Positions 1 through 64,000 of a stretch of DNA of 64,000 bases are shown piece after piece. Where the stretch lies: positions 18,652,357 through 18,716,356 of the forward strand of contig OZ316892.1 of NCBI GenBank assembly GCA_973895155.1, in the 5' to 3' direction. Both the position numbers and the translations under genes were made by a program. The notes under the pieces are model-generated. The model was not told the DNA's origin. It saw only the letters and a program-made list of their open reading frames with translations, and did not search any database. How positions within the stretch are numbered: the stretch's first letter is position 1; the number at the start of each line of letters is the position of its first letter. Source of the stretch: Marsupella aquatica. Taxonomy: Eukaryota; Plantae; Marchantiophyta.

Positions 1-12
1 CCGCAGCCACAC

Positions 13-860
13 CATGCAAAGAAGCATGACTCCCCTGCCCATTCCATTCGTGCAGCACTACCTCTTGGAGAACCAAAAAACAGGTTTTATTTGCCTTTGG
101 ATGTGATGGTATACATCCATGGTTGCACTTTTGGCAAATCACTCCAAAAGTCATACGACTTGGGAGTGATTTCCCCAAAGGTGCATCATGCCTTAAGGAA
201 ACACAAAAACATGTGTCCAAAGTGTTTATGTTGCAACTAGTGGTTGGACAATGATGAGTATAGTGTCCCGCACCTAGTGGAGGGGTTCTCACCTCGATGT
301 GGGGCCCATGGCACTCTAGGGCCCACCTCAAGCCCCTAGCCCCAAAATGGTCATTTGTGCTTTTCCTTAATGACTGCATGAGGGACCCCTCAAATGACAA
401 TAATTCAGGTCATTCCGCTTATATGACATCCAATGTGACCATTTTAATGACCTTTCTTGTAGTAATTGGCATTTATGACGGGCCATTGCTCACATATGAC
501 CCAATAAAGGCCCTAGTACCTCCAAAGAGAGCCAACTTTAGATTCCTTGCAAGGTTGGAATATTCCTCTTCCCTAAACCTGCACCCACACCATACTGAGA
601 AGCATGACTCCCCTGCCCATTCCATTGGGGCAGCACTACCTCTTGGAGAACCAAAAAACAACTTTTATTTGCCTTTGGATGTGATGGTATGCATGCATTT
701 ATTTGCAAATTAAAATATTCCCCGTCCAAACACCGGCACAAACATGACACAATTACAACAAAGCATGACAACCTTCCATTGGTATTGCCCTACTTCTTGG
801 AGAGACAAAAAGGTTTCATTTGCCCCATGGATACGATAGTATGCGCGCATCTATATATGA
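13..860. repeat. Degenerate ~580-bp repeat inside CACTA subterminal region
   Basis: AGCATGACTCCCCTGCCCATTCCATT...CCTCTTGGAGAACCAAAAAAC at 22 and 601; a decayed third copy near 760. Confidence 0.7.
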
Positions 861-978
861 TGACACTTCTGGAAAATCACTCCAAAGGTGTATGACTCTA
901 CAATTATGATAGGTGTCTGGAATGACTATTGAGTATTTTAATCTTCATATCTCTTGGGTTCTTTAATGACTCTATAAG

Positions 979-1400
979 TAATCATTTATGTAATAAGTCC
1001 ATAATGACTGTATGTTATTGTAAACATTGATATATCCTGATTTTTAGATTGACCCTATATTTAGTCATTTATGTGACAAGTCCATAATGACAATATGTTG
1101 TTGAAAACACCGATATATCCTAATTTCAAGATTGACTGTGGAGTTAGTCATTTATGAGAGAAGTCCATAATGACGGTATGTTCTTGTAAACACTTATATG
1201 TCCTAATTTCAAGATTGACCCTAGAGTTAGTCATTTATGAGAGAAGTCCATAATGACGGTATGTTCTTGTAAACACTGATATGTCCTAATTTCAAGATTG
1301 ACCCTAGAGTTAGTCATTTATGGCAGAAGTCCATAATGACAATATGTTGTTGTAAACACTGATATATTCTCATTTTCAGATTGACCCTAAATTTTGTCAT
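979..1400. repeat. 83-bp tandem repeat (~5 copies), CACTA subterminal array
   Basis: TAGTCATTTATG starts at 1062, 1145, 1228 and 1311 (83-bp period). Confidence 0.9.
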
Positions 1401-1790
1401 TTAACACCGTTGGTTAAAATGATGATAATACATTTTTTGTCATTTATCACCGTTGTCCAAAATGATCCAAATAGATTTTTGGTCATTTCAGTCATTGTCT
1501 AGAGTGACTATAATGTTGCTAAACACTGATTTATCATTGTTGTTATTAATTGTGTCATTTAAGACATGTGTCTAAATTGACCATTTAGGGAAATTGGGTC
1601 ATTTTGGTCGCATCAGTCATTATAGACATTATACAAAATGACAAAAAAATTAACATTTTGTCATTTCAGTCTATTGGTCATTGTGGACAGTCATTCCCCT
1701 GTCATTCTTTTTGTGTCATTAAAACTTTTGGTCATTTATTCATCTCTGTCATTGGGTGATTGGTCATAAAGGGCCCTGTTTCTTCTAGTG

Positions 1791-1982
1791 GTTGAGGTGG
1801 AAATGCCTCATGCAAGGGCCCTCACAAATGACCAGGCCCCCACCATCGTCACAAATGGCACAACAATGAGCTGCCTTCTGGAAAATCTGACTTGTAGAGA
1901 AGTTAGTAGCATCTGCCCCAAGTACACTTATGTTTCTCACCTCTGTCACACACTTTTTGGCTTGAATTTTAGGCCGTACCAT
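1791..1982 (-). pseudogene. EDM2/NSD-type PHD finger fragment truncated by the CACTA end at 1790
   Basis: CAICDDGGGLVICEGPCMRHFH matches the first PHD of EDM2-like proteins; the frame stops where the transposon terminus begins. Confidence 0.75.
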
Positions 1983-1993
1983 GCCTGCGCATG

Positions 1994-2137
1994 AGATAGA
2001 CTCTACAACTTAGCAGACTGCACAGAAAGTAATATATATTTAGCATTTAAGGTACAAAGGCATTTAGATAGACTCTACAATTTAGCAGACTGCACAAAAA
2101 GTAAAATATATTTAGCATTTAAGGTACAAAGGCATTT
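1994..2137. repeat. 72-bp tandem duplication
   Basis: AGATAGACTCTACAA...GGTACAAAGGCATTT at 1994 and 2066. Confidence 0.9.
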
Positions 2138-2712
2138 GCTACTGCAATGAATTGGAACATTGGCCACACAAGGATGCAGAGCATACATACTTTTGGTATG
2201 TTGAGCCAGCACACAAAACTGATCCCCTAATACAATTGCTCCACCAACACCTAAATTTTAATTGTGGCTATGATTCACCAAAGGAGATCTGCAACAACAT
2301 TTCATGCATTTGAATCACATACAATAGTCGTGACATGTAAAACAGGCATTCTTCAAAGAGGATTGGTATGAAGCAGTGTCATAAGGGTTGAAATTTATAC
2401 ATCCTAAATAGGCTATGATAGTGGCTGAGACAAATAAGTGAGGCATAAATCACATTTTACAGGTTATCACATGGCCCATTAATTCATTGAACGTTGCAAT
2501 GTTCACCAGGTTAAAGCAGTCATGAAATCAGTCTTTCAATAGAGACTTTTAAGCGAGTTTGCTAGCCTCTTAAATTAGGATATTTTGCTTAGTGCAGGCA
2601 TAATAGGATAAGTTATGTACTGTTGACCCTAAACCCTGGACCCAAAATTGCTCATACATCAAAATTTTAAGTAAATATCCTTTGTGTTGAAGTCAGAGTG
2701 TTAAGCTATAGG

Positions 2713-3227
2713 TCAATGGTATATGGTCTGTGCATGCGATGTGACAAGTGGTCTTCTAGAGCATGTGATCCAAACATGTGTAGACACCAAAGTCACCGGT
2801 GGTGGGGTCTGGGAGGGCAGGACAAGTAACATCACCAGGCACACTGTAGGATGGCGAGTGGTTCCAGATGATACATTGTGCTCTGTGCAAAAATCGGCAT
2901 CCAAGAGAACGGTCATCCAATTCTGAGCCAGAAGCCCTACAGGTAGGACAGTCATATTGGCAACTGTGCACACACCCTTGGCACCTAATTTGTGGCGGGT
3001 CATGTACAAGAGACACAAATACCAAGGATATCGGGAAGGGTACTGAAGCAGGTAGAGGCCGGCTGTAGTTGTTCAAAGTACCATGCAGATTGGGCTGGAA
3101 GGATCCCAAGTCTGACATACTCAAGGCGCAACATCTCTGCCTTGCGTGCAAGCCGCACATGTTCAGCGTTGCGGGTCCTCACCATAAGTGTTGCTTTTGT
3201 TGTGATGTCCTCTGTTCACATCCTTTG
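2713..3227 (-). pseudogene. Frameshifted Cys/His-rich (PHD/zinc-finger-like) coding remnant, possibly upstream exon of the PHD gene at 1791-1982
   Basis: Joining frames gives ...GICVSC/..PPQIRCQGCVHSCQYDCPTC...LH...C...TC...TC.....*KTTCHIAC; same strand as the PHD fragment. Confidence 0.4.
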
Positions 3228-4289
3228 ATGAGCAAGGCGAGCAGGAGGTCGACTTGCCTCGCCAACAGCAACCAACCTAAACTAATCAGTTCCCATTCAC
3301 TGTCTTGGTTCCAACTACAGGTCATAGTATACACATAGCATGAAACGTGCATAGTACATATTTGATTCTGAGTTTATGAGTTTCCTAAGACAAAGAGCTT
3401 GGTGATAAACCCATGATCTCGACGGACATGTATATCAATCATATTAAGATCCTGTTTTTTCATCCAGAAAGACCGAAAGTCTCACCTTGCAGGTTGCACC
3501 AGAGAGAAAATTCACTGGCTATCGTGTTGTGCAAGTGAACCTCCACTGATGCCCCTGCTGTAGCCCCTCAGATGCAGGTGACACTTACCAACTCCCAAAT
3601 TGCCTGGTCTAACAGAAAATGCTTATATCTTTAGAACTTTATAGAGAAAGTACATGATCACATGGCGTTGGCCCTACCAAACTGTACGTTCAGAAAGAGA
3701 CTACAATATTCAGAAAGCAGAGTCAACTCTACACTTGGTTCATAAACATACTTCTGGATCTATTCATATTTGGCCTTATGGAACTCTTGCCAACTACAAC
3801 TCCCATTATGCACAAGCTCACATCAATAGAGAAAGATACAGAATGCATACTTACTATGGCTGTAAGCACCTTCACTACCTTGTTGAACCCAGTCCTGAAG
3901 TCTTTTCAACGTGTTTGTTGTGCTGTCTCCTTTGATACCCAACACCTTAGTCCTTGATGTAACAGAATGCGATTTGACAAGTTAGATGCTTTGGAACCTT
4001 CTATGGTCTTAGCTGAATTGATGTCATCGTAAGTGGTGAAAGACAAGGAAGACGAAAGCTGGTTGAAGAGCTGTGGACAACACACTAGCATGAAGTGCTT
4101 CAACCAATCCACTGCCAAACGGAACTCTTACACAGTCACATTCTTTCAGTAAACAGAAACTCAGTCAAACTTCATAATCAAAGTACAGACTCTGAAGGAC
4201 CAAAGGAGGATGTTGTGAGTTTCTCTGTTGTTTAATGTATTACCCTTCTAGTTTCAAAGTTAGCAAATGCTGAATAATGTGTCTACCAG

Positions 4290-4630
4290 ATCTTCGAAAA
4301 GAAGCCCGCCACAATTAAGAACTTCGGTACTAGGTGAGGTATCAGAGTCGTACAGGTTATCACAACATGTACAAGGAATATCGTGATACCACGTTGAACA
4401 TCACTGTAGAGCAGATGTATGATGAGATGGCTTCTTGTCATAGAGTTTGGTTCCCTTGCATCCAGATCATCAAGACTACGACTGTCCCTGTCTCTCTGTG
4501 CAAGCGAGAAAGTACCAAGCAGTTCCATGATTCAAAGATCAAGTTCCCCTTGACGTACCGCAAGATTCAACCTCCATCGCGAAAGCTAAAGACGACTTAC
4601 AAGGCCACCAAGCCCAACACATTTGTTTGA
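4290..4630 (+). pseudogene. RPL18A: 60S ribosomal protein L18a (eL20) last-exon fragment with 1-bp frameshift
   Basis: CAG acceptor at 4287-4289, then IFEKKPATIKNFG, frameshift, [21 protein letters not shown]...[12 protein letters not shown]...KPNTFV*. No upstream RPL18a exons recognised. Confidence 0.92.
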
Positions 4631-7079
4631 GTAGTGCGGGTGCAGGTTCCCAATTTTGAAACAATTTGGCTCATTTTATGTCCCGAGGGACTCCAGGAGT
4701 TTATGTATTGAGTTTCTAGGTCAAGATACTTAATATAAGGCAATTCAATTATCACTTCGTTCCCAACTTCTATTAATTGAATATACACAAGCTGGAAGCA
4801 AGAAGACAAGCCACAATCTAGCATCTTAGCCAAACACAATCATCCCGACAAAGCAAAACTCAGCTGGACAGAAGTCACTCGGATCCACAAAAAATTGAAG
4901 ATTCACCTCCAAGCCGGAGGCCGATCACTTCAGTACAGCAGCTTCTGGACGGAACAAACTCTGCTCAGCCCCACAGAAACACAAATGTTAAGGCTCCAAG
5001 TCAAAGCTCACAAACAGAAACTCAGATAAATAACATTCAAAATCTGTCCAGGTTTGTGCAAAGTGTACATATTCATTCTTCTGGAATGAACACGCAATCC
5101 ATAAGAACGAAAGTAGGAAGGCATGCGCACAGGCCACCGAGAAAAGTAAAGGATGCATGTGTTAGTGGGGAGGGATCTTAGCAAAAACAGGGGAAAGCAA
5201 GGGAACTTGCTGCTAAAATCAGATGAACGATTGCACGGTTCCTATAAATTTAGTGGACCTTAAGGCCGTCTGTTCACCCCCCACCCCACCGCCAGAGCAC
5301 GGGGCACAAGGCATGTTCTGATACAGGGAGGAGCGAAACAGTCATGTCAAGCAAGAAGTGTGGAGAGACCAATCAGTAAGCAAAAATAGGGGAGAACATA
5401 CATACATCAGCAGCAGCAAGAAACAAGAAAGATGATTTCGGGTGGCATCTTAGGGTCGGGGACACCACTGCAACACCGGGACTTAGGATATGACTAAATG
5501 TAAGCTACACAGTCCTCCATTCTCTTCAACAATTACCTTAAACAGTGAAGTAATCTAAATGGATGTTGATCAAAATCAATTTAAACTACGCGGCCCTTGG
5601 TTCTGCTGCGGCTACAGCAGCCAAGAGAACAGCTCAGAGCCTTGATTGAAGACTGTGCTCTCAAACTAAGCTAAAGACAGAGAGATATAGAGAGAGACAA
5701 AAAAAAGTTGACAGGAGTGCAAATCGAGAACCCACTCCCATTCTTTCAACACCCTAAACCCCGCTGCTTGACTTAAGTTGCATGGCGACAGAAGCAGTCA
5801 TTGAAAACTTACCTTGTGATGACAAAAATGCTCTGGGATGGGCTGCTACTCCCAGGACTATCCCACACTCTCAGCGCCCCGTTGCTATTGAGCCACACTT
5901 CAGTTCAGCCGCGCACGCTCAATCTTTGTCATTCAGCTAAGTTCAGCTCCGCAGGGCCTGGACTCACTCTCATCCAATTTCAGTTGATCAGTATTGCAGC
6001 TCTTTGCTCCCAAGAACAGGTCCTTGCATTTGTTGAGCGCCTCTATAGACTCACTTACCTCCAAAAACACTGAAAGTTTTTATCTGCATTACAATGAGCT
6101 CTAAAGACCAAAAACATTCCCGCCTAAACTGAAACAGAGTCCGCAACTACAAGCTTTGTAGCTCAACTCTCTGAGCTCTCCCAGCTCAAAGGTATCAACG
6201 TGTTGTACCAACACTTGATCGAGCGCTCTTCCAACGCTCGCTAGGTTGATCTTCCAATGCTCACGGTAAGCTATGGACACCAAGCTCAGAAGACCGTGGG
6301 GAGACAACTAAACTTGCAGCGACATAGGACCGCAAAGATAGGGATTGCAGCTTTACCTGGGGTGATGCAGCACCAAGCCGCGCTGCGTAGCAATCCGCAG
6401 CAAGAATAGTCCAAATGCAAGCCAAGTGACAAGCTCCTGGTTCTCGATCCCAAGTTGCAACTGAATGTCGAATTCAATCTCCTAGCTTCAAGGAATGAGT
6501 GTCTATTGAATGTTGAATTAAATTCTTGCAAACTCTTCATAGTGCCTCCCGCAGTGCCTATTGTCGATGCAACACACAATCACTCTTGATGCCTACTACT
6601 CACATTCCCTTTTCTCAATGCAACACACACTCGCTCTTCTCGCCTCCTACTACTCACATTGCCCAACGATCAACAAAAGCAGAAGGACAGGACAGGGAGA
6701 ACCCTTTCGCACCTTAGGACGACAAGGCTAGGAGTGTATACACATCGGGCCGCAGTAAGGTCCAACCTCAACTTCAAAAAGTGCAACGCCAAAACTGGAA
6801 GCCGGGTCCAATAACAGTCGTTAGTAGGATGTCGTAAAACCCCTAAAGTTGCAGCATTGCCATACTCTGCTTCCTCACCCGATAGCGCTAGGCATTCAAC
6901 CTCCCTCTTCCAAAGACCTTGATGACCTCCCACCAGCTCAATGACGATGGCACGCAAAGCTTCCGTTTGGCTAGCAAACCCTTGAGGCAAACCGACTCCC
7001 TTGGAGACCCTTCCCAAAACCCTGTGCGGGAGAGAAATGCTGAACGCGAAGACCACTCACTTGTCTTCCCATTGAAGTG

Positions 7080-7754
7080 GAGACATTAGTTCACAAAAGA
7101 GACACAAAAGTCTATGATTTGCCTAATTTGTTTTTTCCTTTGAAACCAAAGGACTTACGCAATAGTTATATGTGGGGTGAGTGGTTAGTCACAACTTTGA
7201 ACCACCCCCTTTGGTGAAAATGTGGCCAAATATTCAGGTATGACCCCACATTACCATTATGAAAAGTACACTTTTTTAGGGTTGGGGTAGTGAAGAGCTG
7301 ATCATATATATTTAAGTTGGACATTTAAGTTGGACTTATATTGAACATGAAGCATGCATTGGTTGTCATATATGAAGGGGGCCGGGGAAACATGAAGGTT
7401 TAAAATGGTATGACCAAACTAGAATTAAATCTATGTGGAATGACATATGGTGTATCCAAAATCATATGTATTGGGTTAGATCCCATACTTTAAGGTTGAA
7501 GGGCTCAAATGTTGTGCTCTCATAAGTTGTACTCTAATGTAGAGTCGCTTGTATGACTTCAACCTAATTGCCTTAACTGAGTTATAGTTACAACTTCCCT
7601 AAAAGTTGTAAACATGACTCCTCAAAACTTCACCAAAACTCAGTCAAGAAGGTGTGACTAACATGACACCAACAACCTTGGAGTCGCTATTTCATGAAGG
7701 TCTCGGACAAGTCACGTTCTTTGTGGTCTCAGAAAGGGTGGGTTTCTTCTAGTG
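7080..7754. mobile_element. Terminus of a CACTA element of the same family as the element starting at 9441 (inner boundary uncertain)
   Basis: ...GGGTTTCTTCTAGTG at 7754. Its reverse complement CACTAGAAGAAACCCACCCTTTCTGAGACC... resembles the 9441 end over ~100 bp. Confidence 0.85.
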
Positions 7755-8258
7755 GATGAAGCAGATGTTTATGGAGAAGGTGGCTTCAGAGGAGAATGCG
7801 GTAGACATGCTTACCAAAGTTTTACCTACCAGTAGCTTTAGTCATTGTGTGGATATTATTAATGTTAGGGCCAAATTGGAGACTATGTAGATATGTTACT
7901 TAGTTACATATTGTCTATCACCTTACTCATTGTGTGAACTAGAGTCAAGGTGGAGATTGTTAGGAATTGACTCGAGTTCCCGACTTAGTTAGCTTGGCCT
8001 TACTAGGGTTAGTTAACCCTAGATTACATTAGGATAAGATCCGCTTAGTTTAGGCCCACTCATCTTGGCCCCCTTGGGGGGTATAGGTTGGAGGGAGAGA
8101 ACTCTCTCCCTCGATCATTCTTCACATGTACTCTCATTTGCTATGGAGCCTTCAGAAGTTTCTCCACTCGGGGTGTTTCATCGGTGTAGCGTCTGATTGA
8201 GTGAGTCTCTCTCATGTTTCCGCATTGCTGTCTAGTCCGGAGCCGACGGTTTCTTACA
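7755..8258 (+). mobile_element. Ty1/Copia 3' remnant: RNase H C-terminus, PPT and 3' LTR (7958-~8258)
   Basis: EKVASEENAVDMLTKVLP (Copia ADxxTK motif); PPT AAGGTGGAGAT; LTR TGTTAGGAA...TTCTTACA. Confidence 0.8.
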
Positions 8259-11200
8259 CATCGATAATCATAGCAAATCTCCCAACTTCCAAAAGCTCAG
8301 AAAGTAAACCAATAAGTTACACAATAGATTATAAGAAAGTTTACATATTGAATGCAACAAGGGGCACAAGAGGGAACACCTGAAGATGGAGCTAAAAATC
8401 AGGGCCTTGGCTCAAATCTGCATTAGGCGCAAGCTCCTGCCTCAGAAAAACCTGAGCAAGCATGCATTTGTCCAACCTAAAATATAGTCTCAATATCTTT
8501 TGGAGTCGTTGGTCAGTTTGTTATAATTCTTAGAAATGAACTAGAACGCAGTTAGAGTTTCTTGTCAATGAGTATTAGTTGATCAGTGGAGCCCTTTGGA
8601 GTCTTTGTACACGTACCTTAGCCTGGTAGCACAATGAACCTCAAGATTATGCCTTACATGACCATACATGTAGACAACCTGTGCAAGGTGAGTAAATCTT
8701 TGTACCAATTAACAGACCAGCTACTCCAAATCTTCCCACCATGTCCAAGTCGATCACTTGGCAGTGGAGCCTTGCCTGCAAGGTAGGCAGCAGTTAATTA
8801 CAGCGTGGTTGATAAGCCTTAATGAATTAACGACACGGCTTGATCTATTGTTAGTTACCATCTATTGTTAGTTACCTAGCTTCTAGAACTCCTACTGTAC
8901 ACAGTCATACCTGCTGTAACGGACTTTAAAGGCACGAATTCTGAGCTATAAGACAGTGTGTTGTGAAGTGAATAGTAGCTCGGCAGAAATCCTGTAGCCT
9001 CCACTATTTGAACCGGAGGGTCCGTTCTTAGTAAACAAGTAACTTTACTAGTGTTTGAGACGCCCCCAATTACTTTGTAGGTTAATTTGGCTCTTTAACA
9101 ACATAGGGCCACAGTCAATTGGCAGTAGTAGACTTTGCTTTCTATATTATAGCTCAATACCCATAACTTTACTTTCTATATTACTACTGTAGCTCAATAC
9201 CCATACATTGCACAAAAGATGTCAGTACTAAAAAAGAAATGGTGTTGCCGAAAATGTCATTATGTGAAAGATGTTGCTATGTCAAAGATGCCGGCAAGTA
9301 AAAAGAAATGGCGTAACACCAAAGATGTTAAAATGTGAAAGATGTAGTCAAGTAAAAAGACATGCGGCACCAATGAATTGAAGATTTCATTATTGTAAAA
9401 AGTTTGTGAAGACTTAAAAAGATGTCATGACGCCAAAGATCACTAGAAGAAAACCACCCATTCTGAGACCCTCCCCTATGTGACTTGTGTGAGACCTTCA
9501 TAAATATGCGACTCCAAGTCCGTGGGTGTCATGTTAGTTACATCATACCAACTAAATTCTTGTGAAGTTGTGGGAAGTCATGCTTACAACCTTATCCAAT
9601 GTTACAAATGTAACACTGGTAAGTAAGAAATAGGTAAGTTATATCAGTTACTCAATAATAGTGGAATATGAATTGGACATCATTTTATAAATTTCTGTGA
9701 GCACACATACCTCATTGTCTTTCTACATTATGTAGAGGTGGGGAAGAGGGGTGGCAAGGGACAGATCACTCCTAGCAGTCACATATCAGGGGCTAAGTTT
9801 TTGGGGAGTAAAAAATCTAAAACATAAGTAAAACAAGTGTGAGGACTTTTTACCCCTAGTTTCTTAGAGTAGTTTGGGAATGTTCTCAAATTAATTTTAT
9901 TTTATATATGCGTGCAAGAATGTCATGATTGAAACATTATAAGTACAAATGTGATATCATATATTTTTGGGACACTGCCAGAATTACATTTTATTCATAG
10001 AGGATGAAATATTTCATATAATTTGGGAATGGTATCAAAATTGGATTAGAACACCCCTAATTTTCTTCAACAAAAATATACATATCTTTTGTGAACCCAA
10101 AAAAAACACTATACTTATTCGAGCCTGATGAGTCTAACATGAGGACCCCAAAGTAATGGGCCGAAACAGAAATGATGCATGTGACCAGATTAAAGTGTGT
10201 TTGAGAAGTTATTGTTGAGTATTGTTAGCCATGCATGGTTAACTCTAGTCTTGGGTGAATTTCTAGTTACTTAGGCTAAACCACCATTAGAGTAGCCTAA
10301 ACCACCATTAGGGTGTTAACTGTGATTAGTTGCAACTCTAGTATAGAGCTAGCATATAGAGGGGCTAACAAGCCAGGGTTGCCTTTTTTAGTAAATAGTA
10401 TTCAAGAACACCAATAATCAAGCTTTGTAAAAGTCCCACATAAACTAAGTAGGATAAATTTGATTTCCTCCTTGCATGGGTATGTGAGAGTTTTGCCTAG
10501 AGATATAGATATCATGCTAGCTAGCTATCATCCTCTTCCCATACATTTGCTAGTGCCATGCATCATTCATGATTTCATTTTTATGGACCATTCCCCGATA
10601 CACTTATATCCATTCCTACATGTGAATCTAAAAACACAACACAAGTCGCAGATGTACAGGACAAGATAGAATATACAAGTTGAAATGTATGAACAAAGTG
10701 CTCAGATCTGCTTCTCCCGGTTAGCCTGGTCATAATGAAGCACTGCCAGGGCAGGGCAAAATAACATGGAATAATTAAGGCAGGGACAGATAACATCTGG
10801 AACAATCATCCATGGGCAGTAGACAGCGGCACGGTACTACAGCATCTATATTTACGTACTCGTGCGTATGTAACTCTCTAACGGCAACAGATTGTCAAGC
10901 TAACTCTTTGCCCAGTTTTAGATCCTGGGTCCGAGCAATGCAACGATATGGGGGGAGCTACTCTGAACGCTAACAGCCCACTATACTGATCACCCACTGG
11001 AAAATTCGCTATGCAGCGCTATCTTGTTCCGTTACATCACTTGGCTCTTGGCCAAATTTCGAACCTGCTGCCAAATATCGCTCAAAGAAAAATTGGACAT
11101 ATGCCAAACACAGGGAAAAACTGTCGTCTACCCATGAAGGAGATCAGATATCCCCCCAGTTAAACAGGACATTCAACTCCATGCATGTGGGGGTGGGTTC

Positions 11201-12200
11201 GAACCTACTTTGAAATGGGGAAATGTGTATTGCACCTGGGTACGGTTGCATGTGACTTACTGTTTCTCCCATGTGTGAATGAGACATGGCGGGCCTTTGA
11301 TGAAGTCCTTCCGGGTGTACTGTCACATGTAGGGATTTGCAAGATCTCCATGGTGGAAACTGATACCAATCACTTGTATCCAATCACTTGATGCACAATG
11401 AAGACCGGGTCACATCCAATTATATGGTGGACAGTAAGTAACCCCACAGGCAGAGCTCAAATGTAATTTCAATCATCATACACTGCTAAATTAAAATTCA
11501 TGATCGCGAGAGTCAGCATTTATTTATAAAGATAGATATGTGCTAGTTAGCTACTGCAAGCTAGTGCTGAAGTCCATCACTATATATACAGAATACAGAA
11601 CAAAAAAACATCTTATATTTAATTTGAGAGTAACCATGGACTCCAGGAGGTTGAAATCATATATTCTACATTTGCCATCAAAGAGAAGCTAATCAAGGTT
11701 GAAATGATCAATATAAGTTTTTTGGAAGTCGATACAATGACCAAACTCTCAAACTTGGCACATATATGGGTTGCTAGTGGGCACTTGTTGGACAAGCTAT
11801 CTATAAAGCTAACATGGACACTCGAGGTACGTATACTTTGCCCATGCTAGCTACAATTGAGACCCTGCAGGTGCCCTCCATGTACAACCCTCAATGTACT
11901 TTTGAATTGCCAAGCAGGGCAGTGACTGTTGATACCATACATATATAGTTCCTGTCAAACACACACATGTAGTTCATGTCAGGAATACTTACTAGCTAGA
12001 CATTCTCATTTCCTGCCGGATAATTATGCAGATCGATGGCATATTGGATACTATACAGATTCTATTCTTGCAATATACTTAAATTGATAAAAACAAAGCA
12101 CAAAGGCCTAAAGAGACAAAATTAATTCACTTAAAAATAGCCACGGTGAGAAGATAGGTCCGTGCTAGCTGAGGTAAGTACTCACAGGAAAGATCAATTA

Positions 12201-13651
12201 TTAATTTCGAGAGGACCATCTTATTGGAATGCCTCCTCGTGAATACAGAATAACGTCTAATCCATCTTCCAAGCCTTCAATGTCAGCAATAGCCACCCGG
12301 GCTGTGACTTGTTCCACCGCTCTCCATTCCATAGTTGACCTTGTGGACCTGTAGCTTGAGCCTCGAGAAGAATGTGTTTTGTTAACCCAACTGATGTGAA
12401 CATTGAGATCACTCAATTCTGGACAAGCCCTTGAAGGGACACCTGTTGCAAGAACCCTAGACTCTAAATTGCAAGTCATATCCTCCATGATTTCCACTCC
12501 GTTGCTACCTACACAGGTATGTGCCTCTCCATCCTCATCATCCAGGTCTACCAATGGCCCATCTTCTTCTGTAGATGAAATGTCCACCTGCCGAACAACA
12601 GTAAGCTTTAAACCTGAAGTGGATCGAACCTTCACGACGTCCTCTGTATGTGGATAGGTTGGGCAGATATGAAGAAAATTATCTTCTATATGATGATGAT
12701 CCATTCGATCAGAAAGTTCCAAGCACACTATCTCAGCTAAATTCCTTGCATTGGCACAGATACGTGGGACTGGCAAAAACTTGTGGAGCAATCGAGATAC
12801 TGGCCGGCAATTGTTGTCCTGGTAAGACTCAGGAGTTGCCAACAACACCAGCATCCCATAATGATTATCTGTCAATATCTTTGGTGGATTATCGTTGGTT
12901 CTCTGTATGCCAAACCAATTTCCTTCAAAAAATATATCCTGATAGCCCATGAACTCATGGAGGAAGAATTTATTAATTACTGCCCTCAAATTCCAACAAT
13001 AGCCTGCATCGTTCTCTTCATCAGTCAAGACTACTACATGGTCCCCTGTTCTGAAAAGTGTTCCCCTCACTACAACAGATTTTATTGGGGTTACTTTTCT
13101 TTCCATTGTCACTTTGTTGTAATCTGTCAACACACTGTGCTTAGCCCAATGCATCTCCAAAACATTTACTGTATCAACGGACATGCCCACTTTCTTCACT
13201 CGCTTAGAGACCATGCCAATGCCAATTCCTCTTTGCAAGATTGAAACTCTGCAGTATGAATTTTCAGGTGAGAAGCTCAGATTCTTCCAAATGTAAAGAG
13301 CCTTCACTTGCGAGGACACTACAACAATACATCTCTCATGCCACTGTGGACATGACAAGTCACGTTTATCTCTCACTGCATGCTCATCTTGGTGGGTTCC
13401 TGTAGGTCTCAGGTGAATGTGTGCTGTGACCAATGCACGTTGATGAGGAAGAAAGCCATCATCATCTTCCCAAGTTCGAATTGAGGTTTTGGTGAAAAAT
13501 AGCCTAGCATGATGACTGGTGTACGTCTGCTCCTTCTCTTTGTTGTTTGTGGTTGTCCTTCCATAGCCTGAGACCATTCGTTCAAACCTATAGCACCAAT
13601 AACCCCAATGCAGGCCATGACGTTCAATATCATCCAGAAGCTCCCCACTGC
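12201..13651 (-). pseudogene. CACTA-like transposase, last exon (catalytic Glu region plus C-terminal BAH/DUF4216-like region)
   Basis: IERHGLHWGYWCYRFERM motif; AG acceptor at 13652-13653. Confidence 0.8.
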
Positions 13652-13856
13652 CTACAAAGAACACAGAATGCTGCCAGTCAAGTATATATTTGAGCATGCC
13701 TTTATCAACCTGGACTGTGAGAAAAGACTTCAACTCACCACAATACTAATCTAATTAACCAAAATATTAAACTAAAAACAATAAATTGTGGGTACAGATT
13801 TTTGAACTAACAAATCTATATCAACAAACTTCCCAAAATTCAATCTGATAAGTACT

Positions 13857-14383
13857 TAGCATGAACCTGTTAGCGGATGTCGAAGTAGGTAACGATTACC
13901 ACAGTAGACCACTGTGCCTCCTGCTCCACGAGTAGATCTATTGGGATGCTTTCTCCAAGTCCCTTTCATGCAGCACCTCCTACAAGCATAATAGCCCTTA
14001 ACACACCATCCACCAAATTTACATTGGGCTGGATGATCCCCTGTGAATATGCACAATTGACATCTACATCTAAATGTACTAGTTCGGATCATGGGATGTA
14101 TTATCTCAGGTTGGTAGGAAAAAGTGCAAATGAACCCATCAACAAATAGCTTTTGGAGATCTCTAATTAGTGGCTCCAAGAAAGCATCTAAATTATTGAA
14201 CTTGCGTTTGGTCAATTTCTCTGTCTGACTGTGCGGTATAAACAATACAGGAATTGGCTGCATGTCAGATCTGATGCCCATATTTAGTATACTAATTTCC
14301 ACAGTCCAGGTGCTTCGGTAACTAGACCTAGCAGACTGAAATCCGTCCCAATGAGCCATCAATGCCAGATTTCGAGGATCCCC
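13857..14383 (-). pseudogene. CACTA-like transposase core exon (Tnp2/Transposase_21-like)
   Basis: GDPRNLALMAHWDGFQ, LDAFLEPLIRDLQKL, GDHPAQCK, GYYACRRC. Confidence 0.85.
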
Positions 14384-14543
14384 CTGGTCACATGCAACAG
14401 AAGAATATATCCAAGAAAATAAGAACAAGCATTGCAAAACCAGTGGTAAAAAACATGAATGTGTATATGGAAACCAACCGTGAAGCAAAAAATTAGCCAA
14501 CAAACATATATATGAGATCTTGATTATTTAACATGATTCCTAC

Positions 14544-14710
14544 CTGTGAATGCATTTGCTGTGTCTTGATATGGGCCCCGCATGCACAATCAAACTCATA
14601 GAAAATAATTCCATTGTCTACAACCGTTTTCTCCTTCAGCAGGTCACATTTTTGAGGATACGTCTGGTAGGCAATGTAACATGACCGGCATAGAACGGGA
14701 AGCTCAAATG
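14544..14710 (-). pseudogene. CACTA-like transposase exon segment downstream of the MULE insertion
   Basis: ELPVLCRSC...CACG...MHSQ then GT donor; continues WDPTQTF from 26831 in frame once the MULE is removed. Confidence 0.8.
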
Positions 14711-15418
14711 GGGGAATTTACAAACGATAGCAAACAGATAACAGTAACAGGAAACAGATTCTGGTACCAGTTAAAAGGAGCTGTTACCAGTGAACAGTGT
14801 TTGGATGGTCGTGAACAGTGATCTTAAAAAAAGGTCTCAAAATCTCCATTTGAAAGTACAAGAATAGAAAACAAAACCACCAAACCCTCGTGATAAATAA
14901 AAGAACAACACGGAAACAATTTTTTGAAACATAAAAGACGGCTGCCAATTGAGATACACAAAATCCAAGACAAATACAAGTAGAAAAGAAAGGCCGGAAA
15001 AAACATTCGCATATATTATCGCAAAATAGAAAACGCGCTCGGCTTAAGTGATACAAAATGCAGTTATCAACATCAACAATCTGGCCTAAAATCCCATCCA
15101 TGAAGTCACGGTCGACACCGTCGGAGGTTTTCGACTAATACATGAACAGCGCTCGGCGCTAGCCAAAAACTAACTAGAAAACTAGTCATTTCTTGGAGAC
15201 AAGATGCGTCCAAACCCAGACAACATAGTCAAGATCCATTCCCTCCCACAAAATCCATTGTCATTTCAATAGCGCCCGACGCTAGCCAAAACCTAAATAG
15301 TAGACAACCAGGAAAACCCTAACGCCAGAGCTGAGGTCGACTTCAATGCCACAAAATCCAGAAAACTTTAGCAGCGCCCGGCGCTAGCTTAAAGCGATCA
15401 GCAAAACAAAATTTCCAT

Positions 15419-15880
15419 CTAGCTTTCCGAGTTGCAATCATCATCCACTCCTGCTGCTTCTCTCCGCCGATCTTTCTTGAAGCCGAGACCACGCAAACGA
15501 ACGTATCCCTCTCACGGTCCTCGATGAACAGCCTTTGTAAAATGTTCATTAGGAATATTACTGTCCTTAAAATCAACTCGCCCGAACATTTCTTGTACTC
15601 TTCGATCGATTGGGAGTACCCCATCAACAAGAACTCCCGGGTGAGACGAAAACTGACTAGAGAACGGAGGCGCAGGGGAATCGACAATCCAAGGGATGTT
15701 CTTCTCTCCAGGACTAATAGCCTCATCATACGGGAGAGCATGACGGTTCCGAAAAGTGGAAGTTTCAGTTTCTTCAGTCTCCATCCACGATTCAAAAGAG
15801 CTGAAATGGCTCTCTTCCGGACGCACACGAGAAGGACAAAAAGCTGCCTCCCAATCCATTGGCTCATACTGACTCGCCAT
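15419..15880 (-). pseudogene. Small MULE accessory ORF of unknown function (one internal TGA)
   Basis: MASQYEPMDWEAAF...VHRGP*EGYVRLRGLGFKK...NSES*; the TGA is explicable as CGA>TGA. Confidence 0.45.
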
Positions 15881-16014
15881 GTTTCAAAGATCCCGATCTA
15901 ATATGTAACCTCTCCTCCCGTAAGAACGTTGTCCGCGAGTGCTATAGCCGACAAAGGTCAAAGAAAGGTCCACGAAGACTAAGATGCCAGATAAAGGTCC
16001 GCGTACACTACCGT

Positions 16015-16380
16015 TCCGAAACGACCATCAAACTATCATCGTCCCATTCTATTGCCTCCCGAAACTATCTTCGCCTTGGTAACAGGTATCGTCCCATTCT
16101 ATCGCCCTGCTCTAACGTCCCGTTCTATCGTCTTCCCGAAACAAAGTCTTCCCAAATGAACTATCATCCCGTTCTATCGTCATCCCGAAACAAAGTCTCC
16201 CCTCCCATTCTATTGTCCCGTTCTATCATCCCGTTCTATCATCCTCCCGAAACTATCATCGTCCTCAACTATCGACGTCCCCAACTCTCGTTGTCCTGAA
16301 CAAACCTAAACTGAAACTATAGTCGTCCCTTCCACCCGGTCCCTAAACTATGGAATCATCGTCCCGAAACTATGGTCCCC
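16015..16380. repeat. Degenerate short-motif array (CTATCRTC / CCCGAAAC / CCCRTTCTAT)
   Basis: More than 10 interleaved copies visible upstream of the small ORF. Confidence 0.7.
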
Positions 16381-16694
16381 AACGGTTTTTCGACGACTGA
16401 CTAAAGAACACAATCCAAATGGCAGGTGGTATCCAATAACGATGACCGTTGACAAGAAACAACAAAGACTAAACGGCCATTTAGAGATTCCATTTGGCGA
16501 GCGCCAGGCGCTTGTAAAGAACAGAAGTCAAAAGTAATCAACAAGTAGAGAGAAATCAACAATTTAAAAGGACCCTCAACAGAGGGAAATAATACAGATG
16601 TTACAAGCACCGGGCGCTGCTAAAAGATTTAGCCTCAAATACCCACTACTTCTCACGGTTCCGAAGATTCTAAGTCGGAACCAAAATCTGTACT

Positions 16695-19600
16695 CTAGGA
16701 TCTGTCCGTGGACACAGCCTCATCATCTACGTACTGGCTGCGGGAGAAGTCATCAACATAAGGATGTTTAATGAACTTTCGGTCAACACCCCTTCGTAAC
16801 CGAAGACCTTTGTTTTCCCAGCAAAGTGTCCTTGCACTTTCTGCTTTCCTTGCGGCTTTCTCTGCATAGGAGGGAAGAACAAACGGTTTTTCCGGTGTTT
16901 CTACGTTGTTTCTCGCGATCTTCCTCCGTAGTTTGAATCGTCTCCTTGCATTCCACTCTGACCTGATATAACAAAGTCCATTTTGTAAGGCGCCTTTCCC
17001 CAAAACAACAAAAGAAATGTTTTGAATTGACGGGAATGGAGAAAGAAGCTTACGAGTTTATGAACATGACTCGGAAGAGTCATCACTATCGGTTTCATCT
17101 GCAGCTGCACGACGCTCTCCCTTTTCCTCCTTGGAGTTTCTTGTACCTTGTTCCTCTCCACCTTCACTCGATTCATCATCAGAATCAAAATTGAGAACCG
17201 ACCGAAGCTTATCTCTCTTTTTTTGTTGGCAGTAGGAATAGGTGGAGGTAATACTGCAATCTCTTTGGGAGACAACAAATCCATGAAAACCTTTGAAGCG
17301 GTTTCAATAAATTCTTTCCGGTGTTCTATCCCAAGTACAAATCATCCAGAGAAGTCGCCAGCAATGTAAGAGCCTCCAGCCCCAGCAGTCCAATCCATAA
17401 AAATATCACGAGGCCGTGTGACAAGCTCTATAACAGATTGCATAAAACCCACAGACAGACGAGCATTTCCAGCAAACTCCATTTGCGGGAATGGATCTGA
17501 TTTGAGCGAAGAGAGTCCGATCAAATTGGTAACCGAAGGGTCCTCATTGATGGACAGCGGCCAAAATTTGGGGTCTTTGGGAATTTTACATTTCCCATTA
17601 ATTCGGCCAAATATGTCGAGCCTGAGGGTAAACATCTCTCGGTCTGTCTTTGCCGCATACATTGGGTAAGACATCACAACATTATGCGAGCATATACACT
17701 GAAATTTCCTTGACTCCTGACATGTAGCAATGACTTGCGACATGGGATCGTACTCCCCATTGTGTAGAATTACAAGGAACCCATCATCTGATAAAAATGG
17801 ATCCATGGATTTGAAAAAAGATCTAGCCATTGAGTGATCTGGAATGTTCCATTTAGGAACCTTCTTATCAATGATAGATGGTTTGAACCCGGTCGGTAGG
17901 TAAATGAAGCCGGCATCCACTCCAAACGATCTTACTTTTCCCCCCTGAACAACTCCCTTCTCTTTAAATCCCAACTTAACGAGGTCTTTTCCCCATTTTT
18001 CCACATCACTAACCCACTTGGGCTTCTCCTCCTTGTTGAACGTCGAGTCAAAAAATTCAGAAAGGCTTGTCTCAACCATGCAATGGCGAGACACAGTTGT
18101 TTTGAAGTTTCCAACTTCACGTTGGAAACCAGAAGCTATAACACTCTCCCTTAAAGATTGTCCACCTTTGATAGCTCTCTTTCGTTTCTTCCTGGTACTC
18201 GTGGCGTCGATAGGAACTATAACCTTCCCTTTGTCGACTGGAGTAATGGGGTCCGATCGAGCTCCCGTGTTTGCCTCAGAAACTTCAGGTGTAGCATCCT
18301 TTTTCGTGTTCCCACCGTATTAGACTTCCTCCCTCCTAAAATATAACCAGGTCGTAGTTAGAATAAGTACTTTTAAAGTATTGAAAGAAGCTAGCGCCAG
18401 GCGCTAACCAAATGCAATTCACTTAAGTCGCAACCGAAGCCTAATAACCAAGAAAGAGAATACCCTCAATAGAATATTTTTTGCCAGCGCCTGGGGCTGG
18501 CAAAATCATGGATAGCAATACTTACTCTTCTTTCCAGATTTAGTAGACTCGCTCGGTGCTGCTAGCTCCCCCAGCCTTTGTAAACTAAAGAGGTATACGT
18601 GCGTACACCCCCCTCCTTAGTACCCCTTATTATTTTTGGAAGCCTATAAAAATTTCTCTTGTTATTCTTAAAAACTTAATTTTGGAGAATAAATCTGCCC
18701 CTTTGAGATATTATAATTTCACATTTTACACCATTTATGAAAGCCTTGAAAAGTTATAAATTCATCATTTGCACACGGTTCTAAAACTGACGGGAGTGTT
18801 TTGGAAGGGTTTTGGGTACATACATTTTTGTGTTCGTGACCCTTTAACCCCAAACTTCAACTTTGGGGCATTTTTGAACCACACGGTAGGGTAGTCAGGG
18901 TTCAAAAGCTCCAAAGTCCTAAACTACTCTGAATCATAGATATTGCAAGCATAATTATATGTCATATACACATGTTCCAATAAAGGGTGGCCACAAGGAC
19001 CAATCCTATTGTGACGCGTGTCACATCCATATTACATCACCTCTTGAAGCATATTAACTTGGGCAACATTTATATAAGCCTATATTAGTTAGAAAGGGTT
19101 CTTTGAATAAAACCATCCCTTGATATTTCTAAGCCAATTATAAAAATTAATCTCAAATCAGATTTTTTGCACCCTTCATCCGTTCGCACGTCCAACCCAT
19201 TATTAATAATGCTGGGGGCCCAGGGGCTAGCTCCGCTTTGGCTTTCGCGCGAAGTTTGCGACTCCGATCCACATGCACAACAGTTGTTTCACAGATAGTT
19301 TGCAAGTTTGTGGCAGACTTGTCTACATCGTCAAGTAGACCCTGCTTCATGTCGGACACAAGTTTTGCTGGCATCTGAGACTTTGAAAGCTTATGGAAGG
19401 CATCTTTTTCCCTTTCATCAAAAGGAGAATCCCATCTATCTGTATCTAGATACCAGGGGCAGTGAGTTCTCTCCCATTCTGTCATTGGTCTCGGAGGAAA
19501 TATGCCCTCCGTGGGGTACATAGAGTACAAATCAGCCAAGGCATCATCTTCACTTATTGAAATCCACTTCATAAAAGCTGCAGGATATGCCCAGAAGTAA

Positions 19601-21400
19601 TCAGGTTTGGTTGCCTCCATGTGCATGTAGAACCTATACACAAACCTCTTCGCTCGCTTCTGGTTTCTCTGGGTGTAATCTTCTTTGTCAGGGTACTTTG
19701 AAGGCCACATAGTGTGAAAGAACTTATTCTTCACGGAATCACCAAATCTCTTGAATTCATTTGTAACAAACTGAACTAGATCATCAAACGAACTACAATT
19801 CCACTCTTCCAATCTATTCGCGGGCATGGTTTGCTCAACTTCACGTAGACATGAATGTAACATGCCAGCAGCAATTCCCTCCACACTATTCCAAGTGATC
19901 CAAGTGTGGCACCACTGTTTGACTGGATCATCGTTAACACTTGCTGGGTGAAAAAACTGTCTCCGCAGCTCAAGATTGCAATGTGCCACAAGTAAAGTGC
20001 TTTGTAACTTTGGGTCTAGAGCAGAAACAGTGGTGAACAATCGTGCGCGGTCCATCGTACATACAACGGTGTCAGGCTTCTTCTCTCTCTTGTTTCTCTC
20101 TGTGACAGCATACATTTCTGCACATGTACTGAGGAAATCTTCAAATTCAGGACTTAATAAGGGTGTAATTTTTGAAGACTTCACTGCCCAATATTTGGTT
20201 GCGTCTTTCATCATGGCCGCATGCCGTTTTGAAATCTCGTCCGCCGACCATGGACTCCCTTGAGCCTCCGCTGCCTCCATGTCGAGTTTGAATTGATGCG
20301 AGTACGACTTTATCTTATTCTCACAAAGAATGTAAACAAGTGCTTCTTGTGGCATCTTCTTCGTATACCATGACCCCTTCCGAGTTTTCAGCCGAATGCT
20401 TTCAAACTTCTTGAAATTACCCGGGTCAATCAGTTTACTGTAATACTCAAGGTCATGCGCCAGAATTCGTTTGATTCTGTCCGCATCCAGGATCCAGGAA
20501 GGCTCTACAACTGCTTGGCCAAGCCTACACGAACAAACATTGAGAGTAAGAGTCAATGAAAAACAATTCATGTATAAGCAGCGCTGAGCGCTAGTAAATA
20601 CAGCACTCGCAAGATTTAAGGAAAGAACTGGAAATCATGAGAACTTACTGATTCACGGTGTGCATAGCTGCCTCAATTTCAATGAGAGATCCCTTGTCTC
20701 CTTTAAATATTGTACAGAGCACACGAGGATGATATTTTGGATTGTCCGGGTTCTCCTCTGTTACAAGCGTCCAGGAGTACAGCCTGTGATTTCCATCGAA
20801 TACAGAGAACATCTTATCCTTCAAGACGAGAAAATACGGGTCAGCCTCGCATTTAGCCTCAAACTTCTCATTCTCCAATTGCCATATTGGATCCCATGAA
20901 TCATGAATGTCCTGGGTACAGGTCAGAATAATTCCGTTCTCATCCGTTGGCTGCACATAGAAACGCATCCCTATCGAAGAGTTGTAACCCATACTACGAA
21001 AAGAGTCTTTCAGCTTCTCGATGGAAGAGCTGTCTTTCTATAGAGTACGAACCACCTCCATGTGAACCAATCGACACAGAGGGATTCGAGGCGGCTCCTT
21101 GTCAAATCCACGAGAATCCTTTCCAAAAGACATGACATGTTTCGAAATGAGATCAGTCTCAGCAAGCGCGCAATCCGCAACATCCTGGATCGCAATTGTG
21201 TCTACATTGTCCATCTTTCTTCGCAAAGGATTTGGACCCAAAACACCGCTGACAGAAGTGAGCGGCAACAACTTTGAGGAACGAGTTACACGATGTGTAT
21301 AGACTGAACCAGTAAATGAAGACTACGAAGATTCAGAATAAGCTCGCTCCTGGTCAGGAACCGCACTATACCCTCTAGAAGAAGAGGGGAATACCTCCAT
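16695..21400 (-). pseudogene. Multi-exon gene: ParB/Srx-like domain + helical middle region + beta-class N6A/N4C DNA methyltransferase-like domain
   Basis: Exon 1 21400-20649 (VRTL*...IEKLKDSF..MGY...VFDGNHRL). Intron 20648-20525 splices in frame. Exon 2 20524-18526 is interrupted by a MITE. Intron to 18336, then exon with VDAGFIYLPTG...FLSDDGFLVI...VIELVTRPRDIFMDWTAGAGGS...SG*FVLGIE. The exon 2/3 join needs one further lesion near 18300-18335. Confidence 0.75.
18569..19225. mobile_element. MITE copy 1 (TIR CCCTGGGCCCCCAGC, 8-bp TSD; left TIR missing its outer 8 bp)
   Basis: TSD GCTAGCTC at 18561-18568 and 19226-19233; near-identical inverted copy at 54148-54801. Confidence 0.92.
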
Positions 21401-22364
21401 CGTCTTCCTTCTAGAAGCGTACGAACTATCGTACAATGAAATTATGGAACTATAATCATCTCTGAACGTGTAATATATTCTAGTGGGAGGATGACATAAC
21501 CTAGAGGAAAGCCATTAGCTCTGATGTTTGGCGGTTTCCAACGTCTGTATACGAAAGGTTTAATTACCAAAATCAAACGGTAGAAGATGCGTAACACACA
21601 CGGAAGTCATAAGTTACCGTTGAATGTTACCGTTAAAGACATTTCCTAACATCATATCAATACTAGCGCCGGGCGCTAGCATTAATGATGACCATCAAGG
21701 TGAACAATTTAGAGTATGCTTATAATAGCGCCCGACGCTAGTATAAACTGGAAGAAATTTAGAGGTCTTTTTTGAAGGAGCTATGACATAAATTTTGGCC
21801 TTTCCACCCCCATATTTTATTAAAGTATCCTTCAATATATCGTTTACGGAGAAATATTTCTCAAATGTAATACTAGCGCCCGACGCTAGTATAAATGTTC
21901 ATTTATCATCCATAATCAATCAAAACCATCCTTTGAAGGCACCATTTATTCCCAATTACCACCTGGTATGTGGTCATAATGTTCATTTTCAGGGAATTTA
22001 TTCTATACTAGCGTCGGGCGCTAGTTTGGAATGTCAAGATTTCAGACACATTTTTAGTGGCGTATTTTAGTTAGCGCCAGGCGCTACTAAAATTTGACAA
22101 TACCTTGTCATATCTTATGGTCTGTTTAAGTAAGGTTGGTGATCTTTTTAGCAATATGTTCGTGTCTGACATCCGGACTTCTCGGGGAAAAAATGACAAA
22201 AATCATTTATGGTGCCAACGGATCCTCCATCGTCTATGTTTTATGTCGTATACAAACGGATCGGTTAACGTCAAATTCCCAGGTTCAATAGATATAAGCT
22301 GAACAATACCATGAACTTTTCTTCTTTCAAACGCTATAGCCCTCGGTTTTTGTTTTTGTTCACC

Positions 22365-25300
22365 ATGTCTCGGTCTATCGTTCTTTCTCGATTCGGTTAT
22401 GAAGATATTGTGACTATCCCCGTCCCCATGGAAGATACGTACAAGCAGGTCCGGGAGAGGTATCTTTGCGGGAGATTTGATTTGAAGATGAATGACATTG
22501 AGGCTATTGTTCGAGAGCTCGAATCCATTGATGATATCAAGGATGCTGCAACATTCAATGTCAATGACGGTGAACGGTTTTGGCATCTCTACGCAGGGAT
22601 CTCATACTCGGTTCGTTTAAAACAGCATGCAAGACTGTCCAGTTTCCCGCCGGTTCCATGTGATGTGGTTGAGATTTCTTCAAGTGAGGATGGAGATCGT
22701 ACTCTAAGTCCATCGTCAAAGAAGAAAAGCCTGCTCCCTGCTGCGTGAAAGCTGAGACTCCGGGAAGCTCTAAGCAGTTGGAGGTCGTGTACCGGCGCAG
22801 TGCGATGGATACGTTACTCAAATCAACTGGTCATAGTGAGTTGTCACGGTTCATATCAGCGGGTGATTTCAGGCATGAACAAGTGTCCTGTCTGCCAACT
22901 AAGTACAATGGTAACGTCGTGTTTGAGTTGCCGCCCATTGATAAGATGCTCTCTAAAGGCTCTAGGCTTAGGGACATGGATCGTGCCAAAGATTGTTACA
23001 TTTGGACATGCATATTTCCAATAACTGCAACTGTTCATCCTAAAAACCTTTGGCAGTTTAGGAAGGTTACCTGTACGGGATTCATTGAATGCAGGAACAA
23101 GTCCTGCGACTATTTCCAAAGGAAGAAGAAGGCAAATGGTAAGGCATGGCAGGGTACTCCAAAGCTCAGTGGTCAGTATGCTGTGGGATCTTTCATCGAA
23201 GAGGGAGGTGTTGTTTGTCATTACTGCGAACAGATTCCTTTTTGTGTGAAGTACTGCCCTGCCCGTTTGTTTTACATGTACCCCCAAGTATTACTTGATG
23301 CGGAAACATGTAGTCATATGTCTCGCCTAGCAATTCATATAGGTGAGCACAACCATCCAGGTAGAAAAACCTTCTGTAGGAGTGCGGAGAAGATAGCTGA
23401 GGATCTAATTAAAAAAAACATGAAGCCAATCCTCTGTCAAAACCGGCAGGGATCTTGAATTCTGCTACAGGGTCCTTAGTGAAATCTCTCTGCGAACATG
23501 TTGACGACATGGTCGATATCGAAGAAACTGAATATGGAAGTCTCTGATGGTCCTTTCCACTCCGTAGAAGTTTGCATCTCTTTGTCGGAGCGTTAGGATA
23601 GACCAAAAAGGTCGGGGTGAATTAGATTTTCTCTCGCAAATGCAGAGGAGAATTCATGTGTCGTTTCTCCAGAGGTATTTGCTTCCAGGTCAGGGATGTC
23701 AGAACGATAGGCCTCACATCTTTAAAATGACCGTGAAAGGTCACGGTTCCGGTGTGGATCTTTTGAGGCAGATGCAACCGGGTGGCAGACTCAAAGGAGC
23801 CTGGGTAAGTTTCGATGTGATGCAGCGTGTCACCACGGATTGGTTTACTTTCAGCGCACACGTCTACGACCACAATTTCCGTGCACTATGTACAATTTTC
23901 ACATGCGAGTTGAAAGGTGAAGACACTGAGTCCTTCGAAAAGGCATGGAGAGTGATGATTGAGGTTTGCAAAGAAAATGAACTTCAGGAGGTTGTCATCC
24001 AAGGATTTATGGCCGACAATGCACAAGCTGGATGGAATGCAGTGCGAAATGTTTTTTTTGGTGGACACCCGGACCCGGAGAGGGAGCGCTCTGATGCATT
24101 TCACTTTTATCAATCTTTTCATCGTCATTCCAAGGAAGGAGTACTGGAAGAATGTCAATCGGAGCATCGGAGACTTTGGGAGAAATTGAGAAATGCTCCA
24201 TCATTTGTGGCAGCATACCGGGTGTCCCGAGAGATTGTTGTGTGGTGGCAATCAGGAAATTGTGTCCCCGGAAAGCTGAAGATGCTGCAAAGTTGGATAT
24301 CTTGGTGGGTTGTTCGCTGGCGCCAGTGGGGCAATTTTATTCGAGTGGTAAGGCATCCATCTATCTAGACTGTAATGTTCATCAACTTCATATTAGCGCC
24401 AGGCGCTGGTTATTTTCTCCATACACGTCAAAACAAGTAGTACAAGAAATTGAAGCCAATATGTAGTTAGAATTCAGTATTAAACATTGAAATTGTATTT
24501 CAGGCCTGTTCTACATATTTATGTTGCCAGCGCCGGGCGCTGGTAATAGAATACTACTTACGGTTGACATTTTCGTATGGCAGAGCAAAAGCTCTGAGGA
24601 AGGTGCCTTGATCCCCAACTGTACAGGGTCAGAATCAAGGCATGCGTCCATGAAAGCCTCGGCTACAAAGAAAAAGGTCGGTCTTTATGAAGCTTGCGAA
24701 GTTGACCAAAACCGTGCTGTCTCAAGTTGCCGGATACAGTGCATACCGTAAAGGCTTGAACCGGGGGAAGGGGCCAACTATATGGGAATTGGCGTTCCGT
24801 TCCGCCGATCAAGCAGGTTCGCCAAGATTGTTTGAAGAAGCGACTAATATGCTTCTATCTAACGCAGCAGAATTTGATTTGGAAAGAAGTACTCCCCTGA
24901 ATGGAGATATAATGACGAAGTCAATGAAGAGGAAGGGACATGCAACTGGGACTGTCTCTCCACAAGATTCCCATCGGCATGACACCATTCTAATAACCAC
25001 ACCAAATACTCGTGGTTTGAAAAGGAAGAACCTGAACAGAACTGACTTTTCTTCTATTCCCTCAAGTTCTGATCATCCTGTCACAAAGGCGGTGAATCTC
25101 TCAGGTATGGTCACATCAGAGAGTGATACTGATTCACTGGACTATACTCCTCAAACAACCCAAACAACAAGATCCTCAAAACCTCCGCTCAGTGCCCCAG
25201 CAGCACTTCAGAATCAACTTCCACGCACGATTGTGCTAGAGAAGGATGTCCCTCCGGGGCAGTGGCAGTTGCGACGGACATCGAAGTATGGAGCAGGTCC

Positions 25301-26111
25301 GCAATGCAATGGTACACTGAATGGGAGTTCGGATCGCGATGAGTGTCAAAATCGTATCAAGAAGGTTGGCTTCCATTCGTCTGAAGGTGTTGTCGGAATT
25401 GTCGTGAAGGGCCATCGTCTCTTCAGGGGCGAACCCATCTCCGAAATGATTTGGTTTTGCCCGAACCAAGCGTGTTACAAGAGTCATCCGCGTCGTGGTG
25501 TTCAGAAGCTTCCTCCTTTTCCTGACATTTTGCCTGTTCTGAAGGGTACGAGCCTATCTCCTTCTGAAATTACATTCCTGGAAGAGCAAGGACTTGTCTT
25601 AGCGCGAACAACAGGATTGAGTCAATCTGCGCCATCTGCTTTTGACCTCAGGATAAATGTTAATGTGTTCCCAGAAACAATAAGGTTTTTGGAGCCGAAT
25701 CTCCGACTTGGTAGTCGAAATGGGAGGAACTCAAGGCCTCGGTCTAATCTCACTGTGGGTCACACAAAGCGAATGGAGTCTGCACGACAAGAAGTGATGA
25801 GTTTGGATGGGGAATGGAATGTTCAGACCGGAAATGCTTTTGGAAAGCAATTTCGAATTCGAACCCATGAGAACCATCGATCACCAAGCACATACTTCGT
25901 CCAAATCTGTATCTTCCCCGCTTGCTCTTGTGAAGACTTCTTCCTCCGACATTCGCGTGGCAAGTCGTACATGCCTTGCAAACATCTATACTGGGTGTAC
26001 ATAAATGTTTTCAAACTTGAGATTGAGGAGTCGACTCTTTGTAGCCAACCTATTTTGACTTTAGGCGAAGTCAGGCTTGTGCTGGAGAGGCAGAACTTGA
26101 ATGGCTTATGA
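22365..26111 (+). pseudogene. MULE-type transposase: WRKY/GCM1-like Zn finger, DDE core, C-terminal SWIM finger
   Basis: CTGFIECRNKSC...CHYC...CPAR...HIGEHNHP; SFDVM...GFMADNAQAGWNAV...AFHFYQS; intron ~24348-24583; SESRHA; CSCEDF...PCKH. Several frameshifts and stops. Confidence 0.85.
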
Positions 26112-26823
26112 GAGAGATCGAAACTGCCCAATAGGTCGTCGTTCAATATAACGGTTATTCCCTATTTTGTCTTTTTCCAACAGATATTTTAGTTGTTTTA
26201 TTGAGACTTTGTTGGTTAGCGCCGGGCGCTGGTTCTAGGAAACTGGATATTCATTGCTTCATTATGTACGTGCATTGTGGAAGAATGACCTCTTGTTTTA
26301 TTTAAAATGTGTAAGTTGATTAAATTGTCTACTGTCTTCAAAGCCTCGAGGATGTGATTTGTCATTTGTTTGTGACGTTACAAGGTCCATTTAATCAACT
26401 CCTTTAGATTGGGTTGATTTGGACTCCACGATTGAATGTGCTATGGTGGGTCCCACTCTAAGGGTCACTATTTGGTGATGAAAATAGATTGATTTGCATG
26501 AATGTTTCTTTAGGCACACCCCTAATACCATGTTTTTTATCTTCTACAATAAATTGTTGTGTCAATGGAGGATTGATAGTACACTTCATCCATCGGATGG
26601 CACAAAATAATTGTTTGTTTTAAACTTTATTACCCCCCGAAAAATTATGTCATTAGAGTGGTGGATATGCACCTTAGAGTGGTGGATATGCACGTTATGG
26701 TTCAGGCAAAACTGGTAACAGGGACAAGCTTACTGGTAACAGGTACAATTTCCCTGTTAACAGAAAATAAACCCCTGGTAACAGGTTTTCTGTTTTCTGT
26801 TTTCTGTCATGGCTATCATACCC

Positions 26824-27355
26824 CTCAAATGTTTGAGTTGGATCCCAAAACCAGGACTTTGCTTTGGCTGCAGATCCATCCCACCATTCCTGGATGACAT
26901 TTTCTGGAGGAGTATTACCACTGTGAAGCCACCTGCCTCGATCTCGCCACATAGTGAGGATCTCATGACAAATACTTCGAGACAAGCACAATTTGCGGAT
27001 CAATGGTGCTATGGGGATGTAATCAAACTTTAGCATATCTTTCCGTTTCTGACCACATCCAGGAAATGTGCACCGCTCAGTACAGGTTTCACAGTCTCTT
27101 TGAAGGACCCATGACAAGTTTGCCCCAATGCCAGCTTGGCAAGAACACTTAAGAGAAGTTGAAAAATTCAAATCCTCTTGCTTGCTTGGACCAAAGACAA
27201 GAGCTTCATGATGGTTGTCTAGGGATCCAAGGCACATTCGCCACCGCTCAGGTTGTGGGGGCCCATGGTCTGATAGGAAGCTTCCAAACCCTTGAAGGTT
27301 CCCAATGATGATAAGCCAAAAGGTCCACCAGCCCAAGCAAGGCCAGCGTGTCTAA
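26824..27355 (-). pseudogene. CACTA-like transposase segment between Harbinger and MULE insertions
   Basis: Cys-rich region, then FDYIPIAPLIRKL...IQEWWDGSAAK...WFWDP. Confidence 0.8.
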
Positions 27356-28307
27356 GAGTCATCTTGCATGTGCAAGTCCTATAAAAAACCGGCCCTTACC
27401 TGCCCACGAACATAGGGAAAAAGTAGGTGACCAAATCAAACCAGAATCTTCCAAATCAATACGTGCAATGCTCCCACTCGGTAGCATGTCCTTCTCTGTC
27501 ATTTCCACTCTGTCGTTTCCACCCTTGAGAATATAGGCCGGTATGCGGGAGCTCCTGCAGCAAACGATGTCCCTGTAAAATGTCACAGGTCCCTCTATAA
27601 CCCGGATTACATGCGACAATGCTCGCTTCTCATTTCTACTTCTTCAAACTCCCGTATTACCATGCACAGTGCTCACTTCTCTTGTTCCCGGCCTGCAGCG
27701 AACTTCTGCAACCTCCGAACTCCAGCTCATTTAACACACATAGTGCCCAAGGACTCCAACAGAGTGACGGCTTGCCACTACGTTTGTTGTCTCCGCCAAT
27801 GCTGGGACTGTGCTTACGATTTCATCCACATTGCTCGCTCTTGGCACGACATTGCAATTGTGATCTTCATTTATTAGAATTCTTGGTACATATGATGAAC
27901 TCATTCACTGCTTTTCAATGTGCGAAGAAACCGAAGCCCCAATGTGTAAAGAATATCGAACCCACAATGTGCCTGATAGATTAATTTTTACTTTCATTCT
28001 TTGTGGAGGCCTTTTCCGGTCAAACTATTCAGCTGGTGCCCGAGATTGCGCAATGGTGCTTTCAAACGAGGAATTGGAAATAATATTGTCCACAATTCTT
28101 GTTTTGCAGCAATTGTTCTTGTTGCAACTACAATTGTACACTCTTCTTGCCAATAATTTGATACCACAAAGATGTGACAATGGTTCACATTTTGCTAACT
28201 TGCTTTGACTCTTTCAGATTATTCAGCATGCGTTTTGCAGAGATTATCATCATATTTCGGGGAATTACATTGAGCCAAGGTCAAGAGAGTGGAGTGGCTG
28301 GTATCTC

Positions 28308-29393
28308 ATGCATGTCATTGAGCAGGATCCTGTTCGCTTCAAGTATTTGTTTCGGGTGTCACCGGCAACGTTCATGTACATTTGTGACCTGGTTAGAGAA
28401 GACATGACAACAAATCCCCCGCCTGGCCTCCGCAATTTGACAAACAGGACATTGTCTGTTGAGCGCCAGGTTGCCATAGCCCTTCGTCGGTTTTCCAGTG
28501 GTTGCTTGTTGTTGACACTTTCAGAGATGTTTGGAGTTTCTGTCCCATGCATATCGGAAGTCATTTGGCAATTTGTGAAGGCTATAATTGTGCGAGCAAG
28601 GGGGAGACATTTGAGTTGGCCACAAGGAGAGGCCATGGCAATGGTGAAAGAAGAATTCCGCCAACTGCAAGGATTCCCAAATTGTTGTGGTGCAATTGAT
28701 GGGACTCATTTTCAAGTGGAGTTACCTCCTGGAATGAATTCCATTGATTATCGTGACTATAAGCATGGTCAGAGCATTTCCATGCAAGGTATTTGTGATA
28801 GTCGCCTTTGTTTTTTGGATGTCTTTGCAGGATGGCCTGGCAGCATTCAAGACTCACGACTTCTAAAAGTATCTGGATTTTGCAACGATGTTTTGGTACA
28901 CCATACAAAACTCTCAGGTCCAACATTTACATCACCAACAGGATTTCGTACAGGGGAGTATGTTATTGGCGATGCTGGCTACCCTGCTTATCCGTGGTTG
29001 ATAAATCCTTTTCCTTCTGCAATGGAGCATAGCCGGGAGAAGGAATTTAACTACATGTTGAGCTCAACCAGGATGTGCGTGGAGCATGCTTTTGGTCAGT
29101 TAAAGAATAGTTGGAGATTTATTTCACACAAAATATATCGGCCAGCTCCTTATCGACTACCGCATTACATTACTTGTGCGTGCATTCTTCACAACATCCG
29201 TATTGACCGTGGAGATGCTTATGACCCAGCTTGGGGGATAGACCCAGACCCCCCTTATGAACCCGGAGGTCCCCCTGCTGCACATCAAACTTACAATAAT
29301 GGACGTAGATATCGTATTGCAATGATGAACCATTTGCTCCCTCAGAGAGAGTGGGAACAGGAACAACAAAGACGTCGTGCTGCCCCTTACTAG
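28308..29393 (+). CDS. Harbinger transposase (HARBI1-like DDE_Tnp_4 nuclease); true start probably near 28053 via a short intron
   Basis: FRVSPATF, GAIDGTH, GWPGSIQDS, IGDAGYP, RMCVEHAFGQLKNSWR, CACILHN; uninterrupted 361 aa. Confidence 0.93.
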   Translation: MHVIEQDPVRFKYLFRVSPATFMYICDLVREDMTTNPPPGLRNLTNRTLSVERQVAIALRRFSSGCLLLTLSEMFGVSVPCISEVIWQFVKAIIVRARGRHLSWPQGEAMAMVKEEFRQLQGFPNCCGAIDGTHFQVELPPGMNSIDYRDYKHGQSISMQGICDSRLCFLDVFAGWPGSIQDSRLLKVSGFCNDVLVHHTKLSGPTFTSPTGFRTGEYVIGDAGYPAYPWLINPFPSAMEHSREKEFNYMLSSTRMCVEHAFGQLKNSWRFISHKIYRPAPYRLPHYITCACILHNIRIDRGDAYDPAWGIDPDPPYEPGGPPAAHQTYNNGRRYRIAMMNHLLPQREWEQEQQRRRAAPY

Positions 29394-29579
29394 AGATAAT
29401 AGACTGTGATCAGTTATGTCTTTCCAATTGCAAAAGGCAAATTTGAAATAAAAACTTCAATTGAAATGTGCATGAAAGTGTCATCATGTAGTCTTATGTA
29501 GTTGTGAGGCCCATTGTACTACACTTGATGAAAATGTAGGTACTTGCTTCTATAGACAAACTAAACAAATGCTAAGTCT

Positions 29580-30742
29580 CTATTGTGTAGGTTGTGAAGA
29601 ACTAGCAAGCTTCTCCATAAGGACGTCAGTCAAACGTGTCATCTGCTCGGTTGCTGCAGTTAAAACCCTCTCTTGTCGTTCTCGAACTTCACACTCACGT
29701 TCTCGAATTTCACTATCATGCTTGGCCGTAGATGCCATCTTCGCACAACTGTTGGCCATGGTTTTCAAATGGCCTTGTTTGTCACTACTAGACTTGAAGG
29801 CCTTTCGCTTCACACCTCTCTTACTCGGGCCAGAAAACTCCTGAGGAGATGATGGTTCTCTCACTCCACCAATATGCTCAGTGTTCTGTTCCGCACTCTC
29901 TTGTGTTGGTTGTGAGCAGTGATTTTGGCTCATAGGTACAGACCTATGTTCATCAACCTCAACATCATCACCTGCAAATAAAAGAAATAGAAAAGTAAAG
30001 AAAATGAGACAAAAAATATTAGTGGGCATGAAAATGTGTGATACATACAAACAAACTACTTGCACAATAGAAATCAATTAAAAAACAAAAACCCACTTGC
30101 ACTTGATAGTACAATATTGAGATAAGAACTTGTAAGTAACTTCTTACTTTCTGATGACAAGATGAACGGATCTGGCCTTGGGTTCCGGTCCATAGTAGAA
30201 ATGTCAGATAAAAACCTTGTAGGTGGAGTAACACGAGGAATACGTGCATACCACTCTAGCAATTCCTCATACAGGTCAACAGAGAAATTAGTGGGGAATT
30301 GATCATTGTGTCGCTGTTTGTCATCCATGTCAAAGTAAGAAATCTGCCCGGTTTTCTCCTTCTTCTCATAATCATAAATCAATTTGAACTTGCTCTCAAT
30401 GATCTGCCACTTCTTCTTACAAGAGTTTGGATCTCGAATAGGATTAGTAAATCCCTCATCCACCATAAACTTTGCCACAGCTTTCCATTTCAACTTGCTG
30501 CTGGTCATCTTCTTCTGTGTTGAGCCTTCCATAACAACATTGTGATATTCATTCCACTTTGCTGCAATGAGAACCTTCATCTCCTTGTTGGTCCAATCTG
30601 GCAACTTACTCTTTCCTTGAGGCCGTGGTGCATCAGTGGGACAGGCTGTAGCTACATTGTTGAGATCCAAGTCACGCAACGGCTCACATTGTCGTGAGGA
30701 TGCACTATGGCCTGCAACGCCACTCAGGTTCTAGCTCATCAT
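29580..30742 (-). pseudogene. Harbinger Myb/SANT-like (trihelix) DNA-binding protein, 2+ exons
   Basis: WTNKEMKVLI...KWKAVAKFM...RDPNSCKKKWQ; intron ~30145-29973; coiled-coil C-terminus; one early TAG near 30731-30733. Confidence 0.85.
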
Positions 30743-30938
30743 CTGAAAAGGACATGATAAAATGCAAATATATATCATTGTCAAGAAGTTCACAAAATGA
30801 TCAAGCAAAAATTTATTTATTTATTTTCACAATGAATCATAATGGTATAGAAAGTACACTGCCAAAACTAGCTAGGTTTGATAAGTTTGACCTTCTATCT
30901 ACCTCTAAGGTTCCTTTCACAAGGATCTGGTCCTACAA

Positions 30939-31595
30939 TCAAGGCCCCAGGCCAAGAGAATCACTATCCAAGCAAAGTTTTTTCCTAGGTTTTGCAGGAT
31001 GAGCATCACGCTCATGAATTGATGGTCCTGTGCTATTTGACACATAAGCATTACACACCAAAGAATCTACTAGTGGAAGAGGACTTTTGCCCTTCAACGC
31101 ATGTGTCTTTCCTGGATCTATTCTCTGTGAAATCATCTTTGATAGATTGGGGGAAATTGGGACCAGGGGTTCCCGTGCTCCTATCACAAGTTTTGCGGGG
31201 GCTGCATTCTCCATAGAGATTGCTCTGGGCTTCTGGCCTGTCCTCTGCAGTATCTGAACAACCTCAGATTGCAGGTCTTCCAATGCCTTGTTGTCACTGT
31301 GAACCTGCTGGTTTTCAACTTTCAACCTATCAATTTCATGCTTCAATATCTGGGTCTCTCTACCCAGGTTTTTGGCAATAGACATCTCTATCTGAAAAGC
31401 AGGCCAAAGCTCTTCACAAAACACTGACTCCGCGTGAGTCAAGTACTCCTTTGCCTTTTTCATCCTCCCCATATATTTCTCTGCAAGGTTCTTCAAATCA
31501 TCTCTGCCAGGCTCCATGGAATAGTCCCTGCCCCTGAAAGGAATTGTAATAATAATAATCACCCTTTGGAGGTCTACTTTATAGGCACTAGACAA
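30939..31595 (-). CDS. Coiled-coil ORF inside Harbinger element (third gene or 5' exon of Myb gene)
   Basis: 218-aa open frame with heptad-like stretch LKHEIDRLKVENQQV...LEDLQSEVVQIL. Confidence 0.45.
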   Translation of the reverse strand: MSSAYKVDLQRVIIIITIPFRGRDYSMEPGRDDLKNLAEKYMGRMKKAKEYLTHAESVFCEELWPAFQIEMSIAKNLGRETQILKHEIDRLKVENQQVHSDNKALEDLQSEVVQILQRTGQKPRAISMENAAPAKLVIGAREPLVPISPNLSKMISQRIDPGKTHALKGKSPLPLVDSLVCNAYVSNSTGPSIHERDAHPAKPRKKLCLDSDSLGLGP

Positions 31596-33501
31596 AATTA
31601 TAAAAATTTAACAAGGTAGGGATATATGGTACACTTTCCGGCATGTTCCAAGAGTTGAAAAATAAACTCACTCCTTTCATGTAGACCAAGCGAAGTGTAA
31701 GCAATAAATGCTATGAATGGAGTAAGTTGAGGGAAAAGAAGGATTAGGCTTTGTAAATACGCAAAGAAAGGTTACAGCTTTGTAGACCCTAAAGTTCTGA
31801 GTTGTATTGAATATTAAGTAGTGTATATGATGGTAGTAAGTATGTACGTACAAGAAATGTACATTTAGGTAATAATGGGTACGAAAGTATACCTTAGTTC
31901 TCGCTGCAAAGAAGAAGAAGCTTGTTTCAAACCTGCACTTTAAGTATGACAATTTTCTTTGTCAAGTTGTTGTTCGGGTGAAGCCAGAAATGAACTGTTG
32001 CAAACCGTGACTCAAGAAATGTAACAAACAATTCTATCCGACTCCATTTAAAGTAAATTCTTCACATTCAACAACGATATGCCTCTCATACCTTGTATGC
32101 TTTGCAACCACTGTACGTTTCGGGGGCTCACTATTGATGAAAAATGTCACCTTTCAATGAAGCACCTGTCCATGAAGCAAGCTAGCAACGAGTTAGTTGA
32201 CGGAGGTGGACCATGCTTTTACCATGAGCACAAAACCAGAATCTGTGATGAAGTTGGAGAATGATGAGACCTGAAAATGGAATAAAGTTGCAGAGTGACG
32301 ATACCTGAAAAGGGAATAGATCCTTGTGTACTCGATCCACTCAAAAGTTAGTCTCTATGTACTCATGGGAGACTATTTTTGTGTACTTTTTTGGATCTAA
32401 GTAGCTGCTACAAGATCGTGAGCAGTTTAGAAAGCTTTCGGTTTCAAGGCAAAGCTAGAAAGCCCACATGCAACAAATATTGAAGGAGGTGGACCCACTG
32501 TATCACATGCAATCGATTACAATATAAAGAGATCAAGTCAATATCTCTTTATTTATTCTACTGGGATACGTGATGTCTTGTTCATATATCACTTTACAAT
32601 CATGTGCTAACATCTATAGTAGGCTTCAGTAGTCGACAACAATAGAGGAGATAGTGGAATTATAAAACTTCATTGAATAAAATTAAACCGATAAATTAAA
32701 TAGCAGGTCCACTACCTATGGAGACTTGAGTCTTCAATGGCTTCAAACACGAGAAAAAATGTTCAACACTGTACAAAAGCAGGCTATCCTTAGCTGCGTT
32801 TACTAGAACAGGAGTCGATGGTTACAGAGAATCTAACATACAAGACGAAATTCAAATTAGATCATGCAGCTTAGCCTACAACAAAGCTCAGCGATGCTAT
32901 AGATTGATTTCTGGTGGATCTATGACGAGGTATAAGGAGAATTTCCCCTGAGCTAAGCAGAAACTATGGAGACGCTTTCATGGGTGATGACAAAACTGCG
33001 CCATGATCTTCATTATTTATTCAACCCCTCAAACAAAATTGATGCGTCAGTGATAAGCATATGAACGTATGCAAGATTCGACAGCGTAGAAATCATGGAA
33101 GTGAACTATTGAAGGAGGTGAACTCCTCACTGTAACACAATCAATCATTCTCCTGTCCGGTGAGAGAGCTAGGCAACCTTCGAGTCAAGGGAACGTTATT
33201 GCCGGTCAATCGTCATTTTCCCCTATCATGAGTACTGAACTACAGGACGAGATAGAAATCAATAGACTGATCAGCTGACTGTTCAATCAGGGGCCAAACA
33301 TGAGGGTATGAACGAACCTGAGTATAATCGGTGCAGCAAGGTGAGATGCTCCAACGTGGTCTGATTGCCAATTGCCCGATTCCCAATTTGCAGATGACAA
33401 AGCTGTCAATGTACGTGAAACGAATACACAGTCAAGTGACGTAGAATGTTTACTTAGCGAGTATACACAATTCTTCGTGAAGCTGAAATCAAAGCTGAAA
33501 T

Positions 33502-33611
33502 ACTTTTGACAGAACAGCCGCAATGTGATTGACAAGCGGTGCACCTGATGAGTGTCACTTTTGACAGAACAGCCGCAATGTGATTGACAAGCGGTGCACC
33601 TGATGAGTGTC
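33502..33611. repeat. Perfect 55-bp tandem duplication
   Basis: ACTTTTGACAGAACAGCC...GATGAGTGTC at 33502 and 33557. Confidence 0.92.
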
Positions 33612-33975
33612 GGGGCCCTCTTGAGCACTCACGGAAGTCATATGCAGGGCAGGCCAGTTTGCAGGGTGCCTAGAGTAGCAGGTGAGTTACGACCCCGGTT
33701 ATGACTACCAGTAGCGGAGAAGCCGCACGGCAAAATAATCGATGCACACTTGAACGACAGGTGTAAGCACTGTATTTTTGTCCTTTGTGAATCTGAAAGG
33801 TCAGGACGGTGAAGGGCCGGAACATTTCCGGCCCTTGTCCTTGAAAAAACTGAATTGCTGCCGTGACGACTGGCACAAGAGGAGGGTGAGGCAGGAAAGG
33901 CTCGAAGAGTAGGAATGTGCCACCTGATCACTTAAAGGGTCGATAATTTGGGGACTCTCACATGCAAGATGGCCC

Positions 33976-34673
33976 GAAGTAGTGGGCCTATTTTCATACC
34001 TCTATAATCATCATTGATAACACACCTATCAGTTCCTTCAAACAAACACCTCAGAATTTTGTCTTGCAGATCTACTGGAACTTTTGCCTCGTCAAGCAAT
34101 GAGTTCAGTCTAATTGTTTCTCTGTGGATGGCCTCATGGAGGGATAATGATGTTTCTTGCGAAACATGCACTGAATAGTTGGCAGACTGTGGAGGGTCCT
34201 CTGAGAGTGGAGGAACATTGGTAGACTGCGGAAAGTCTTCTGAGAGTGAAGGAACATTGGCAGACTGTGGAGGGTCTTCTGAGAGTGGAGGAACATTACT
34301 ATTGTCATGGCGACTCTCATTAGAGTCCAAGAATTCATTGGGGGTTGACTCGCTTGGTAAGCCTGAGGTGCCAAGAAATGCTCTTTGTAAAGAGTTTTGG
34401 TTACGGAACCACCGCTGGGACCTATTCATATGGTCCACACAAATTTGTGCAGAGCCAATGAGAGATGACTGGCCAACAGGTTGGCCTTCAAGGCCAAATG
34501 CACTGTTAGAGAGGCGCCGAACATCAATGAAGGCTCCGGCATCATCTTTCTTTGCATGGTATTGCCTTGACCGGATACTTATAAAATCAAATCCCTTGTG
34601 GGAGACGTGAACAACGATATTTGCATTCACATCTAACTAGGTTGGGGTTGCTAGGGGGATGCATGGAAGACAT
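33976..34673 (-). pseudogene. N-terminus of the CACTA-like transposase
   Basis: MSSMHPPSNPNLVRCECKYRC...(frameshift)...SRQYHA, a CxC..C...H motif like the CACTA transposase-associated domain; joins 27355 after Harbinger removal. Confidence 0.7.
34179..34297. repeat. 39-bp coding tandem repeat x3 (NVPPLSEDPPQSA)
   Basis: Visible in DNA and in ORF 33932..34630. Confidence 0.9.
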
Positions 34674-37489
34674 TTCAACCAATTAATACAAGGAACTTAA
34701 TTAATCGATCGTAGTTAACTAGGATAGCCCGAAGGCCCCTCCAGATCTGATCTGATGATGTACATAAATATGGGAGTACTTTCCCACGTTAATAACATGG
34801 ACCACCACTTATCGGATGTTTTGTCACAATTAGCAGGTAGATCAACCTGAATGCTCAAGGTCTGCATTGAGTAAACTGTCATCTCTCTAGCATAATAGTA
34901 ATATATCTCTGAGAAAAATGAGGCTAAGACTTAAGCCTTAGCAGCCCACCTATATATACAGACACTCTAGTTGACAAATTGGATCCAATTTGTACGTATG
35001 ATGTCCGGCCAATGCCATTCGGGAGATATGTACTGTATGTACAAAGACATCAGCCCATGCACTGTTACTCCTGTGATAAATTGCCAGTCATGGATAAATC
35101 GATCAACACACAGCTTCTTGAGGGTTCACAACACTTGCATGTATCAAGTTCGCACAAAAGCAATCTTGTCATTTGCAGATCTATGACGATCAAAGCTAAT
35201 ACATCCAGCATAAATTGAGCATGCATCAGCAAATCAAATTTTGGAGCAACAGTGGCAACAATCGATGAACATATTCAGGATTGGAATCCACTAGCACGCT
35301 AGCTAGCTTGCTGGCAAACAATGGCTCCAGCGCAAACCTGCAGGAAGGACTAAGGATTTGTAAAACCGGGTGTGAAGATGTACGTCATGGACGACCAAAA
35401 TCCAAGGCTGCACAACAGAAGGCCAAGTAGAGATCAAGAAAGAATCTTTTAGCAGAACTGCTTGTCCTTCAAAACCAAAATGTATTATTCAAAAAAGCAG
35501 CACCATGCCAGAACTGTTCAATTCACTCCTCTAGCTCATATCGAACAAACATCATCATTGAAAAGCTAGCGCCGCCAATTATGAATACGTACAAAACCTT
35601 GACGTGAATCCACCCTCATTTTCTTTTGGCGCCTATCACATTGCCTAAAAGTTCAGACATTGCATCCTAGTCCTGAATTTATCTTTTGACAGGCCTGTAC
35701 GTACGTGCATGCAGCTAGCTACTCCTCTTCTACCAGGTGGAGCAGGTACACTTCCTTGCGCGTGCAGTAGAGTGGGCCGGCCTGCGCAATGGGAAAAACC
35801 ACGTACAATCAATTCAAATTGTCTGTAAGACAAGGATCAAACAGAAGGAGCAAGTCCTTCAAATGAAGTCTACAGTGTTTACTACACGCCACTACAATAC
35901 CTCTCCGGCACTTCAAGACCTAGGAATAAAATTAGATGCACCTGCTAAACTGGGAACCAAAAATGCCAGACGTATTTTGATTTGAATAGGTGTTTTAAGA
36001 CTTTGTTCTCGATCTCTGAATCAAAATTTTTTTGGGACATAAAATTCATCGGCTACTAACTAACAGCGCAATTTCTCCATGTCACAAGATTGCATATCAG
36101 ATGAGTATATCAATGTACGGTCTACGATTCTCTCTGAGTGCGTCTGTAGGAGCAGTATTGCATCGCCATCCTTGACAGAGAGTAGTGACGCTACTGCACA
36201 GAAGCTAGTTTCATGCATGGATTGCAGACAAACCCGGAGCAGTCGAACGACATATTCCACGGACTGCATCGCACCACGTACCAACCAACAACGCTGACAA
36301 AGCAGCGATGGAAGAAACGAACCTAATCAGGACTGGTCCTAAACGCACGTCAACTCGAGTCTCCCATTGTTCAACAAACGATGGAGGAGGAGACGTACAA
36401 TTTGACTCAATTCCGACATTGTTCAACGAAGGATGGACGAGACAGCAATTATTTCTGCCAAAAACTCCACTTTGACTCAAATCCGCCATTGTTCGATCAA
36501 AGAGTGATGATCTGACATCATTCATTTCTACAAGAGAAGACAATGACAAATGGTTCAAATTTTCCCGCCCCGGTTTCTACCCAACTCTCCCAAACAAATC
36601 CATACGTACTATCACTGCCACAGTTGAAGAAGTTACACAGAAGCATTTCATAATTCAAAGAATTTTACTAACCTTGCATGGCCCACAAAGCTATAGCGCA
36701 GTCATCCACAACCAACTCCAAGACCAGTAGAGCTCTAGCTTGTGCTGCATAAACCCAGCAAGGATCACTTTCATGGTAAACATAGTTGCAATATATAAGA
36801 CACAAAAACTCAGGGCCTCATCTATTAATTTTGCTCCATGATAATATTCTAGCTAGCTAGTCATTGGCACCTGTAAAACTTACAAGACCTTTCCATTCCA
36901 ATAATAGCATACCTTAGTATATAAGGGCCGAAGAGAGTACATGCGTTGTCTAGACAATGCAGAGCTCGATCTAAAGGTCTTTGATTAATGACGAGTCCAC
37001 CGATGGAGTGATAGATAGACGAGGAACACCGGGGGCGGCTTTGACCATTCTGTACCTGGTATGAGATCCGCAAACAGATCAATTTTTTGCGAATTAACAA
37101 GCGTCATTCTGAGGGTTGATTTGTCTAGCAATATACCCGTAAGACATAGATAGTATCCTTGCATTAGGAAGTTGAAATGGGAACCAGTCCCTAGGCCAGA
37201 CAAGCTGCCTTTCTCCCGGCCCATAGCCCCTGAACCACTCCAAAATGCATCTTCTTAGTCACCGAGCTGAAGTCCAGGAAAAATATGATGTCGATCCATC
37301 TCAGGAATTGAACCCTGTTAGGAGAGTGTACCATTCCCAGAGGGAGTCGTCCATCTTCACATCGAAAGACCAAATGAAAGCATCGTCATAATTTTGATGG
37401 TCAATCAAGTTACATTGGATGCAAATTAACTCTGGCCCCCGTGTTAACTCATCAAGAGAAAATATTCAAATGAGTAATATATTGTGCTG

Positions 37490-38310
37490 CTAGCTTACCA
37501 GGAGGAGGAAAACGTGCCGCTAGATCGAGCTAGGAATTGTGTTGCTTAGCAGGAAGGAAGAAACATATATGCCGCTAGCTAGCTTCCTGTACGTTCCACT
37601 TGAAACCAGGTACAAGCTAGGAGGGTTAATTCTGCACACAACATCCATATAAAGTTAACAAGAGACCAATGTTAACATTTGCAGATCTACGACCATGGAG
37701 CCAATACATCCAACATTCAACACGCATTTGCAATCCAATTTTGGAGCTAGCTAGCAACAGTACATTCAACATTCAGTTCAAATCGACTAGCTTGCTCGCA
37801 AGCAATTAATGAAGGGCAGGGCAAACCTGTAGGACGGACTAAGCATTCCTAAAACCAGAAAACGTGCAGCTAGCTTCCTGGTCCAGCTAAAACCAAGTAA
37901 AAGGAGAGTTCTGCACACAACATCCATATGAAGTTAGCACGAGAGCAATGTTAACACTTGCAGATCTAAGATGGAGGCAATACATCTAGTATACATTGAA
38001 CACGCATCTGCAAATCTAATTTTTGAGCAACAGTGACACATTTAGTACTGAAATCCACGCATTGAAATCCTCATACCATTGAAATCTACTAGCTCGTTGG
38101 CAAGCAATGGGGGGTAAACCTGTAGGACGGACTAAGGATTTGCACAACCAGATGTAGATCAAACGCAACATTGAGAATTTGTGTGGCTTACCAAGAGGAA
38201 GGAAACGTGCCGTTAACTAGAAACGTGCTGCTAGCTAGAAACTGTGTTGCTTAGCAGGAGGGAGGAAACGGGCCGCGAGGTTCCCGTTCCAGCTAAAATA
38301 AACCAGGTAC
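37490..38310. repeat. Degenerate ~290-350-bp tandem repeats, with a related copy at ~35160-35370
   Basis: Recurring TTGCAGATCTA, AAACCTGTAGGACGGACTAAG, TTCTGCACACAACATCCATAT and GTGTTGCTTAGCAGGA blocks. Confidence 0.65.
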
Positions 38311-38527
38311 ACGGAGGAATCTTGACTGATGCAGAACTTTACGAGTAGCTAGGCGGAGCTTTGACACTCCGATCGAGTAGGCGTAGCCCGGACTTACGTA
38401 CAGGCTCAGCACGTACAATACTAACCAGTAATATAGCACATTTTAGGATCAAAGATGAACAGCCAACACAAACTTACGGGCTCAGGACAATTAGGGCTAG
38501 TCTTTCAGCACTATTTACTTATCGCAA

Positions 38528-38735
38528 TAATATCTAAGCCAGTCCAAAATATTTCAGGAGCTAATTAAGCTGTTCTATATTGCTTCAAATGATGAGTTCA
38601 GCAGATCAATCCACCTAGCTAGGAAGCCGTAGCTAATATCTAAGCCAGTATGTCCAAAATATTACAAAAGCTAAGCTATTCTAGATTGCTTCAATGATGA
38701 GTTCAGCAGATCAACCCACCTAGCTAGGAAGGCTT
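38528..38735. repeat. ~106-bp tandem duplication
   Basis: TAATATCTAAGCCAGT...TGATGAGTTCAGCAGATCAA.CCACCTAGCTAGGAAG twice. Confidence 0.8.
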
Positions 38736-39915
38736 AGCAGCGCCAAACTACACATTACTCAGAATTTATGAATCAGTTGAGGATCCTAAGCCTCAAAGAT
38801 TCCGGGCACTAAGTTTCTTTATTGCTTTATATATACAGTAATCAAGGGTTTTGTCTCATTCTGCACACTCAGTTTGAACACATTCATTGATAGCTAGATC
38901 CAATTCTACCCAATCTAACTATAGATAGTCTTTGGTACGTGAAAGTTAATTGTCAATAGATATATCATTATATATTGATCAATTCTTGTTTTACATGATC
39001 CTTTAAATATGTGATCATCCCAACGCTGTATTAATTGTTTCTTTCAGTTTCATTTTATATTGTACTTTTAGGTGGGGCTGGGCCCTCATGTACGTATTTG
39101 GTCTGTTATCTATAAGCTCCAAGAAGTTTCTTTTCGAGGACAAAGAAAGTAAATTTGTAGAGGTCAATTATGTTGCAAGTAATGAAGACCTTTGACACTA
39201 TTCATGTTGCGGACCAACAAATAACATTAATGAATGGTGTTCGGTTCATCCTGCCTCGGGTTCCAGGTTCCACTTAGACTGTTACAGGAATATATGTCTA
39301 ATATATGCTATTGTTACTAGACTCTGACTAGTTTAGTAGTGGCTTTGCAGTAATTGGTAGATGTGTCCACTGTCCAGCGCGCTGCTCCATCCCAGTTTGG
39401 CGTACATGGTTTGGGCTCTTTTAGTTCTATTGTCTTGTTGTTTTCTATGAGATCAATTAATTGGGAATTTGGGATCCTTGCTGCTTTATTCGGTGATTTC
39501 CTAATTGGGACATCAGATACTATAATGTATCATTACGTACACCGTTGCACCAAAAAGGACGCAGCTTTGACAGGAGGTGCTGACGGACTAAATTTACTTT
39601 TCTGGACTCAAATTTGAGCCGTTGGATCTCTAAAATGTTCCTGTCCACTGTGGATCATGCTTTCTCCCTGTCCCAAGGCACCTAAAAATTGGCTCAGCAG
39701 CCCTGGTCTGGCAAACAGCCATGCTCTGCCGTGCCGTGCAAATTTTACTCCACACCTCATGACCCTGTGCAGTTTCTCGTGCAATTTTAGATGGGAGGGA
39801 AGGTGTGAGGTAATTAATTAACGAGGGCAGTAGGCCCAACCTTTCAGTCTCCCTCTGGGTTTTGTGGGAAGAAGAAAGGAAAGGGACGCCAAAGTGTCAT
39901 GCTTTTGCTGACATC

Positions 39916-40153
39916 CGGGAAGGTTTGGCAGGCTCTTCGCCACCTGGGGGCGGTAGTAGGTTCCAAGGTTGGATTGTTCGCCCATTAAAGCATGAGCTAG
40001 GTTCAGAATGTCGTGAGACAGTTTGCTCCATATCCGGCGCAGGCATTAGAGCATTGAGAGTACCTTTCCCTAGCAAGAGAGAACGAGGAATTAAGGACGC
40101 ACCTCTGGTGTACCAGTTATTGTGCCAACAGTAAACACTGGATAGCCAAGTGC
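39916..40153 (+). pseudogene. rrn23: Decayed plastid 23S rRNA fragment (NUPT, domain V-VI)
   Basis: GGCTCTTCGCCACCTGGGG, TTCGCCCATTAAAGC, GTCGTGAGACAGTT, AAGGACGCACCTCTGGTGTACCAGTTAT, TAGCCAAGTGC match remembered plastid 23S sequence, with indels. Confidence 0.88.
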
Positions 40154-41965
40154 ATAAATTTGAATTCAAATATGGTCCCCTACTCAAACAGAACTTGACC
40201 TGGTGTGCATATATGTGCTGAATTGACGTTGTATTTGAGTGAGAAACGCCAATTTCTAGTCTTGAAGCATATTTTTGCAATATTCAAACACAACACCACG
40301 GCATTTCCAATAGCCAAAAGAAGGTGGTAGTAGGACAAACTCCCTGGGCCATAAGCATTAATAATAATGGGTCTGACATGCAAATGGATGAAGGTAGCAA
40401 TAAGTCAATTTTTTAATTAATTTTTGTAATCAGGTATGAAATAGCACCTTTTGGTTTTATTTTGTGAACCCATTATAAGTGCTTCAGGCTGGCCAAATTA
40501 TTTTGCTTGAAAAGGTGCCTTGTAATGTTACATGCCATGCATCATGACTGTCGTGGGTGGTCCATGTGGCCATTGTTTATTCCACACATGTACATTGCAG
40601 GGATATTGAGATATTAATATTTGGATAGAATAAACATGTTTATGTAAATGTTTTGAAGGGGACACATTGCCGGTTTTAACATCCCCATAACAAAATGAAA
40701 TGAGCAGGATTGAGAAGGCTCTTGGTAAAGGGATAAGACGTGGGAGGATTGGGGAGGGGGGTTGGGAGTCATATAGGGTCCTTCAACCCAAAACAATTTG
40801 AAATGAAGATCAAAGAGGGTTTAGATTAGCACATACAAACCACAAATACAACCCCCATCATAGTGCTAGTTGGGGCTATGGTAGGGTATTGCTACTTTAG
40901 CGGTGCTTAATTTTGACTTGTTGGACTGTTTTAGTGGTGCTTTTCTCAATTTAACCTTGATGTTGCAATGTTATCCATTCAAAGTCCATTTCAATTGGAT
41001 TGAACTAGAGTGGAAGGAGGGGAACTATTGAAGCTATATAAACAAGAAGCATTTGCTGCTACCTCCCTTGCTTCCCTAGGAGTTTGTTCCTCCACAGTAA
41101 GAAAAGGTTTAGAATCTATATATAGACACACTATCCTTTCAGGTATATATGGTATCCACTTGCACATGATGTGATGGACTTTGATAAGTGTTCAGGTGTT
41201 TATTGAAGGTGCAAGAGAGACATGTTAATATTCCCAAGGGATAAATTTAGTATACAAAACCAAGTTTTTTTCAGGATAACAAGGGAAAATTTAAGCGCCT
41301 TTCAATTAAAATAAAAAGGGTTACCAAGGGGGCCCTTCACACATGATATATACGTAAGTACCCCTAGCTTAATTTACAAAGGTTGGGGGCCTTGGGGCCA
41401 AACTAAGAAGAGTTGATAATGAGGCCAGGTGAGTGTTGATTTGGGCCAAGAAGATTATGAACAACAACGTACATACATACTATTGGGTACATTTACCCCA
41501 AAAATAGGTCCAACAAAAGGTTTAAGATATTCAAAACCCATGTCTCTTCTATACTTAGCAAATTAAGGAGATGACCAGCCAGAAAGATAATATTTGGGAC
41601 ATCTAGTGAATTGAACCTCAAATTGAACCTACTAAATAACAACATAATTATATTCTGGATGTCCATCATAATCTTACTTTTCCAAAGACTTTTCACATTC
41701 AGTTGTTTGAACAAATAGCTAAGAGAATGAAAAATTACTTAGATAATATTTCAAGGGTCATTTAGCTGGCCTAAAATTTCATGCACATTCAACCCCATTT
41801 TACAGTAGGATGGTACAAGAAGCCAACAGAAAACCAGGAAAATAACAAGGAGGTCATATTTGGGATGTTAGCCCTAATGAAGGTTGAAATAATTAAGTTT
41901 AATTATTTGGATTGGGTCAATAAGTCAAGGAAATGAGCAACAACATAATGTATAGGACATGCATT

Positions 41966-43423
41966 TAGCCAAGGAGTTTACATTGAACCAACCCTGGCCT
42001 TTTGGACAATAAGCCAAGGGAATGAGCACCAAGATGACATTTGAAACATTAATACTTTAGTGCATTCAAAGAGTCCACTCTGACATGTGTACTTCCTTGA
42101 TCAATTATATATACACCAGGAGAGGTTTAAGAATTTAGGGTTTAGGGTTCAAGGGGTTTAAACCCTTAAACCCTAAACCCCCAGCACACTTTCAGGGCAA
42201 TAAGCCAATGAAATGGGCAAAGAAATTGGGAATGAAATCAACTCTTTTATTTTTGACAATTATATGTATAAGCCAGCTGAAGGAATAATATAATACAGTT
42301 TTTTTTACTTTCCTGTCCCCCAAACTGAGCTCAATTATTCACCTACCCCCAAAATTATTTTAATTGATAGGTTGCACCCCACTCTGTATATAGGAGTTAC
42401 TTTCACTGTTTTAGGTAACCTAAGTGATTTCTCATTGGTGGATTGACACATAGTGAGGCACTATTGGCTCCACCTTACCCTGACTTCATTTACCTTCACC
42501 CGGCTGGCTCGATCTTTCCCATTTTTTGAATGAGCCCTACACCAAACATGGCTGGCCTGTCCCCCTCTCAAATTTCAATCCCGATGACCCAACTAGAATC
42601 AGCAGTAGGCCCGAATGTGAGTTTGTTTACACATGGAAAATATGTATACATTTGACAGGGGCCTCTTTCCTTTAATTAGAGAAGTGGGAGACTCTGGCCC
42701 ATATGGAGTGTGGGACCCTATTTTTGAAGGGAAATTGCAGCACCCAGCCAGCCAGGTTGCTAGGGTTGGGATTGAAACTTGCAGCCAGCCCTGCTCAGTG
42801 CAGGGCTTGTTCAACAAATGGGAAAGAGCGAGCCAGGTGAGGGTAAACTCAGCCAGGGTAGGGTGCAGCCAATAACGCCCTCACCACATGTTAGTCCACA
42901 AATGAAAAATTTACTTGGGTTGCCTAAATTGGTTAATGTAACCCATATATACTATATGGGGGGCAACCTAACAAAATAATTTTGGGGGTAGGTTAGTGAT
43001 TTAGCTTAGTTTGGGGGACACGATAATACAAAGCTGTAATATATAATATCCAGGACAAATATATAGTTAGCCAAGGAGTTCACATTGAACCCTGGCCTTT
43101 TGCACAATAAGCCAAGGGCATGAGCAACAAGATGACATTTGAAACATTAATACTTTAGTGCATTCAAAGAGTCCACTCTGACATGTGTACATCCTTGATT
43201 CATTATATATACACCAGGAGAGGTTTAAGAGTTTAGGGTTTAGGGTTCAAGGGTTTAGACCCTTAACCCCTAAACCCAAAACCCCCCAGTACACTTCAGG
43301 GCAATAAGCCAATGAAATGGGCAAAGAAATTGGGATTGAAATCAACCCTTTTATTTTTGACAATTATATGTATAAGCCAGCTGGAGGAATAATATAATAT
43401 CCAGGACAAATATATAGTTAGCC
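41966..43423. repeat. ~355-bp tandem duplication; first copy interrupted by a foldback element
   Basis: TTAGCCAAGGAGTT.ACATTGAACC...CAGGGCAATAAGCCAATGAAATGGGCAAAG at ~41966 and ~43067. Confidence 0.88.
42294..43038. mobile_element. Non-autonomous foldback/MITE with ~270-bp imperfect TIRs
   Basis: TACAG...TGTCCCCCAAACT...CCTACCCCCAAAATTATTT mirrored by AAATAATTTTGGGGGTAGG...AGTTTGGGGGACA...CTGTA; empty site present in the sister repeat at ~43385. Confidence 0.85.
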
Positions 43424-46400
43424 AACTGAAGGATTTCACATTCAAACCCCAATCTTTAATCTGGGCACTAAGCAAAGGAAGTAAACAACAACTCTTTTGA
43501 AACCTATTTGGGACATTTTGTAAATTAAGAGTTCCAATTGACTGCCAGCAGATCATCAAGATTGAACAGTCGCCTAATGAAGATGTAGGGATATTGATTA
43601 TTAATAAGCCAACAAAATGAACGACAAGATAATATTCAATTGGAATTCTTTAGCCAGACTAAGACTGAGTAGTGTCAACGATGTAGCATGTTATTGTAGT
43701 TTTTCATATAAATGGTCAATCATGTTGATCAATTAAACAGTAATTACTATGTGATCTCACCCAAACATATGTTTTGTGTTGTCCGTTTTAATTAGTTAAT
43801 GATTGGGTTTTTAGCATGAGCCAAACCTCCCCTCACTTGGCTCTAAACTTATGTGCTCAAATATTCTTGACAACATGGTAAAGATGATGACACTGCCACA
43901 AGAACACTTGAGATGTCTGAACAGCTTCCTTGCCTCACCAGCATTACTTGCCTGGCCTTGACATCTCGCTTGACATTCTTCGTTCAAGGTATGGGTATTG
44001 GGCTAGTGATCACACTTATAATTTTGAAACAATTTATTAGTTTACAACGGGCAATGCACAGGTGCCAAGATGCAAAAACATGTGAAGGTAGAACATGGTA
44101 TTGATATATTAAAAGATGTCAAGCTGTGAACCTGAATGATGCTGGGTGTTTCAGAGGAGAGAGAGGCAGCGAGGCGCACTGAGGTGCTTGCAATGGGAGG
44201 GAGACTGTCTTGTGGACGTGAGGGGAGGGTTTGGGGGGGTGAGGTTTGAGGCTCCCATGAAACCCCTGGCCCTCCCCTAGAGACCTTTCCCCTTTTCATT
44301 TCCTTGCCTTAGCTTCCCTCTTCCACCACTCCCTTCCCCTCCATCCCCTTTTCCCTCCTCCCTCTATGCTCCAATCCTCAACTCCCCCGCTCCGATGGCC
44401 CTGACCCCCTTCCCCCACACCCCATGTATGTCAGTTTACCACAAAAAATTTGCAAACAAATTAATTCTTTACTATAGTTTTTGATAAGCATTGAATTGGT
44501 CCTTTTCAAGTAAGTTAAGGATTTGTCATTAGTAAATTAAAGATGTACTCTGTTGTATGTTGGTGTCCCAAATTAAACATTCAAATGAAGTGACTTGTAC
44601 AATATACCTTAAGTCTATAATTGTTCTCTTTCGCATTGTTAGGGTGCATGCCTATTAGATTAGTTTTCTTTCTGGTGAGATATATGTGTAGGTCCTTGTT
44701 TAGTTATATATATACACCAGGAGAGGTTGTTTCAAACTTGTTTCAGCAAGGCAACTTACTCACCTAGGTAATAACCATTGGATGTATATTGTGTCTGAGA
44801 GATGTCGGAGAGGCCCGTAGAGAGGCTCTGCCTTTAACGGATGTTTTCAACTACTATGTACACAAGAACAGAGTTTTAATTTCAGCTTGCTTCAAGGAGG
44901 AATTTGGACCAAATGACAACTGAAAGTGGAGTTCCCTTTGTTTCAAATTATGCAAATGCCTGGATGTTTCTGTCATTGCATGAAAATGACTTCTCTAGGA
45001 ATTTAACCTATTTAGTAGGCTCAATCTGTCTTGTGTATGTAAGAAATGACATTGATCTGGTGAATGTCAAATTCATTATTTTCATTTCATTATTTTTCAA
45101 GCAAGCTAATACAAGCGCTACAGCAGCCAGGAGGATGCGAAAGGCCAAAATATAATGCCTTCAAAAAATAGCAGCGAAAAGCAGACTCAAGCATCGCAAG
45201 GACAATGCAACCAAAGTCGCCCCACCAAACCCACCAAAGAGTAAAAAAAATTAATCCTCCACAATCTTCACGTACAGGCTCCGACATGAGATGTCAGCAA
45301 GGGGTATACCCTCAATTATGTTGTGAAGAGGCCACAATGGGGTAGTAGGCTAGTGTTTCCAAAAAAGTCACTAAGAGACATCCAATATGGTAATATCTAA
45401 CCTTTAGCGAGGGATGACACAAATGCAATAAATCAGAGCAATTATACTAGCATAAGTGACAAGCCAGATGCCATTTAATAATGAGCGCATTCAACGATGT
45501 GGGTATTTAGACCTTTCCTTAATATATAGAAGGGATGAGTGATTTATACATATATGTTTCAGGTACCAATTTGACCTCAATGCTTGAGACAAGACACAAC
45601 ATAGATTTATGTTGAGATGTATCCCGCTCATGGTACTATATATCTCTATCAAGGTCTGGAATTAATATCAAGTAGTTAATCTATGGTCAAACCAAATATG
45701 GTCCTTCACACAGTGACATATTTGGCTTGATATTTCCATGTCATATTGAGATGAACCATTAACCAGAAAGTGCATGTGGCAAATGAATTACGAACGTACT
45801 GATAAAACATTGGAAGAAGTTGGATGGAAAGTCATGGATATTTTTTGGAGGACAAAGAGGGCAATCAGGATGAATCTTCCTTCTCATTTGCTGCTTAATT
45901 CTGCAACAAGTGGCAACGGGTCCAATACAAGGGTATATCCTTGTTACAGTCCACGTTTCCCATTTATATTTTGTAGATCTGGATAATTTTCCCAATGAGT
46001 GCAATACGGTTGTTAAGTGCAGTTGGAGTCCTTCTTCAAGAGCTAGAGTCCACAACTTTGAAACACTGGACCTCGTTGAATTTGTGGTGGAGCTAGTACA
46101 TCAGATCTACCTGAGGCTATGGACTGTGACAAGTTGATCATGCCTAGATAACGACAGTTTGGATGGATCCTAGCTGGATAAATCCAGGCGGAGCTATCGG
46201 GAGAACTAATGAAGTCACCTACATAGGTGTGTGCTTTCGCATCAATAAGCCACCGACTAGATTTAAACCACCACTCGGGGTATAAAGCCCCCCTCCAGCC
46301 TGCCCGCGCGTACGGACCACTCTGCCCAAGTCGGGCACAGTGCAGGGCGCCCCAGCCTTGCCCGTTGCTCACAGGGCCATTGCAGCGCCCCCGGCCTCCA

Positions 46401-46818
46401 TGCAGCGCCCCTCCCAGCCCTAGCACTGCTGCTGTTACAAGCCCCTGTGCTACGAGCCCCTGTGTTACCACTAGTGGAAAATAGTGTCCTTAATGACTAG
46501 AACGAGGACTGACAAACAAGTCATATGTACCAATATACGACTAGAGCTTTTCTGTCATACCTGCCTCGTCTTTTAGGACAGTCAATTAAGACAAATGACT
46601 AAAACTCTCACCAGTCATTTATGGTAGTCCTAAATGACACAATATTTCTGAAATGACATGTTGTCCTAAATGACTGAATGAACGGCCGTCAGTCATTTAG
46701 GCATGTCTTTAATGACACATATTTAAACAAATCATATTACAACATGTGGCAACTACGCACGGTTGTCATTATATGTCATTTCAGACATGTCATAAATGAC
46801 ACAATAATAAATCATTTA

Positions 46819-47158
46819 AGGTGTCATTTAGTGTGTCATTGAAGGTGTCGTACATGGTGTCATTAAAAATGTCATATAAGGTGTCATACAAGGTGTCATT
46901 GAGGGTGTCATATAGGGTGTCATTGAGGGTGTCATACAAGGTGTCATTGAGGGTGTCAATAGGGTGTCATTGAGGGTGTCATACATGGTGTCATTGAGGG
47001 TGTCATATATGGTGTCATTGAAGGTGTCATACATGGTGTCATTGAAGGTGTCATACATGGTGTCATATAGGGTGTCATTGAGGGTGTCATTAAGGGTGTC
47101 ATACAGGGTGTCATACAGGGTGTCATTGAGGATGTCATTGAGGGTGTCATACAAGGTG
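46819..47158. repeat. 12-bp subterminal tandem array (GGTGTCATTGAG / GGTGTCATACAA variants)
   Basis: About 28 consecutive 12-mers with the invariant core GTGTCAT. Confidence 0.95.
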
Positions 47159-47268
47159 CTTTTAAGTAATGTCATTTGGGATGTATCTAAGAAGAGCTCA
47201 TAGTTATATTCAAAATCACATACAATGAATCCACTTAAAACTCTAAACAAATACATCACTTTGCGCAT

Positions 47269-47412
47269 CATCATTGTATTCAGAAATTCACACTCCAACA
47301 TTCACAAGCTCTAATATAGAATAATTGAAAAAACAGAAGTCATCATTGTATTCAGAAATTCACATTCCAACATTCACAAGCTCTAGTATAGAACAATTGA
47401 AAAAACATAAGT
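47269..47412. repeat. 72-bp tandem duplication
   Basis: CATCATTGTATTCAGAAATTCACA... at 47269 and 47341. Confidence 0.9.
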
Positions 47413-47518
47413 CTTTATGATAAAGGGATAGAAAGTACACATTTTTCACTCGCATGAGTGAAACAATGGTAACCAAAATATTCAAAAATTCTCTATTCTA
47501 CATGATCAGAGAAAATGT

Positions 47519-50310
47519 TCAACACTTCCGAAGAAACCTAGCATTCCACAATGTATTCATTCCTAACACATTCCGTAAGCAGAGTTGTTTCTCTTCTTTG
47601 TTGGGCATTGGCAATGCTGCATCACCACAATACACTGCCTTAACTGATACTCGCACCCAAGGACTCTCAATCATGACACAATGAAATTTATCCTCTCCTG
47701 GTAACCCTGTCACTTCACCTCTAGCAACAACTGTAGAGCGATCCACAACGCTTCGTACTTCTACAGCATCTCCTTTTGAAAACTGCCACACAAAATTGTT
47801 AGGATAAAATACTGTCTTGTAGTACTGATTTGGGCATATTATCAATTTAAGAACATAAGCCAACTGAAAACAAATTCACCTTTGCTGCTGGATTTGGGGA
47901 GAGAACTGGTCCTCGTTCACTAGGTGAGATAGTGATAGGGGTTGATTTCTTGAATCTCTTTGAAGGCCTAGGTGGCGTAGCCTCTTGTTCCTGAATTGCA
48001 TTTGACACTATCTGTTCATCTGTGACAGCAATCTCATCACTTTCACCATTACCAATGCTGCTTTGTACAACGCAAGGTTCCTACAGTGCTCCCAAATTTG
48101 CTTCTTCCATACTTGGCTTTGGCTTCTGCCTTGTTAAAGTATCTGATTTCTCTCGCTGTGATACAGGATTCTCCCCTGAAGAAGCTACCACAAAACCAAA
48201 CAATGAATGCTTAGAAAACTTCATTCTAAATTGAAAAATAAACTATTGCATATGTAATATGTTTAGAGTATAAGTTTGTATGTTCTTACCATCACCATCA
48301 CCTGAGAAAGTAAGAGAACGTTTCCTGCTACTACCTTTAGGCTCAACCACCACCTTAGTAGCAATTGCATTTGATAATTGCATATGAAACTGATTCTGTT
48401 GATTTTGTGCAATGAAAGAGGTCATCATAGATGTCAAATTGTCCACTTTGAACTCAAGCTTGGTTAAATTCTCCACAGACTGTTCAAGCTTGAGTAATCG
48501 AGTTGGTTCCTCAATTGTAGTTTCCCTGGACAGTGGAGTCTACATACACAAAGACACCATATAATGTCAATCATCAATGATAATTTGAACATCATGGATA
48601 ACTGATAATCAAAATTGAATATATACACAGGTTTTCATTACATACCGCTGATCCATGTGCAGATCCAATTCCAACAAAACTACTGCCTCGATGTTCACCA
48701 CTGCCCATAGATGGACTGATCTGCACTGGGGGGACTGGACTACTAGACACAAGTTTTGATATAACAGAGCTCGTCATTCCTTTTGCTTTCTGGAAACACA
48801 TAATCACATTCAAAGCAATTGAAATATTTAATTAGAACTCATCATGTCATTGTTTATTCCTATACTAGATAAACACTTCAATTCAAATGACAATCTAGAC
48901 CTGCAGTGAGATGGACCATCTGAAGATTCTTACCAATCTTTTTTCTGCTCCAGCAGCCCCTCCTCTTCCAAAATGCTCTTTGTTCACCACTTCTGCCCTC
49001 CTTGCTTTCATCACAGCACTCCTTGCAAGCAAAGCAGGACTATCAAAATGATCCACCAGTCGTGCCCATTTCAACGGGTCAACATATTGAGGTCCTGGTT
49101 TGGAGCGATCATGTTTACATACATCCTTCCAATAAGTATTTAGTTTGTGACGTTCTCTTTTCAATAATGTCCGACAGTGACTAATAAATTTCTTGTCAGA
49201 CACTGACTGCTTATCTGGATACTCCCAATCTGCCTCCATCAATTTCTGCACATCCGCAATTATGTTTGGATCTTGTTTGTTCCAATCAGGTTCTGATACA
49301 TCAAAAAGCCTCAAGACATTGGCACGTAGCTCCTCCATCCAATATGGTTTATTAGGATGAGAATCATCAATATCATTGTCATGAATCTGAAAAAAACACC
49401 ATAAATGATAGTCATCAACATTGGAAATGAAACAAACACCCAATTGCTTCTGAGTACACAAACTGTAGGCCACAAATGTGAAATGTGCAATGAAAATCTT
49501 ACCGTTATCAATTTTCCCTTCTTATTGTCAGCCCTTCTTGCACTACCGGTTCTCTGGAATTGTTTTTTGGCTTGCCTAGATTCCCTGCGTTGCTCAGTTG
49601 CAGTCTTTCTTCCCTCTACATACACAATGAGCATCCAATATTGATCATCCACTATTGCAAAATGAGGGACAAGAAATATTACAATATAATAGGAGGACGC
49701 TTCATTGAATTTGACTTACCTGAACCCTGACTGGATGTCACTACTGTAGAGTGTCCAGATTTCCCAATCGATGCTGATGGAACCACCACTATACACATGC
49801 AAACCACTGGAGTTATGAATCCAACATTCATATAGATCAACATTGAAAAATACATTGAAAATCTTTGAAATTACTTACATTCAAATAGCTGGCCAGTCAC
49901 AGGGTCTTTGTAACATTGCACCATGCCACTCATGGAAGGTCCAATCTTTGTAGGGGTTTCTTTTGCATCTGCCAAGCTCTTAGATGGAGGTTGCAGATGT
50001 TCCTGTCCAGATCAAGTTAAAACCAATGTTATTAAACAGAATCACTACCAATGTCTATAGTTTCCTCATAATGTTGGTGAAATGTAATAGGAATCTCACC
50101 TTGGATGAACTTTCTGGTTTCTCATCTTCACTGTACTCAGCATCAGTGTCATAATCTGATTCAGAGCCCTCATCACCAGACTCTGCCATACTCACTGAGG
50201 CAATTCTTGATAGTCTTGAGCTCTGTCTCCTCTGTGTGGTAACCTCACTTATAGGAGTTCGACGTGTACTTGTTTTCTTCTTGTGCCCTACGGTCTGTGT
50301 TGCACCCAGT
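47519..50310 (-). CDS. CACTA TnpA-like multi-exon gene (Transposase_24-like region and C-terminal Tnp1/DUF8039-like domain)
   Basis: KWARLVDHFDSP...HFGRGG and VARGEV...VRVSV..V...DAALPMP......LW; many short GT-AG introns. Integrity not verified. Confidence 0.75.
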
Positions 50311-50608
50311 CTACATCAAAGAATATCAATGAATGAATGACAAGTACCAAAAACCAACTCATATTGCTGATGAGTAATATTAACACATCTTTGCACATTC
50401 AAAACAACATGCAAGATTATACTCACATGAAATTGAAATTTTCTCCAAATATCTCCCTGAATTTTCTATTATTGTCTGCTACCTTCTTATTTCGTTCCTC
50501 CTCATATGGAGGTATTCGCTGCATTCACTGCTAGACCATGGCATGCCATGTTAGTATAATCCCACTCCCAACCAAATGAAACCGGACTGTACAGTATCTT
50601 CAAATCAT

Positions 50609-53600
50609 TCATTTTCTTTTATACTTTCTTTTTCCTTTGTCTATAGTACTTGGTCTAGGCTCTTGTCTAGTTGTACAGGCTTCTGCCAACTCTATGTGAA
50701 ACTTAGCATTGTCATCCATAGTATCATGGAAATCAATTTCCATGTAATCACCCAGTACCCTTGTAGACCTGGATTCCTTGTGGAGGATTGTCCTCCATGC
50801 AATCCCCTTATCATTTGGGTAAAAAAACACCTGTTCTATCTGTCGTGGCAATACATAGTCCATTTTCATGGAAGCACCCAGCTCCTTCTGAAAATTTACT
50901 TGCCATAATCCAGACGCATCATATCTCATACTTGCAGTGGCTTTGGGAGTCCAAGATGGGTTTGCCCACCTTCCTTTGAAAAGGACCACTTCCTTTATCA
51001 GAGGCCCATAGTTCAACACTAAGATGTCTGTCAACACCCCCACATATTGTACAGATTCATCTACTGTTGCCCCTGACCTAATCACCCGCTTCTCAGTGAA
51101 TGTACAAGCCATCCCAGAATCAAAAGTCTTGAACCCAGATGAATCACAATCAATCAAGGAACCTAGTGATGGAATGGTCCTCCAATGGTGCCCATAGGCT
51201 CTGCAGGCCCTGTACCGCAGTGCCTTCAGACTAGGTGGTACACTATACGCTGCCAACACCATTCGTTCAAACTCATTCTCAAAATTATGCCTTCTAATTG
51301 TCACTTCAAACCATTCTCTAAAAGGAGGCAACTCATCCAAATCAGAGGGATAAGGCACAGGATTCCTCCGATTTCCTGGATTCTTCATCCATTCTTTTCG
51401 GAAATCTGCTCTGTGCTTGGTAACTTCCTCCTTTTGATCATCATAAACCCTGCATGGCAAGAATGACAGTCAGCTCCTAGGCCCACACAATTTCTGCTCA
51501 AAACTCAATTCTGTTTAATAATAAACAACAGAGAACTTAACAATATAAACCATGCTCATACCTATACCATGGTTCCACCAGCTCTTCATTCTCCAGTATG
51601 TAATGATGCATAGCTATCATATCATTCCACTCCAAGATGATCTGTTTTCCAGCTCCTTCCGAAACAATGCCTGCAACACCAGGATTCTCCTCCAAGTCCC
51701 ATGTTCTCATTCCTGTCCCCTTAACATCGATCATGTATTCAGAAAGGAATCCTAAAGATTCATCCAGAAGGTAGCCTTCAGCCATAGAAGCCTCTGGACG
51801 TGCCTTGTTTCGAACATAACCCTTCAAGGTCTTTAGATATCTTTCTATTGGGTACATCCATCTAATGTTCACTGGACCACAGATGTCTAGTTCCTGAACC
51901 AGATGAATCAACAGATGGGTCATGACATCAAAGAAGCTTGGTGGGAAATGAATTTCCATAAGGCAGAGTGTGAATGCAACATCCAACATCACAGAGTTGT
52001 ACTGTGAGGGATCCCAAACCTTGGCACAGATGGTACGCCACACATTGCTCACTCTGGCTCTGGCCAACCGAACACCTTCATCAAGTAATCCCATTGTTGC
52101 CAATGGAAGGATTTGTTGCATGAGGTGATGGAAATCGTGAGATTTCAGCCCTGATAACTTCTTCTTAACTGTGACACATTTAGCCAAAGAACTGCTGAAA
52201 CCAGTGGGCCCTTTAAAGGTCAACAATACCTCTAAGAACTTAGTCTTCTTTGTCTTATTGAGGCAGTATGGGGCTGGCGGCATGATCTTTGAATCTTTTT
52301 TTGGATCTGGATTTGGAACCAGCCACAGGTGTTCCCGCACGTCCATGACTTTCATGTCTTCTCGAACAGAAGGAGTATCCTTTGTCCCCAAAATAGTGTG
52401 CACAATGTTGTGTGCAAGATTCTTCTCACAGTGCATGGGATCCAAACAATGGTTGATGAGAAGTTTCTGCATTGGATGCACAGTTCAATACAAACTAAGT
52501 TAGAATCAGAAATGTTACTCTTTGGTACTTAACATTACACACTAAGGGATTCAGTATGGGGAACCAGATACTTACACTCCAGTATGGCAGCTTGTATAAT
52601 CCAGTAACCCTCTTCACTCCATTCTTCTTTACTGGAGAGTTTTCATCATCCAGCGCATTCCCTGGTTTCTTCTCCACATATTTAGCGGTCTTTTCTCCCC
52701 AACGTTTCCTATCAGAGCTGGACGCTCTACATGGTGCAGCTCGTGCCTCTACCTCACCATTAAAGTATTTTGCCACTTCCTCTCTGCGAAAATAGTGCCT
52801 ATGTGGTAACCAGCGACGATGGCCAGCAAACAGTAACTTGCCCAACTGTTTTGAACCTTGTGCCACACAATTTGGCCCACAAACCACACATCCTTTGTAC
52901 CCTGCATGTTGTTGGCCAGAGACTAATCCATATGCAGGATAATCATTGATTGTCCACAATACTGAAGCCCTTAGCTTGAACTATTGCTGCAATCCTAGCC
53001 TTGGTAGAACATCAAAACAATCTACTCCTTCTGACCATAATGTCTCAAGATCATCCACAAGTGGAGCCATGTATACATCAAATTGTTCCTCGCTTACAGA
53101 CACAGGACCTGGAATTAGAAGAGCCAGCATGACAAAGAACTTCTTTGTGGAAAGCCAAGGAGGGATATTATAATTCAATAGCAGGATTGGCCATGTAGAC
53201 CAGGCAGTAGAATTATTCCCAAATGGATTTACCCCATCAAGTGCCAATCCCATTCGCACATTCCTTGGCTCAGCAGCAAAAGCAGGGTCGATCTCTGTGT
53301 CCACATGTTTCCATGCCTTTGAATCTGCTGGATGCATGTCACACCATGTTGTCCTTGCTCTTGTTCTCATGATGCCAAGTCATTAGCTTAGATGTACCCT
53401 TAGTGGCATACAATCTCTTCAATCGAGGGATTATAGGGAAATATCTCAAGACCTTTGCAGGCTGTAAAGAATTCCCCACTAACTTCATCTTTGGCTGATT
53501 ACACTTGGAACAATTGTCCAACTCTGCAGTCTCATTTCTAAACAACATACATCCATTCTCACAGACTGGGATTCTCTCATAGTCTAAACCCAATTTTCTT

Positions 53601-55062
53601 ATTAATTGTTTTGCAGCATATAGGTTTTTAGGGAGAGTGTGCTCTGTTGGCATTCCATGCTCAGTCAACAAAGACAGCATGGCATTCACTCCCGTGTTTG
53701 AGAACCTATTGTTGTGACAGATGTTTAAAAACAACAATATGAAGGAAACTACATCAGTCTTACTGCCTGGAAATAAGGGTCTCATGGCTTCTTCTAAAGA
53801 CCCTTGCAGAGGGACAGGATTTATAGGATGCCCTGCTGCAGGTGTGTCCTCAGCCCTGGTCTCAGCAGAGGGTGGACCTACCTCATTCTCATCATTTTGA
53901 AACATTGAATCTATATCAAAAGGAGGATCATTATCCACATATTCGTCAGACTCTTCAGAAGCTCTTGCCAATGTCTCCTGAAGTAAAACTCTGACCTGCT
54001 CTTCAACATCTATTGATGGCTGGCCTGAGTGGAATGCCTCTCGAGACATTCCTGCCCTTAGTGCCTCTGGACCAGAGTTACGAATGTAATTGGATCTCCA
54101 CTCCTCATCAGAAGAGTCTTCACCTTCTCCTACCCACACTCGACAGGCCCTGGGCCCCCAGCATTATTAATAATGGGCTGGACGTGCGAACGGATGAAGG
54201 GTGCAAAAAATCTGATTTGAGATTAATTTTTATAATTGGCTTAGAAATATCAAGGGATGGTTTTATTCAAAGAACCTTTTCTAACTAATATAGGCTTATA
54301 TAAATGTCACCCAAGTTAATATGCTTCAAGAGGTGATGTAATATGGATGTGACACGCGTCACAATAGGATTGGTCCTTGTGGTCACCCTTTATTGGAACA
54401 TGTGTATATGACATATAATTATGCTTGCAACATCTATGATTCAGAGTAGTTTAGGACTTTGGAGCTTTTGAACCCTGACTACCCTGCCATGTGGTTCAAA
54501 AATGAAGTTTGGGGTTAAAGGGTCACGAACACAAAAATGTATGTACCCAAAACCCTTCTAAAACACTCCCATCAGTTTTAGAACCGTTTGCACATGATAA
54601 ATTTATAACTTTTCAAGGCTTTCATAAATGGTGTAAAATGTGAAATTATAATATCTCAAAGGGGCAGATTTATTCTCCAAAATTAAGTTTTTAAGAATAA
54701 CAAGAGAAATTTTTATAGGCTTCCAAAAATAATAAGGGGTACTAGGGAGGGGGGTGTACGCACGTATACCTCTTTAGTTTACAAAGGCTGGGGGCCCAGG
54801 GTCGACAGGCAGGGTAGCGGCCATATTTAAGAAGATGTTGTCGACTGGTCTTTCGAGTAGTCTTAACAATCCCTTTGCATTCCATGCAAGAGCAATACAT
54901 TCTATGATCAACACTACCAGAGCAAGCTGTCTGTTCCCGAGCCCATAAGTTATCATCATGACGCTGTATTCGACGTGGATGGGAAAGAGGTAATCTTCTC
55001 AGGTTGTTTGCCTCTATTGTATGTGCAGTGTTATGTGACCCAGCCTGGCTAGAAGAAGCCAT
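50609..55062 (-). pseudogene. CACTA TnpD transposase (transposase-associated domain, Transposase_21, DUF4218, DUF4216)
   Basis: CSCMEC...H; LRYFPIIPRLKRLY; HPADSKAW; LDGVNPF; WTINDYPA; CLDPMHCEKN; LKSHDFH; RWMYPIERY. Frameshift ~53345, TAG at 52981, MITE insertion. Confidence 0.95.
54148..54801. mobile_element. MITE copy 2 (654 bp, perfect 15-bp TIR, 8-bp TSD)
   Basis: CCCTGGGCCCCCAGC...GCTGGGGGCCCAGGG; TSD TCGACAGG at 54140-54147 and 54802-54809; removal restores YPACRVWVG. Confidence 0.95.
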
Positions 55063-56449
55063 GATTGTAGCACTACCTAATCAAAAACACAGTTGCACAT
55101 CTTTCTTCTGTCACATCTTGCAGAGCATATGAATTTGTTCTAGACAACTCCAAAACCCTTCCATACCATCTTCTAGACCGTCATGTGAAGCAAATGTGTG
55201 CACAAGTGAAGAATAGACATACATTTGAGGCACAGTACTCCAACTGAGGTAAAGGCAGCTCCCACTTTAGCCTTCATTGCCAATAGAATAGTACATGCAT
55301 GCCAACAAAAGGTAAACAGATTACATATTAGCAACTTGATCAGAAATTATTTACTTGGGTACACGTTACCTAATCTCAATTCATACTGTAAGTGACAATG
55401 GGTATTTGAAGGAGACCTGAATTGTACAAATGAAAATGACAAAAGTTTACAAGACCAAATAGAGGCCTACCTCAACCAGATTTAGGGCAAGGGTGTTCAC
55501 AGTAGTCAGCAATCTCAGACCCTTCAAAATAGTGAATACAATAACAAACATTAATCATAATGTCCAACAATCCCCTCCTTCATTCTGTGACTTTTGAATT
55601 CATTTGTTGAAATGATCATCTTCATCAAGGCAGTTTGTTTTGGGCAGGTACTAGAATAGATTCAGATCACAACATTTCATCATCCCCACACAAACCAGGA
55701 TACATATGGGCAAGGGCCTCAAAGGATTTCATGTAATCTACATAATGTCACATACTGTGTTTTTGTGCAATAGTCAGAATAAAATACAGTCACTCAGTCT
55801 TCAAATTATCAAAAATGACGAAGTTCAGAGATCGACCCAGGTTGAAGGGTTGAAGGAGTTCTTAAGGCTGTAGGTTTAGAAAGGCAGTACTACAAAACTT
55901 GAGAGACATTATGTAAAGTTTGCCTTCTTATGGCCAGATCCCTCAAAGGGACAACAACATTTTTAAGACCTTGGGTGGATTTTAGGTCTTGCCTCTAAGG
56001 TCAGTGTGATGTTTTTTAGTGTTTTAGTTCTTTTGTTATGTATCTCCATTCAGGCTGTTCATATATTGCTGAGTACAGCTGTAACAGTCATCATACAATC
56101 AGAATTGATACTGGTCTTTCTCCACTAAGTGTTGCTCTACTCTAGGGCAAACAGTCTCAACCACAGGTGTAGTCCACTTCATACAGTGAGACAATTTAGT
56201 CCACTTCATACAATCAGGCAGTTTAGTCCATTTCATACAATCATCCTGCTTTAGTCCATTTCAGTTTAGTCCATTGAATCCAACTTGACACTTCACTCCA
56301 TTTTCATCCAACAAAAAACTCTGGTGCTCCACTGTACCCCTTTAGTCCATTTTGTGTCCAGTATCCTCCAGAAGTCCTTAACCCATGACAAGTTCAATAT
56401 ACTTTGTACTAGGCAGTGTTTTCGACACAACTGAACTAAGGCTTATCAT

Positions 56450-57170
56450 CTATTTGAAATCATGAGGTGGCACATCAGAACTCTCTGGAATGACATGGCG
56501 ATTGCAGTACACCATACGCCATGGACCAATATCCCACGTTTCTCTACCCTTCACCCCTCTCTTGAGGTGTTTGTCTGCCTCTGGTCCCTCATCCCTGCAC
56601 CACGCACGAGGGCACCTACGACACTGGATGAATTCCCAGATGCCATCCCGATACTCCTTGCAAACATCAGAATAATGCCTTGGGCATATCAGAGCAGCGG
56701 GATGTGCATCTGAGTTTTGTGCGTACCCCAGGAGAGGCAACTCCCTTGCCCTCAGTATGGTCCGCAGACAACCCACGTGATAAAAAGAAGAGCAGTCATC
56801 TTGTGCACACTGGACCACAAGGGGCTCATCTGCAGTGGGCTTTACGGTTCGGCCAAGTAGTCCACAAGCAAAGCAACGACCTTGGTTCTGCTGACAGAGG
56901 TCACAGAGCCACTCCTTGGCCCAATCATGCCCTCTAGAAATGGCAACGGGTGTGCACTCAGGCCCATGGCCATCAGGCTCCTGAGGAGCTTGCTGGCCAT
57001 GAACTAAGTAATGGAAATGACGACTGCAAGGCCCATCGCAGAACAAAACAGTACCTCCCTCATCACATTCAAAACAACAAGGGGGATCCAAGCGAAGGTG
57101 TTCTTTATGGGCAAACTTTGGATCCAGCCAGGCAGCAGCAGCTCGTGCCATGCCCGATGTCATGCGTGGA
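56450..57170 (-). CDS. EDM2/NSD-like triple PHD-finger exon carried inside the CACTA element
   Basis: CFECDEGGTVLFCDGPCSRHFH...WLCDLC...CFACGLLG...QCAQDDCSSFYHVGC...CPRH...QCRRCP...MVYCNRH; CAG acceptor at 57171-57173. Confidence 0.85.
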
Positions 57171-60100
57171 TCTGCACAATTACCTTGAATATTACAAGAA
57201 GTGTATGGAGAAGGGCAACAGACAAGTACAAAGATGGTATTTGGACATAGTGTACTTACCGTAAGAGGTCTTAGTACAAATCAGGAGATGTCCTGCCCAC
57301 CTCGATCTCACGGAGTACAAGCAATGTCAAAAATAACTTGGCTTTGGCTTAAGGGTGCTCTGCACAGAGAGCAAGCAGTTCAGGGTTTAGTGTCAGGCAG
57401 ACTTGGAAAAAATGTTCAGAAGAGTCAAAGAGAAGTTCATTCAAAAAGGCAACCACTGTGAAGACCATAGAGCACACAAATTAAATATTGTTCACTGAAA
57501 TTGTACTCATTCAATACTTGTTGGAGCAGGTAGAATTCAGTAGCGACTGGGGATAGTATAGACAGGGCTGTAGCTCTTCTTGGGGGGGGGGGGCTAACTA
57601 CATCGGATTAAAACCTCTATCCTTTTAAAAACTCATTTAAACATTCACAGGTCTTACTTGCACAAAGAAAGGAACTGGTATACTGGCCACTGCACACAAG
57701 TCATTATCTGAGTACAGTGGACTGGGCCCCCCTTCACTGAGAAACAAGCTCACCTCCACATCAAGTCACCACTGTAGAAAGTCACCACAACTCTTAAAAT
57801 GATGTTCTTTCAAGGATTTAGGGATTTTATTCAGAGTCTCTTGGGGCCGCCTTGTTACTTAGTGAAGAAAAAACAGTCAAGACGACTCAATTAAGCATTT
57901 TCTAAATTCAAGAAAAATAAATCTCAACAGCAACCCAATCGATCACAACAACAAACACACGACATGGATGCAAGCAAGCCCACCTCCACTGGAGCCTTCT
58001 TGTGTAGCAGCACCACCAAACAAGGGTCCAATCTTCCTTAGAATCCCTGGATGCTGCAGCCTGTGGGAATGCAGCTTTAGGGTTATCCAATACTAACCGC
58101 ACCGGTGCAGCAACAAGTCTCTTCAGATATGCAGGACGGTCCAATGTCAGTCCAACACAATCATGTAAGAAATGGAACGTAAAATTTGATGGCACAATAT
58201 CCAGATGGCATGAAAGATGCCTTTGTGACTTATGGCAATTTGCGTAGCTTAAATTCACTAGGATGTTCCACAAAAAATAAGTACCAGCAACAGGAAGAAC
58301 ACAAAGAATGGGCAACCAATTCAATAGTCCAACAATCTAGACACCTCTGACAGCATCGCAAAAAATTTGTAAGACTGCTCTCTAGTATTTGAGCACAAGA
58401 TACTTACAAATGGCGCGAATTGTAAAACAGAGCTCCAATCCTCCTTAGAATCTTTGGATGATGCAGGCAGGAATGCAGCTCCAATGCAGATCCAATCGCA
58501 CCTCAGCAACAACTAGTCTCTTTAGATATGCACGTATGTCCAACACAGGTAAGAAACGAGAATACAGTCAGAAATTATTGCATGCAGGAGGAGTAGGATA
58601 GAACGGGGGATACAAGGAAAAAACAGCTTTTCTTTCCCTAAGCTTGAGGATGCAATCCTCTCGGACTCACCTTGCTGGTCGTTGCAACTCCAATGCCCAC
58701 CTCCAATCGGCTCCACATTCAATCTGTAGTAAATGAGTATACTGCATGACAGAGCACAGTAAGCAGAGTATGAGAAAAGACAAAAATTGAGGTATGGCCA
58801 GACAAGGACAGAAACTGAACAAAAATGAATAGAAAATGAACAAGAATACAGTCAGGAACGCAAACTTCTGGAGAGCAACAGAGAGCATTGAAGAGGAATC
58901 GATCATTAAAGTTTTTTAAGACTCAGAGCAATGTTGGTAGAAATAGGAAGCTTGAAATAAGAGACGAGAGTCTGCGGAACACTTGATGTGATGAAGCCGC
59001 TGTGTGTGGCATCAAGCAACGTCAAGGACAGACAAAGCAAAGTAGGCCATAGTCTATTCTAGTGCTTGGGACACACAGGGTATCTCTAATGCATGTCCAC
59101 CTTCATCACAGCTCAAAGCACAACATCGAAGCACAACATTGCAGCACGGCCAGATACTTACTTGGGGGACGTAGTGCCACATAAATTGGACAGAGAATGT
59201 GCAGCTATCCACTGACTCCAATCATCCAGGTCATACCTTTGAGGTGGAAGTCGCAAGAGGTTGCGCTCTGTAGCAGCTTGCGAGCAATGGCGTTGCAGGT
59301 TGGAGGCAGCTACAACATTGAAGGTCCCGGGTCTCAACTTGCACATACAGGAGCTTGCGCTCTGTAGATAGTCCGAGGGAGCAACGGTGTTGCGGAGTCC
59401 TTTCTCCACCAAGCTCGCTCTGTAAGTAGCCAACCTTAGTGACAAGAAGCTGCAAGTTTCCACTGAGCAAGCTGAGTTCCACTGAGCTGGTTCTCAAAAA
59501 CCTTTGCAGTCAAAATAAGGCAATCCTCCAATGAAGAGCTTGGTCTCAACCTCCAAGCGCAAACCTCCCCATGGTGAAACCCGCACCTCCCACACAACAA
59601 CTCATCACTCTCCCATTTTGCAAGCAGGTTGCCCTCGATGATGGTAGCAGCTGTCCTCCTACCTGCCTCGACCCGGGGCCTCGACAATGGCAGCCAAGCG
59701 CAGCGGCCCTCCTAGCGGCCCTCCTTCAATGTCTACCCATGAATGCAGCACCAAGGTCGATCGACTCCCTGCAGTTTAGTCCGTCGACTCCCTGCAGCAC
59801 CAAGGTCGCACCTTGACTCCCCGCAGCACCAAGGTTGTGCACTCACTTCCCACAGCACCAACTGAAGGTCGCACCTCGACTCCCCGCTTATTGCTACGAG
59901 GAAATTCACAGCCCTAATGTTGTCGGGTGACAATGTGAGAGCACTCTGCCTGAGCACGCACTGCATTGCAACGGTAAACCCTTCACGTAAACCTGCACCG
60001 ACTGGGACACAAAACGCAACATTCGATATGTTGTTCTCGATGTTTGACCGGACTAAGGAAGGCATCCAATGCGAGGTAGTGTAAAATAACATTCCTGTGC

Positions 60101-60479
60101 AAAGGGCCACGATTGCATGAGGGGATGATTATAGATGCTACATAGACGGTCCAGATGCTGTGATCCTATCCCCCATCAAAAGACTTGGGAGACCCTTAGG
60201 AAAGGGGGGGGGGCATGTGCACCCTAACCATTACTCATTATGACCCCCAAAACATATAAATACATACAAGGGGGAGCTTATTGAGTGATGAGGTCTTGGG
60301 GGCGAGCTTGGGGGTATGTTTAGAAGGATCCCATTCAAACATAATTGTGGACTGACTTAGTCTAATTTTAACACTTCACCCTAAACCCTGCCCTTTTATG
60401 AACATAATTATGCATGTTCCGTTGTACACCCTATATATATCATTGTTTTGTGTATGTAACTCATGGTTGGCTCCTACCA

Positions 60480-63400
60480 TCAATATGGCGGAATACGTCA
60501 TCAAGGGGTGTAATGAGTCATATTGTGTGTGGCTTACATGATTGTTGCATTGACATCAATGACCATTTTTTGTAAGTCGTACAACTTGGGAGTGTTTTGC
60601 CCAAAGTTGAGTGATGCCCTTCCATGATGCAGAATGTGCGTGTTAAAAAGTGTTGTGGAAGCCAACTGGCATAACTAGTGGCCGAGGGTTGTCAAATACC
60701 CCATTCCGCACCATGTGGAGTGGGTAGCATCCCTAATGGCCGGCTACAATCACGGATATTGCAAATTAGCCCCCGAAACTCCCAACGGGTCATATTGTCC
60801 ATGGCATGCTTGACTGCCGCATTGACATCATGAATGACTTGTTTTTGTGTCATACGCAAGAATGACGTATCCTATGACTCTATAAATGACGAAAATATTC
60901 AGTCACTTGCATAAATGATGCAAAATCCCTTGCAAATGACAAAATATGAGTGGTTTGCACCCCTTTGGGCAAATGACTTGAAAGTCGTACAACTTGGGAG
61001 TGTTTTGCCCAAAGTTGGGTGATGCCCTATCATTGTGCAAAAGTTTGGTCATAAAAACTATTGCTTTGCCAATTAGTGATAACTAGTGGCCCAGGATTGA
61101 GGGGCACCCTATCCCACACCATGTGGAGTGGGTAGCATGCTCAATGGCGGGCCCCTATCACCAACAATGGCCGATCAACGGCCTGAGTTCCAGAAGAGTC
61201 ATATTGTCCATGGCATGCATGACTGCTACATTGACATGAACAATGACTCGTTTCCGTGTCATTTGAATAAATGACATATCCTAGCACTCATAAAATGACC
61301 AACACAATGACTGACAGGCACAATTGACTGAAAATGGCTTGGGAATGACCATATGGGAGTGATTTGGACCCCTTTGGACAAATGACTCCAAAGTCATACA
61401 ACTTGGGAGTGTTTTGCCCAAAGTTGGGCCATGCCCTTCCATGATGCAAAATGTGTGTGTTAAAAAGTGTTGTGGAGGCCAAGTGGCATAACTAGTGGCC
61501 CAGGGTTGGTGAGTACCCTGTCGCACACCATGTGGAGTGGGTAGTATCCCTAATGGTGGGCTACAATCATGGATATGGCCAGTCAACCCCCGAAGGCCCC
61601 AAAGAGTCATATTGTCCATGGTATGCAGGACTGCACTATTGACATCATGAATGACCCCTATTTGTGTCATTTGCTCATATGACATCCCCTGGCACTGCAT
61701 AAATGACAAAAACTTTTAGTCAATCGCACAAATGACTCTATATCCCTTGCAAATGACAAAATGCAAGTGGTTTGCACCCCTTTGGGCAAATGACTCCAAA
61801 GTCATACAACTTGGGAGTGTTTTGCCCAAAGTTGGGCCATGCCCTTCCATGATGCAAAATGTGTGTGTTAAAAAGTGTTGTGGAGGCTTTAACCCTAACT
61901 AGTGGCCCAAGGTTGGTGAGTACCCTGTCGCACACCATGTGGAGTGGGTAGTATCCCTAATGGTGGGCTACAATCATGGATATGGCCAGTCAACCCCCGA
62001 AGGCCCCAAAGAGTCATATTGTCCATGGTATGTAGGACTGCACTATTGACATCATGAATGACCCCTATTTGTGTCATTTGCTCATATGACATCCCCTGGC
62101 ACTGCATAAATGACAAAAACTTTTAGTCAATCGCACAAATGACTCTATATCCCTTGCAAATGACAAAATGCAAGTGGTTTGCACCCCTTTGGACAAATGA
62201 CTCCAAAGTCATACAACTTGGGAGTGTTTTGCCCAAAGTTGGGCCATGCCCTTCCATGATGCAAAATGTGTGTGTTAAAAAGTGTTGTGGAGGCTTTAAC
62301 CCTAACTAGTGGCCCAAGGTTGGTGAGTACCCTGTGGCACACCATGTGGAGTGGGTAGCATCCCTAATGGTGGGCTACAATCATGGATATGGCCAGTCGA
62401 CCCCCGGAGGCCCCAAAGAGTCATATTGTCCATGGCATGCAGGACTGCAACAGTGACATCATGAATGACCCCTATTTGTGTCATTTGCTCATATGACATC
62501 CCCTGGCACTGCATAAATGACAAAAACTTTTAGTCAATCGCACAAATGACTCTATATCCCTTGCAAATGACAAAATGCAAGTGGTTTGCACCCCTTTGGG
62601 CAAATGACTCCAAAGTCATACAACTTGGGAGTGTTTTGCCCAAAGTTGGGCCATGCCCTTCCATGATGCAAAATGTGTGTGTTAAAAAGTGTTGTGGAGG
62701 CTTTAACCCTAACTAGTGGCCCAAGGTTGGTGAGTACCCTGTGGCACACCATGTGGAGTGGGTAGCATCCCTAATGGTGGGCTACAATCATGGATATGGC
62801 CAGTCGACCCCCGGAGGCCCCAAAGAGTCATATTGTCCATGGCATGCAGGACTGCAACAGTGACATCATGAATGACCCCTATTTGTGTCATTTGCTCATA
62901 TGACATCCCCTGGCACTGCATAAATGACAAAAACTTTTAGTCAATCGCACAAATGACTCTATATCCCTTGCAAATGACAAAATGCAAGTGGTTTGCACCC
63001 CTTTGGGCAAATGACTCCAAAGTCATACAACTTGGGAGTGTTTTGCCCAAAGTTGGGCCATGCCCTTCCATGATGCAAAATGTGTGTGTTAAAAAGTGTT
63101 GTGGAGGCTTTAACCCTAACTAGTGGCCCAAGGTTGGTGAGTACCCTGTGGCACACCATGTGGAGTGGGTAGCATCCCTAATGGTGGGCTACAATCATGG
63201 ATATGGCCAGTCGACCCCCGGAGGCCCCAAAGAGTCATATTGTCCATGGCATGCAGGACTGCAACAGTGACATCATGAATGACCTATTTTTGTGTCATTT
63301 GCATGAATGTCGTCTCCCAACACTCCCTAAATGACACAAACCCTTAGTCACGTGCACAAATGACTTTAGATCCCTTGCCAATGACGAACAATAGTGGTTT

Positions 63401-64000
63401 GCACCCCTTTGGGCAAATGACTCCAAAGTCATACAACTTGGGAGTGTTTTGCCCAAAGTTGGGCCATGCCCTTCCATGATGCAAAATGTGTGTGTTAAAA
63501 AGTGTTGTGGAGGCTTTAACCCTAACTAGTGGCCCAAGGTTGGTGAGTACCCTGTGGCACACCATGTGGAGTGGGTAGCATCCCTAATGGTGGGCTACAA
63601 TCATGGATATGGCCAGTCGACCCCCGGAGGCCCCAAAGAGTCATATTGTCCATGGCATGCAGGACTGCAACAGTGACATCATGAATGACCTATTTTTGTG
63701 TCATTTGCATGAATGTCGTCTCCCAACACTCCCTAAATGACACAAACCCTTAGTCACGTGCACAAATGACTTTAGATCCCTTGCCAATGACGAACAATAG
63801 TGGTTTGCACCCCTTTGGGCAAATGACTCCAAAGTCATACAACTTGGGAGTGTTTTGCCCAAAGTTGGGTGATGCCCTTCCGCAATGTAAAATGTGTGTT
63901 TTAAAAAGTGTTGTGGAGGCCAAGTGGCATAACTAGTGGCTCAGGGTGTACAAGTACCCCATCCCGCACCATGTGGAGTGGGTAGCATCCCTAATGGCCA
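60480..64000. repeat. 406-407-bp tandem satellite (>=8 units) inside CACTA element
   Basis: Near-identical ORFs recur at 61738, 62145, 62552 and 62959 (407-bp period); outer units are more diverged. Confidence 0.97.

Follow-up and report, generated by a model that had tools for sequence, protein, structure and literature searches.

A decayed, probably Mutator-like transposon with dispersed palindromes and a predicted ParB-like, methylase-like accessory protein

The window, that is, the whole stretch of 64,000 nucleotides analysed here, contains a dead and probably Mutator-like transposon whose features are listed in Table 1. The explanation that we prefer, tentatively and at somewhat less than an even chance, is that its accessory gene encodes a protein of about 1,060 residues that is predicted to bind the 16 palindromes of the element and to act on the element's own copies. 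The N-terminal domain would adopt a ParB/Srx (ParB-CTPase) fold, the palindromes would serve dimers of the protein as loading sites, as parS serves ParB, and a methylase-like module would mark nearby DNA at N6-adenine or N4-cytosine; alternatively, as the missing DPPY motif suggests, this module may be inactive and serve to bind DNA or SAM. Its action would extend in trans to every copy with the palindrome of the family, and the protein may provide self-recognition against host silencing, or it may regulate the divergent promoter. If the pairing of protein and palindromes is true, the element could recognise its own copies. A similar interpretation had been put forward in an initial annotation of this DNA, of which the element, the methylase-like tail and the death of the copy have stood, the ParB and Mutator-like labels stand weakly, and the novelty and an active methyltransferase are not supported.

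Table 1. Positions of the transposon and of its features in the window
Feature	Position	Strand	Description
Target-site duplication, left copy	14703-14710		8 bp, CTCAAATG; from the sequence
Transposon	14711-26823		12,113 bp; GGGGAATTT at start, ATCATACCC at end
Palindromes 1-3 (15148, 15271, 15373)	15148-15385		Left subterminal region, 437-662 bp from left end
Second private repeat class, direct copies	16042-16373	+	7 copies of TCCCRTTCTATYG and 4 of TCCCGAAACTAT, on one strand
Palindromes 4-5 (16500, 16606)	16500-16618		Downstream of accessory gene
Accessory gene exon C	17061-18335	-	Basic linker, PF01555-like domain, acidic tail
Palindromes 6-7 (18393, 18486)	18393-18498		In exon B-exon C intron
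Nested insertion	18561-19225		665 bp, unrelated short repeat; 9-bp duplication GGAGCTAGC; interrupts end of exon B
Accessory gene exon B	19226-20524	-	Conserved middle domain; acceptor AG 20526-20525
Palindrome 8	20580-20592		2 mismatches, AGCGCTGAGCGCT; in 124-nt exon A-exon B intron
Accessory gene exon A	20649-21214	-	From first in-frame ATG, the presumed start codon; donor GT 20648-20647
Palindromes 9-13 (21665, 21727, 21875, 22010, 22073)	21665-22085		Divergent intergenic (promoter) region
Transposase gene, probable	22688-26111	+	3 ORFs: 22688-23458, 23568-24368, 24654-26111
Palindromes 14-15 (24395, 24529)	24395-24541		Gap between transposase ORF2 and ORF3
Palindrome 16	26218-26230		107 bp past transposase stop; 593 bp from right end
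Target-site duplication, right copy	26824-26831		8 bp, CTCAAATG; from the sequence

The element and its probable transposase gene

The boundaries drawn in the initial annotation are exact: the element is enclosed by an 8-bp duplication, and two contigs in each of the sequencing runs X1 and X2 join position 14702 to 26824, skipping 12,121 bases and leaving 8 letters ambiguous between the two sides. With its 8 shared letters, this joint represents the host repeat, a CACTA tnp2 gene (PF02992, E 9.9e-12, ORF 13856-14527), with its insertion site empty. The terminal repeats are imperfect, and a subterminal motif, CTGTTACCAG, is present once at the left end and three times, reverse-complemented, at the right. 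Read depth inside the transposon is 368-1708 in run X1 (87-92 in the flanks) and 591-5222 in run X2 (302-311 in the flanks), with 1395 and 2376 contigs, respectively, aligning to it at identities ranging from at least 99% down to below 90%. The transposon is a decayed copy of an abundant, cut-and-paste and probably Mutator-like family.

A gap that resembles an intron (24369-24653) separates the second of the transposase ORFs from the third. Inspection by eye suggests a C..C...HNH zinc-finger pattern in the N terminus, a motif FMADNAQA...DAFH, and in the C terminus a CxC-x16-CxH pattern, putatively SWIM-like. The 8-bp duplication, the GGG termini and these zinc-finger patterns speak for the MULE label given at the outset, but against Pfam the ORFs matched no transposase family even at E<=10, and a chance match to NRN1 was all that they returned. 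By anatomy alone, the element is probably Mutator-like.

The ratio of observed to expected CpG is about twice as high in the element (0.81) as in the rest of the window (0.39). It reaches 1.06-1.10 in the palindrome-rich non-coding parts of the element and is 0.79 for the element minus its perfect palindromes; as an alternative reading, the high CpG content could reflect a young family.

The accessory gene and its predicted protein

Divergently from the transposase ORFs (plus strand, 22688-26111), a spliced gene occupies the minus strand (21214-17061), with canonical GT..AG introns and with frames that close when the nested insertion and a 7-bp deletion are allowed for. Such a gene had been claimed earlier and, judged by its sequence, is real and conserved in relatives, in which its three exons are found at 33-63% identity. 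Exon A is 60% identical to metagenome contig L001 (L001:3-242), where its homologue lies upstream of a homologue of exon B, so that the first two exons are linked. Exon B, with the motifs HCPWY, RAKR..YRF and YFW.YP, has four relatives at 33-48% identity (E 3.7e-128 to 2.2e-72; 83 invariant columns), which are open reading frames of 456-506 residues from four other sources. One relative of exon C, P0005, was found at 63% identity; the end of this exon and the acidic tail are presumed. When intact, the protein likely comprised about 1,060 residues.

That this copy is dead was asserted from the start, and its defects are plain: an in-frame TAG in exon A (21040-21038), a TGA (17344-17342) and a 7-bp deletion relative to commoner copies (18307/18308) in exon C, where a 1-bp deletion near 17217 is also likely, several 1-2-bp indels that frameshift the transposase ORFs relative to other copies, and the nested 665-bp insertion, which severs the final 33 bases of exon B (18528-18560). 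The joint 18560->19226 across this insertion is present in contigs of runs X1, X2 and X5, and a 96% copy of the inserted repeat lies at 54145-54794.

In searches of exon B against Pfam, PDB, PHROG, NCBIfam and PADLOC, no match named a known family; the only weak matches were to NRN1 in Pfam (E 0.0064) and to phrog_26121, of unknown function (E 0.18), and no known family was found for the middle 440 residues of the protein. The tail behaves differently. With the TGA of exon C read as X, a DNA methylase ranked first in every library, always on the same ~60 residues: PF01555 in Pfam (E 0.011), DpnA among PDB sequences (E 0.0033 and 0.0056), phrog_3008 in PHROG (E 0.067), PRK13699 (E 0.047), and MTase_II in PADLOC (E 7.7e-5, 4.5e-4 and 1.1e-3). 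By tblastn, the tail matched 85 phage records and 285 plasmid records, methylases being named in 51/60 and 38/40, respectively, among the matches listed, while a query in the wrong frame returned 5 records and 0 methylases. Profile alignment with hhalign against 6 and 11 verified PF01555 proteins gave 81% (E 1.2e-5) and 90% (E 1.5e-6), and it placed the in-frame stop, in the stretch reading RPRDIFMDWTAGAGGSYIAGDFSG-stop-FVLGIEHRKEFIETASKVF, on the invariant Arg of GR..IGiE. On this sequence evidence, the tail and the SAM-binding half of PF01555 (N6/N4) DNA methylases are homologous; of the methylase domain, only the C-terminal half is recognisable. The methyltransferase-like motifs noted earlier are thereby upheld as homology but not as an active enzyme: motif IV (DPPY) could not be placed in the tail by hhalign against PF01555 proteins, and YLPTG, which is conserved in P0005, is at best a guess for it.

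The front of exon A reads RIPLCRLVH...SIEKLKDSFRSMGY...FSVFDGNHRLYSW and includes a DGNHR motif. Aligned by hhalign with nine ParB N-terminal domains, its segment RIPLCRLV...SIEKLKDSFRSMGY fell on the domain start (E 0.0041, score 24.8), a score reached in 0/150 column shuffles (mean 12.6, sd 2.2, max 20.8; a lenient null). Over all runs against ParB, E values were 0.004-0.14 and hhalign probabilities low, at 0.4-8%; an earlier alignment had paired FSVFDGNHRLYS with the G.rRl box. The sole NCBIfam match was to the TIGR03187 DGQHR (DndB-like) domain (E 0.12), at the DGNHR motif, and neighbours in a language-model atlas included ParB_N-bearing, DUF6551 and DUF3723 clusters, with ParB_N/DUF6551 scores of 0.91-0.94. 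The available text of PMC12704722 calls DndB ParB-like and treats DUF6551 as a ParB-fold fusion partner. Neither Pfam nor tblastn nor a sequence search of the PDB detected ParB_N in the front, and AlphaFold2 models of the accessory protein were unusable (pLDDT 32.8 and 30.3). The ParB/Srx-like domain proposed at the outset for exon A is thus likely, with modest support, coming from profile alignment but not from Pfam or PDB sequence matches.

It might be argued that the minus-strand gene is mere cargo, captured as in a Pack-MULE or decayed, and plays no part in the life of the element, or that its domains have been misassigned and work neither in a ParB-like nor in a methylase-like way, since this copy is a pseudogene, the domain evidence lies under curated thresholds in every library and the catalytic motif was not found. 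We consider this very improbable, given that exon B has been kept open in four other sources, that linked exons recur in a second element (L001), that 11 independent methylase references converge on one segment, that no host-gene counterpart turned up among 5.8 billion clustered proteins, and that the architecture, as far as the available text of PMC12477816 describes it, is the same as that of a published transposon accessory protein.

The palindromes and their possible binders

With up to two mismatches, the palindrome AGCGCCNGGCGCT is found 16 times, in every case within the element and never in the remaining ~52 kb of the window, just as had been claimed. With up to one mismatch there are 15 matches, against 0.04 expected, and a count of 15 was reached in 0/100 shuffles. 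None of the 16 palindromes falls within the ORF and exon segments, to which 55% of the element's own DNA belongs; for uniform placement this has P ~3e-6, although the copies are not independent. They are found in the subterminal region at either end, in three gaps that resemble introns, in the promoter region common to the two genes and in the 3' flank of each gene; some of palindromes 9-13 reach 23 bp (ATACTAGCGCCNGGCGCTAGTAT).

Together with ~10 flanking bases, the palindrome also turned up in other sequence contexts in the sequencing runs, so that it is not strictly private to the element. In run X5, which bears another organism label, a 501-bp intergenic stretch was matched almost only at palindromes, with a summed depth of 25,236-31,107 at 21654-21687 versus 0-32 elsewhere in the stretch, and with unrelated flanks. 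Diverged contigs of other runs retain matches at the positions of palindromes 9-13. The initial annotation had asked whether the palindrome is common genome-wide; it is abundant in the genome, yet missing from the rest of the window. Such a sequence might serve host factors as cis-regulatory or structural DNA (TF sites, insulators, hairpins) or a self-spreading repeat, in which case its pairing with the accessory gene would be coincidental. The many contexts, the great depth in X5 and the five palindromes in the divergent promoter region fit this reading, to which we nevertheless assign a low probability: the extra contexts may belong to relatives of the family that have diverged or are non-autonomous, the other 52 kb are rich in transposons and hold no copy, the palindromes avoid coding DNA and fill every non-coding compartment of one element, and the palindrome that a related element carries at the same place is a different one.

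This related element, L001, carries 12 copies of GAAGCC-N4-GGCTTC, against 0.15 expected, in the homologous intron of the same accessory gene; the sequence differs from AGCGCCNGGCGCT. Whereas copies lacking the cargo gene or the palindromes would have counted against the initial reading, L001 has the cargo gene together with a palindrome of its own and therefore favours it, the co-variation of palindrome and protein being that of one related locus.

DNA transposons commonly carry repeated subterminal sites for their transposase. The palindromes might likewise be sites of the transposase, or of a transposase complex, for synapsis or regulation of its own promoter, with the accessory protein unrelated to them. 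Four of the 16 lie less than 700 bp from an end, the zinc-finger patterns seen by eye would suit short DNA motifs, and the accessory protein showed no HTH or other module for DNA binding. We nonetheless think this explanation unlikely, though not negligible, for 12/16 palindromes lie well away from either end, within introns or the promoter region, and L001 has its own array inside an intron of the accessory gene. Better candidates for transposase sites are the end-specific motif CTGTTACCAG and the separate cluster of direct repeats, in which TCCCRTTCTATYG and TCCCGAAACTAT are expected only 0.34 and 0.18 times. Inverted-repeat arrays in algae, according to the available text of bioRxiv 10.1101/2025.02.11.637652, also adjoin a ParB-like gene.

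Comparison with known systems

Binding of the accessory protein to the palindromes would resemble the bacterial ParB-parS systems of partition and silencing, in which dimers load at palindromes of 13-16 bp repeated on the replicon and whose GxxR box region is kept here as DGNHR. The accessory protein differs: it has no ParA partner, neither an HTH nor a C-terminal dimerisation domain can be recognised in it, and it belongs to a eukaryotic nucleus, with NTP binding and sliding in evidence for the bacterial protein only. The order of a ParB-like domain followed by PF01555 is shared with phage ParB_N + N6_N4_Mtase fusions, as surveyed in the available text of PMC12704722. We verified such fusions in Wolbachia phage WO and Streptococcus Javan phages; they have a DG(H/N)xRL box after the first strands, and three of the weak phage matches of the accessory tail are natural fusions of this kind. 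The phage proteins, of ~400-420 residues, lack the middle domain and have canonical DPPY cores, whereas the accessory protein is ~2.5 times longer, spliced and without a recognisable motif IV.

VANC of Arabidopsis VANDAL21 is reportedly an anti-silencing protein; it targets short, repeated motifs in non-coding parts of the element that encodes it and causes methylation to be lost. It is alike in concept, as an accessory protein of a Mutator-superfamily element, the likeness here extending to anatomy and high CpG only. To our knowledge, the VANC motifs are not palindromes, and we know of no sequence or domain relationship between VANC and the accessory protein.

Red-algal PAG2 (PF01555+SET) and PAG3 (ParB-like+2OG oxygenase), as presented in the available text of bioRxiv 10.1101/2025.02.11.637652, accompany inverted-repeat arrays. 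Like the front and tail described here, they bring PF01555 and ParB-like N-terminal modules onto DNA transposons (Plavaka, Mutator, Zisupton); their tandem inverted-repeat arrays adjoin the ParB-like gene, self-binding has been proposed, and ParB is visible there by HHpred only, much like our front. In that account the two modules reside in separate proteins and the repeats form one tandem array, while here one polypeptide holds both modules around a 440-residue middle domain and the palindromes are dispersed over all non-coding compartments, introns included.

A close counterpart is Sola1-1_Ec32 of Ectocarpus, a large DNA transposon that, in the available text of PMC12477816, encodes a 1,104-aa protein with ParB-like and N4C/N6A-methylase domains on the strand opposite the transposase, compared with ~1,060 residues predicted here. 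Its authors likewise propose that the protein binds and modifies its own transposon, and that text mentions no palindrome array. Compared by description, the two differ in that one is a Sola1 element of a brown alga and the other a Mutator-like element in a genome whose CACTA and PIF elements are of plant type. The candidate new system of the initial annotation is accordingly not new, the same pairing and the idea of self-binding having been printed in 2025 for brown and red algal transposons; what is new is a further member, in a plant-type genome and within a Mutator-like element.

Boundaries, copy number and superfamily of the element

The element begins at 14711 (GGGGAATTT...) and ends at 26823 (...ATCATACCC), precisely where the initial annotation had placed it. 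When contigs of four public sequencing runs (among them X1, X2 and X5, the last under another organism label) were compared with positions 14000-27500, two contigs of X1 and two of X2 were found to contain a joint from 14702 to 26824, which skips 12,121 bases and at which eight letters fit both sides. These contigs are the uninterrupted host repeat and prove that the element was inserted and duplicated 8 bp of its target. It sits in a CACTA transposase gene, recognizable by its Transposase_21/tnp2 domain (ORF 13856-14527, Pfam E 9.9e-12). The summed contig depth is 368-1708 within the element versus 87-92 in the flanks for X1, and 591-5222 versus 302-311 for X2. As many as 1395 (X1) and 2376 (X2) contigs match 14000-27500, at identities from at least 99% down to below 90%. 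The high depth and the wide range of identities thus show an abundant family of mixed age. The two ends share the motifs GGG..GATAGC..ACAG(A)AAACAG and CTGTTACCAG in a gapped, imperfect alignment.

Coordinates of features of the element and of its surroundings
Feature	Position	Strand	Copies or size	Remarks
Target-site duplication	14703-14710 and 26824-26831		8 bp	CTCAAATG
Accessory gene, exon A	21214-20649	-		donor AATCA/GTAAGT, then 124-nt intron
Accessory gene, exon B	from 20524	-		split at 19225-18561 by nested repeat; donor near 18528 once repeat removed
Accessory gene, exon C	from 18335	-		after ~190-nt intron
Palindromes	left region, 437-662 bp from left end		3
Palindromes	downstream of minus-strand gene		2
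Palindromes	accessory gene B/C intron		2
Palindrome	accessory gene A/B intron		1	degenerate
Palindromes	divergent intergenic region		5
Palindromes	gap between transposase ORFs		2
Palindrome	107 bp past transposase stop		1
Stop-free frames, left non-coding region	15335-15901	both	123-188 codons	three, overlapping, within 560 bp
Direct repeats, private to element	16042-16373		7 and 4	same strand; TCCCRTTCTATYG x7, TCCCGAAACTAT x4
Tandem duplications, right subterminal	26653-26752		21 bp each	two, adjacent; TTAGAGTGGTGGATATGCAC(C/G) x2 and ACTGGTAACAGG.. x2
PIF/Harbinger-type pair	28209-30730			DDE_Tnp_4/Plant_tran transposase ORF (E 4.8e-31) and opposite-strand Myb_DNA-bind_4 ORF
Second CACTA-type region	48895-52484			DUF4218 (E 7.9e-36) and DUF4216 ORFs
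ORF with NSD-type PHD finger	56450-57280	-		PF22908, E 2.8e-9; host gene or transposon cargo

The initial annotation had assigned the element to the Mutator-like transposons (MULEs). On the plus strand, the three transposase ORFs match no Pfam family at E<=10, a chance match to NRN1 excepted, and hence no MULE DDE core (PF10551 and relatives). Several 1-2-bp indels relative to the transposase in other copies show that this copy is frameshifted, so that the missing Pfam match counts for little. By eye, we could read an N-terminal C..C...HNH zinc finger, the string FMADNAQA...DAFH, D..D and D(2)H-like strings, and a C-terminal SWIM-like CxC-x16-CxH. The zinc finger, FMADNAQA...DAFH and CxC-x16-CxH presumably fit the Mutator superfamily, as do the GGG termini and the 8-bp duplication, which lies within the Mutator range of about 8-11 bp. 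Since hAT, P and Zisupton elements typically have target-site duplications of 8 bp too, the length is not diagnostic. From the duplication, the termini and the motifs read by eye, we regard the element as probably Mutator-like.

The window as a whole is a nest of DNA transposons. Its other elements carry the plant-type families DUF4216, DUF4218, Plant_tran and Myb_DNA-bind_4, and it is solely on their account that we speak of a plant-type genome. An Rfam scan of 14000-27500 gave no match. The stop-free frames of the left non-coding region have no match in Pfam, and the stretch that holds them is matched at about 97% by contigs of X5.

Accessory gene and its predicted domains

The accessory gene was modeled by three-frame reading and inspection of the junction sequences, and its intact product would comprise about 1,060 residues. 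Exon B is interrupted by a nested 665-bp repeat flanked by a 9-bp duplication (GGAGCTAGC), which is absent from other copies (joint 18560->19226). This repeat of ~660 bp, of which a 96% copy lies 35 kb away on the opposite strand (54145-54794), is probably a non-autonomous transposon of another family. Other copies also have seven extra bases at 18307/18308, which restore the frame into a long ORF (18319-17345). Further defects are a TAG at 21040-21038, a TGA at 17344-17342 and, probably, a 1-bp deletion near 17217.

For exon B, four relatives were found at 33-48% identity (E 3.7e-128 to 2.2e-72), and 83 columns of their alignment are invariant; exon C has a single one, the protein P0005, with 63% identity. 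In L001, a 1.9-kb metagenome contig from a related element, a piece resembling exon A (60% identity, FDGNHRLYSW included) lies upstream of one resembling exon B. These relatives and the linkage of exons in L001 show that the accessory gene is real and not a chance ORF. The clusters of all five relatives are named only 'hypothetical protein'. Compared with the window, the exon A piece of L001 has a frameshift near ENPFI/ENPDNPKYHPRV. For exon B, a word-based search turned up no protein of greater length that contains it, a pattern scan found no relatives in viral or prokaryote genome contigs, and a metagenome pattern scan yielded one locus from 47 pattern matches. The best Protein Atlas score with exon B was 0.80, which is uninformative, and PDB sequence searches with its profile, or with exon A both singly and in profile form, returned chance matches or none. 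We also considered a 2OG oxygenase of the PAG3 type for exon B and rejected it, there being no HxD..H among the 83 invariant columns, as read by eye, and no profile match.

Exon A matches neither ParB_N (PF02195) nor another ParB family in Pfam or the PDB. A tblastn search of plasmids with exon A gave seven records, all of them one chance match in Azospirillum; a PF02195 search on one plasmid record gave no match and contained no control loci. The sole NCBIfam match is to TIGR03187 DGQHR (DndB-type), located at the DGNHR motif (E 0.12), and the PADLOC model PD-Lambda-5_A matches with an E of 0.01. Language-model neighbors of exon A, retrieved from the Atlas with the intact 130-residue ORF, score 0.91-0.94; among them are DUF6551 clusters, fungal DUF3723 clusters and one cluster in which 11% of the members carry ParB_N. 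PMC12704722 calls DndB ParB-like and counts DUF6551 among the fusion partners of the ParB-CTPase fold.

Profile comparison by hhalign of exon A with six ParB N-termini aligned both conserved blocks colinearly (E 0.14). With nine ParB references, three of which are natural phage ParB-methylase fusions, the E value was 0.026, and with match columns set by the first sequence it was 0.0041 (score 24.8); the hhalign probabilities were 0.4-8%. None of 150 column shuffles, a lenient null, reached this score (mean 12.6, sd 2.2, maximum 20.8), and the reversed sequence scored 11.6. The DGNHR motif is conserved in the window and L001, where the phage fusions have DGHLR or GGHQR; one hhalign run paired it with the G.rR box, and the extended alignment did not. 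AlphaFold2 gave a pLDDT of 32.8 for exon A on a two-sequence alignment and 30.3 in a second model. No helix-turn-helix for palindrome binding was identified in the accessory protein. The sequence evidence for a ParB-like front is weak. The NCBIfam match, the Atlas neighbors, the hhalign alignments and the shuffles speak in its favor, and it is mostly on the strength of published precedent that we consider a ParB/Srx fold likely for exon A.

The tail of the protein is encoded by exon C. As separate ORFs, exon C had no Pfam match, and without read-through it had none in a PDB sequence search. When the TGA was read as X, a DNA methylase was the top match in every library, always on the same ~60 residues, RPRDIFMDWTAGAGGSYIAGDFSG-X-FVLGIEHRKEFIETASKVF. 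These contain SAM-binding motifs X-I-II (..P..diVLDPF.GSGTT..A....GR.fiGiE), which in the tail read RPRDIFMDWTAGAGGSYIAGDFSG, the stop, then FVLGIEHRKEF. Matches were obtained to PF01555 (E 0.011; 16.1 bits, under the Pfam gathering threshold of 26.7), to DpnA in the PDB (5hek and 5hfj, E 0.0033 and 0.0056), to phrog_3008 in PHROG (E 0.067), to PRK13699 in NCBIfam (E 0.047) and to three models of Type II methylases in PADLOC (E 7.7e-5 to 1.1e-3), all of them under curated cut-offs where such exist. With tblastn, the tail matched 85 phage records; the best 20 rows comprise 17 methylases and three unannotated proteins, and 60 rows sampled down the ranking comprise 51 methylases, eight unannotated or hypothetical proteins and one protease. 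Among plasmids, 285 records matched, and a methylase is named in 38 of the 40 listed. As a negative control, a wrong-frame tail query gave five records, none of them a methylase. Profile-profile alignment of the tail with verified PF01555 proteins by hhalign yielded a probability of 81% (E 1.2e-5) with six references and of 90% (E 1.5e-6) with 11.

The TGA takes the place, in these alignments, of the invariant Arg in GR..IGiE, as would result from a change of CGA to TGA. No string of the form (D/N/S)PP(Y/F/W), the catalytic motif IV, occurs in exon C or P0005, and the N-terminal half of the methylase domain could not be aligned with confidence; we therefore call the domain methylase-like. Our guess for the position of motif IV is FGVDAGFIYLPTGF, where the motif would read YLPTG and which is followed 35 residues later by DDGFLVILH; it is conserved in P0005. 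Judged by its sequence, the domain may be inactive.

Palindromes and CpG content

The palindrome AGCGCCNGGCGCT has 15 matches with at most one mismatch, versus 0.04 expected, and none of 100 shuffles reaches 15. At up to two mismatches there are 16 copies, all of them in the element and none in the remaining ~52 kb, confirming that the palindrome is private to the element within the window. The consensus with flanks is TTAnTAGCGCCnGGCGCTAGTAAAA, and some copies are palindromes of 23 bp. None of the 16 lies in ORF or exon segments, though these make up 55% of the element's own DNA (P about 3e-6 under uniform placement, for copies that are not independent of one another). Every non-coding compartment of the element holds palindromes, and adjacent copies are typically spaced by 62-148 bp. 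The anatomy of the element given in the initial annotation is thus confirmed and is beyond chance. The same-strand direct repeats form a second motif class and are possibly sites for the transposase.

On a 501-bp intergenic stretch, contigs of X5 match almost only at the palindromes, with a summed depth of 25,236-31,107 at 21654-21687 versus 0-32 elsewhere; the palindrome-matching contigs are 31-64 nt long and have unrelated flanks. In the organism of X5, a repeat of some kind that bears the palindrome has thus been amplified enormously. A 31-nt word centered on this palindrome reaches a depth of 3000 in a single contig and of about 25-31 thousand when summed, and that run contains hardly anything else of the element. 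In X1 and X2, contigs matching just the palindrome and ~10 bases raise the depth there two- to four-fold, and in a further run, X6, no contig matches the 501-bp stretch. Matches confined to the palindrome, with unrelated flanks, indicate that the extended palindrome was kept where all else had diverged. The palindrome thus has a wider distribution across the genome than this single element.

Co-variation of palindrome and gene, proposed in the initial annotation as a check, was found in one case. In L001, the intron that separates the ParB-like exon from exon B is ~900 nt long and holds an array of a different palindrome, GAAGCC-N4-GGCTTC, with 12 copies at up to two mismatches versus 0.15 expected. 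Within it, positions 430-1010 of L001 form a tandem array of palindromic units of ~20 bp.

The observed/expected ratio of CpG is 0.81 in the element (0.79 without perfect palindromes), rising to 1.06-1.10 in the intergenic and the left non-coding part, versus 0.39 in the rest of the window, where bins of 2 kb vary between 0.16 and 0.68. A ratio of 0.39 applies to the flank formed by the CACTA host and one of 0.48 to the nested insert. Either a young family or an active lineage escaping cytosine methylation would account for the high CpG, and the data fit both; escape of the family is one possible reading of the signature.

Proposed mechanism and comparison with known systems

The best reading of these data is that of the initial annotation, in which a ParB-type loader acts on the palindromes, carries a methylase-like domain and serves in self-marking or anti-silencing; we put it forward tentatively, as a possibility not far from an even one. 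If the protein binds the palindromes, it would offer transposons a second, independent route to self-recognition and silencing escape, after VANDAL/VANC. The route would draw on a ParB-methylase fusion of phage type, turning up repeatedly, on transposons of different superfamilies, in brown and red algae as well as in a plant-type genome. A broader proposition seems to us rather unlikely: a plant Mutator-like family would stay unsilenced by means of a phage-derived module that is VANC-like, made of prokaryotic parts and shared from algae to plants across superfamilies. In it, a nucleotide-gated clamp of the ParB type, fused to an amino-methylase-like domain, would load on palindromes evolved privately by each family and spread over the element copy, where it would block or replace host cytosine methylation. 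Such blocking or replacement would explain why the element has twice the CpG of its neighbors.

Comparable systems are on record. Sola1-1_Ec32 of Ectocarpus encodes, opposite the transposase, a protein of 1,104 residues with ParB-like and N4C/N6A methylase domains (PMC12477816). A Bostrychia preprint (bioRxiv 10.1101/2025.02.11.637652) describes PAG2 (PF01555 and SET) and PAG3 (ParB-like by HHpred, and 2OG oxygenase), which are carried by Plavaka, Mutator and Zisupton elements; tandem inverted-repeat arrays adjoin PAG3, and self-binding is proposed there and likened to VANDAL. Dam-type methylases fused to a ParB-HTH are reported from chlorophytes and chytrids (Iyer et al., PMC4738411). The 2025 reports thus already contain both ParB/methylase accessory genes and the self-binding idea for algae, so the designation as a new system has to be given up, and the element is a member of a recently described kind rather than a new class. 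Neither for land plants nor for MULEs did we find a ParB-methylase accessory gene described in open-access papers and bioRxiv.

Compared by description, the element resembles Sola1-1_Ec32, PAG2 and PAG3 in having an accessory gene opposite the transposase with a ParB-like part, of modest support, and a PF01555-like part. It likewise shares with the algal PAG systems the possession of repeat arrays, here of 16 palindromes and in L001 of 12 copies of another. To the 2025 algal reports, it adds a putative single-polypeptide ParB-X-methylase form on a probably Mutator-like element in a plant-type genome, palindromes dispersed through introns, promoter and subterminal DNA, the CpG signature of the element, and one case of palindrome turnover between related elements, which provides a handle for specificity swaps.

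Follow-up and report, generated by a model that had tools for sequence, protein, structure and literature searches.

In En/Spm and MuDR, short subterminal repeats inside the element are bound by an element-encoded protein and are confined to the element ends. To our knowledge, the VANDAL/VANC system of Arabidopsis is the only one in which recognition of a transposon by a protein that it encodes is understood in detail. In VANDAL21, the 9-bp motif bound by VANC21 is concentrated in non-coding sequence, namely introns, intergenic DNA and the terminal regions (PMC5735166). The family is highly enriched for this motif, and both binding and the loss of methylation were shown (PMC5735166). Further precedents come from algae. 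The Sola1-1_Ec32 element of Ectocarpus encodes a 1,104-residue ParB plus DNA-methylase accessory protein (PMC12477816), and red-algal Plavaka elements carry accessory PAG2/PAG3, with inverted-repeat arrays beside the ParB-like PAG3 gene (bioRxiv 10.1101/2025.02.11.637652). The authors propose that these ParB-type accessory proteins bind and modify their own element, although the accessible text of the two reports describes no defined dispersed recognition motif (PMC12477816; bioRxiv 10.1101/2025.02.11.637652).

The locus described here offers such a candidate motif. It lies in a 64-kb window (the whole stretch of DNA that was analysed) and, by its likely transposase, is probably a Mutator-like element like VANDAL21, with an accessory gene and a short motif concentrated, within those 64 kb, in its own non-coding parts (PMC5735166). 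As in the algal systems, the large accessory gene runs opposite to the transposase gene and encodes a putative ParB-like N-terminus and a putative PF01555-type domain, a likeness taken from the published descriptions and, on our side, from sub-threshold matches. The algal proteins occur in Sola and Plavaka (EnSpm) elements and, as the preprint states, in Mutator elements of Chondrus (bioRxiv 10.1101/2025.02.11.637652); the element here is likely Mutator-like. We consider the chances about even that its 16 palindromes are recognition sites for a dimeric protein of the same transposon family, most probably the accessory protein of ∼1,200 residues. The features of the locus, in window positions, are:

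15148..15385, unstranded: three palindromes (15148, 15271, 15373), each in a diverged tandem unit, on the downstream side of the small ORF
15512..15883, minus strand: small ORF P0014, 122 residues
16043..16240, plus strand: second short repeat CCCGTTCTATC, seven copies in an array, flanked by the small ORF and the accessory gene's end
16500..16618, unstranded: two palindromes (16500, 16606) within the 3′ untranslated region predicted for the accessory gene
16695..21400, minus strand: accessory gene, ∼1,212 codons, four predicted exons; DGNHR N-terminal, helical middle and PF01555-like C-terminal domains
18393..18498, unstranded: two palindromes in the accessory gene's predicted intron 2 (18336-18525)
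18565..19229, unstranded: younger nested insertion, ∼665 nt, missing from other copies; joint 18560>19226 with nine shared letters
20580..20592, unstranded: one palindrome, two mismatches, in the accessory gene's predicted intron 1 (20525-20648)
21665..22085, unstranded: five palindromes in the 0.9-kb region separating the two divergent genes
22312..26111, plus strand: likely Mutator-like transposase gene; Cys/His-rich N-terminal part, core, C-terminal CxC...CxH SWIM-like finger; predicted intron 24348-24583
24395..24541, unstranded: two exact palindromes in the predicted transposase intron
26218..26230, unstranded: one exact palindrome, 107 nt past the transposase stop codon

The motif, AGCGCCNGGCGCT, is a 13-base palindrome and the most recurrent short palindrome of the window. 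It has eight exact matches, whereas 100 dinucleotide-preserving shuffles gave a mean and a maximum of 0. With up to two mismatches there are 16 matches, all inside 15148-26230 (shuffles: mean 0.54, maximum 3), at the same coordinates as the sixteen copies of the original prediction; none was found at this stringency in the other 53 kb of the transposon-rich window. Allowing three mismatches gives 27 matches against 5.78 expected. Only one of the 11 weak matches so added falls within 15148-26230 (ten lie outside, four of them in a satellite), and the 16 sites are thus a distinct set. Within the window, the motif is specific to this element. The palindromes had been assigned to one element, which is true of the window, yet that element is part of a high-copy family whose repeat continues past both outermost sites, beyond 14800 and 26600.

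All 16 palindromes lie in the 2,846 non-coding bases (25.7%) of the 11,083-base span, an outcome with a chance probability of 3.6e-10, and seven of the eight non-coding segments hold at least one. The underlying gene model draws on ORFs, GT..AG boundaries and the indels that other copies reveal, and its introns are predictions. Under this model the earlier claim of restriction to introns, untranslated regions and promoter stands, and the palindromes are kept out of predicted coding sequence. Simple tolerance would equally give this exclusion, as expected if small palindromes able to form cruciforms or hairpins, self-propagating or spread by recombination, had piled up wherever they were tolerated while serving no element protein. 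We think this account distinctly improbable, and it is weighed below against the architecture of the sites.

Each site is a dyad of two equivalent half-sites, ∼27 bp in total, with one free central base. The half-site consensus is GGCGCT-R-G-Y-A-W-A-A, and its information reaches position 13 from the centre. The symmetric extension reported for many copies is real as a longer half-site consensus common to the sites, not as pairing specific to each one. Across sites, same-letter pairs make up 57 of 112 arm positions (permutation mean 51.1, with 635 of 5000 permutations reaching 57); by this test half-sites paired at random agree no worse than the two arms of one site, and compensatory covariation between the arms was not found. 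Energies of DNA hairpins, computed for eight of the 16 sites, are uneven (-5.0 to -11.8 kcal/mol). Most of the sites tested do fold as DNA hairpins, with z only -1.2 at 16500 and 26218. Because within-site covariation is missing and hairpin energies are uneven, two protein half-sites are favoured over a structure, and the palindrome looks like a sequence motif, not a hairpin.

The same features bear on spreading without a protein. The folding of most tested sites agrees with it, and so does an asymmetric variant common to four sites (15271, 21727, 21875 and 22010); the three intergenic ones (21727, 21875 and 22010) share stretches of 20–22 nt with 100% identity or complementarity, in both orientations, which shows copying of units, not selection alone. 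In a related organism (organism C), unitigs covering the palindrome alone have a summed depth of ∼25,700, compared with 5–32 for neighbouring sequence; the palindrome unit is far commoner there than the element body, and two palindromes lie 11 nt apart within one contig. If each element simply had a few sites, such a depth would not obviously be expected. Against such spreading stand the uneven hairpins without covariation, the absence of target-site duplications (a direct repeat at one of the 16 sites, by eye) and the emptiness of the other 53 kb; moreover, we know of no mechanism that moves units of 13–27 nt.

Flanks were compared between the sites and between copies of the element. In ten aligned sites, the common part is the core plus a few flank columns, and shared flanks extend at most ∼10 nt in register; one tandem pair is the exception. 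The original description of the flanks as unrelated is mostly right, but 15148, 15271 and 15373 lie within tandem units of ∼100–120 nt that have diverged. A MITE or miniature mobile palindrome was rejected, the flanking direct repeat being of 6–7 nt at that single site and the flanks largely unshared. In VANDAL21, the motif YAGTATTAY is asymmetric, 9 bp long and arranged in one-orientation tandem arrays (PMC5735166), whereas the present motif is a 13–27-bp dyad mostly dispersed in unrelated sequence. One-orientation arrays are not the case here, and only the 15148-15385 cluster lies in tandem units. Within these three units, the block AGCGC.CG.CGCTAGC is invariant in 14 of its 16 columns, as against 23 of the 122 other columns.

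Other copies restore the perfect motif at four of the nine deviant letters (C at 18495, C at 20585, G at 21883 and C at 22014). Some of their contigs align over only ∼31 nt around sites 21665 and 22073, and the flanks beside 22073 are, by eye, homologous to the window yet diverged. Other contigs carry palindromes at altered spacing in unalignable intron or intergenic sequence (joints 20526>21664 and 21890>22064); motif number and spacing also differ between copies in VANDAL21 (PMC5735166). The window copy itself is dead: the accessory gene is broken by a 7-nt deletion at 18307 and three in-frame stops (21323, 21038 and 17342), and frameshifts at 22743, 23410, 23530 and 24716 interrupt the transposase. 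In this copy the motif decays faster than its flanks, with three of the seven variable places of 521 nt falling in 65 motif bases, and selection is therefore visible between lineages only, not within this copy. Compared with neighbouring bases, the motif is thus better kept in diverged tandem units and subfamilies but not in the dead window copy. The proposal of selected sites for a dimeric element-encoded protein is partly supported: dyad half-sites without covariation, non-coding placement, retention between lineages and plausible DNA-directed proteins in the element speak for it, and the faster decay in the dead copy does not.

The deviations had been described as almost all C>T or G>A, and eight of the nine changed letters are such transitions, the ninth being C>G at 18495. 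This pattern, which may reflect host methylation of cytosines, and the CG- and CHG-rich composition of the sites would suit a host factor, as would their position in promoter, intron and 3′ regions. The element could then use the sites as promoter or enhancer elements or as terminator or processing signals, or they could be host silencing targets. We give this very little credence: a host-factor site is expected elsewhere too, yet the motif is missing from the other transposons and the remainder of the window. Moreover, CpG observed/expected is ∼1.0 in the non-coding parts, and hence no strong long-term methylation decay is visible.

Two element-encoded proteins could bind the sites. The transposase is likely Mutator-like: its ORFs show an N-terminal CRNKSC...HIGEHNH and, by eye in P0001, the CxC...CxH pattern, and Atlas neighbours of its core are MULE (PF10551, PF21056) and ZSWIM RNaseH-like clusters at 0.92–0.93; Pfam gave no match at E<=10. 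With its Cys/His-rich N-terminal region, it is as obvious a candidate binder as the accessory protein. Binding by the transposase, for autoregulation of the divergent promoter or assembly of a transposition complex, would fit this region, the C-terminal finger and the MULE/ZSWIM-like core, the five sites in the shared promoter region and the four towards the ends of the stretch that carries the motif. FHY3/FAR1 proteins, which derive from transposases, recognise a site that contains GCGC. We nevertheless regard this reading as rather unlikely. Transposase sites normally cluster at element termini, and zinc-finger domains of this type usually act as monomers on short, asymmetric sites, whereas the palindromes also occupy internal introns of both genes and the repeat family continues past the outermost sites. 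No terminal inverted repeats were found between 5–16.7 kb and 26.1–40 kb, where the palindrome was the only inverted match, and the element ends are undefined. The locus resembles En/Spm and MuDR in having short motifs repeated inside the element, with an element-encoded binder proposed here, but differs from their subterminal repeats by its sites in internal introns and in the central promoter.

The accessory protein, our preferred candidate, is by sequence similarity a member of a conserved three-part family. For its N-terminal domain, 179 relatives were found at E<=0.001, and DGNHR is present in 89 of the 150 relatives listed; the middle domain is common to long relatives (BLASTP E down to 2e-28), and P0040 (1,191 residues) shares the C-terminal domain too (E 2.6e-9). 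The gene had been called cargo, but this membership places it in a conserved accessory-protein family rather than among captured host genes. Its domain assignments, both ParB and methylase, all fall under curated thresholds. On the N-terminal piece from the window, TIGR03187 (DGQHR) scores E 0.042 and 13.6 bits against a cut-off of 58.85; it matches five of 48 relatives (best 0.001), and DndB matches two of the 48. We take the DGQHR and DndB families to belong to the ParB/sulfiredoxin superfamily. The accessory protein has no Pfam match to the ParB N-terminal domain (PF02195), a profile of the 48 relatives found no ParB among PDB sequences, and the hhalign probability for a RepB was 0.24%. The model of the middle domain, all-helical with a mean pLDDT of 60.8, matched no DNA-binding fold: Foldseek had no hit at E<=0.001, and the best VIA Z was 5.8.

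At the C-terminus, PF01555 matches at E 0.038 and 14.4 bits, against a gathering cut-off of 26.7, over profile positions 164–220 only; further weak matches are a PHROG methyltransferase (E 0.12) and PF01555 clusters in the Atlas at 0.92. C-terminal query residues 207–341 align with the methylase of Streptococcus phage 7201 across the AdoMet-loop region at a pairwise BLASTP E of 2e-7, for a pair picked from a database search in which its E was 0.4 and in which phage tblastn database E-values were 0.2–8. That phage methylase itself matches PF01555 at 3.8e-25. The catalytic tetrapeptide of PF01555 is (D/S)PP(Y/F), for example DPPY. It is absent at the corresponding position, judged by eye in sequence register, where the window protein and P0013 have YLPT and P0040 has DMPS. 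Given this replacement, the methylase-like domain may be a DNA- or cofactor-binding module rather than a conventional enzyme.

In the mechanism we favour, a dimeric element-encoded protein would bind the palindromes, and the binder would be the accessory protein, not the transposase. The protein would be drawn to the non-coding DNA of its own element, perhaps to mark or protect it, and binding might recruit the methylase-like domain or otherwise change chromatin over the whole element, with VANC and the algal ParB-type proteins as precedents. The resemblance to VANC is one of system layout, and the accessory protein here has a methylase-like domain; VANC binding and methylation loss were shown (PMC5735166), whereas the present palindromes are candidate sites. 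As in bacterial ParB-parS, there are several palindromic copies for a proposed dimer, which could act over many kilobases; where that system has multiple palindromic sites of ∼16 bp, the locus has a 13-bp core within a ∼27-bp dyad in 16 copies. Unlike ParB, the accessory protein has no ParB_N or helix-turn-helix match and only the weak DGQHR/DndB ones.

A fuller picture, possible but somewhat doubtful, is of a Mutator-like family with its own address system. Its conserved accessory protein, assembled from prokaryote-type parts (DGNHR ParB/DndB-like plus divergent N6/N4-methylase), would recognise a ∼27-bp dyad maintained by the element in all its introns and untranslated regions and in its promoter. 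If true, this would be the first defined cis-site for a newly noticed class of transposon accessory proteins and would parallel the VANC self-targeting system as a second case that evolved independently. It could also show the re-use of bacterial DNA-modification modules for self-recognition in eukaryotic genomes. The locus provides a concrete, strongly non-random candidate site beside a putative ParB-plus-methylase-like accessory gene, and makes the guess that such proteins bind their own transposon directly testable.

Two minor features accompany the motif-bearing genes. The small ORF P0014 may be a third gene of the element; BLASTP against the 150 listed relatives of the accessory N-terminal domain gave no match. 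The nested insertion at 18565..19229 is without the palindrome and outside the motif system, and it has an inverted twin at 54145-54794.

The 13-base palindrome AGCGCCNGGCGCT is the most recurrent among the short palindromes of the window. It has eight exact matches, and 100 dinucleotide-preserving shuffles produced none. Allowing up to two mismatches yields 16 matches, all within 15148-26230 and at the same coordinates as in the original prediction, against a shuffle mean of 0.54 and a maximum of 3. Relaxing the limit to three mismatches adds just 11 matches in the window, weak and scattered, four of them in a satellite. The eight imperfect copies carry nine changed letters in total; eight of the nine are C>T or G>A, bearing out the earlier remark that nearly all deviations are of this kind. 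The motif observation is confirmed, far beyond chance. Scans for motif pairs spaced by 80-110 nt returned no loci in the viral contigs searched and 65 in the metagenomes, with a G+C content of 55-78% in 64 and 49.5% in one. All seven of the loci inspected were tandem repeats, and none of the 65 had a tblastn match to 13 proteins (P0001-P0014, the element ORFs and their close relatives). We regard these loci as chance or unrelated occurrences.

The motif-bearing stretch comprises two divergent genes with ∼0.9 kb between them:

22312-26111, plus strand: likely transposase gene, Cys/His-rich towards its N-terminus and ending in a CxC...CxH finger on the C-terminal side
∼21400 to 16695, minus strand: accessory gene, ∼1,212 codons in four predicted exons

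The transposase product has no Pfam match. Its core lies nearest to the MULE and ZSWIM RNaseH-like clusters of the protein Atlas (0.92-0.93), and the plus-strand gene is therefore likely a Mutator-like transposase. For the accessory gene, the predicted last exon is supported, by eye, by a conserved C-terminal tail in P0040, a full-length relative. The introns are predicted from frame continuity, ORFs and GT..AG boundaries. On this model every one of the 16 sites is non-coding, where non-coding sequence accounts for 2,846 of the span's 11,083 bases, or 25.7% (P = 3.6e-10); at least one site is present in seven of the eight predicted non-coding segments. The restriction of the sites to introns, UTRs and promoter, first claimed from the sequence alone, holds in this gene model. 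Sites so placed might serve a host factor, a reading we consider improbable; all 16 are gathered in a single element.

Folded together, the 32 half-sites yield the consensus GGCGCT-R-G-Y-A-W-A-A, informative as far as position 13, and the dyad therefore spans ∼27 bp around one free base. The symmetric extensions reported for many sites are present, but they derive from this common half-site and not from site-specific pairing of arms. Overall, the arms of individual sites resemble each other no better than half-sites paired at random: they agree at 57 of 112 comparisons, a count that 635 of 5000 permutations also reach (permutation mean 51.1). Hairpin energies, computed for eight of the 16 sites, are uneven, ranging from -5.0 to -11.8 kcal/mol. 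A hairpin hypothesis was rejected on these two results, which point instead to sequence recognition by a symmetric dimer. The most probable reading is that a dimeric protein encoded by the element recognizes the sites; the accessory protein is the leading candidate, and to this proposal we assign about an even chance. Excision footprints or an introner-type origin were also rejected, as the core is constant and the surrounding intron sequences are unrelated. The description of the flanks as unrelated is correct beyond ∼10 nt between sites in general, but fails for the leftmost three sites: these belong to tandem units that have diverged from one another. In these units 14 of 16 columns are invariant in the palindrome block versus 23 of 122 elsewhere. 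A literature search pairing half-site words with palindromes and transposons found no paper.

Contigs from four public DNA runs supplied other copies of the element; one run gave more than 1,200 matching contigs and another more than 2,200, with a likeness of 80-100%. The element family is high-copy, and the repeat runs past both ends of the compared stretch (14800-26600). A search for terminal inverted repeats as element ends, between 5-16.7 kb and 26.1-40 kb, found none beyond the palindrome itself. The window copy is dead. Letters present in other copies at 22743, 23410, 23530 and 24716 are missing from its transposase, which causes frame changes; its accessory gene lacks seven letters found in other copies at 18307 and has in-frame stops at 21323, 21038 and 17342. 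Four of the nine motif deviations, at 18495, 20585, 21883 and 22014, are restored to the perfect motif in other copies. Within a 521-nt intergenic stretch there are seven variable places, six of which are A/T in the window and G/C in the others. Three of the seven places lie within 65 motif bases, and the motif in this dead copy therefore decays no more slowly than the sequence around it, which is what CG-rich DNA free of selection would show. Conservation of the motif above neighbouring bases, a check attached to the original prediction, is thus not seen inside the dead copy.

Between lineages the picture is another one. At sites 21665 and 22073, some contigs align over only ∼31 nt; around 22073 the flanks in these contigs are, by eye, homologous to the window and much diverged. 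Other contigs keep palindromes at altered spacing amid unalignable intron or intergenic sequence (joints 20526>21664 and 21890>22064). Matching the interval 21655-21693 in organism C, a related organism whose sequencing data (run X5) hold other copies of the element, are palindrome-only unitigs with a summed depth of ∼25,700 versus 5-32 for neighbouring sequence. These unitigs, 31-64 nt long, consist of the palindrome with ∼10 nt on each side, and one contig of the run holds two palindromes 11 nt apart. The palindrome unit seems hugely amplified in organism C, perhaps in dense arrays. Such amplification is what self-spreading palindromes might leave, a reading that we hold to be quite improbable beside recognition by an element-encoded protein.

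The preferred binder, the accessory protein, has many relatives. In a search of 1.84 billion representatives, a 130-residue N-terminal piece retrieved 179 relatives (E ≤ 0.001), and the exact DGNHR motif occurs in 89 of the 150 relatives listed. The middle domain is also matched by 14 among those listed (E down to 2e-28), and in P0040, of 1,191 residues, the C-terminal domain is matched too (E 2.6e-9); the three-part architecture is therefore conserved. Judged by these relatives, the gene originally called cargo is the accessory gene of a family and not a captured host gene. A word-indexed protein search turned up four middle-domain relatives, one relative for the C-terminal part and nothing longer; a scan of viral contigs for middle-domain relatives found none.

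Four weak lines agree in suggesting that the C-terminal part is a PF01555-type DNA methylase, all of these assignments lying below curated cut-offs. Its nearest Atlas clusters are all PF01555 (0.92). Pfam PF01555 itself matches in its final 57 profile positions (E 0.038), and a PHROG methyltransferase matches the same stretch at E 0.12. In phages, all 15 tblastn matches listed fall on annotated methyltransferase genes (E 0.2-8). One of these genes belongs to PF01555 proper (E 3.8e-25); its protein and residues 207-341 can be aligned through the AdoMet-loop region (pairwise E 2e-7). At the position expected for the catalytic tetrapeptide, the window protein and P0013, another relative, have YLPT and P0040 has DMPS, which makes conventional catalysis by the methylase-like domain doubtful. 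The DGQHR domain and DndB both belong to the ParB/sulfiredoxin superfamily. The N-terminal domain resembles DGQHR weakly (E 0.042 for the window piece; five of 48 relatives, best 0.001), DndB is matched by two of 48 relatives, and tblastn with the N-terminus reached RepB genes at just E 1-2. Direct tests of a ParB link failed: neither hhalign nor a PDB profile search upheld the pairwise alignment made for this link. Pfam assigned no family to 33 relatives, giving scattered unrelated matches in six (low-complexity or retrotransposon gag). The middle domain is predicted to be helical, with no fold match found for the model; a single-sequence AlphaFold model of the C-terminal part was useless (pLDDT 32.5), and five individual pieces of the element's proteins, searched against the PDB sequences, returned nothing of use.

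The closest worked example of such a motif system is VANDAL21, a Mutator-like family whose accessory protein VANC21 binds a 9-bp motif. That motif is enriched in the family, where it concentrates in introns, between genes and in the non-coding terminal regions, in arrays that turn over rapidly (PMC5735166; 10.1101/2022.12.19.521048). The transposase, our second candidate for an element-encoded dimeric binder, we consider unlikely. The closest protein-level precedent for the accessory protein comes from algal transposons, as described in two papers. Ectocarpus Sola1-1 encodes, opposite its transposase, a 1,104-residue ParB-plus-methylase protein, which is suggested to bind the element encoding it and to modify that element (PMC12477816). 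Red-algal Plavaka elements carry two accessory proteins, one of the PF01555+SET type, the other ParB-like and adjoined by inverted-repeat arrays, and these accessory proteins have homologues in Chondrus Mutator elements (bioRxiv 10.1101/2025.02.11.637652). The supplements of both papers may describe the binding repeats more fully. For transposon accessory proteins whose function is still guessed, the palindrome offers a concrete, testable candidate site.

Further features lie in and beside the element. A 122-residue ORF with an ATG start (15512-15883, minus strand) separates the accessory gene from the leftmost palindromes. Between this small ORF and the accessory 3′ end, a second short repeat, CCCGTTCTATC, occurs in seven copies (0-2 mismatches; 16043-16240), with one inverted copy at 14689 and accompanying CCCGAAAC-type words; these repeats may be a further protein-binding set or a subterminal array. 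The second predicted intron of the accessory gene contains an insertion of ∼660-665 nt (18565-19229) that other copies lack. A 9-nt direct repeat, GCTAGCTCC, flanks this insertion, and an inverted twin 35 kb away (54145-54794) is 97-98% identical to it; the insertion resembles a young non-autonomous transposon that made a 9-bp target duplication. Two minus-strand ORFs (12201-14527) adjoin the motif region on its left, one of them matching Transposase_21 (Tnp2, E 1e-11); this CACTA-type gene may lie beside the element, be nested in it or belong with it to a larger composite element.

The window as a whole is eukaryotic and transposon-rich, with Tnp2/CACTA-type genes, a PIF/Harbinger gene and its Myb/SANT partner, DUF4216/DUF4218 ORFs and a 407-nt satellite. 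A second CACTA-like element (48895-54163, minus strand) holds the DUF4216 and DUF4218 ORFs and shares no repeat of at least 40 nt (seed 14) with the Tnp2 ORFs at 12-14.5 kb. The PIF/Harbinger-type DDE transposase ORF (DDE_Tnp_4, E 5e-31) adjoins the opposite-strand Myb/SANT-like ORF (28209-29393 and 30074-30730), the usual two-gene Harbinger layout. A 12-nt-period array at 46752-47221 comprises ∼24 registers in all, split into two blocks, and the satellite, in at least nine tandem copies, occupies 60541-63997 and reaches the window end.

Follow-up and report, generated by a model that had tools for sequence, protein, structure and literature searches.

In the window (the whole 64-kb stretch of Marsupella aquatica DNA analysed here), two genes lie head-to-head on opposite strands, together with sixteen copies of a palindrome (Table 1). 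From its N-terminus, the protein of the minus-strand gene would comprise a domain of predicted ParB/sulfiredoxin (ParB/Srx) fold, a middle domain that is helical and conserved, and a C-terminal part resembling beta-class DNA amino-methyltransferases; the plus-strand neighbour of the gene is a putative Mutator-like transposase gene. The window copy of the minus-strand gene is dead, with three or more stops in its frame and an insertion of 665 bp. The original prediction had placed a ParB/Srx-like domain in a plant transposon gene; the pseudogene state, the cut that the insertion makes in the helical exon and the methyltransferase-like end were absent from it.

Table 1. Features of the two-gene locus, in window coordinates.
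Feature	Position	Strand	Basis
Exon 1: N-terminal region and ParB/Srx-like domain (IPLCRL ... WDxxW...N..FE insert ... DGNHR)	20649..21400	-	Sequence, conservation, fold model
Intron 1 (predicted)	20525..20648	-	Length 124 nt, GT-AG ends, frame kept
Exon 2, main part: conserved helical middle domain	19226..20524	-	ORF; alignment with Riccia, Adiantum and related loci L006, L007 and L016
665-bp insertion interrupting exon 2	18561..19225		Without counterpart in other copies
End of exon 2 past the insertion (...AAPSESTKSGKK), then GTAAGT donor	18526..18560	-	Sequence, frame reading
Frame with beta-class N6/N4 amino-methyltransferase-like domain	16904..18319	-	Read-through translation, PF01555, PDB 5hek, Riccia P0176, Foldseek
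Putative Mutator-like transposase gene, divergent, three ORF blocks (22688-23458, 23568-24368, 24654-26111)	22688..26111	+	ORFs, look-alikes
Sixteen copies of the palindrome AGCGCYNRGCGCT (at most one mismatch)	15148..26230		Pattern count, placement test

Two adjacent ORFs had been read as one minus-strand frame interrupted by a TAG, and this is indeed what we find, the stop lying at 21040-21038 (previously given as 21038). The ORF 21322..21041 (minus strand) ends in ...RIPLCRLVHMEVVRTL directly before this TAG, past which the frame continues as KDSSSIEKLKDSFRSMGY...MFSVFDGNHRLYSW...HTVNQ down to 20649; overall it reads IPLCRL...DGNHRLYSW, with the DGNHR codons at 20797-20783 (minus strand). 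In other copies base 21040 is G, so that the codon is CAG, at contig depths of 586.6/586.6 in X1, 2061.5/2167.5 in X2, 7433.3/7851.1 in X3 and 490/490 in X4. Homology to the homologue P0003 (64% over 256 aa) extends further upstream, through a second in-frame TAG at 21325-21323, to the likely ATG of exon 1 at 21400-21398. Downstream, the proposed GT-AG intron can be predicted from the sequence as described, with its donor GT at 20648-20647 (CA/GTAAGT) and its acceptor AG at 20526-20525. The predicted junction joins CA and G into a Q codon followed by LGQAVVEPSW..., in frame with the next exon, and the parts flanking the intron are both present in single Riccia proteins. Around it, a contig of X2 can be placed on 20402-20529 and on 20641-20835, the two blocks being separated in the contig by 108 letters of other sequence.

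The 430-aa helical exon of the original prediction survives in part. Its main portion forms the middle domain, which is helical and conserved and matches Riccia P0029 with 28% identity across 228 aa (E 2e-25), but the last 25 or so codons of the exon read into the insertion. Other copies skip these 665 bp and join 18560 directly to 19226 in contigs of all four runs, and a 9-bp duplication, GCTAGCTCC (plus strand), bounds the insertion at 18561-18569 and 19226-19234. One end of the insertion, 19077-19225, resembles 40342-40490 as an inverted match. For the junction from exon 2 to the next exon, the candidate acceptors 18336 or 18325 would keep the TAA at 18322-18320 in frame, and a candidate GT at 18525-18524, paired with an AG at 18284-18283, would give a frame free of stops.

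The gene belongs to a multi-copy family, in keeping with its earlier description as a plant transposon gene. Between 76 and 751 contigs per run fit the 4-kb stretch, annotated homologues occur in the liverwort Riccia sorocarpa (at least 11 paralogues on record) and in Adiantum and other ferns, and related loci carry a putative transposase partner. The original prediction hung on two points, the conservation of DGNHR among homologues and the ParB/Srx fold, and both were examined; neither speaks against it. A first search gave 26 homologues and a 27-sequence alignment in which D176, G177, N178, H179 and R180 are invariant (27/27), as they are again in an alignment of 31 (31/31). G112, W143, W147, F154, F172 and W184 are equally invariant in both alignments, and a family-specific helical insert of about 45 residues, W..W...N..FE, is conserved in mid-domain. 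The family motif in these alignments is DGNHR(L/V)xxW, with a single Arg, and such conservation goes beyond what chance would give.

An exhaustive profile search (HMMER, no word index) enlarged the family to 885 cluster representatives at 50% identity with E<=1e-3, of which 438 reach 1e-10 and 93 reach 1e-30; the details that follow come from the best 150 of the 885. Among the matches listed, 140 representatives are new, and DGNHR is their consensus: 78 carry it, 15 carry EGNHR and the rest are mostly single-residue variants. Counting only wider representatives that cover the motif, 93 of 134 read [DE]GNHR and 41 differ, again among the matches listed; many of the deviating ones may be decayed copies. 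One Riccia protein, P0057, reads DGNHQ. We also collected 79 metagenome loci with the scan pattern DGNHRLx[AS]W, in which conservation of the motif is by construction. The species-representative prokaryote genomes gave 29 matches to the pattern, none of them confirmed as a close relative, and one weak match on a viral contig (L080) overlies a different, HipA-like ORF and was taken as spurious.

What fold does the conserved domain adopt? The AlphaFold2 model of the N-terminal domain is good (pLDDT 83.9, pTM 0.73), and it matches ParB/Srx proteins and almost nothing else. Foldseek against the PDB places Srx, ParB, Noc and KorB in the top rows, with probabilities of 0.89-0.99. A second look with VIA lists 27 rows, all of them ParB/Srx kin, headed by the ParB chain 7bm8_A (Z 8.0, rmsd 2.6 A, 98 residues); when 48,161 PDB chains were compared, 15 reached Z>=2 and 13 of these are ParB/Srx kin, the kin in this comparison being KorB, PadC, SerK, Srx, pNOB8 ParB, Atu1540, SbnI, Spo0J, SspE, Osa, the DndI complex and BrxU. 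By the calibration of VIA a Z of about 8 is "middling", within the range that unrelated models can reach, and the match counts nonetheless because the hit list is so nearly pure; it is this purity alone that lifts the score. Among BFVD models, the fold matches are phage ParB, a ParB-bearing "DNA methylase" and DNA-sulfur-modification proteins. A ParB/Srx fold is predicted for the N-terminal domain. In the model, DGNHR (176-180) sits where strand 172-176 meets helix 178-190, which we take to be the place of the superfamily's phosphate-binding motif (GxxR or DGxHR), ending in Arg.

The closest structures are the CTP-binding clamps, which resemble our domain in some respects and differ from it in others. 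ParB, Noc and KorB are its best structural matches (Z 7.5-8.0, rmsd 2.6-2.9 A, 92-98 residues) and load at palindromic sites, and the window element has palindromes spread over it. The CTPase-clamp motif, on the other hand, is of the double-Arg GERRxRA type, which is not present in the family alignments (27 and 31 sequences); the family has DGNHR, with its one Arg, and the 45-residue helical insert, and neither an HTH nor a ParA partner was identified for it. With its single Arg, DGNHR is presumably closer to the DGxHR branch (sulfiredoxin/DndB) than to the GERR of the ParB CTPase clamps. Sulfiredoxin, the ParB/Srx protein already known from plants, shares the motif type x-G-x-H-R, and Arabidopsis Srx (6ky4) matches the model at Z 6.0 over 88-89 residues with 22-25% identity; the window family is nevertheless without the catalytic Cys at the motif, and is multi-domain, transposon-borne and multi-copy. 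A domain of this kind could be mainly a nuclease or nickase, as is reported for the Bacillus cereus ParB-methylase and for Osa; it would then help to break or process DNA when the element transposes, or act against rival elements, instead of being an NTP-gated binder. Non-specific DNase and/or NTPase activity is described for several ParB/Srx domains, among them the ParB domain that Bce_0392 carries in fusion with an adenine methylase (accessible part of PMC5512222); the same domain pairing is present here, and Osa is among the fold matches. Osa matches weakly, though (Z 2.4), no metal-site residues were identified, and the best matches are the CTP-binding domains of ParB, Noc and KorB, followed by the ATP-using Srx, SerK and SbnI. 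We hold a nuclease unlikely, with some real chance of being right, and prefer an NTP-dependent DNA-binding module.

If the protein binds DNA, the palindromes are candidates for its sites. The AGCGCCNGGCGCT palindromes number 16 against 0.12 expected, start at 15148, 15271, 15373, 16500, 16606, 18393, 18486, 20580, 21665, 21727, 21875, 22010, 22073, 24395, 24529 and 26218, and occur nowhere else in the window. Five lie between the two divergent genes and one lies inside intron 1 (20580-20592); at 18495, other copies carry a perfect palindrome. Not one of the 16 overlaps coding sequence, although coding makes up 58% of the span of about 11 kb, and none of 200,000 random placements was as free of coding overlap. 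AGCGCC palindromes are absent from the distant loci. Some of these loci have repeated motifs of their own, an anecdotal observation.

The partner gene is called Mutator-like as a lead only, from a language-model look-alike and a sequence motif: its nearest named Atlas clusters are MULE/ZSWIM RNaseH-like (score 0.92), and a CxC...CxH stretch near the C-terminus was seen by eye. A Pfam scan of it gave no match, MULE (PF10551) included. Among the 17 related loci with at least 6 kb of upstream sequence, 11 have this gene upstream and in the opposite orientation; several related loci are near-duplicates, so that locus counts here are not independent. A search for terminal inverted repeats around 15.1-26.3 kb found palindrome-to-palindrome matches alone. 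The neighbouring CACTA transposase (12201-14527) was rejected as a partner: its ORFs match none of the 79 related loci.

Is the gene then part of the element, or a host or captured gene that lies beside the transposon or was picked up by it, Pack-MULE style, and has no role for it? MULEs do often capture host fragments (PMC6446971, in the part available), gene models from ferns join the protein to a phosphatase domain (NIF/FCP1), so chimeric contexts exist, and the other 6 of the 17 loci show no partner gene. Yet the head-to-head arrangement is found again in loci with proteins just 25-40% identical to that of the window, the family is multi-copy with many decayed copies, the palindromes span the non-coding parts of both genes, and no single-copy conserved host orthologue was seen. 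We consider a passenger gene quite improbable, and treat the gene as the second gene of the transposon.

The third part of the protein lies downstream, with a core at about 18157-17234 (minus strand) and a TGA in the frame at 17344-17342, a position at which Riccia encodes R. It aligns with residues 840-1184 of Riccia P0176 (25% over 365 aa, E 3e-16). All matches to PF01555 (N6_N4_Mtase) cover one and the same end of the profile (160-220 of 221) and stay short of the 26.7-bit cut-off: the window scores 14.4 bits (E 0.038), the related loci L007 and L016 score 17.4 (E 0.0043) and 15.2 (E 0.021), and the Riccia proteins P0174, P0177 and P0176 score 26.2 (E 9.4e-6), 24.8 (E 2.5e-5) and 23.7 (E 5.2e-5). 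In the PDB, sequence matches are to 5hek/5hfj (E 0.007-0.009; 0.0069 for 5hek). The SAM-binding motif I is of the D-P-F-x-G-S-G type, and a stretch of this kind occurs near the C-terminus in all four cases: DIFMDWTAGAGG in the window, aligned to DIVLDPFMGSGTT of 5hek, GDIVLDCHAMTG in L007, GDIILDWNASTG in L016 and GDIVIDFAGGWG in Riccia. The classical catalytic motif IV is (D/N/S)-P-P-(Y/F/W), for example DPPY. It is absent from the window, the fern, Riccia and the other relatives, where a derived form stands at its position: IYLPTG in the window, with the first residue lost, CHLPTN in the fern, LDLPTG in Riccia and (D/N)-(I/V/Y)-P-x-N in other relatives. The AlphaFold2 model of this part is poor (pLDDT 51.4); with it, Foldseek ranks CcrM first (E 1.4e-3), then M1.HpyAVI, METTL3-14, MTA1c and M.BceJIV, none at E<=1e-3. 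A methyltransferase fold is tentatively predicted for the C-terminal part, from a poor model and sub-threshold profile matches.

All three parts occur together in one Riccia sorocarpa protein, P0176 (1207 aa), and likewise in Adiantum P0030. In the related loci, which again include near-duplicates, a methyltransferase-like match lies 1.9-3.7 kb downstream on the same strand in 20 of the 28 with at least 4 kb of downstream sequence, the other 8 being without one, and all 30 matches in loci are on the gene's strand. The protein could instead be an RNA- or protein-directed methyltransferase factor, for example cap-methylase-like, whose ParB-like domain has no DNA role. Riccia P0174, P0176 and P0177 do bear the UniRef name "Trimethylguanosine synthase", a motif I of the form D-x-x-x-G-x-G-G is generic for Rossmann methyltransferases, and METTL3-14 is among the fold matches. 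Against this, Pfam puts the motif I end on the DNA methylase model N6_N4_Mtase in six independent sequences, the motif IV side comes first and motif I last, as in the beta-class permutation, and CcrM and M1.HpyAVI, which head the fold matches, are DNA methylases. We find such a role very improbable and retain a DNA amino-methyltransferase-like part as the preferred reading.

Sequence profiles see the N-terminal domain less readily than structure does. ParBc/ParB_N (PF02195) has no match at E<=1 in the window protein (P0001), in any of the 27 members or in any of 25 locus ORFs, and 16 long relatives searched at E<=0.1 gave none either. The family falls outside all Pfam models, and searches of Pfam, NCBIfam, PADLOC and PDB sequences, with single sequences and with a profile, gave no significant ParB match. 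Nine of the 27 members match TIGR03187 (DGQHR) at the motif, below its 58.85-bit cut-off (best E 0.0011), the window protein with 12.1 bits (residues 163-207 against profile positions 88-131), which suggests kinship with the DGQHR domain rather than membership. PADLOC PD-Lambda-5_A is matched by 4 of the 27 (E 0.014). With this DGQHR/DndB-like branch the family shares the DG-x-HR motif type, an association with a DNA-modifying enzyme and, among its fold matches, viral "DNA-sulfur modification-associated" proteins; it differs in having N rather than Q as the third residue, and a domain fused to the enzyme rather than separately encoded. That the likeness is a common small alpha/beta arrangement with a chance DGxHR-like motif, in a new fold family of unrelated function, is most improbable: the lack of significance for any ParB/Srx family in profile and sequence searches, the middling Z and the family-specific insert in mid-domain would fit it, but the 13 kin come from many branches, the motif stands at the strand-helix junction where the superfamily has its phosphate-binding motif, and the TIGR03187 matches fall right at it.

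How does this ParB/Srx-methyltransferase pairing compare with known systems? Bacillus cereus Bce_0392 is a ParB-methylase, according to the accessible part of PMC5512222. Like the prokaryotic and phage fusions, the window family has an N-terminal ParB/Srx fold (predicted), a C-terminal beta-class amino-methyltransferase-like domain and carriage on a mobile element; a BFVD row for the N-terminal domain is indeed named "DNA methylase [Mycobacterium phage Vincenzo]". Unlike them it is eukaryotic, has introns, runs to about 1200 aa with a helical middle domain of about 430 aa and a K/E-rich linker, falls below Pfam thresholds in its domains and lacks DPPY at motif IV. Its place in the element recalls the accessory genes of Mutator elements. 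MULEs carry extra ORFs (PMC6446971, as far as the available part goes), and in VANDAL21 the motifs to which VANC binds lie in non-coding regions (PMC5735166, likewise in part). As with mudrB, mutB and VANB/VANC, a second gene stands beside the transposase and candidate target motifs gather in non-coding parts, as for VANC21 in that part of the source; the domain content is different, the likeness rests on gene position and motif placement, and the Mutator assignment of the partner is itself a lead. Another lead comes from the nearest language-model clusters of the gene, DUF3723 (PF12520; score 0.96, 188 and 182 of 256 features). In the parts available of PMC9156397 and 10.1101/2025.02.28.640899, DUF3723 is a conserved auxiliary gene of fungal Starship elements, so that both would be accessory genes of large DNA elements. 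The PF12520 profile had no match in any family member scanned.

To explain these results we propose, as somewhat more probable than its negation, that the locus holds the dead second gene of a multi-copy bryophyte and fern DNA transposon family, whose product, of ParB/Srx-fold, helical and DNA amino-methyltransferase-like parts, likely assists the putative Mutator-like transposase by binding or marking DNA in an NTP-dependent way. By analogy, a nucleotide would be bound in the DGNHR pocket and perhaps hydrolysed there, ATP-type nucleotides being more likely, as for other DGxHR proteins. The protein's target would be its own element, reached perhaps via the palindromes; SAM binding and DNA methylation would fall to the C-terminal domain, or DNA binding alone where motif IV has decayed, as in the window copy. 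The outcome could be a modulation of silencing or of transposition, similar to VANC/VANDAL and to bacterial ParB-like partners of DNA-modification enzymes. A bolder version, which we think distinctly unlikely, has the second gene as a prokaryote-style ParB and DNA-methyltransferase whose NTP-gated loading at the element's palindromes writes or blocks marks on its own copies (6mA/4mC, or competition with host 5mC), thus forming a self-marking, anti-silencing system, the same module being perhaps present in Starship DUF3723 genes.

To our knowledge, ParB/Srx domains are hardly known in eukaryotes outside sulfiredoxin, and fusions of ParB with a methylase are seen as belonging to the toolkit of phages, plasmids and bacterial conflict systems. 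The eukaryotic cases in the accessible part of PMC4738411 are methylases from haptophytes, chlorophytes and chytrids that differ in architecture, and our targeted literature search found no paper reporting a ParB-like gene for any transposon of plants or of the Mutator-like type. The novelty is thus a eukaryotic, transposon-borne version of the prokaryotic ParB-methylase theme. Here a large transposon family carries the ParB-methylase pairing as a conserved second gene, with 885 representatives and annotated members in a liverwort and in ferns. The pairing offers a concrete, testable candidate for the means by which a DNA transposon of eukaryotes could recognise or mark copies of itself, a route to asking whether DNA amino-methylation exists on plant transposons, and a lead on the function of the Starship DUF3723 genes.

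The ParB-like gene of the window lies on the minus strand and translates as ...PPRIPLCRLVHMEVVRTL*KDSSSIEKLKDSFRSMGY...KMFSVFDGNHRLYSW...AAMHTVNQ. As originally predicted, two ORFs form one frame split by a TAG; the predicted split was real, with its exact place corrected to 21040-21038. Directly after AAMHTVNQ comes a CA/GTAAGT donor, and the AG at 20526-20525 ends a 124-nt intron that joins this exon in frame to LGQAVVEPSWILDADR..., so the proposed GT-AG junction with the helical exon was correct. That exon also stands as an in-frame exon, except for its last ~25 residues, which read into a 665-bp insertion. Homology to the closest relative, protein P0003 (64% identity over 256 aa), runs upstream across a second in-frame TAG (21325-21323) and reaches the likely start, an ATG at 21400-21398. 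With the DGNHR motif found as well, the observation as a whole is confirmed.

How was this copy damaged? We compared contigs of four public sequencing runs (library kind not on record; counts are contig depth) over 20940-21140. Base 21040 is G, not A, in X1 (586.6/586.6), X2 (2061.5/2167.5), X3 (7433.3/7851.1) and X4 (490/490), and base 21041 is C, not T, to an almost equal extent. Thus, CTG CAG (Leu-Gln) is the family majority at the window's CTA TAG; counted on the printed alignment, 17 of the 25 homologues covering the TAG column have Q. The TAG at 21040-21038 is private to the window copy. Both stop-making changes (CTGCAG to CTATAG, 21038-21043) are of the C-to-T type, on opposite strands of a CHG site, and would fit deamination of methylated cytosines. 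Over 18300-22300, a joint from 18560 to 19226 skips 665 bases in all four runs, so the window copy carries a 665-bp insertion in its second exon, accompanied by a 9-bp duplication. The inserted element is a repeat in its own right, with 9-bp target duplications; one of its ends (19077-19225) shows 72% complementarity across 149 nt with 40342-40490, 21 kb away. The third gene part holds an in-frame TGA (17344-17342) where the Riccia protein has Arg. The window copy is dead, a pseudogene of a transposon gene family.

AlphaFold2 on a 27-row alignment gave an N-domain model with pLDDT 83.9 and pTM 0.73 (core >90). Foldseek returned no PDB match at E<=1e-3 for this model; its top rows were sulfiredoxin, ParB, Noc and KorB (probability 0.89-0.99), with SbnI and pNOB8 ParB-N lower down at lower probability. 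When the Foldseek candidates were aligned by structure with VIA, 27 of the 27 entries listed were ParB/Srx kin, headed by Caulobacter ParB (7bm8_A; Z 8.0, rmsd 2.6 Å, 98 residues), Noc (8.0), Myxococcus ParB (8.0), B. subtilis ParB (7.9), KorB (7.5), PadC (7.0), Arabidopsis Srx (6.0) and SbnI (5.2). A Z near 8 alone is weak by VIA's own calibration, which would leave room for a chance fold resemblance, so the argument rests on the purity of the match list: in an independent all-against-all run over 48,161 chains only 15 reached Z>=2, and 13 of these were kin from many branches (KorB, PadC, SerK, Srx, pNOB8 ParB, Atu1540, SbnI, Spo0J, SspE, Osa, a DndI complex and BrxU). A search of viral models (BFVD) placed an uncharacterised protein of Cafeteria roenbergensis virus first (E 3.4e-4); next came phage ParB proteins, 'DNA methylases' bearing ParB, and proteins of DNA sulfur modification. 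No ParB sequence model matched family members in Pfam or PDB sequence searches; the sole recurrent sequence signal was TIGR03187 (DGQHR domain), found at the motif in 9 of 27 members, below cut-off (best E 0.0011). Given a pure fold list and no ParB sequence match, we file the domain under the ParB/Srx fold, outside Pfam ParBc. The model supports this fold, its branch within the superfamily being not firmly assigned. DG-x-HR is typical of the sulfiredoxin/DndB side and GERR of ParB-type CTPase clamps; the single-Arg DG-x-HR motif here points to the former.

The family is large and undescribed. A first search gave 26 homologues, searches with longer proteins gave annotated proteins in the liverwort Riccia sorocarpa and the ferns Adiantum capillus-veneris and A. 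nelumboides, and a pattern scan (DGNHRLx[AS]W) of metagenome contigs gave 79 loci. When 1.84 billion cluster representatives were searched exhaustively with a profile, 885 reached E<=1e-3; 438 of these stood at <=1e-10 and 93 at <=1e-30. Riccia has at least 11 recorded paralogues, the 4-kb stretch 18300-22300 is matched by 76 to 751 contigs per run, and identity to the window spans 22 to 76% in a 47-sequence tree. DGNHR, G112, W143, W147, F154, F172 and W184 are invariant in 27/27 and 31/31 aligned sequences. Because these sets, loci above all, had been recruited by shared words or the scan pattern, we also checked 140 new representatives among the best 150 of the 885 from the word-free search: 78 have DGNHR, 15 EGNHR and 6 gaps at the motif, and in the remaining 41 the motif differs mostly by one residue, frequently the Arg (replaced by C, Q, H, K or W). 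One Riccia paralogue has DGNHQ. Such a spread would be expected of a family full of decaying copies. In the same 140, the predicted '45-aa insert' is conserved (W199 in 135, W203 in 137, F210 in 139). Conservation of the motif, [DE]GNHR in 93 of the 134 in this wider set that cover it, and the fold both support the ParB/Srx identification.

Judged from its homologues, the gene extends beyond the stretch first noticed. Riccia, Adiantum and three metagenome loci all align to the helical middle part, and the third part aligns over 365 residues to residues 840-1184 of R1sor_027256 (E 3e-16), a Riccia protein of 1207 aa that also carries the ParB-like and middle parts. In six sequences, the end of the third part hits the identical region of the Pfam N6_N4_Mtase profile (window, E 0.038; loci L007, 0.0043, and L016, 0.021; Riccia P0174, 9.4e-6, P0177, 2.5e-5, and P0176, 5.2e-5), the top score being 26.2 bits against a cut-off of 26.7. 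This region also matches the PDB methylase M1.HpyAVI (5hek, E 0.0069). The AlphaFold2 model is poor (pLDDT 51.4), with CcrM (E 1.4e-3), M1.HpyAVI, METTL3-14, MTA1c and M.BceJIV as its Foldseek top rows; METTL3-14 might suggest the rival reading of an RNA methylase, against which stand the DNA methylases CcrM and M1.HpyAVI at the top. A small profile iterated on the loci, targeting the first half of the domain, found it 1.9-3.7 kb past the ParB-like exon, and on its strand, in 20 of the 28 loci with at least 4 kb downstream; all 30 locus matches lie on the ParB-like strand, several loci being near-duplicates. SAM-binding motif I is kept (DIFMDWTAGAGG) and classical motif IV is absent (relatives (D/N)-x-P-x-N or DLPTG, window IYLPTG, fern HLPTN), which argues for a beta-class-like amino-methyltransferase module whose catalytic motif is derived and which may have lost activity in some lineages. 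Two A. capillus-veneris models (P0030, P0031) have a NIF/FCP1-like phosphatase domain at their end (PF03031, E 4e-14 and 2.4e-12), which neither the window nor Riccia shows; the domain could be a lineage-specific addition or the product of fused gene models.

Of the 17 loci with at least 6 kb upstream, 11 hold homologues of the partner ORFs there, on the opposite strand; others occur in L060 and L073, and two matches (L046, L075) are placed elsewhere. The nearest named Atlas clusters (language-model features) to the middle block are MULE / ZSWIM RNaseH-like (0.92), and by eye the C-terminus has a CxC...CxH stretch. Pfam had no match for the partner ORFs, and terminal inverted repeats sought around the element were not found, so 'Mutator-like' is only a lead. 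A captured host gene is an unlikely reading, against which the recurrent divergent pairing speaks. The adjoining CACTA transposase was rejected as part of the family; both CACTA remnants (Transposase_21, E 9.9e-12; DUF4218, E 7.9e-36, with a weak DUF4216 match) are unrelated to it, with homologues in 0/79 loci. At the CACTA-like ends, 144-nt inverted subterminal repeats (7572-7715 / 9480-9623) were found; these ends probably belong to two elements, one contributing its right end and the other its left.

Features of the ParB-like gene and its surroundings in the window
Feature	Position	Strand	Remark
ParB-like frame	21322..20649	minus	open but for one TAG
DGNHR codons	20797-20783	minus	
Third-part ORF	18319-17345, continuing through TGA	minus	downstream of middle part
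Partner ORFs, three blocks	22688-26111	plus	putative transposase; head-to-head with ParB-like gene
Transposase remnant	12201-14527	minus	CACTA type
Transposase remnant	50609-52484	minus	CACTA type
CACTA-like ends (CACTAGAAGAAAA)	1778, 7742 (-); 9441 (+)		facing across 1.7 kb
PIF/Harbinger DDE_Tnp_4 transposase	28209-29393	plus	E 4.8e-31
Myb/SANT-like DNA-binding ORF of PIF/Harbinger pair	30074-30730	minus	E 1.1e-7
Palindromic telomere-like GGGTTTA/TAAACCC repeats and nested inverted repeats	42138-42181 and 42154-43262		
ORF with NSD-like PHD fingers	56450-57280	minus	PF22908, E 2.8e-9

The palindrome AGCGCYNRGCGCT occurs in 16 copies at <=1 mismatch (0.12 expected), all between 15148 and 26230. 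None overlaps the coding 58% of this span, which 0 of 200,000 random placements equalled; five lie between the divergent genes and the rest in introns and 3' regions. At base 18495, other copies in the run contigs have the perfect palindrome. AGCGCYNRGCGCT is absent from distant loci. Some of these have repeated short motifs near the gene pair (L019 4952-5255 and 7668-8211, L033 104-233, L078 16078-16785), including a palindromic TTTGCGAAGCAAA five times in L033, which may parallel the window palindromes. In run X5 (organism C), the palindrome-bearing bin 21650-21783 has a summed contig depth of 7151 against <=38 elsewhere, and may be amplified on its own.

Among the papers listed by targeted literature searches, none describes a ParB-like gene carried by Mutator-like or plant transposons. 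The eukaryotic amino-methylases listed in PMC4738411 comprise, among others, clades that arose from phage ParB-terminase loci and a chlorophyte/chytrid Dam carrying a ParB-type HTH; none of those listed is a land-plant transposon protein with a ParB/Srx N-domain. Atlas features point to fungal DUF3723, a Starship auxiliary gene, as a lead to a possible kinship.

Bacterial and phage ParB/Srx domains act as NTPases, DNases or both. Their fusion or coupling to enzymes that modify DNA is frequent, and the ParB-methylase Bce_0392 was characterised as a nicking enzyme (PMC5512222). A second gene is common in MULEs (PMC6446971); in VANDAL21, VANC binds to short motifs within non-coding regions of the element and brings about methylation loss (PMC6446971; PMC5735166). 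Bce_0392 would favor a nuclease role, the strongest rival; the enzyme couplings, the MULE second genes and VANC together argue for a DNA-binding or DNA-marking factor. The plant transposon gene family mirrors the architecture of prokaryotic ParB-methylases, and we envision that its protein would most likely serve the element itself as an NTP-dependent factor that binds or marks DNA, with the palindromes as candidate binding sites in the window lineage.
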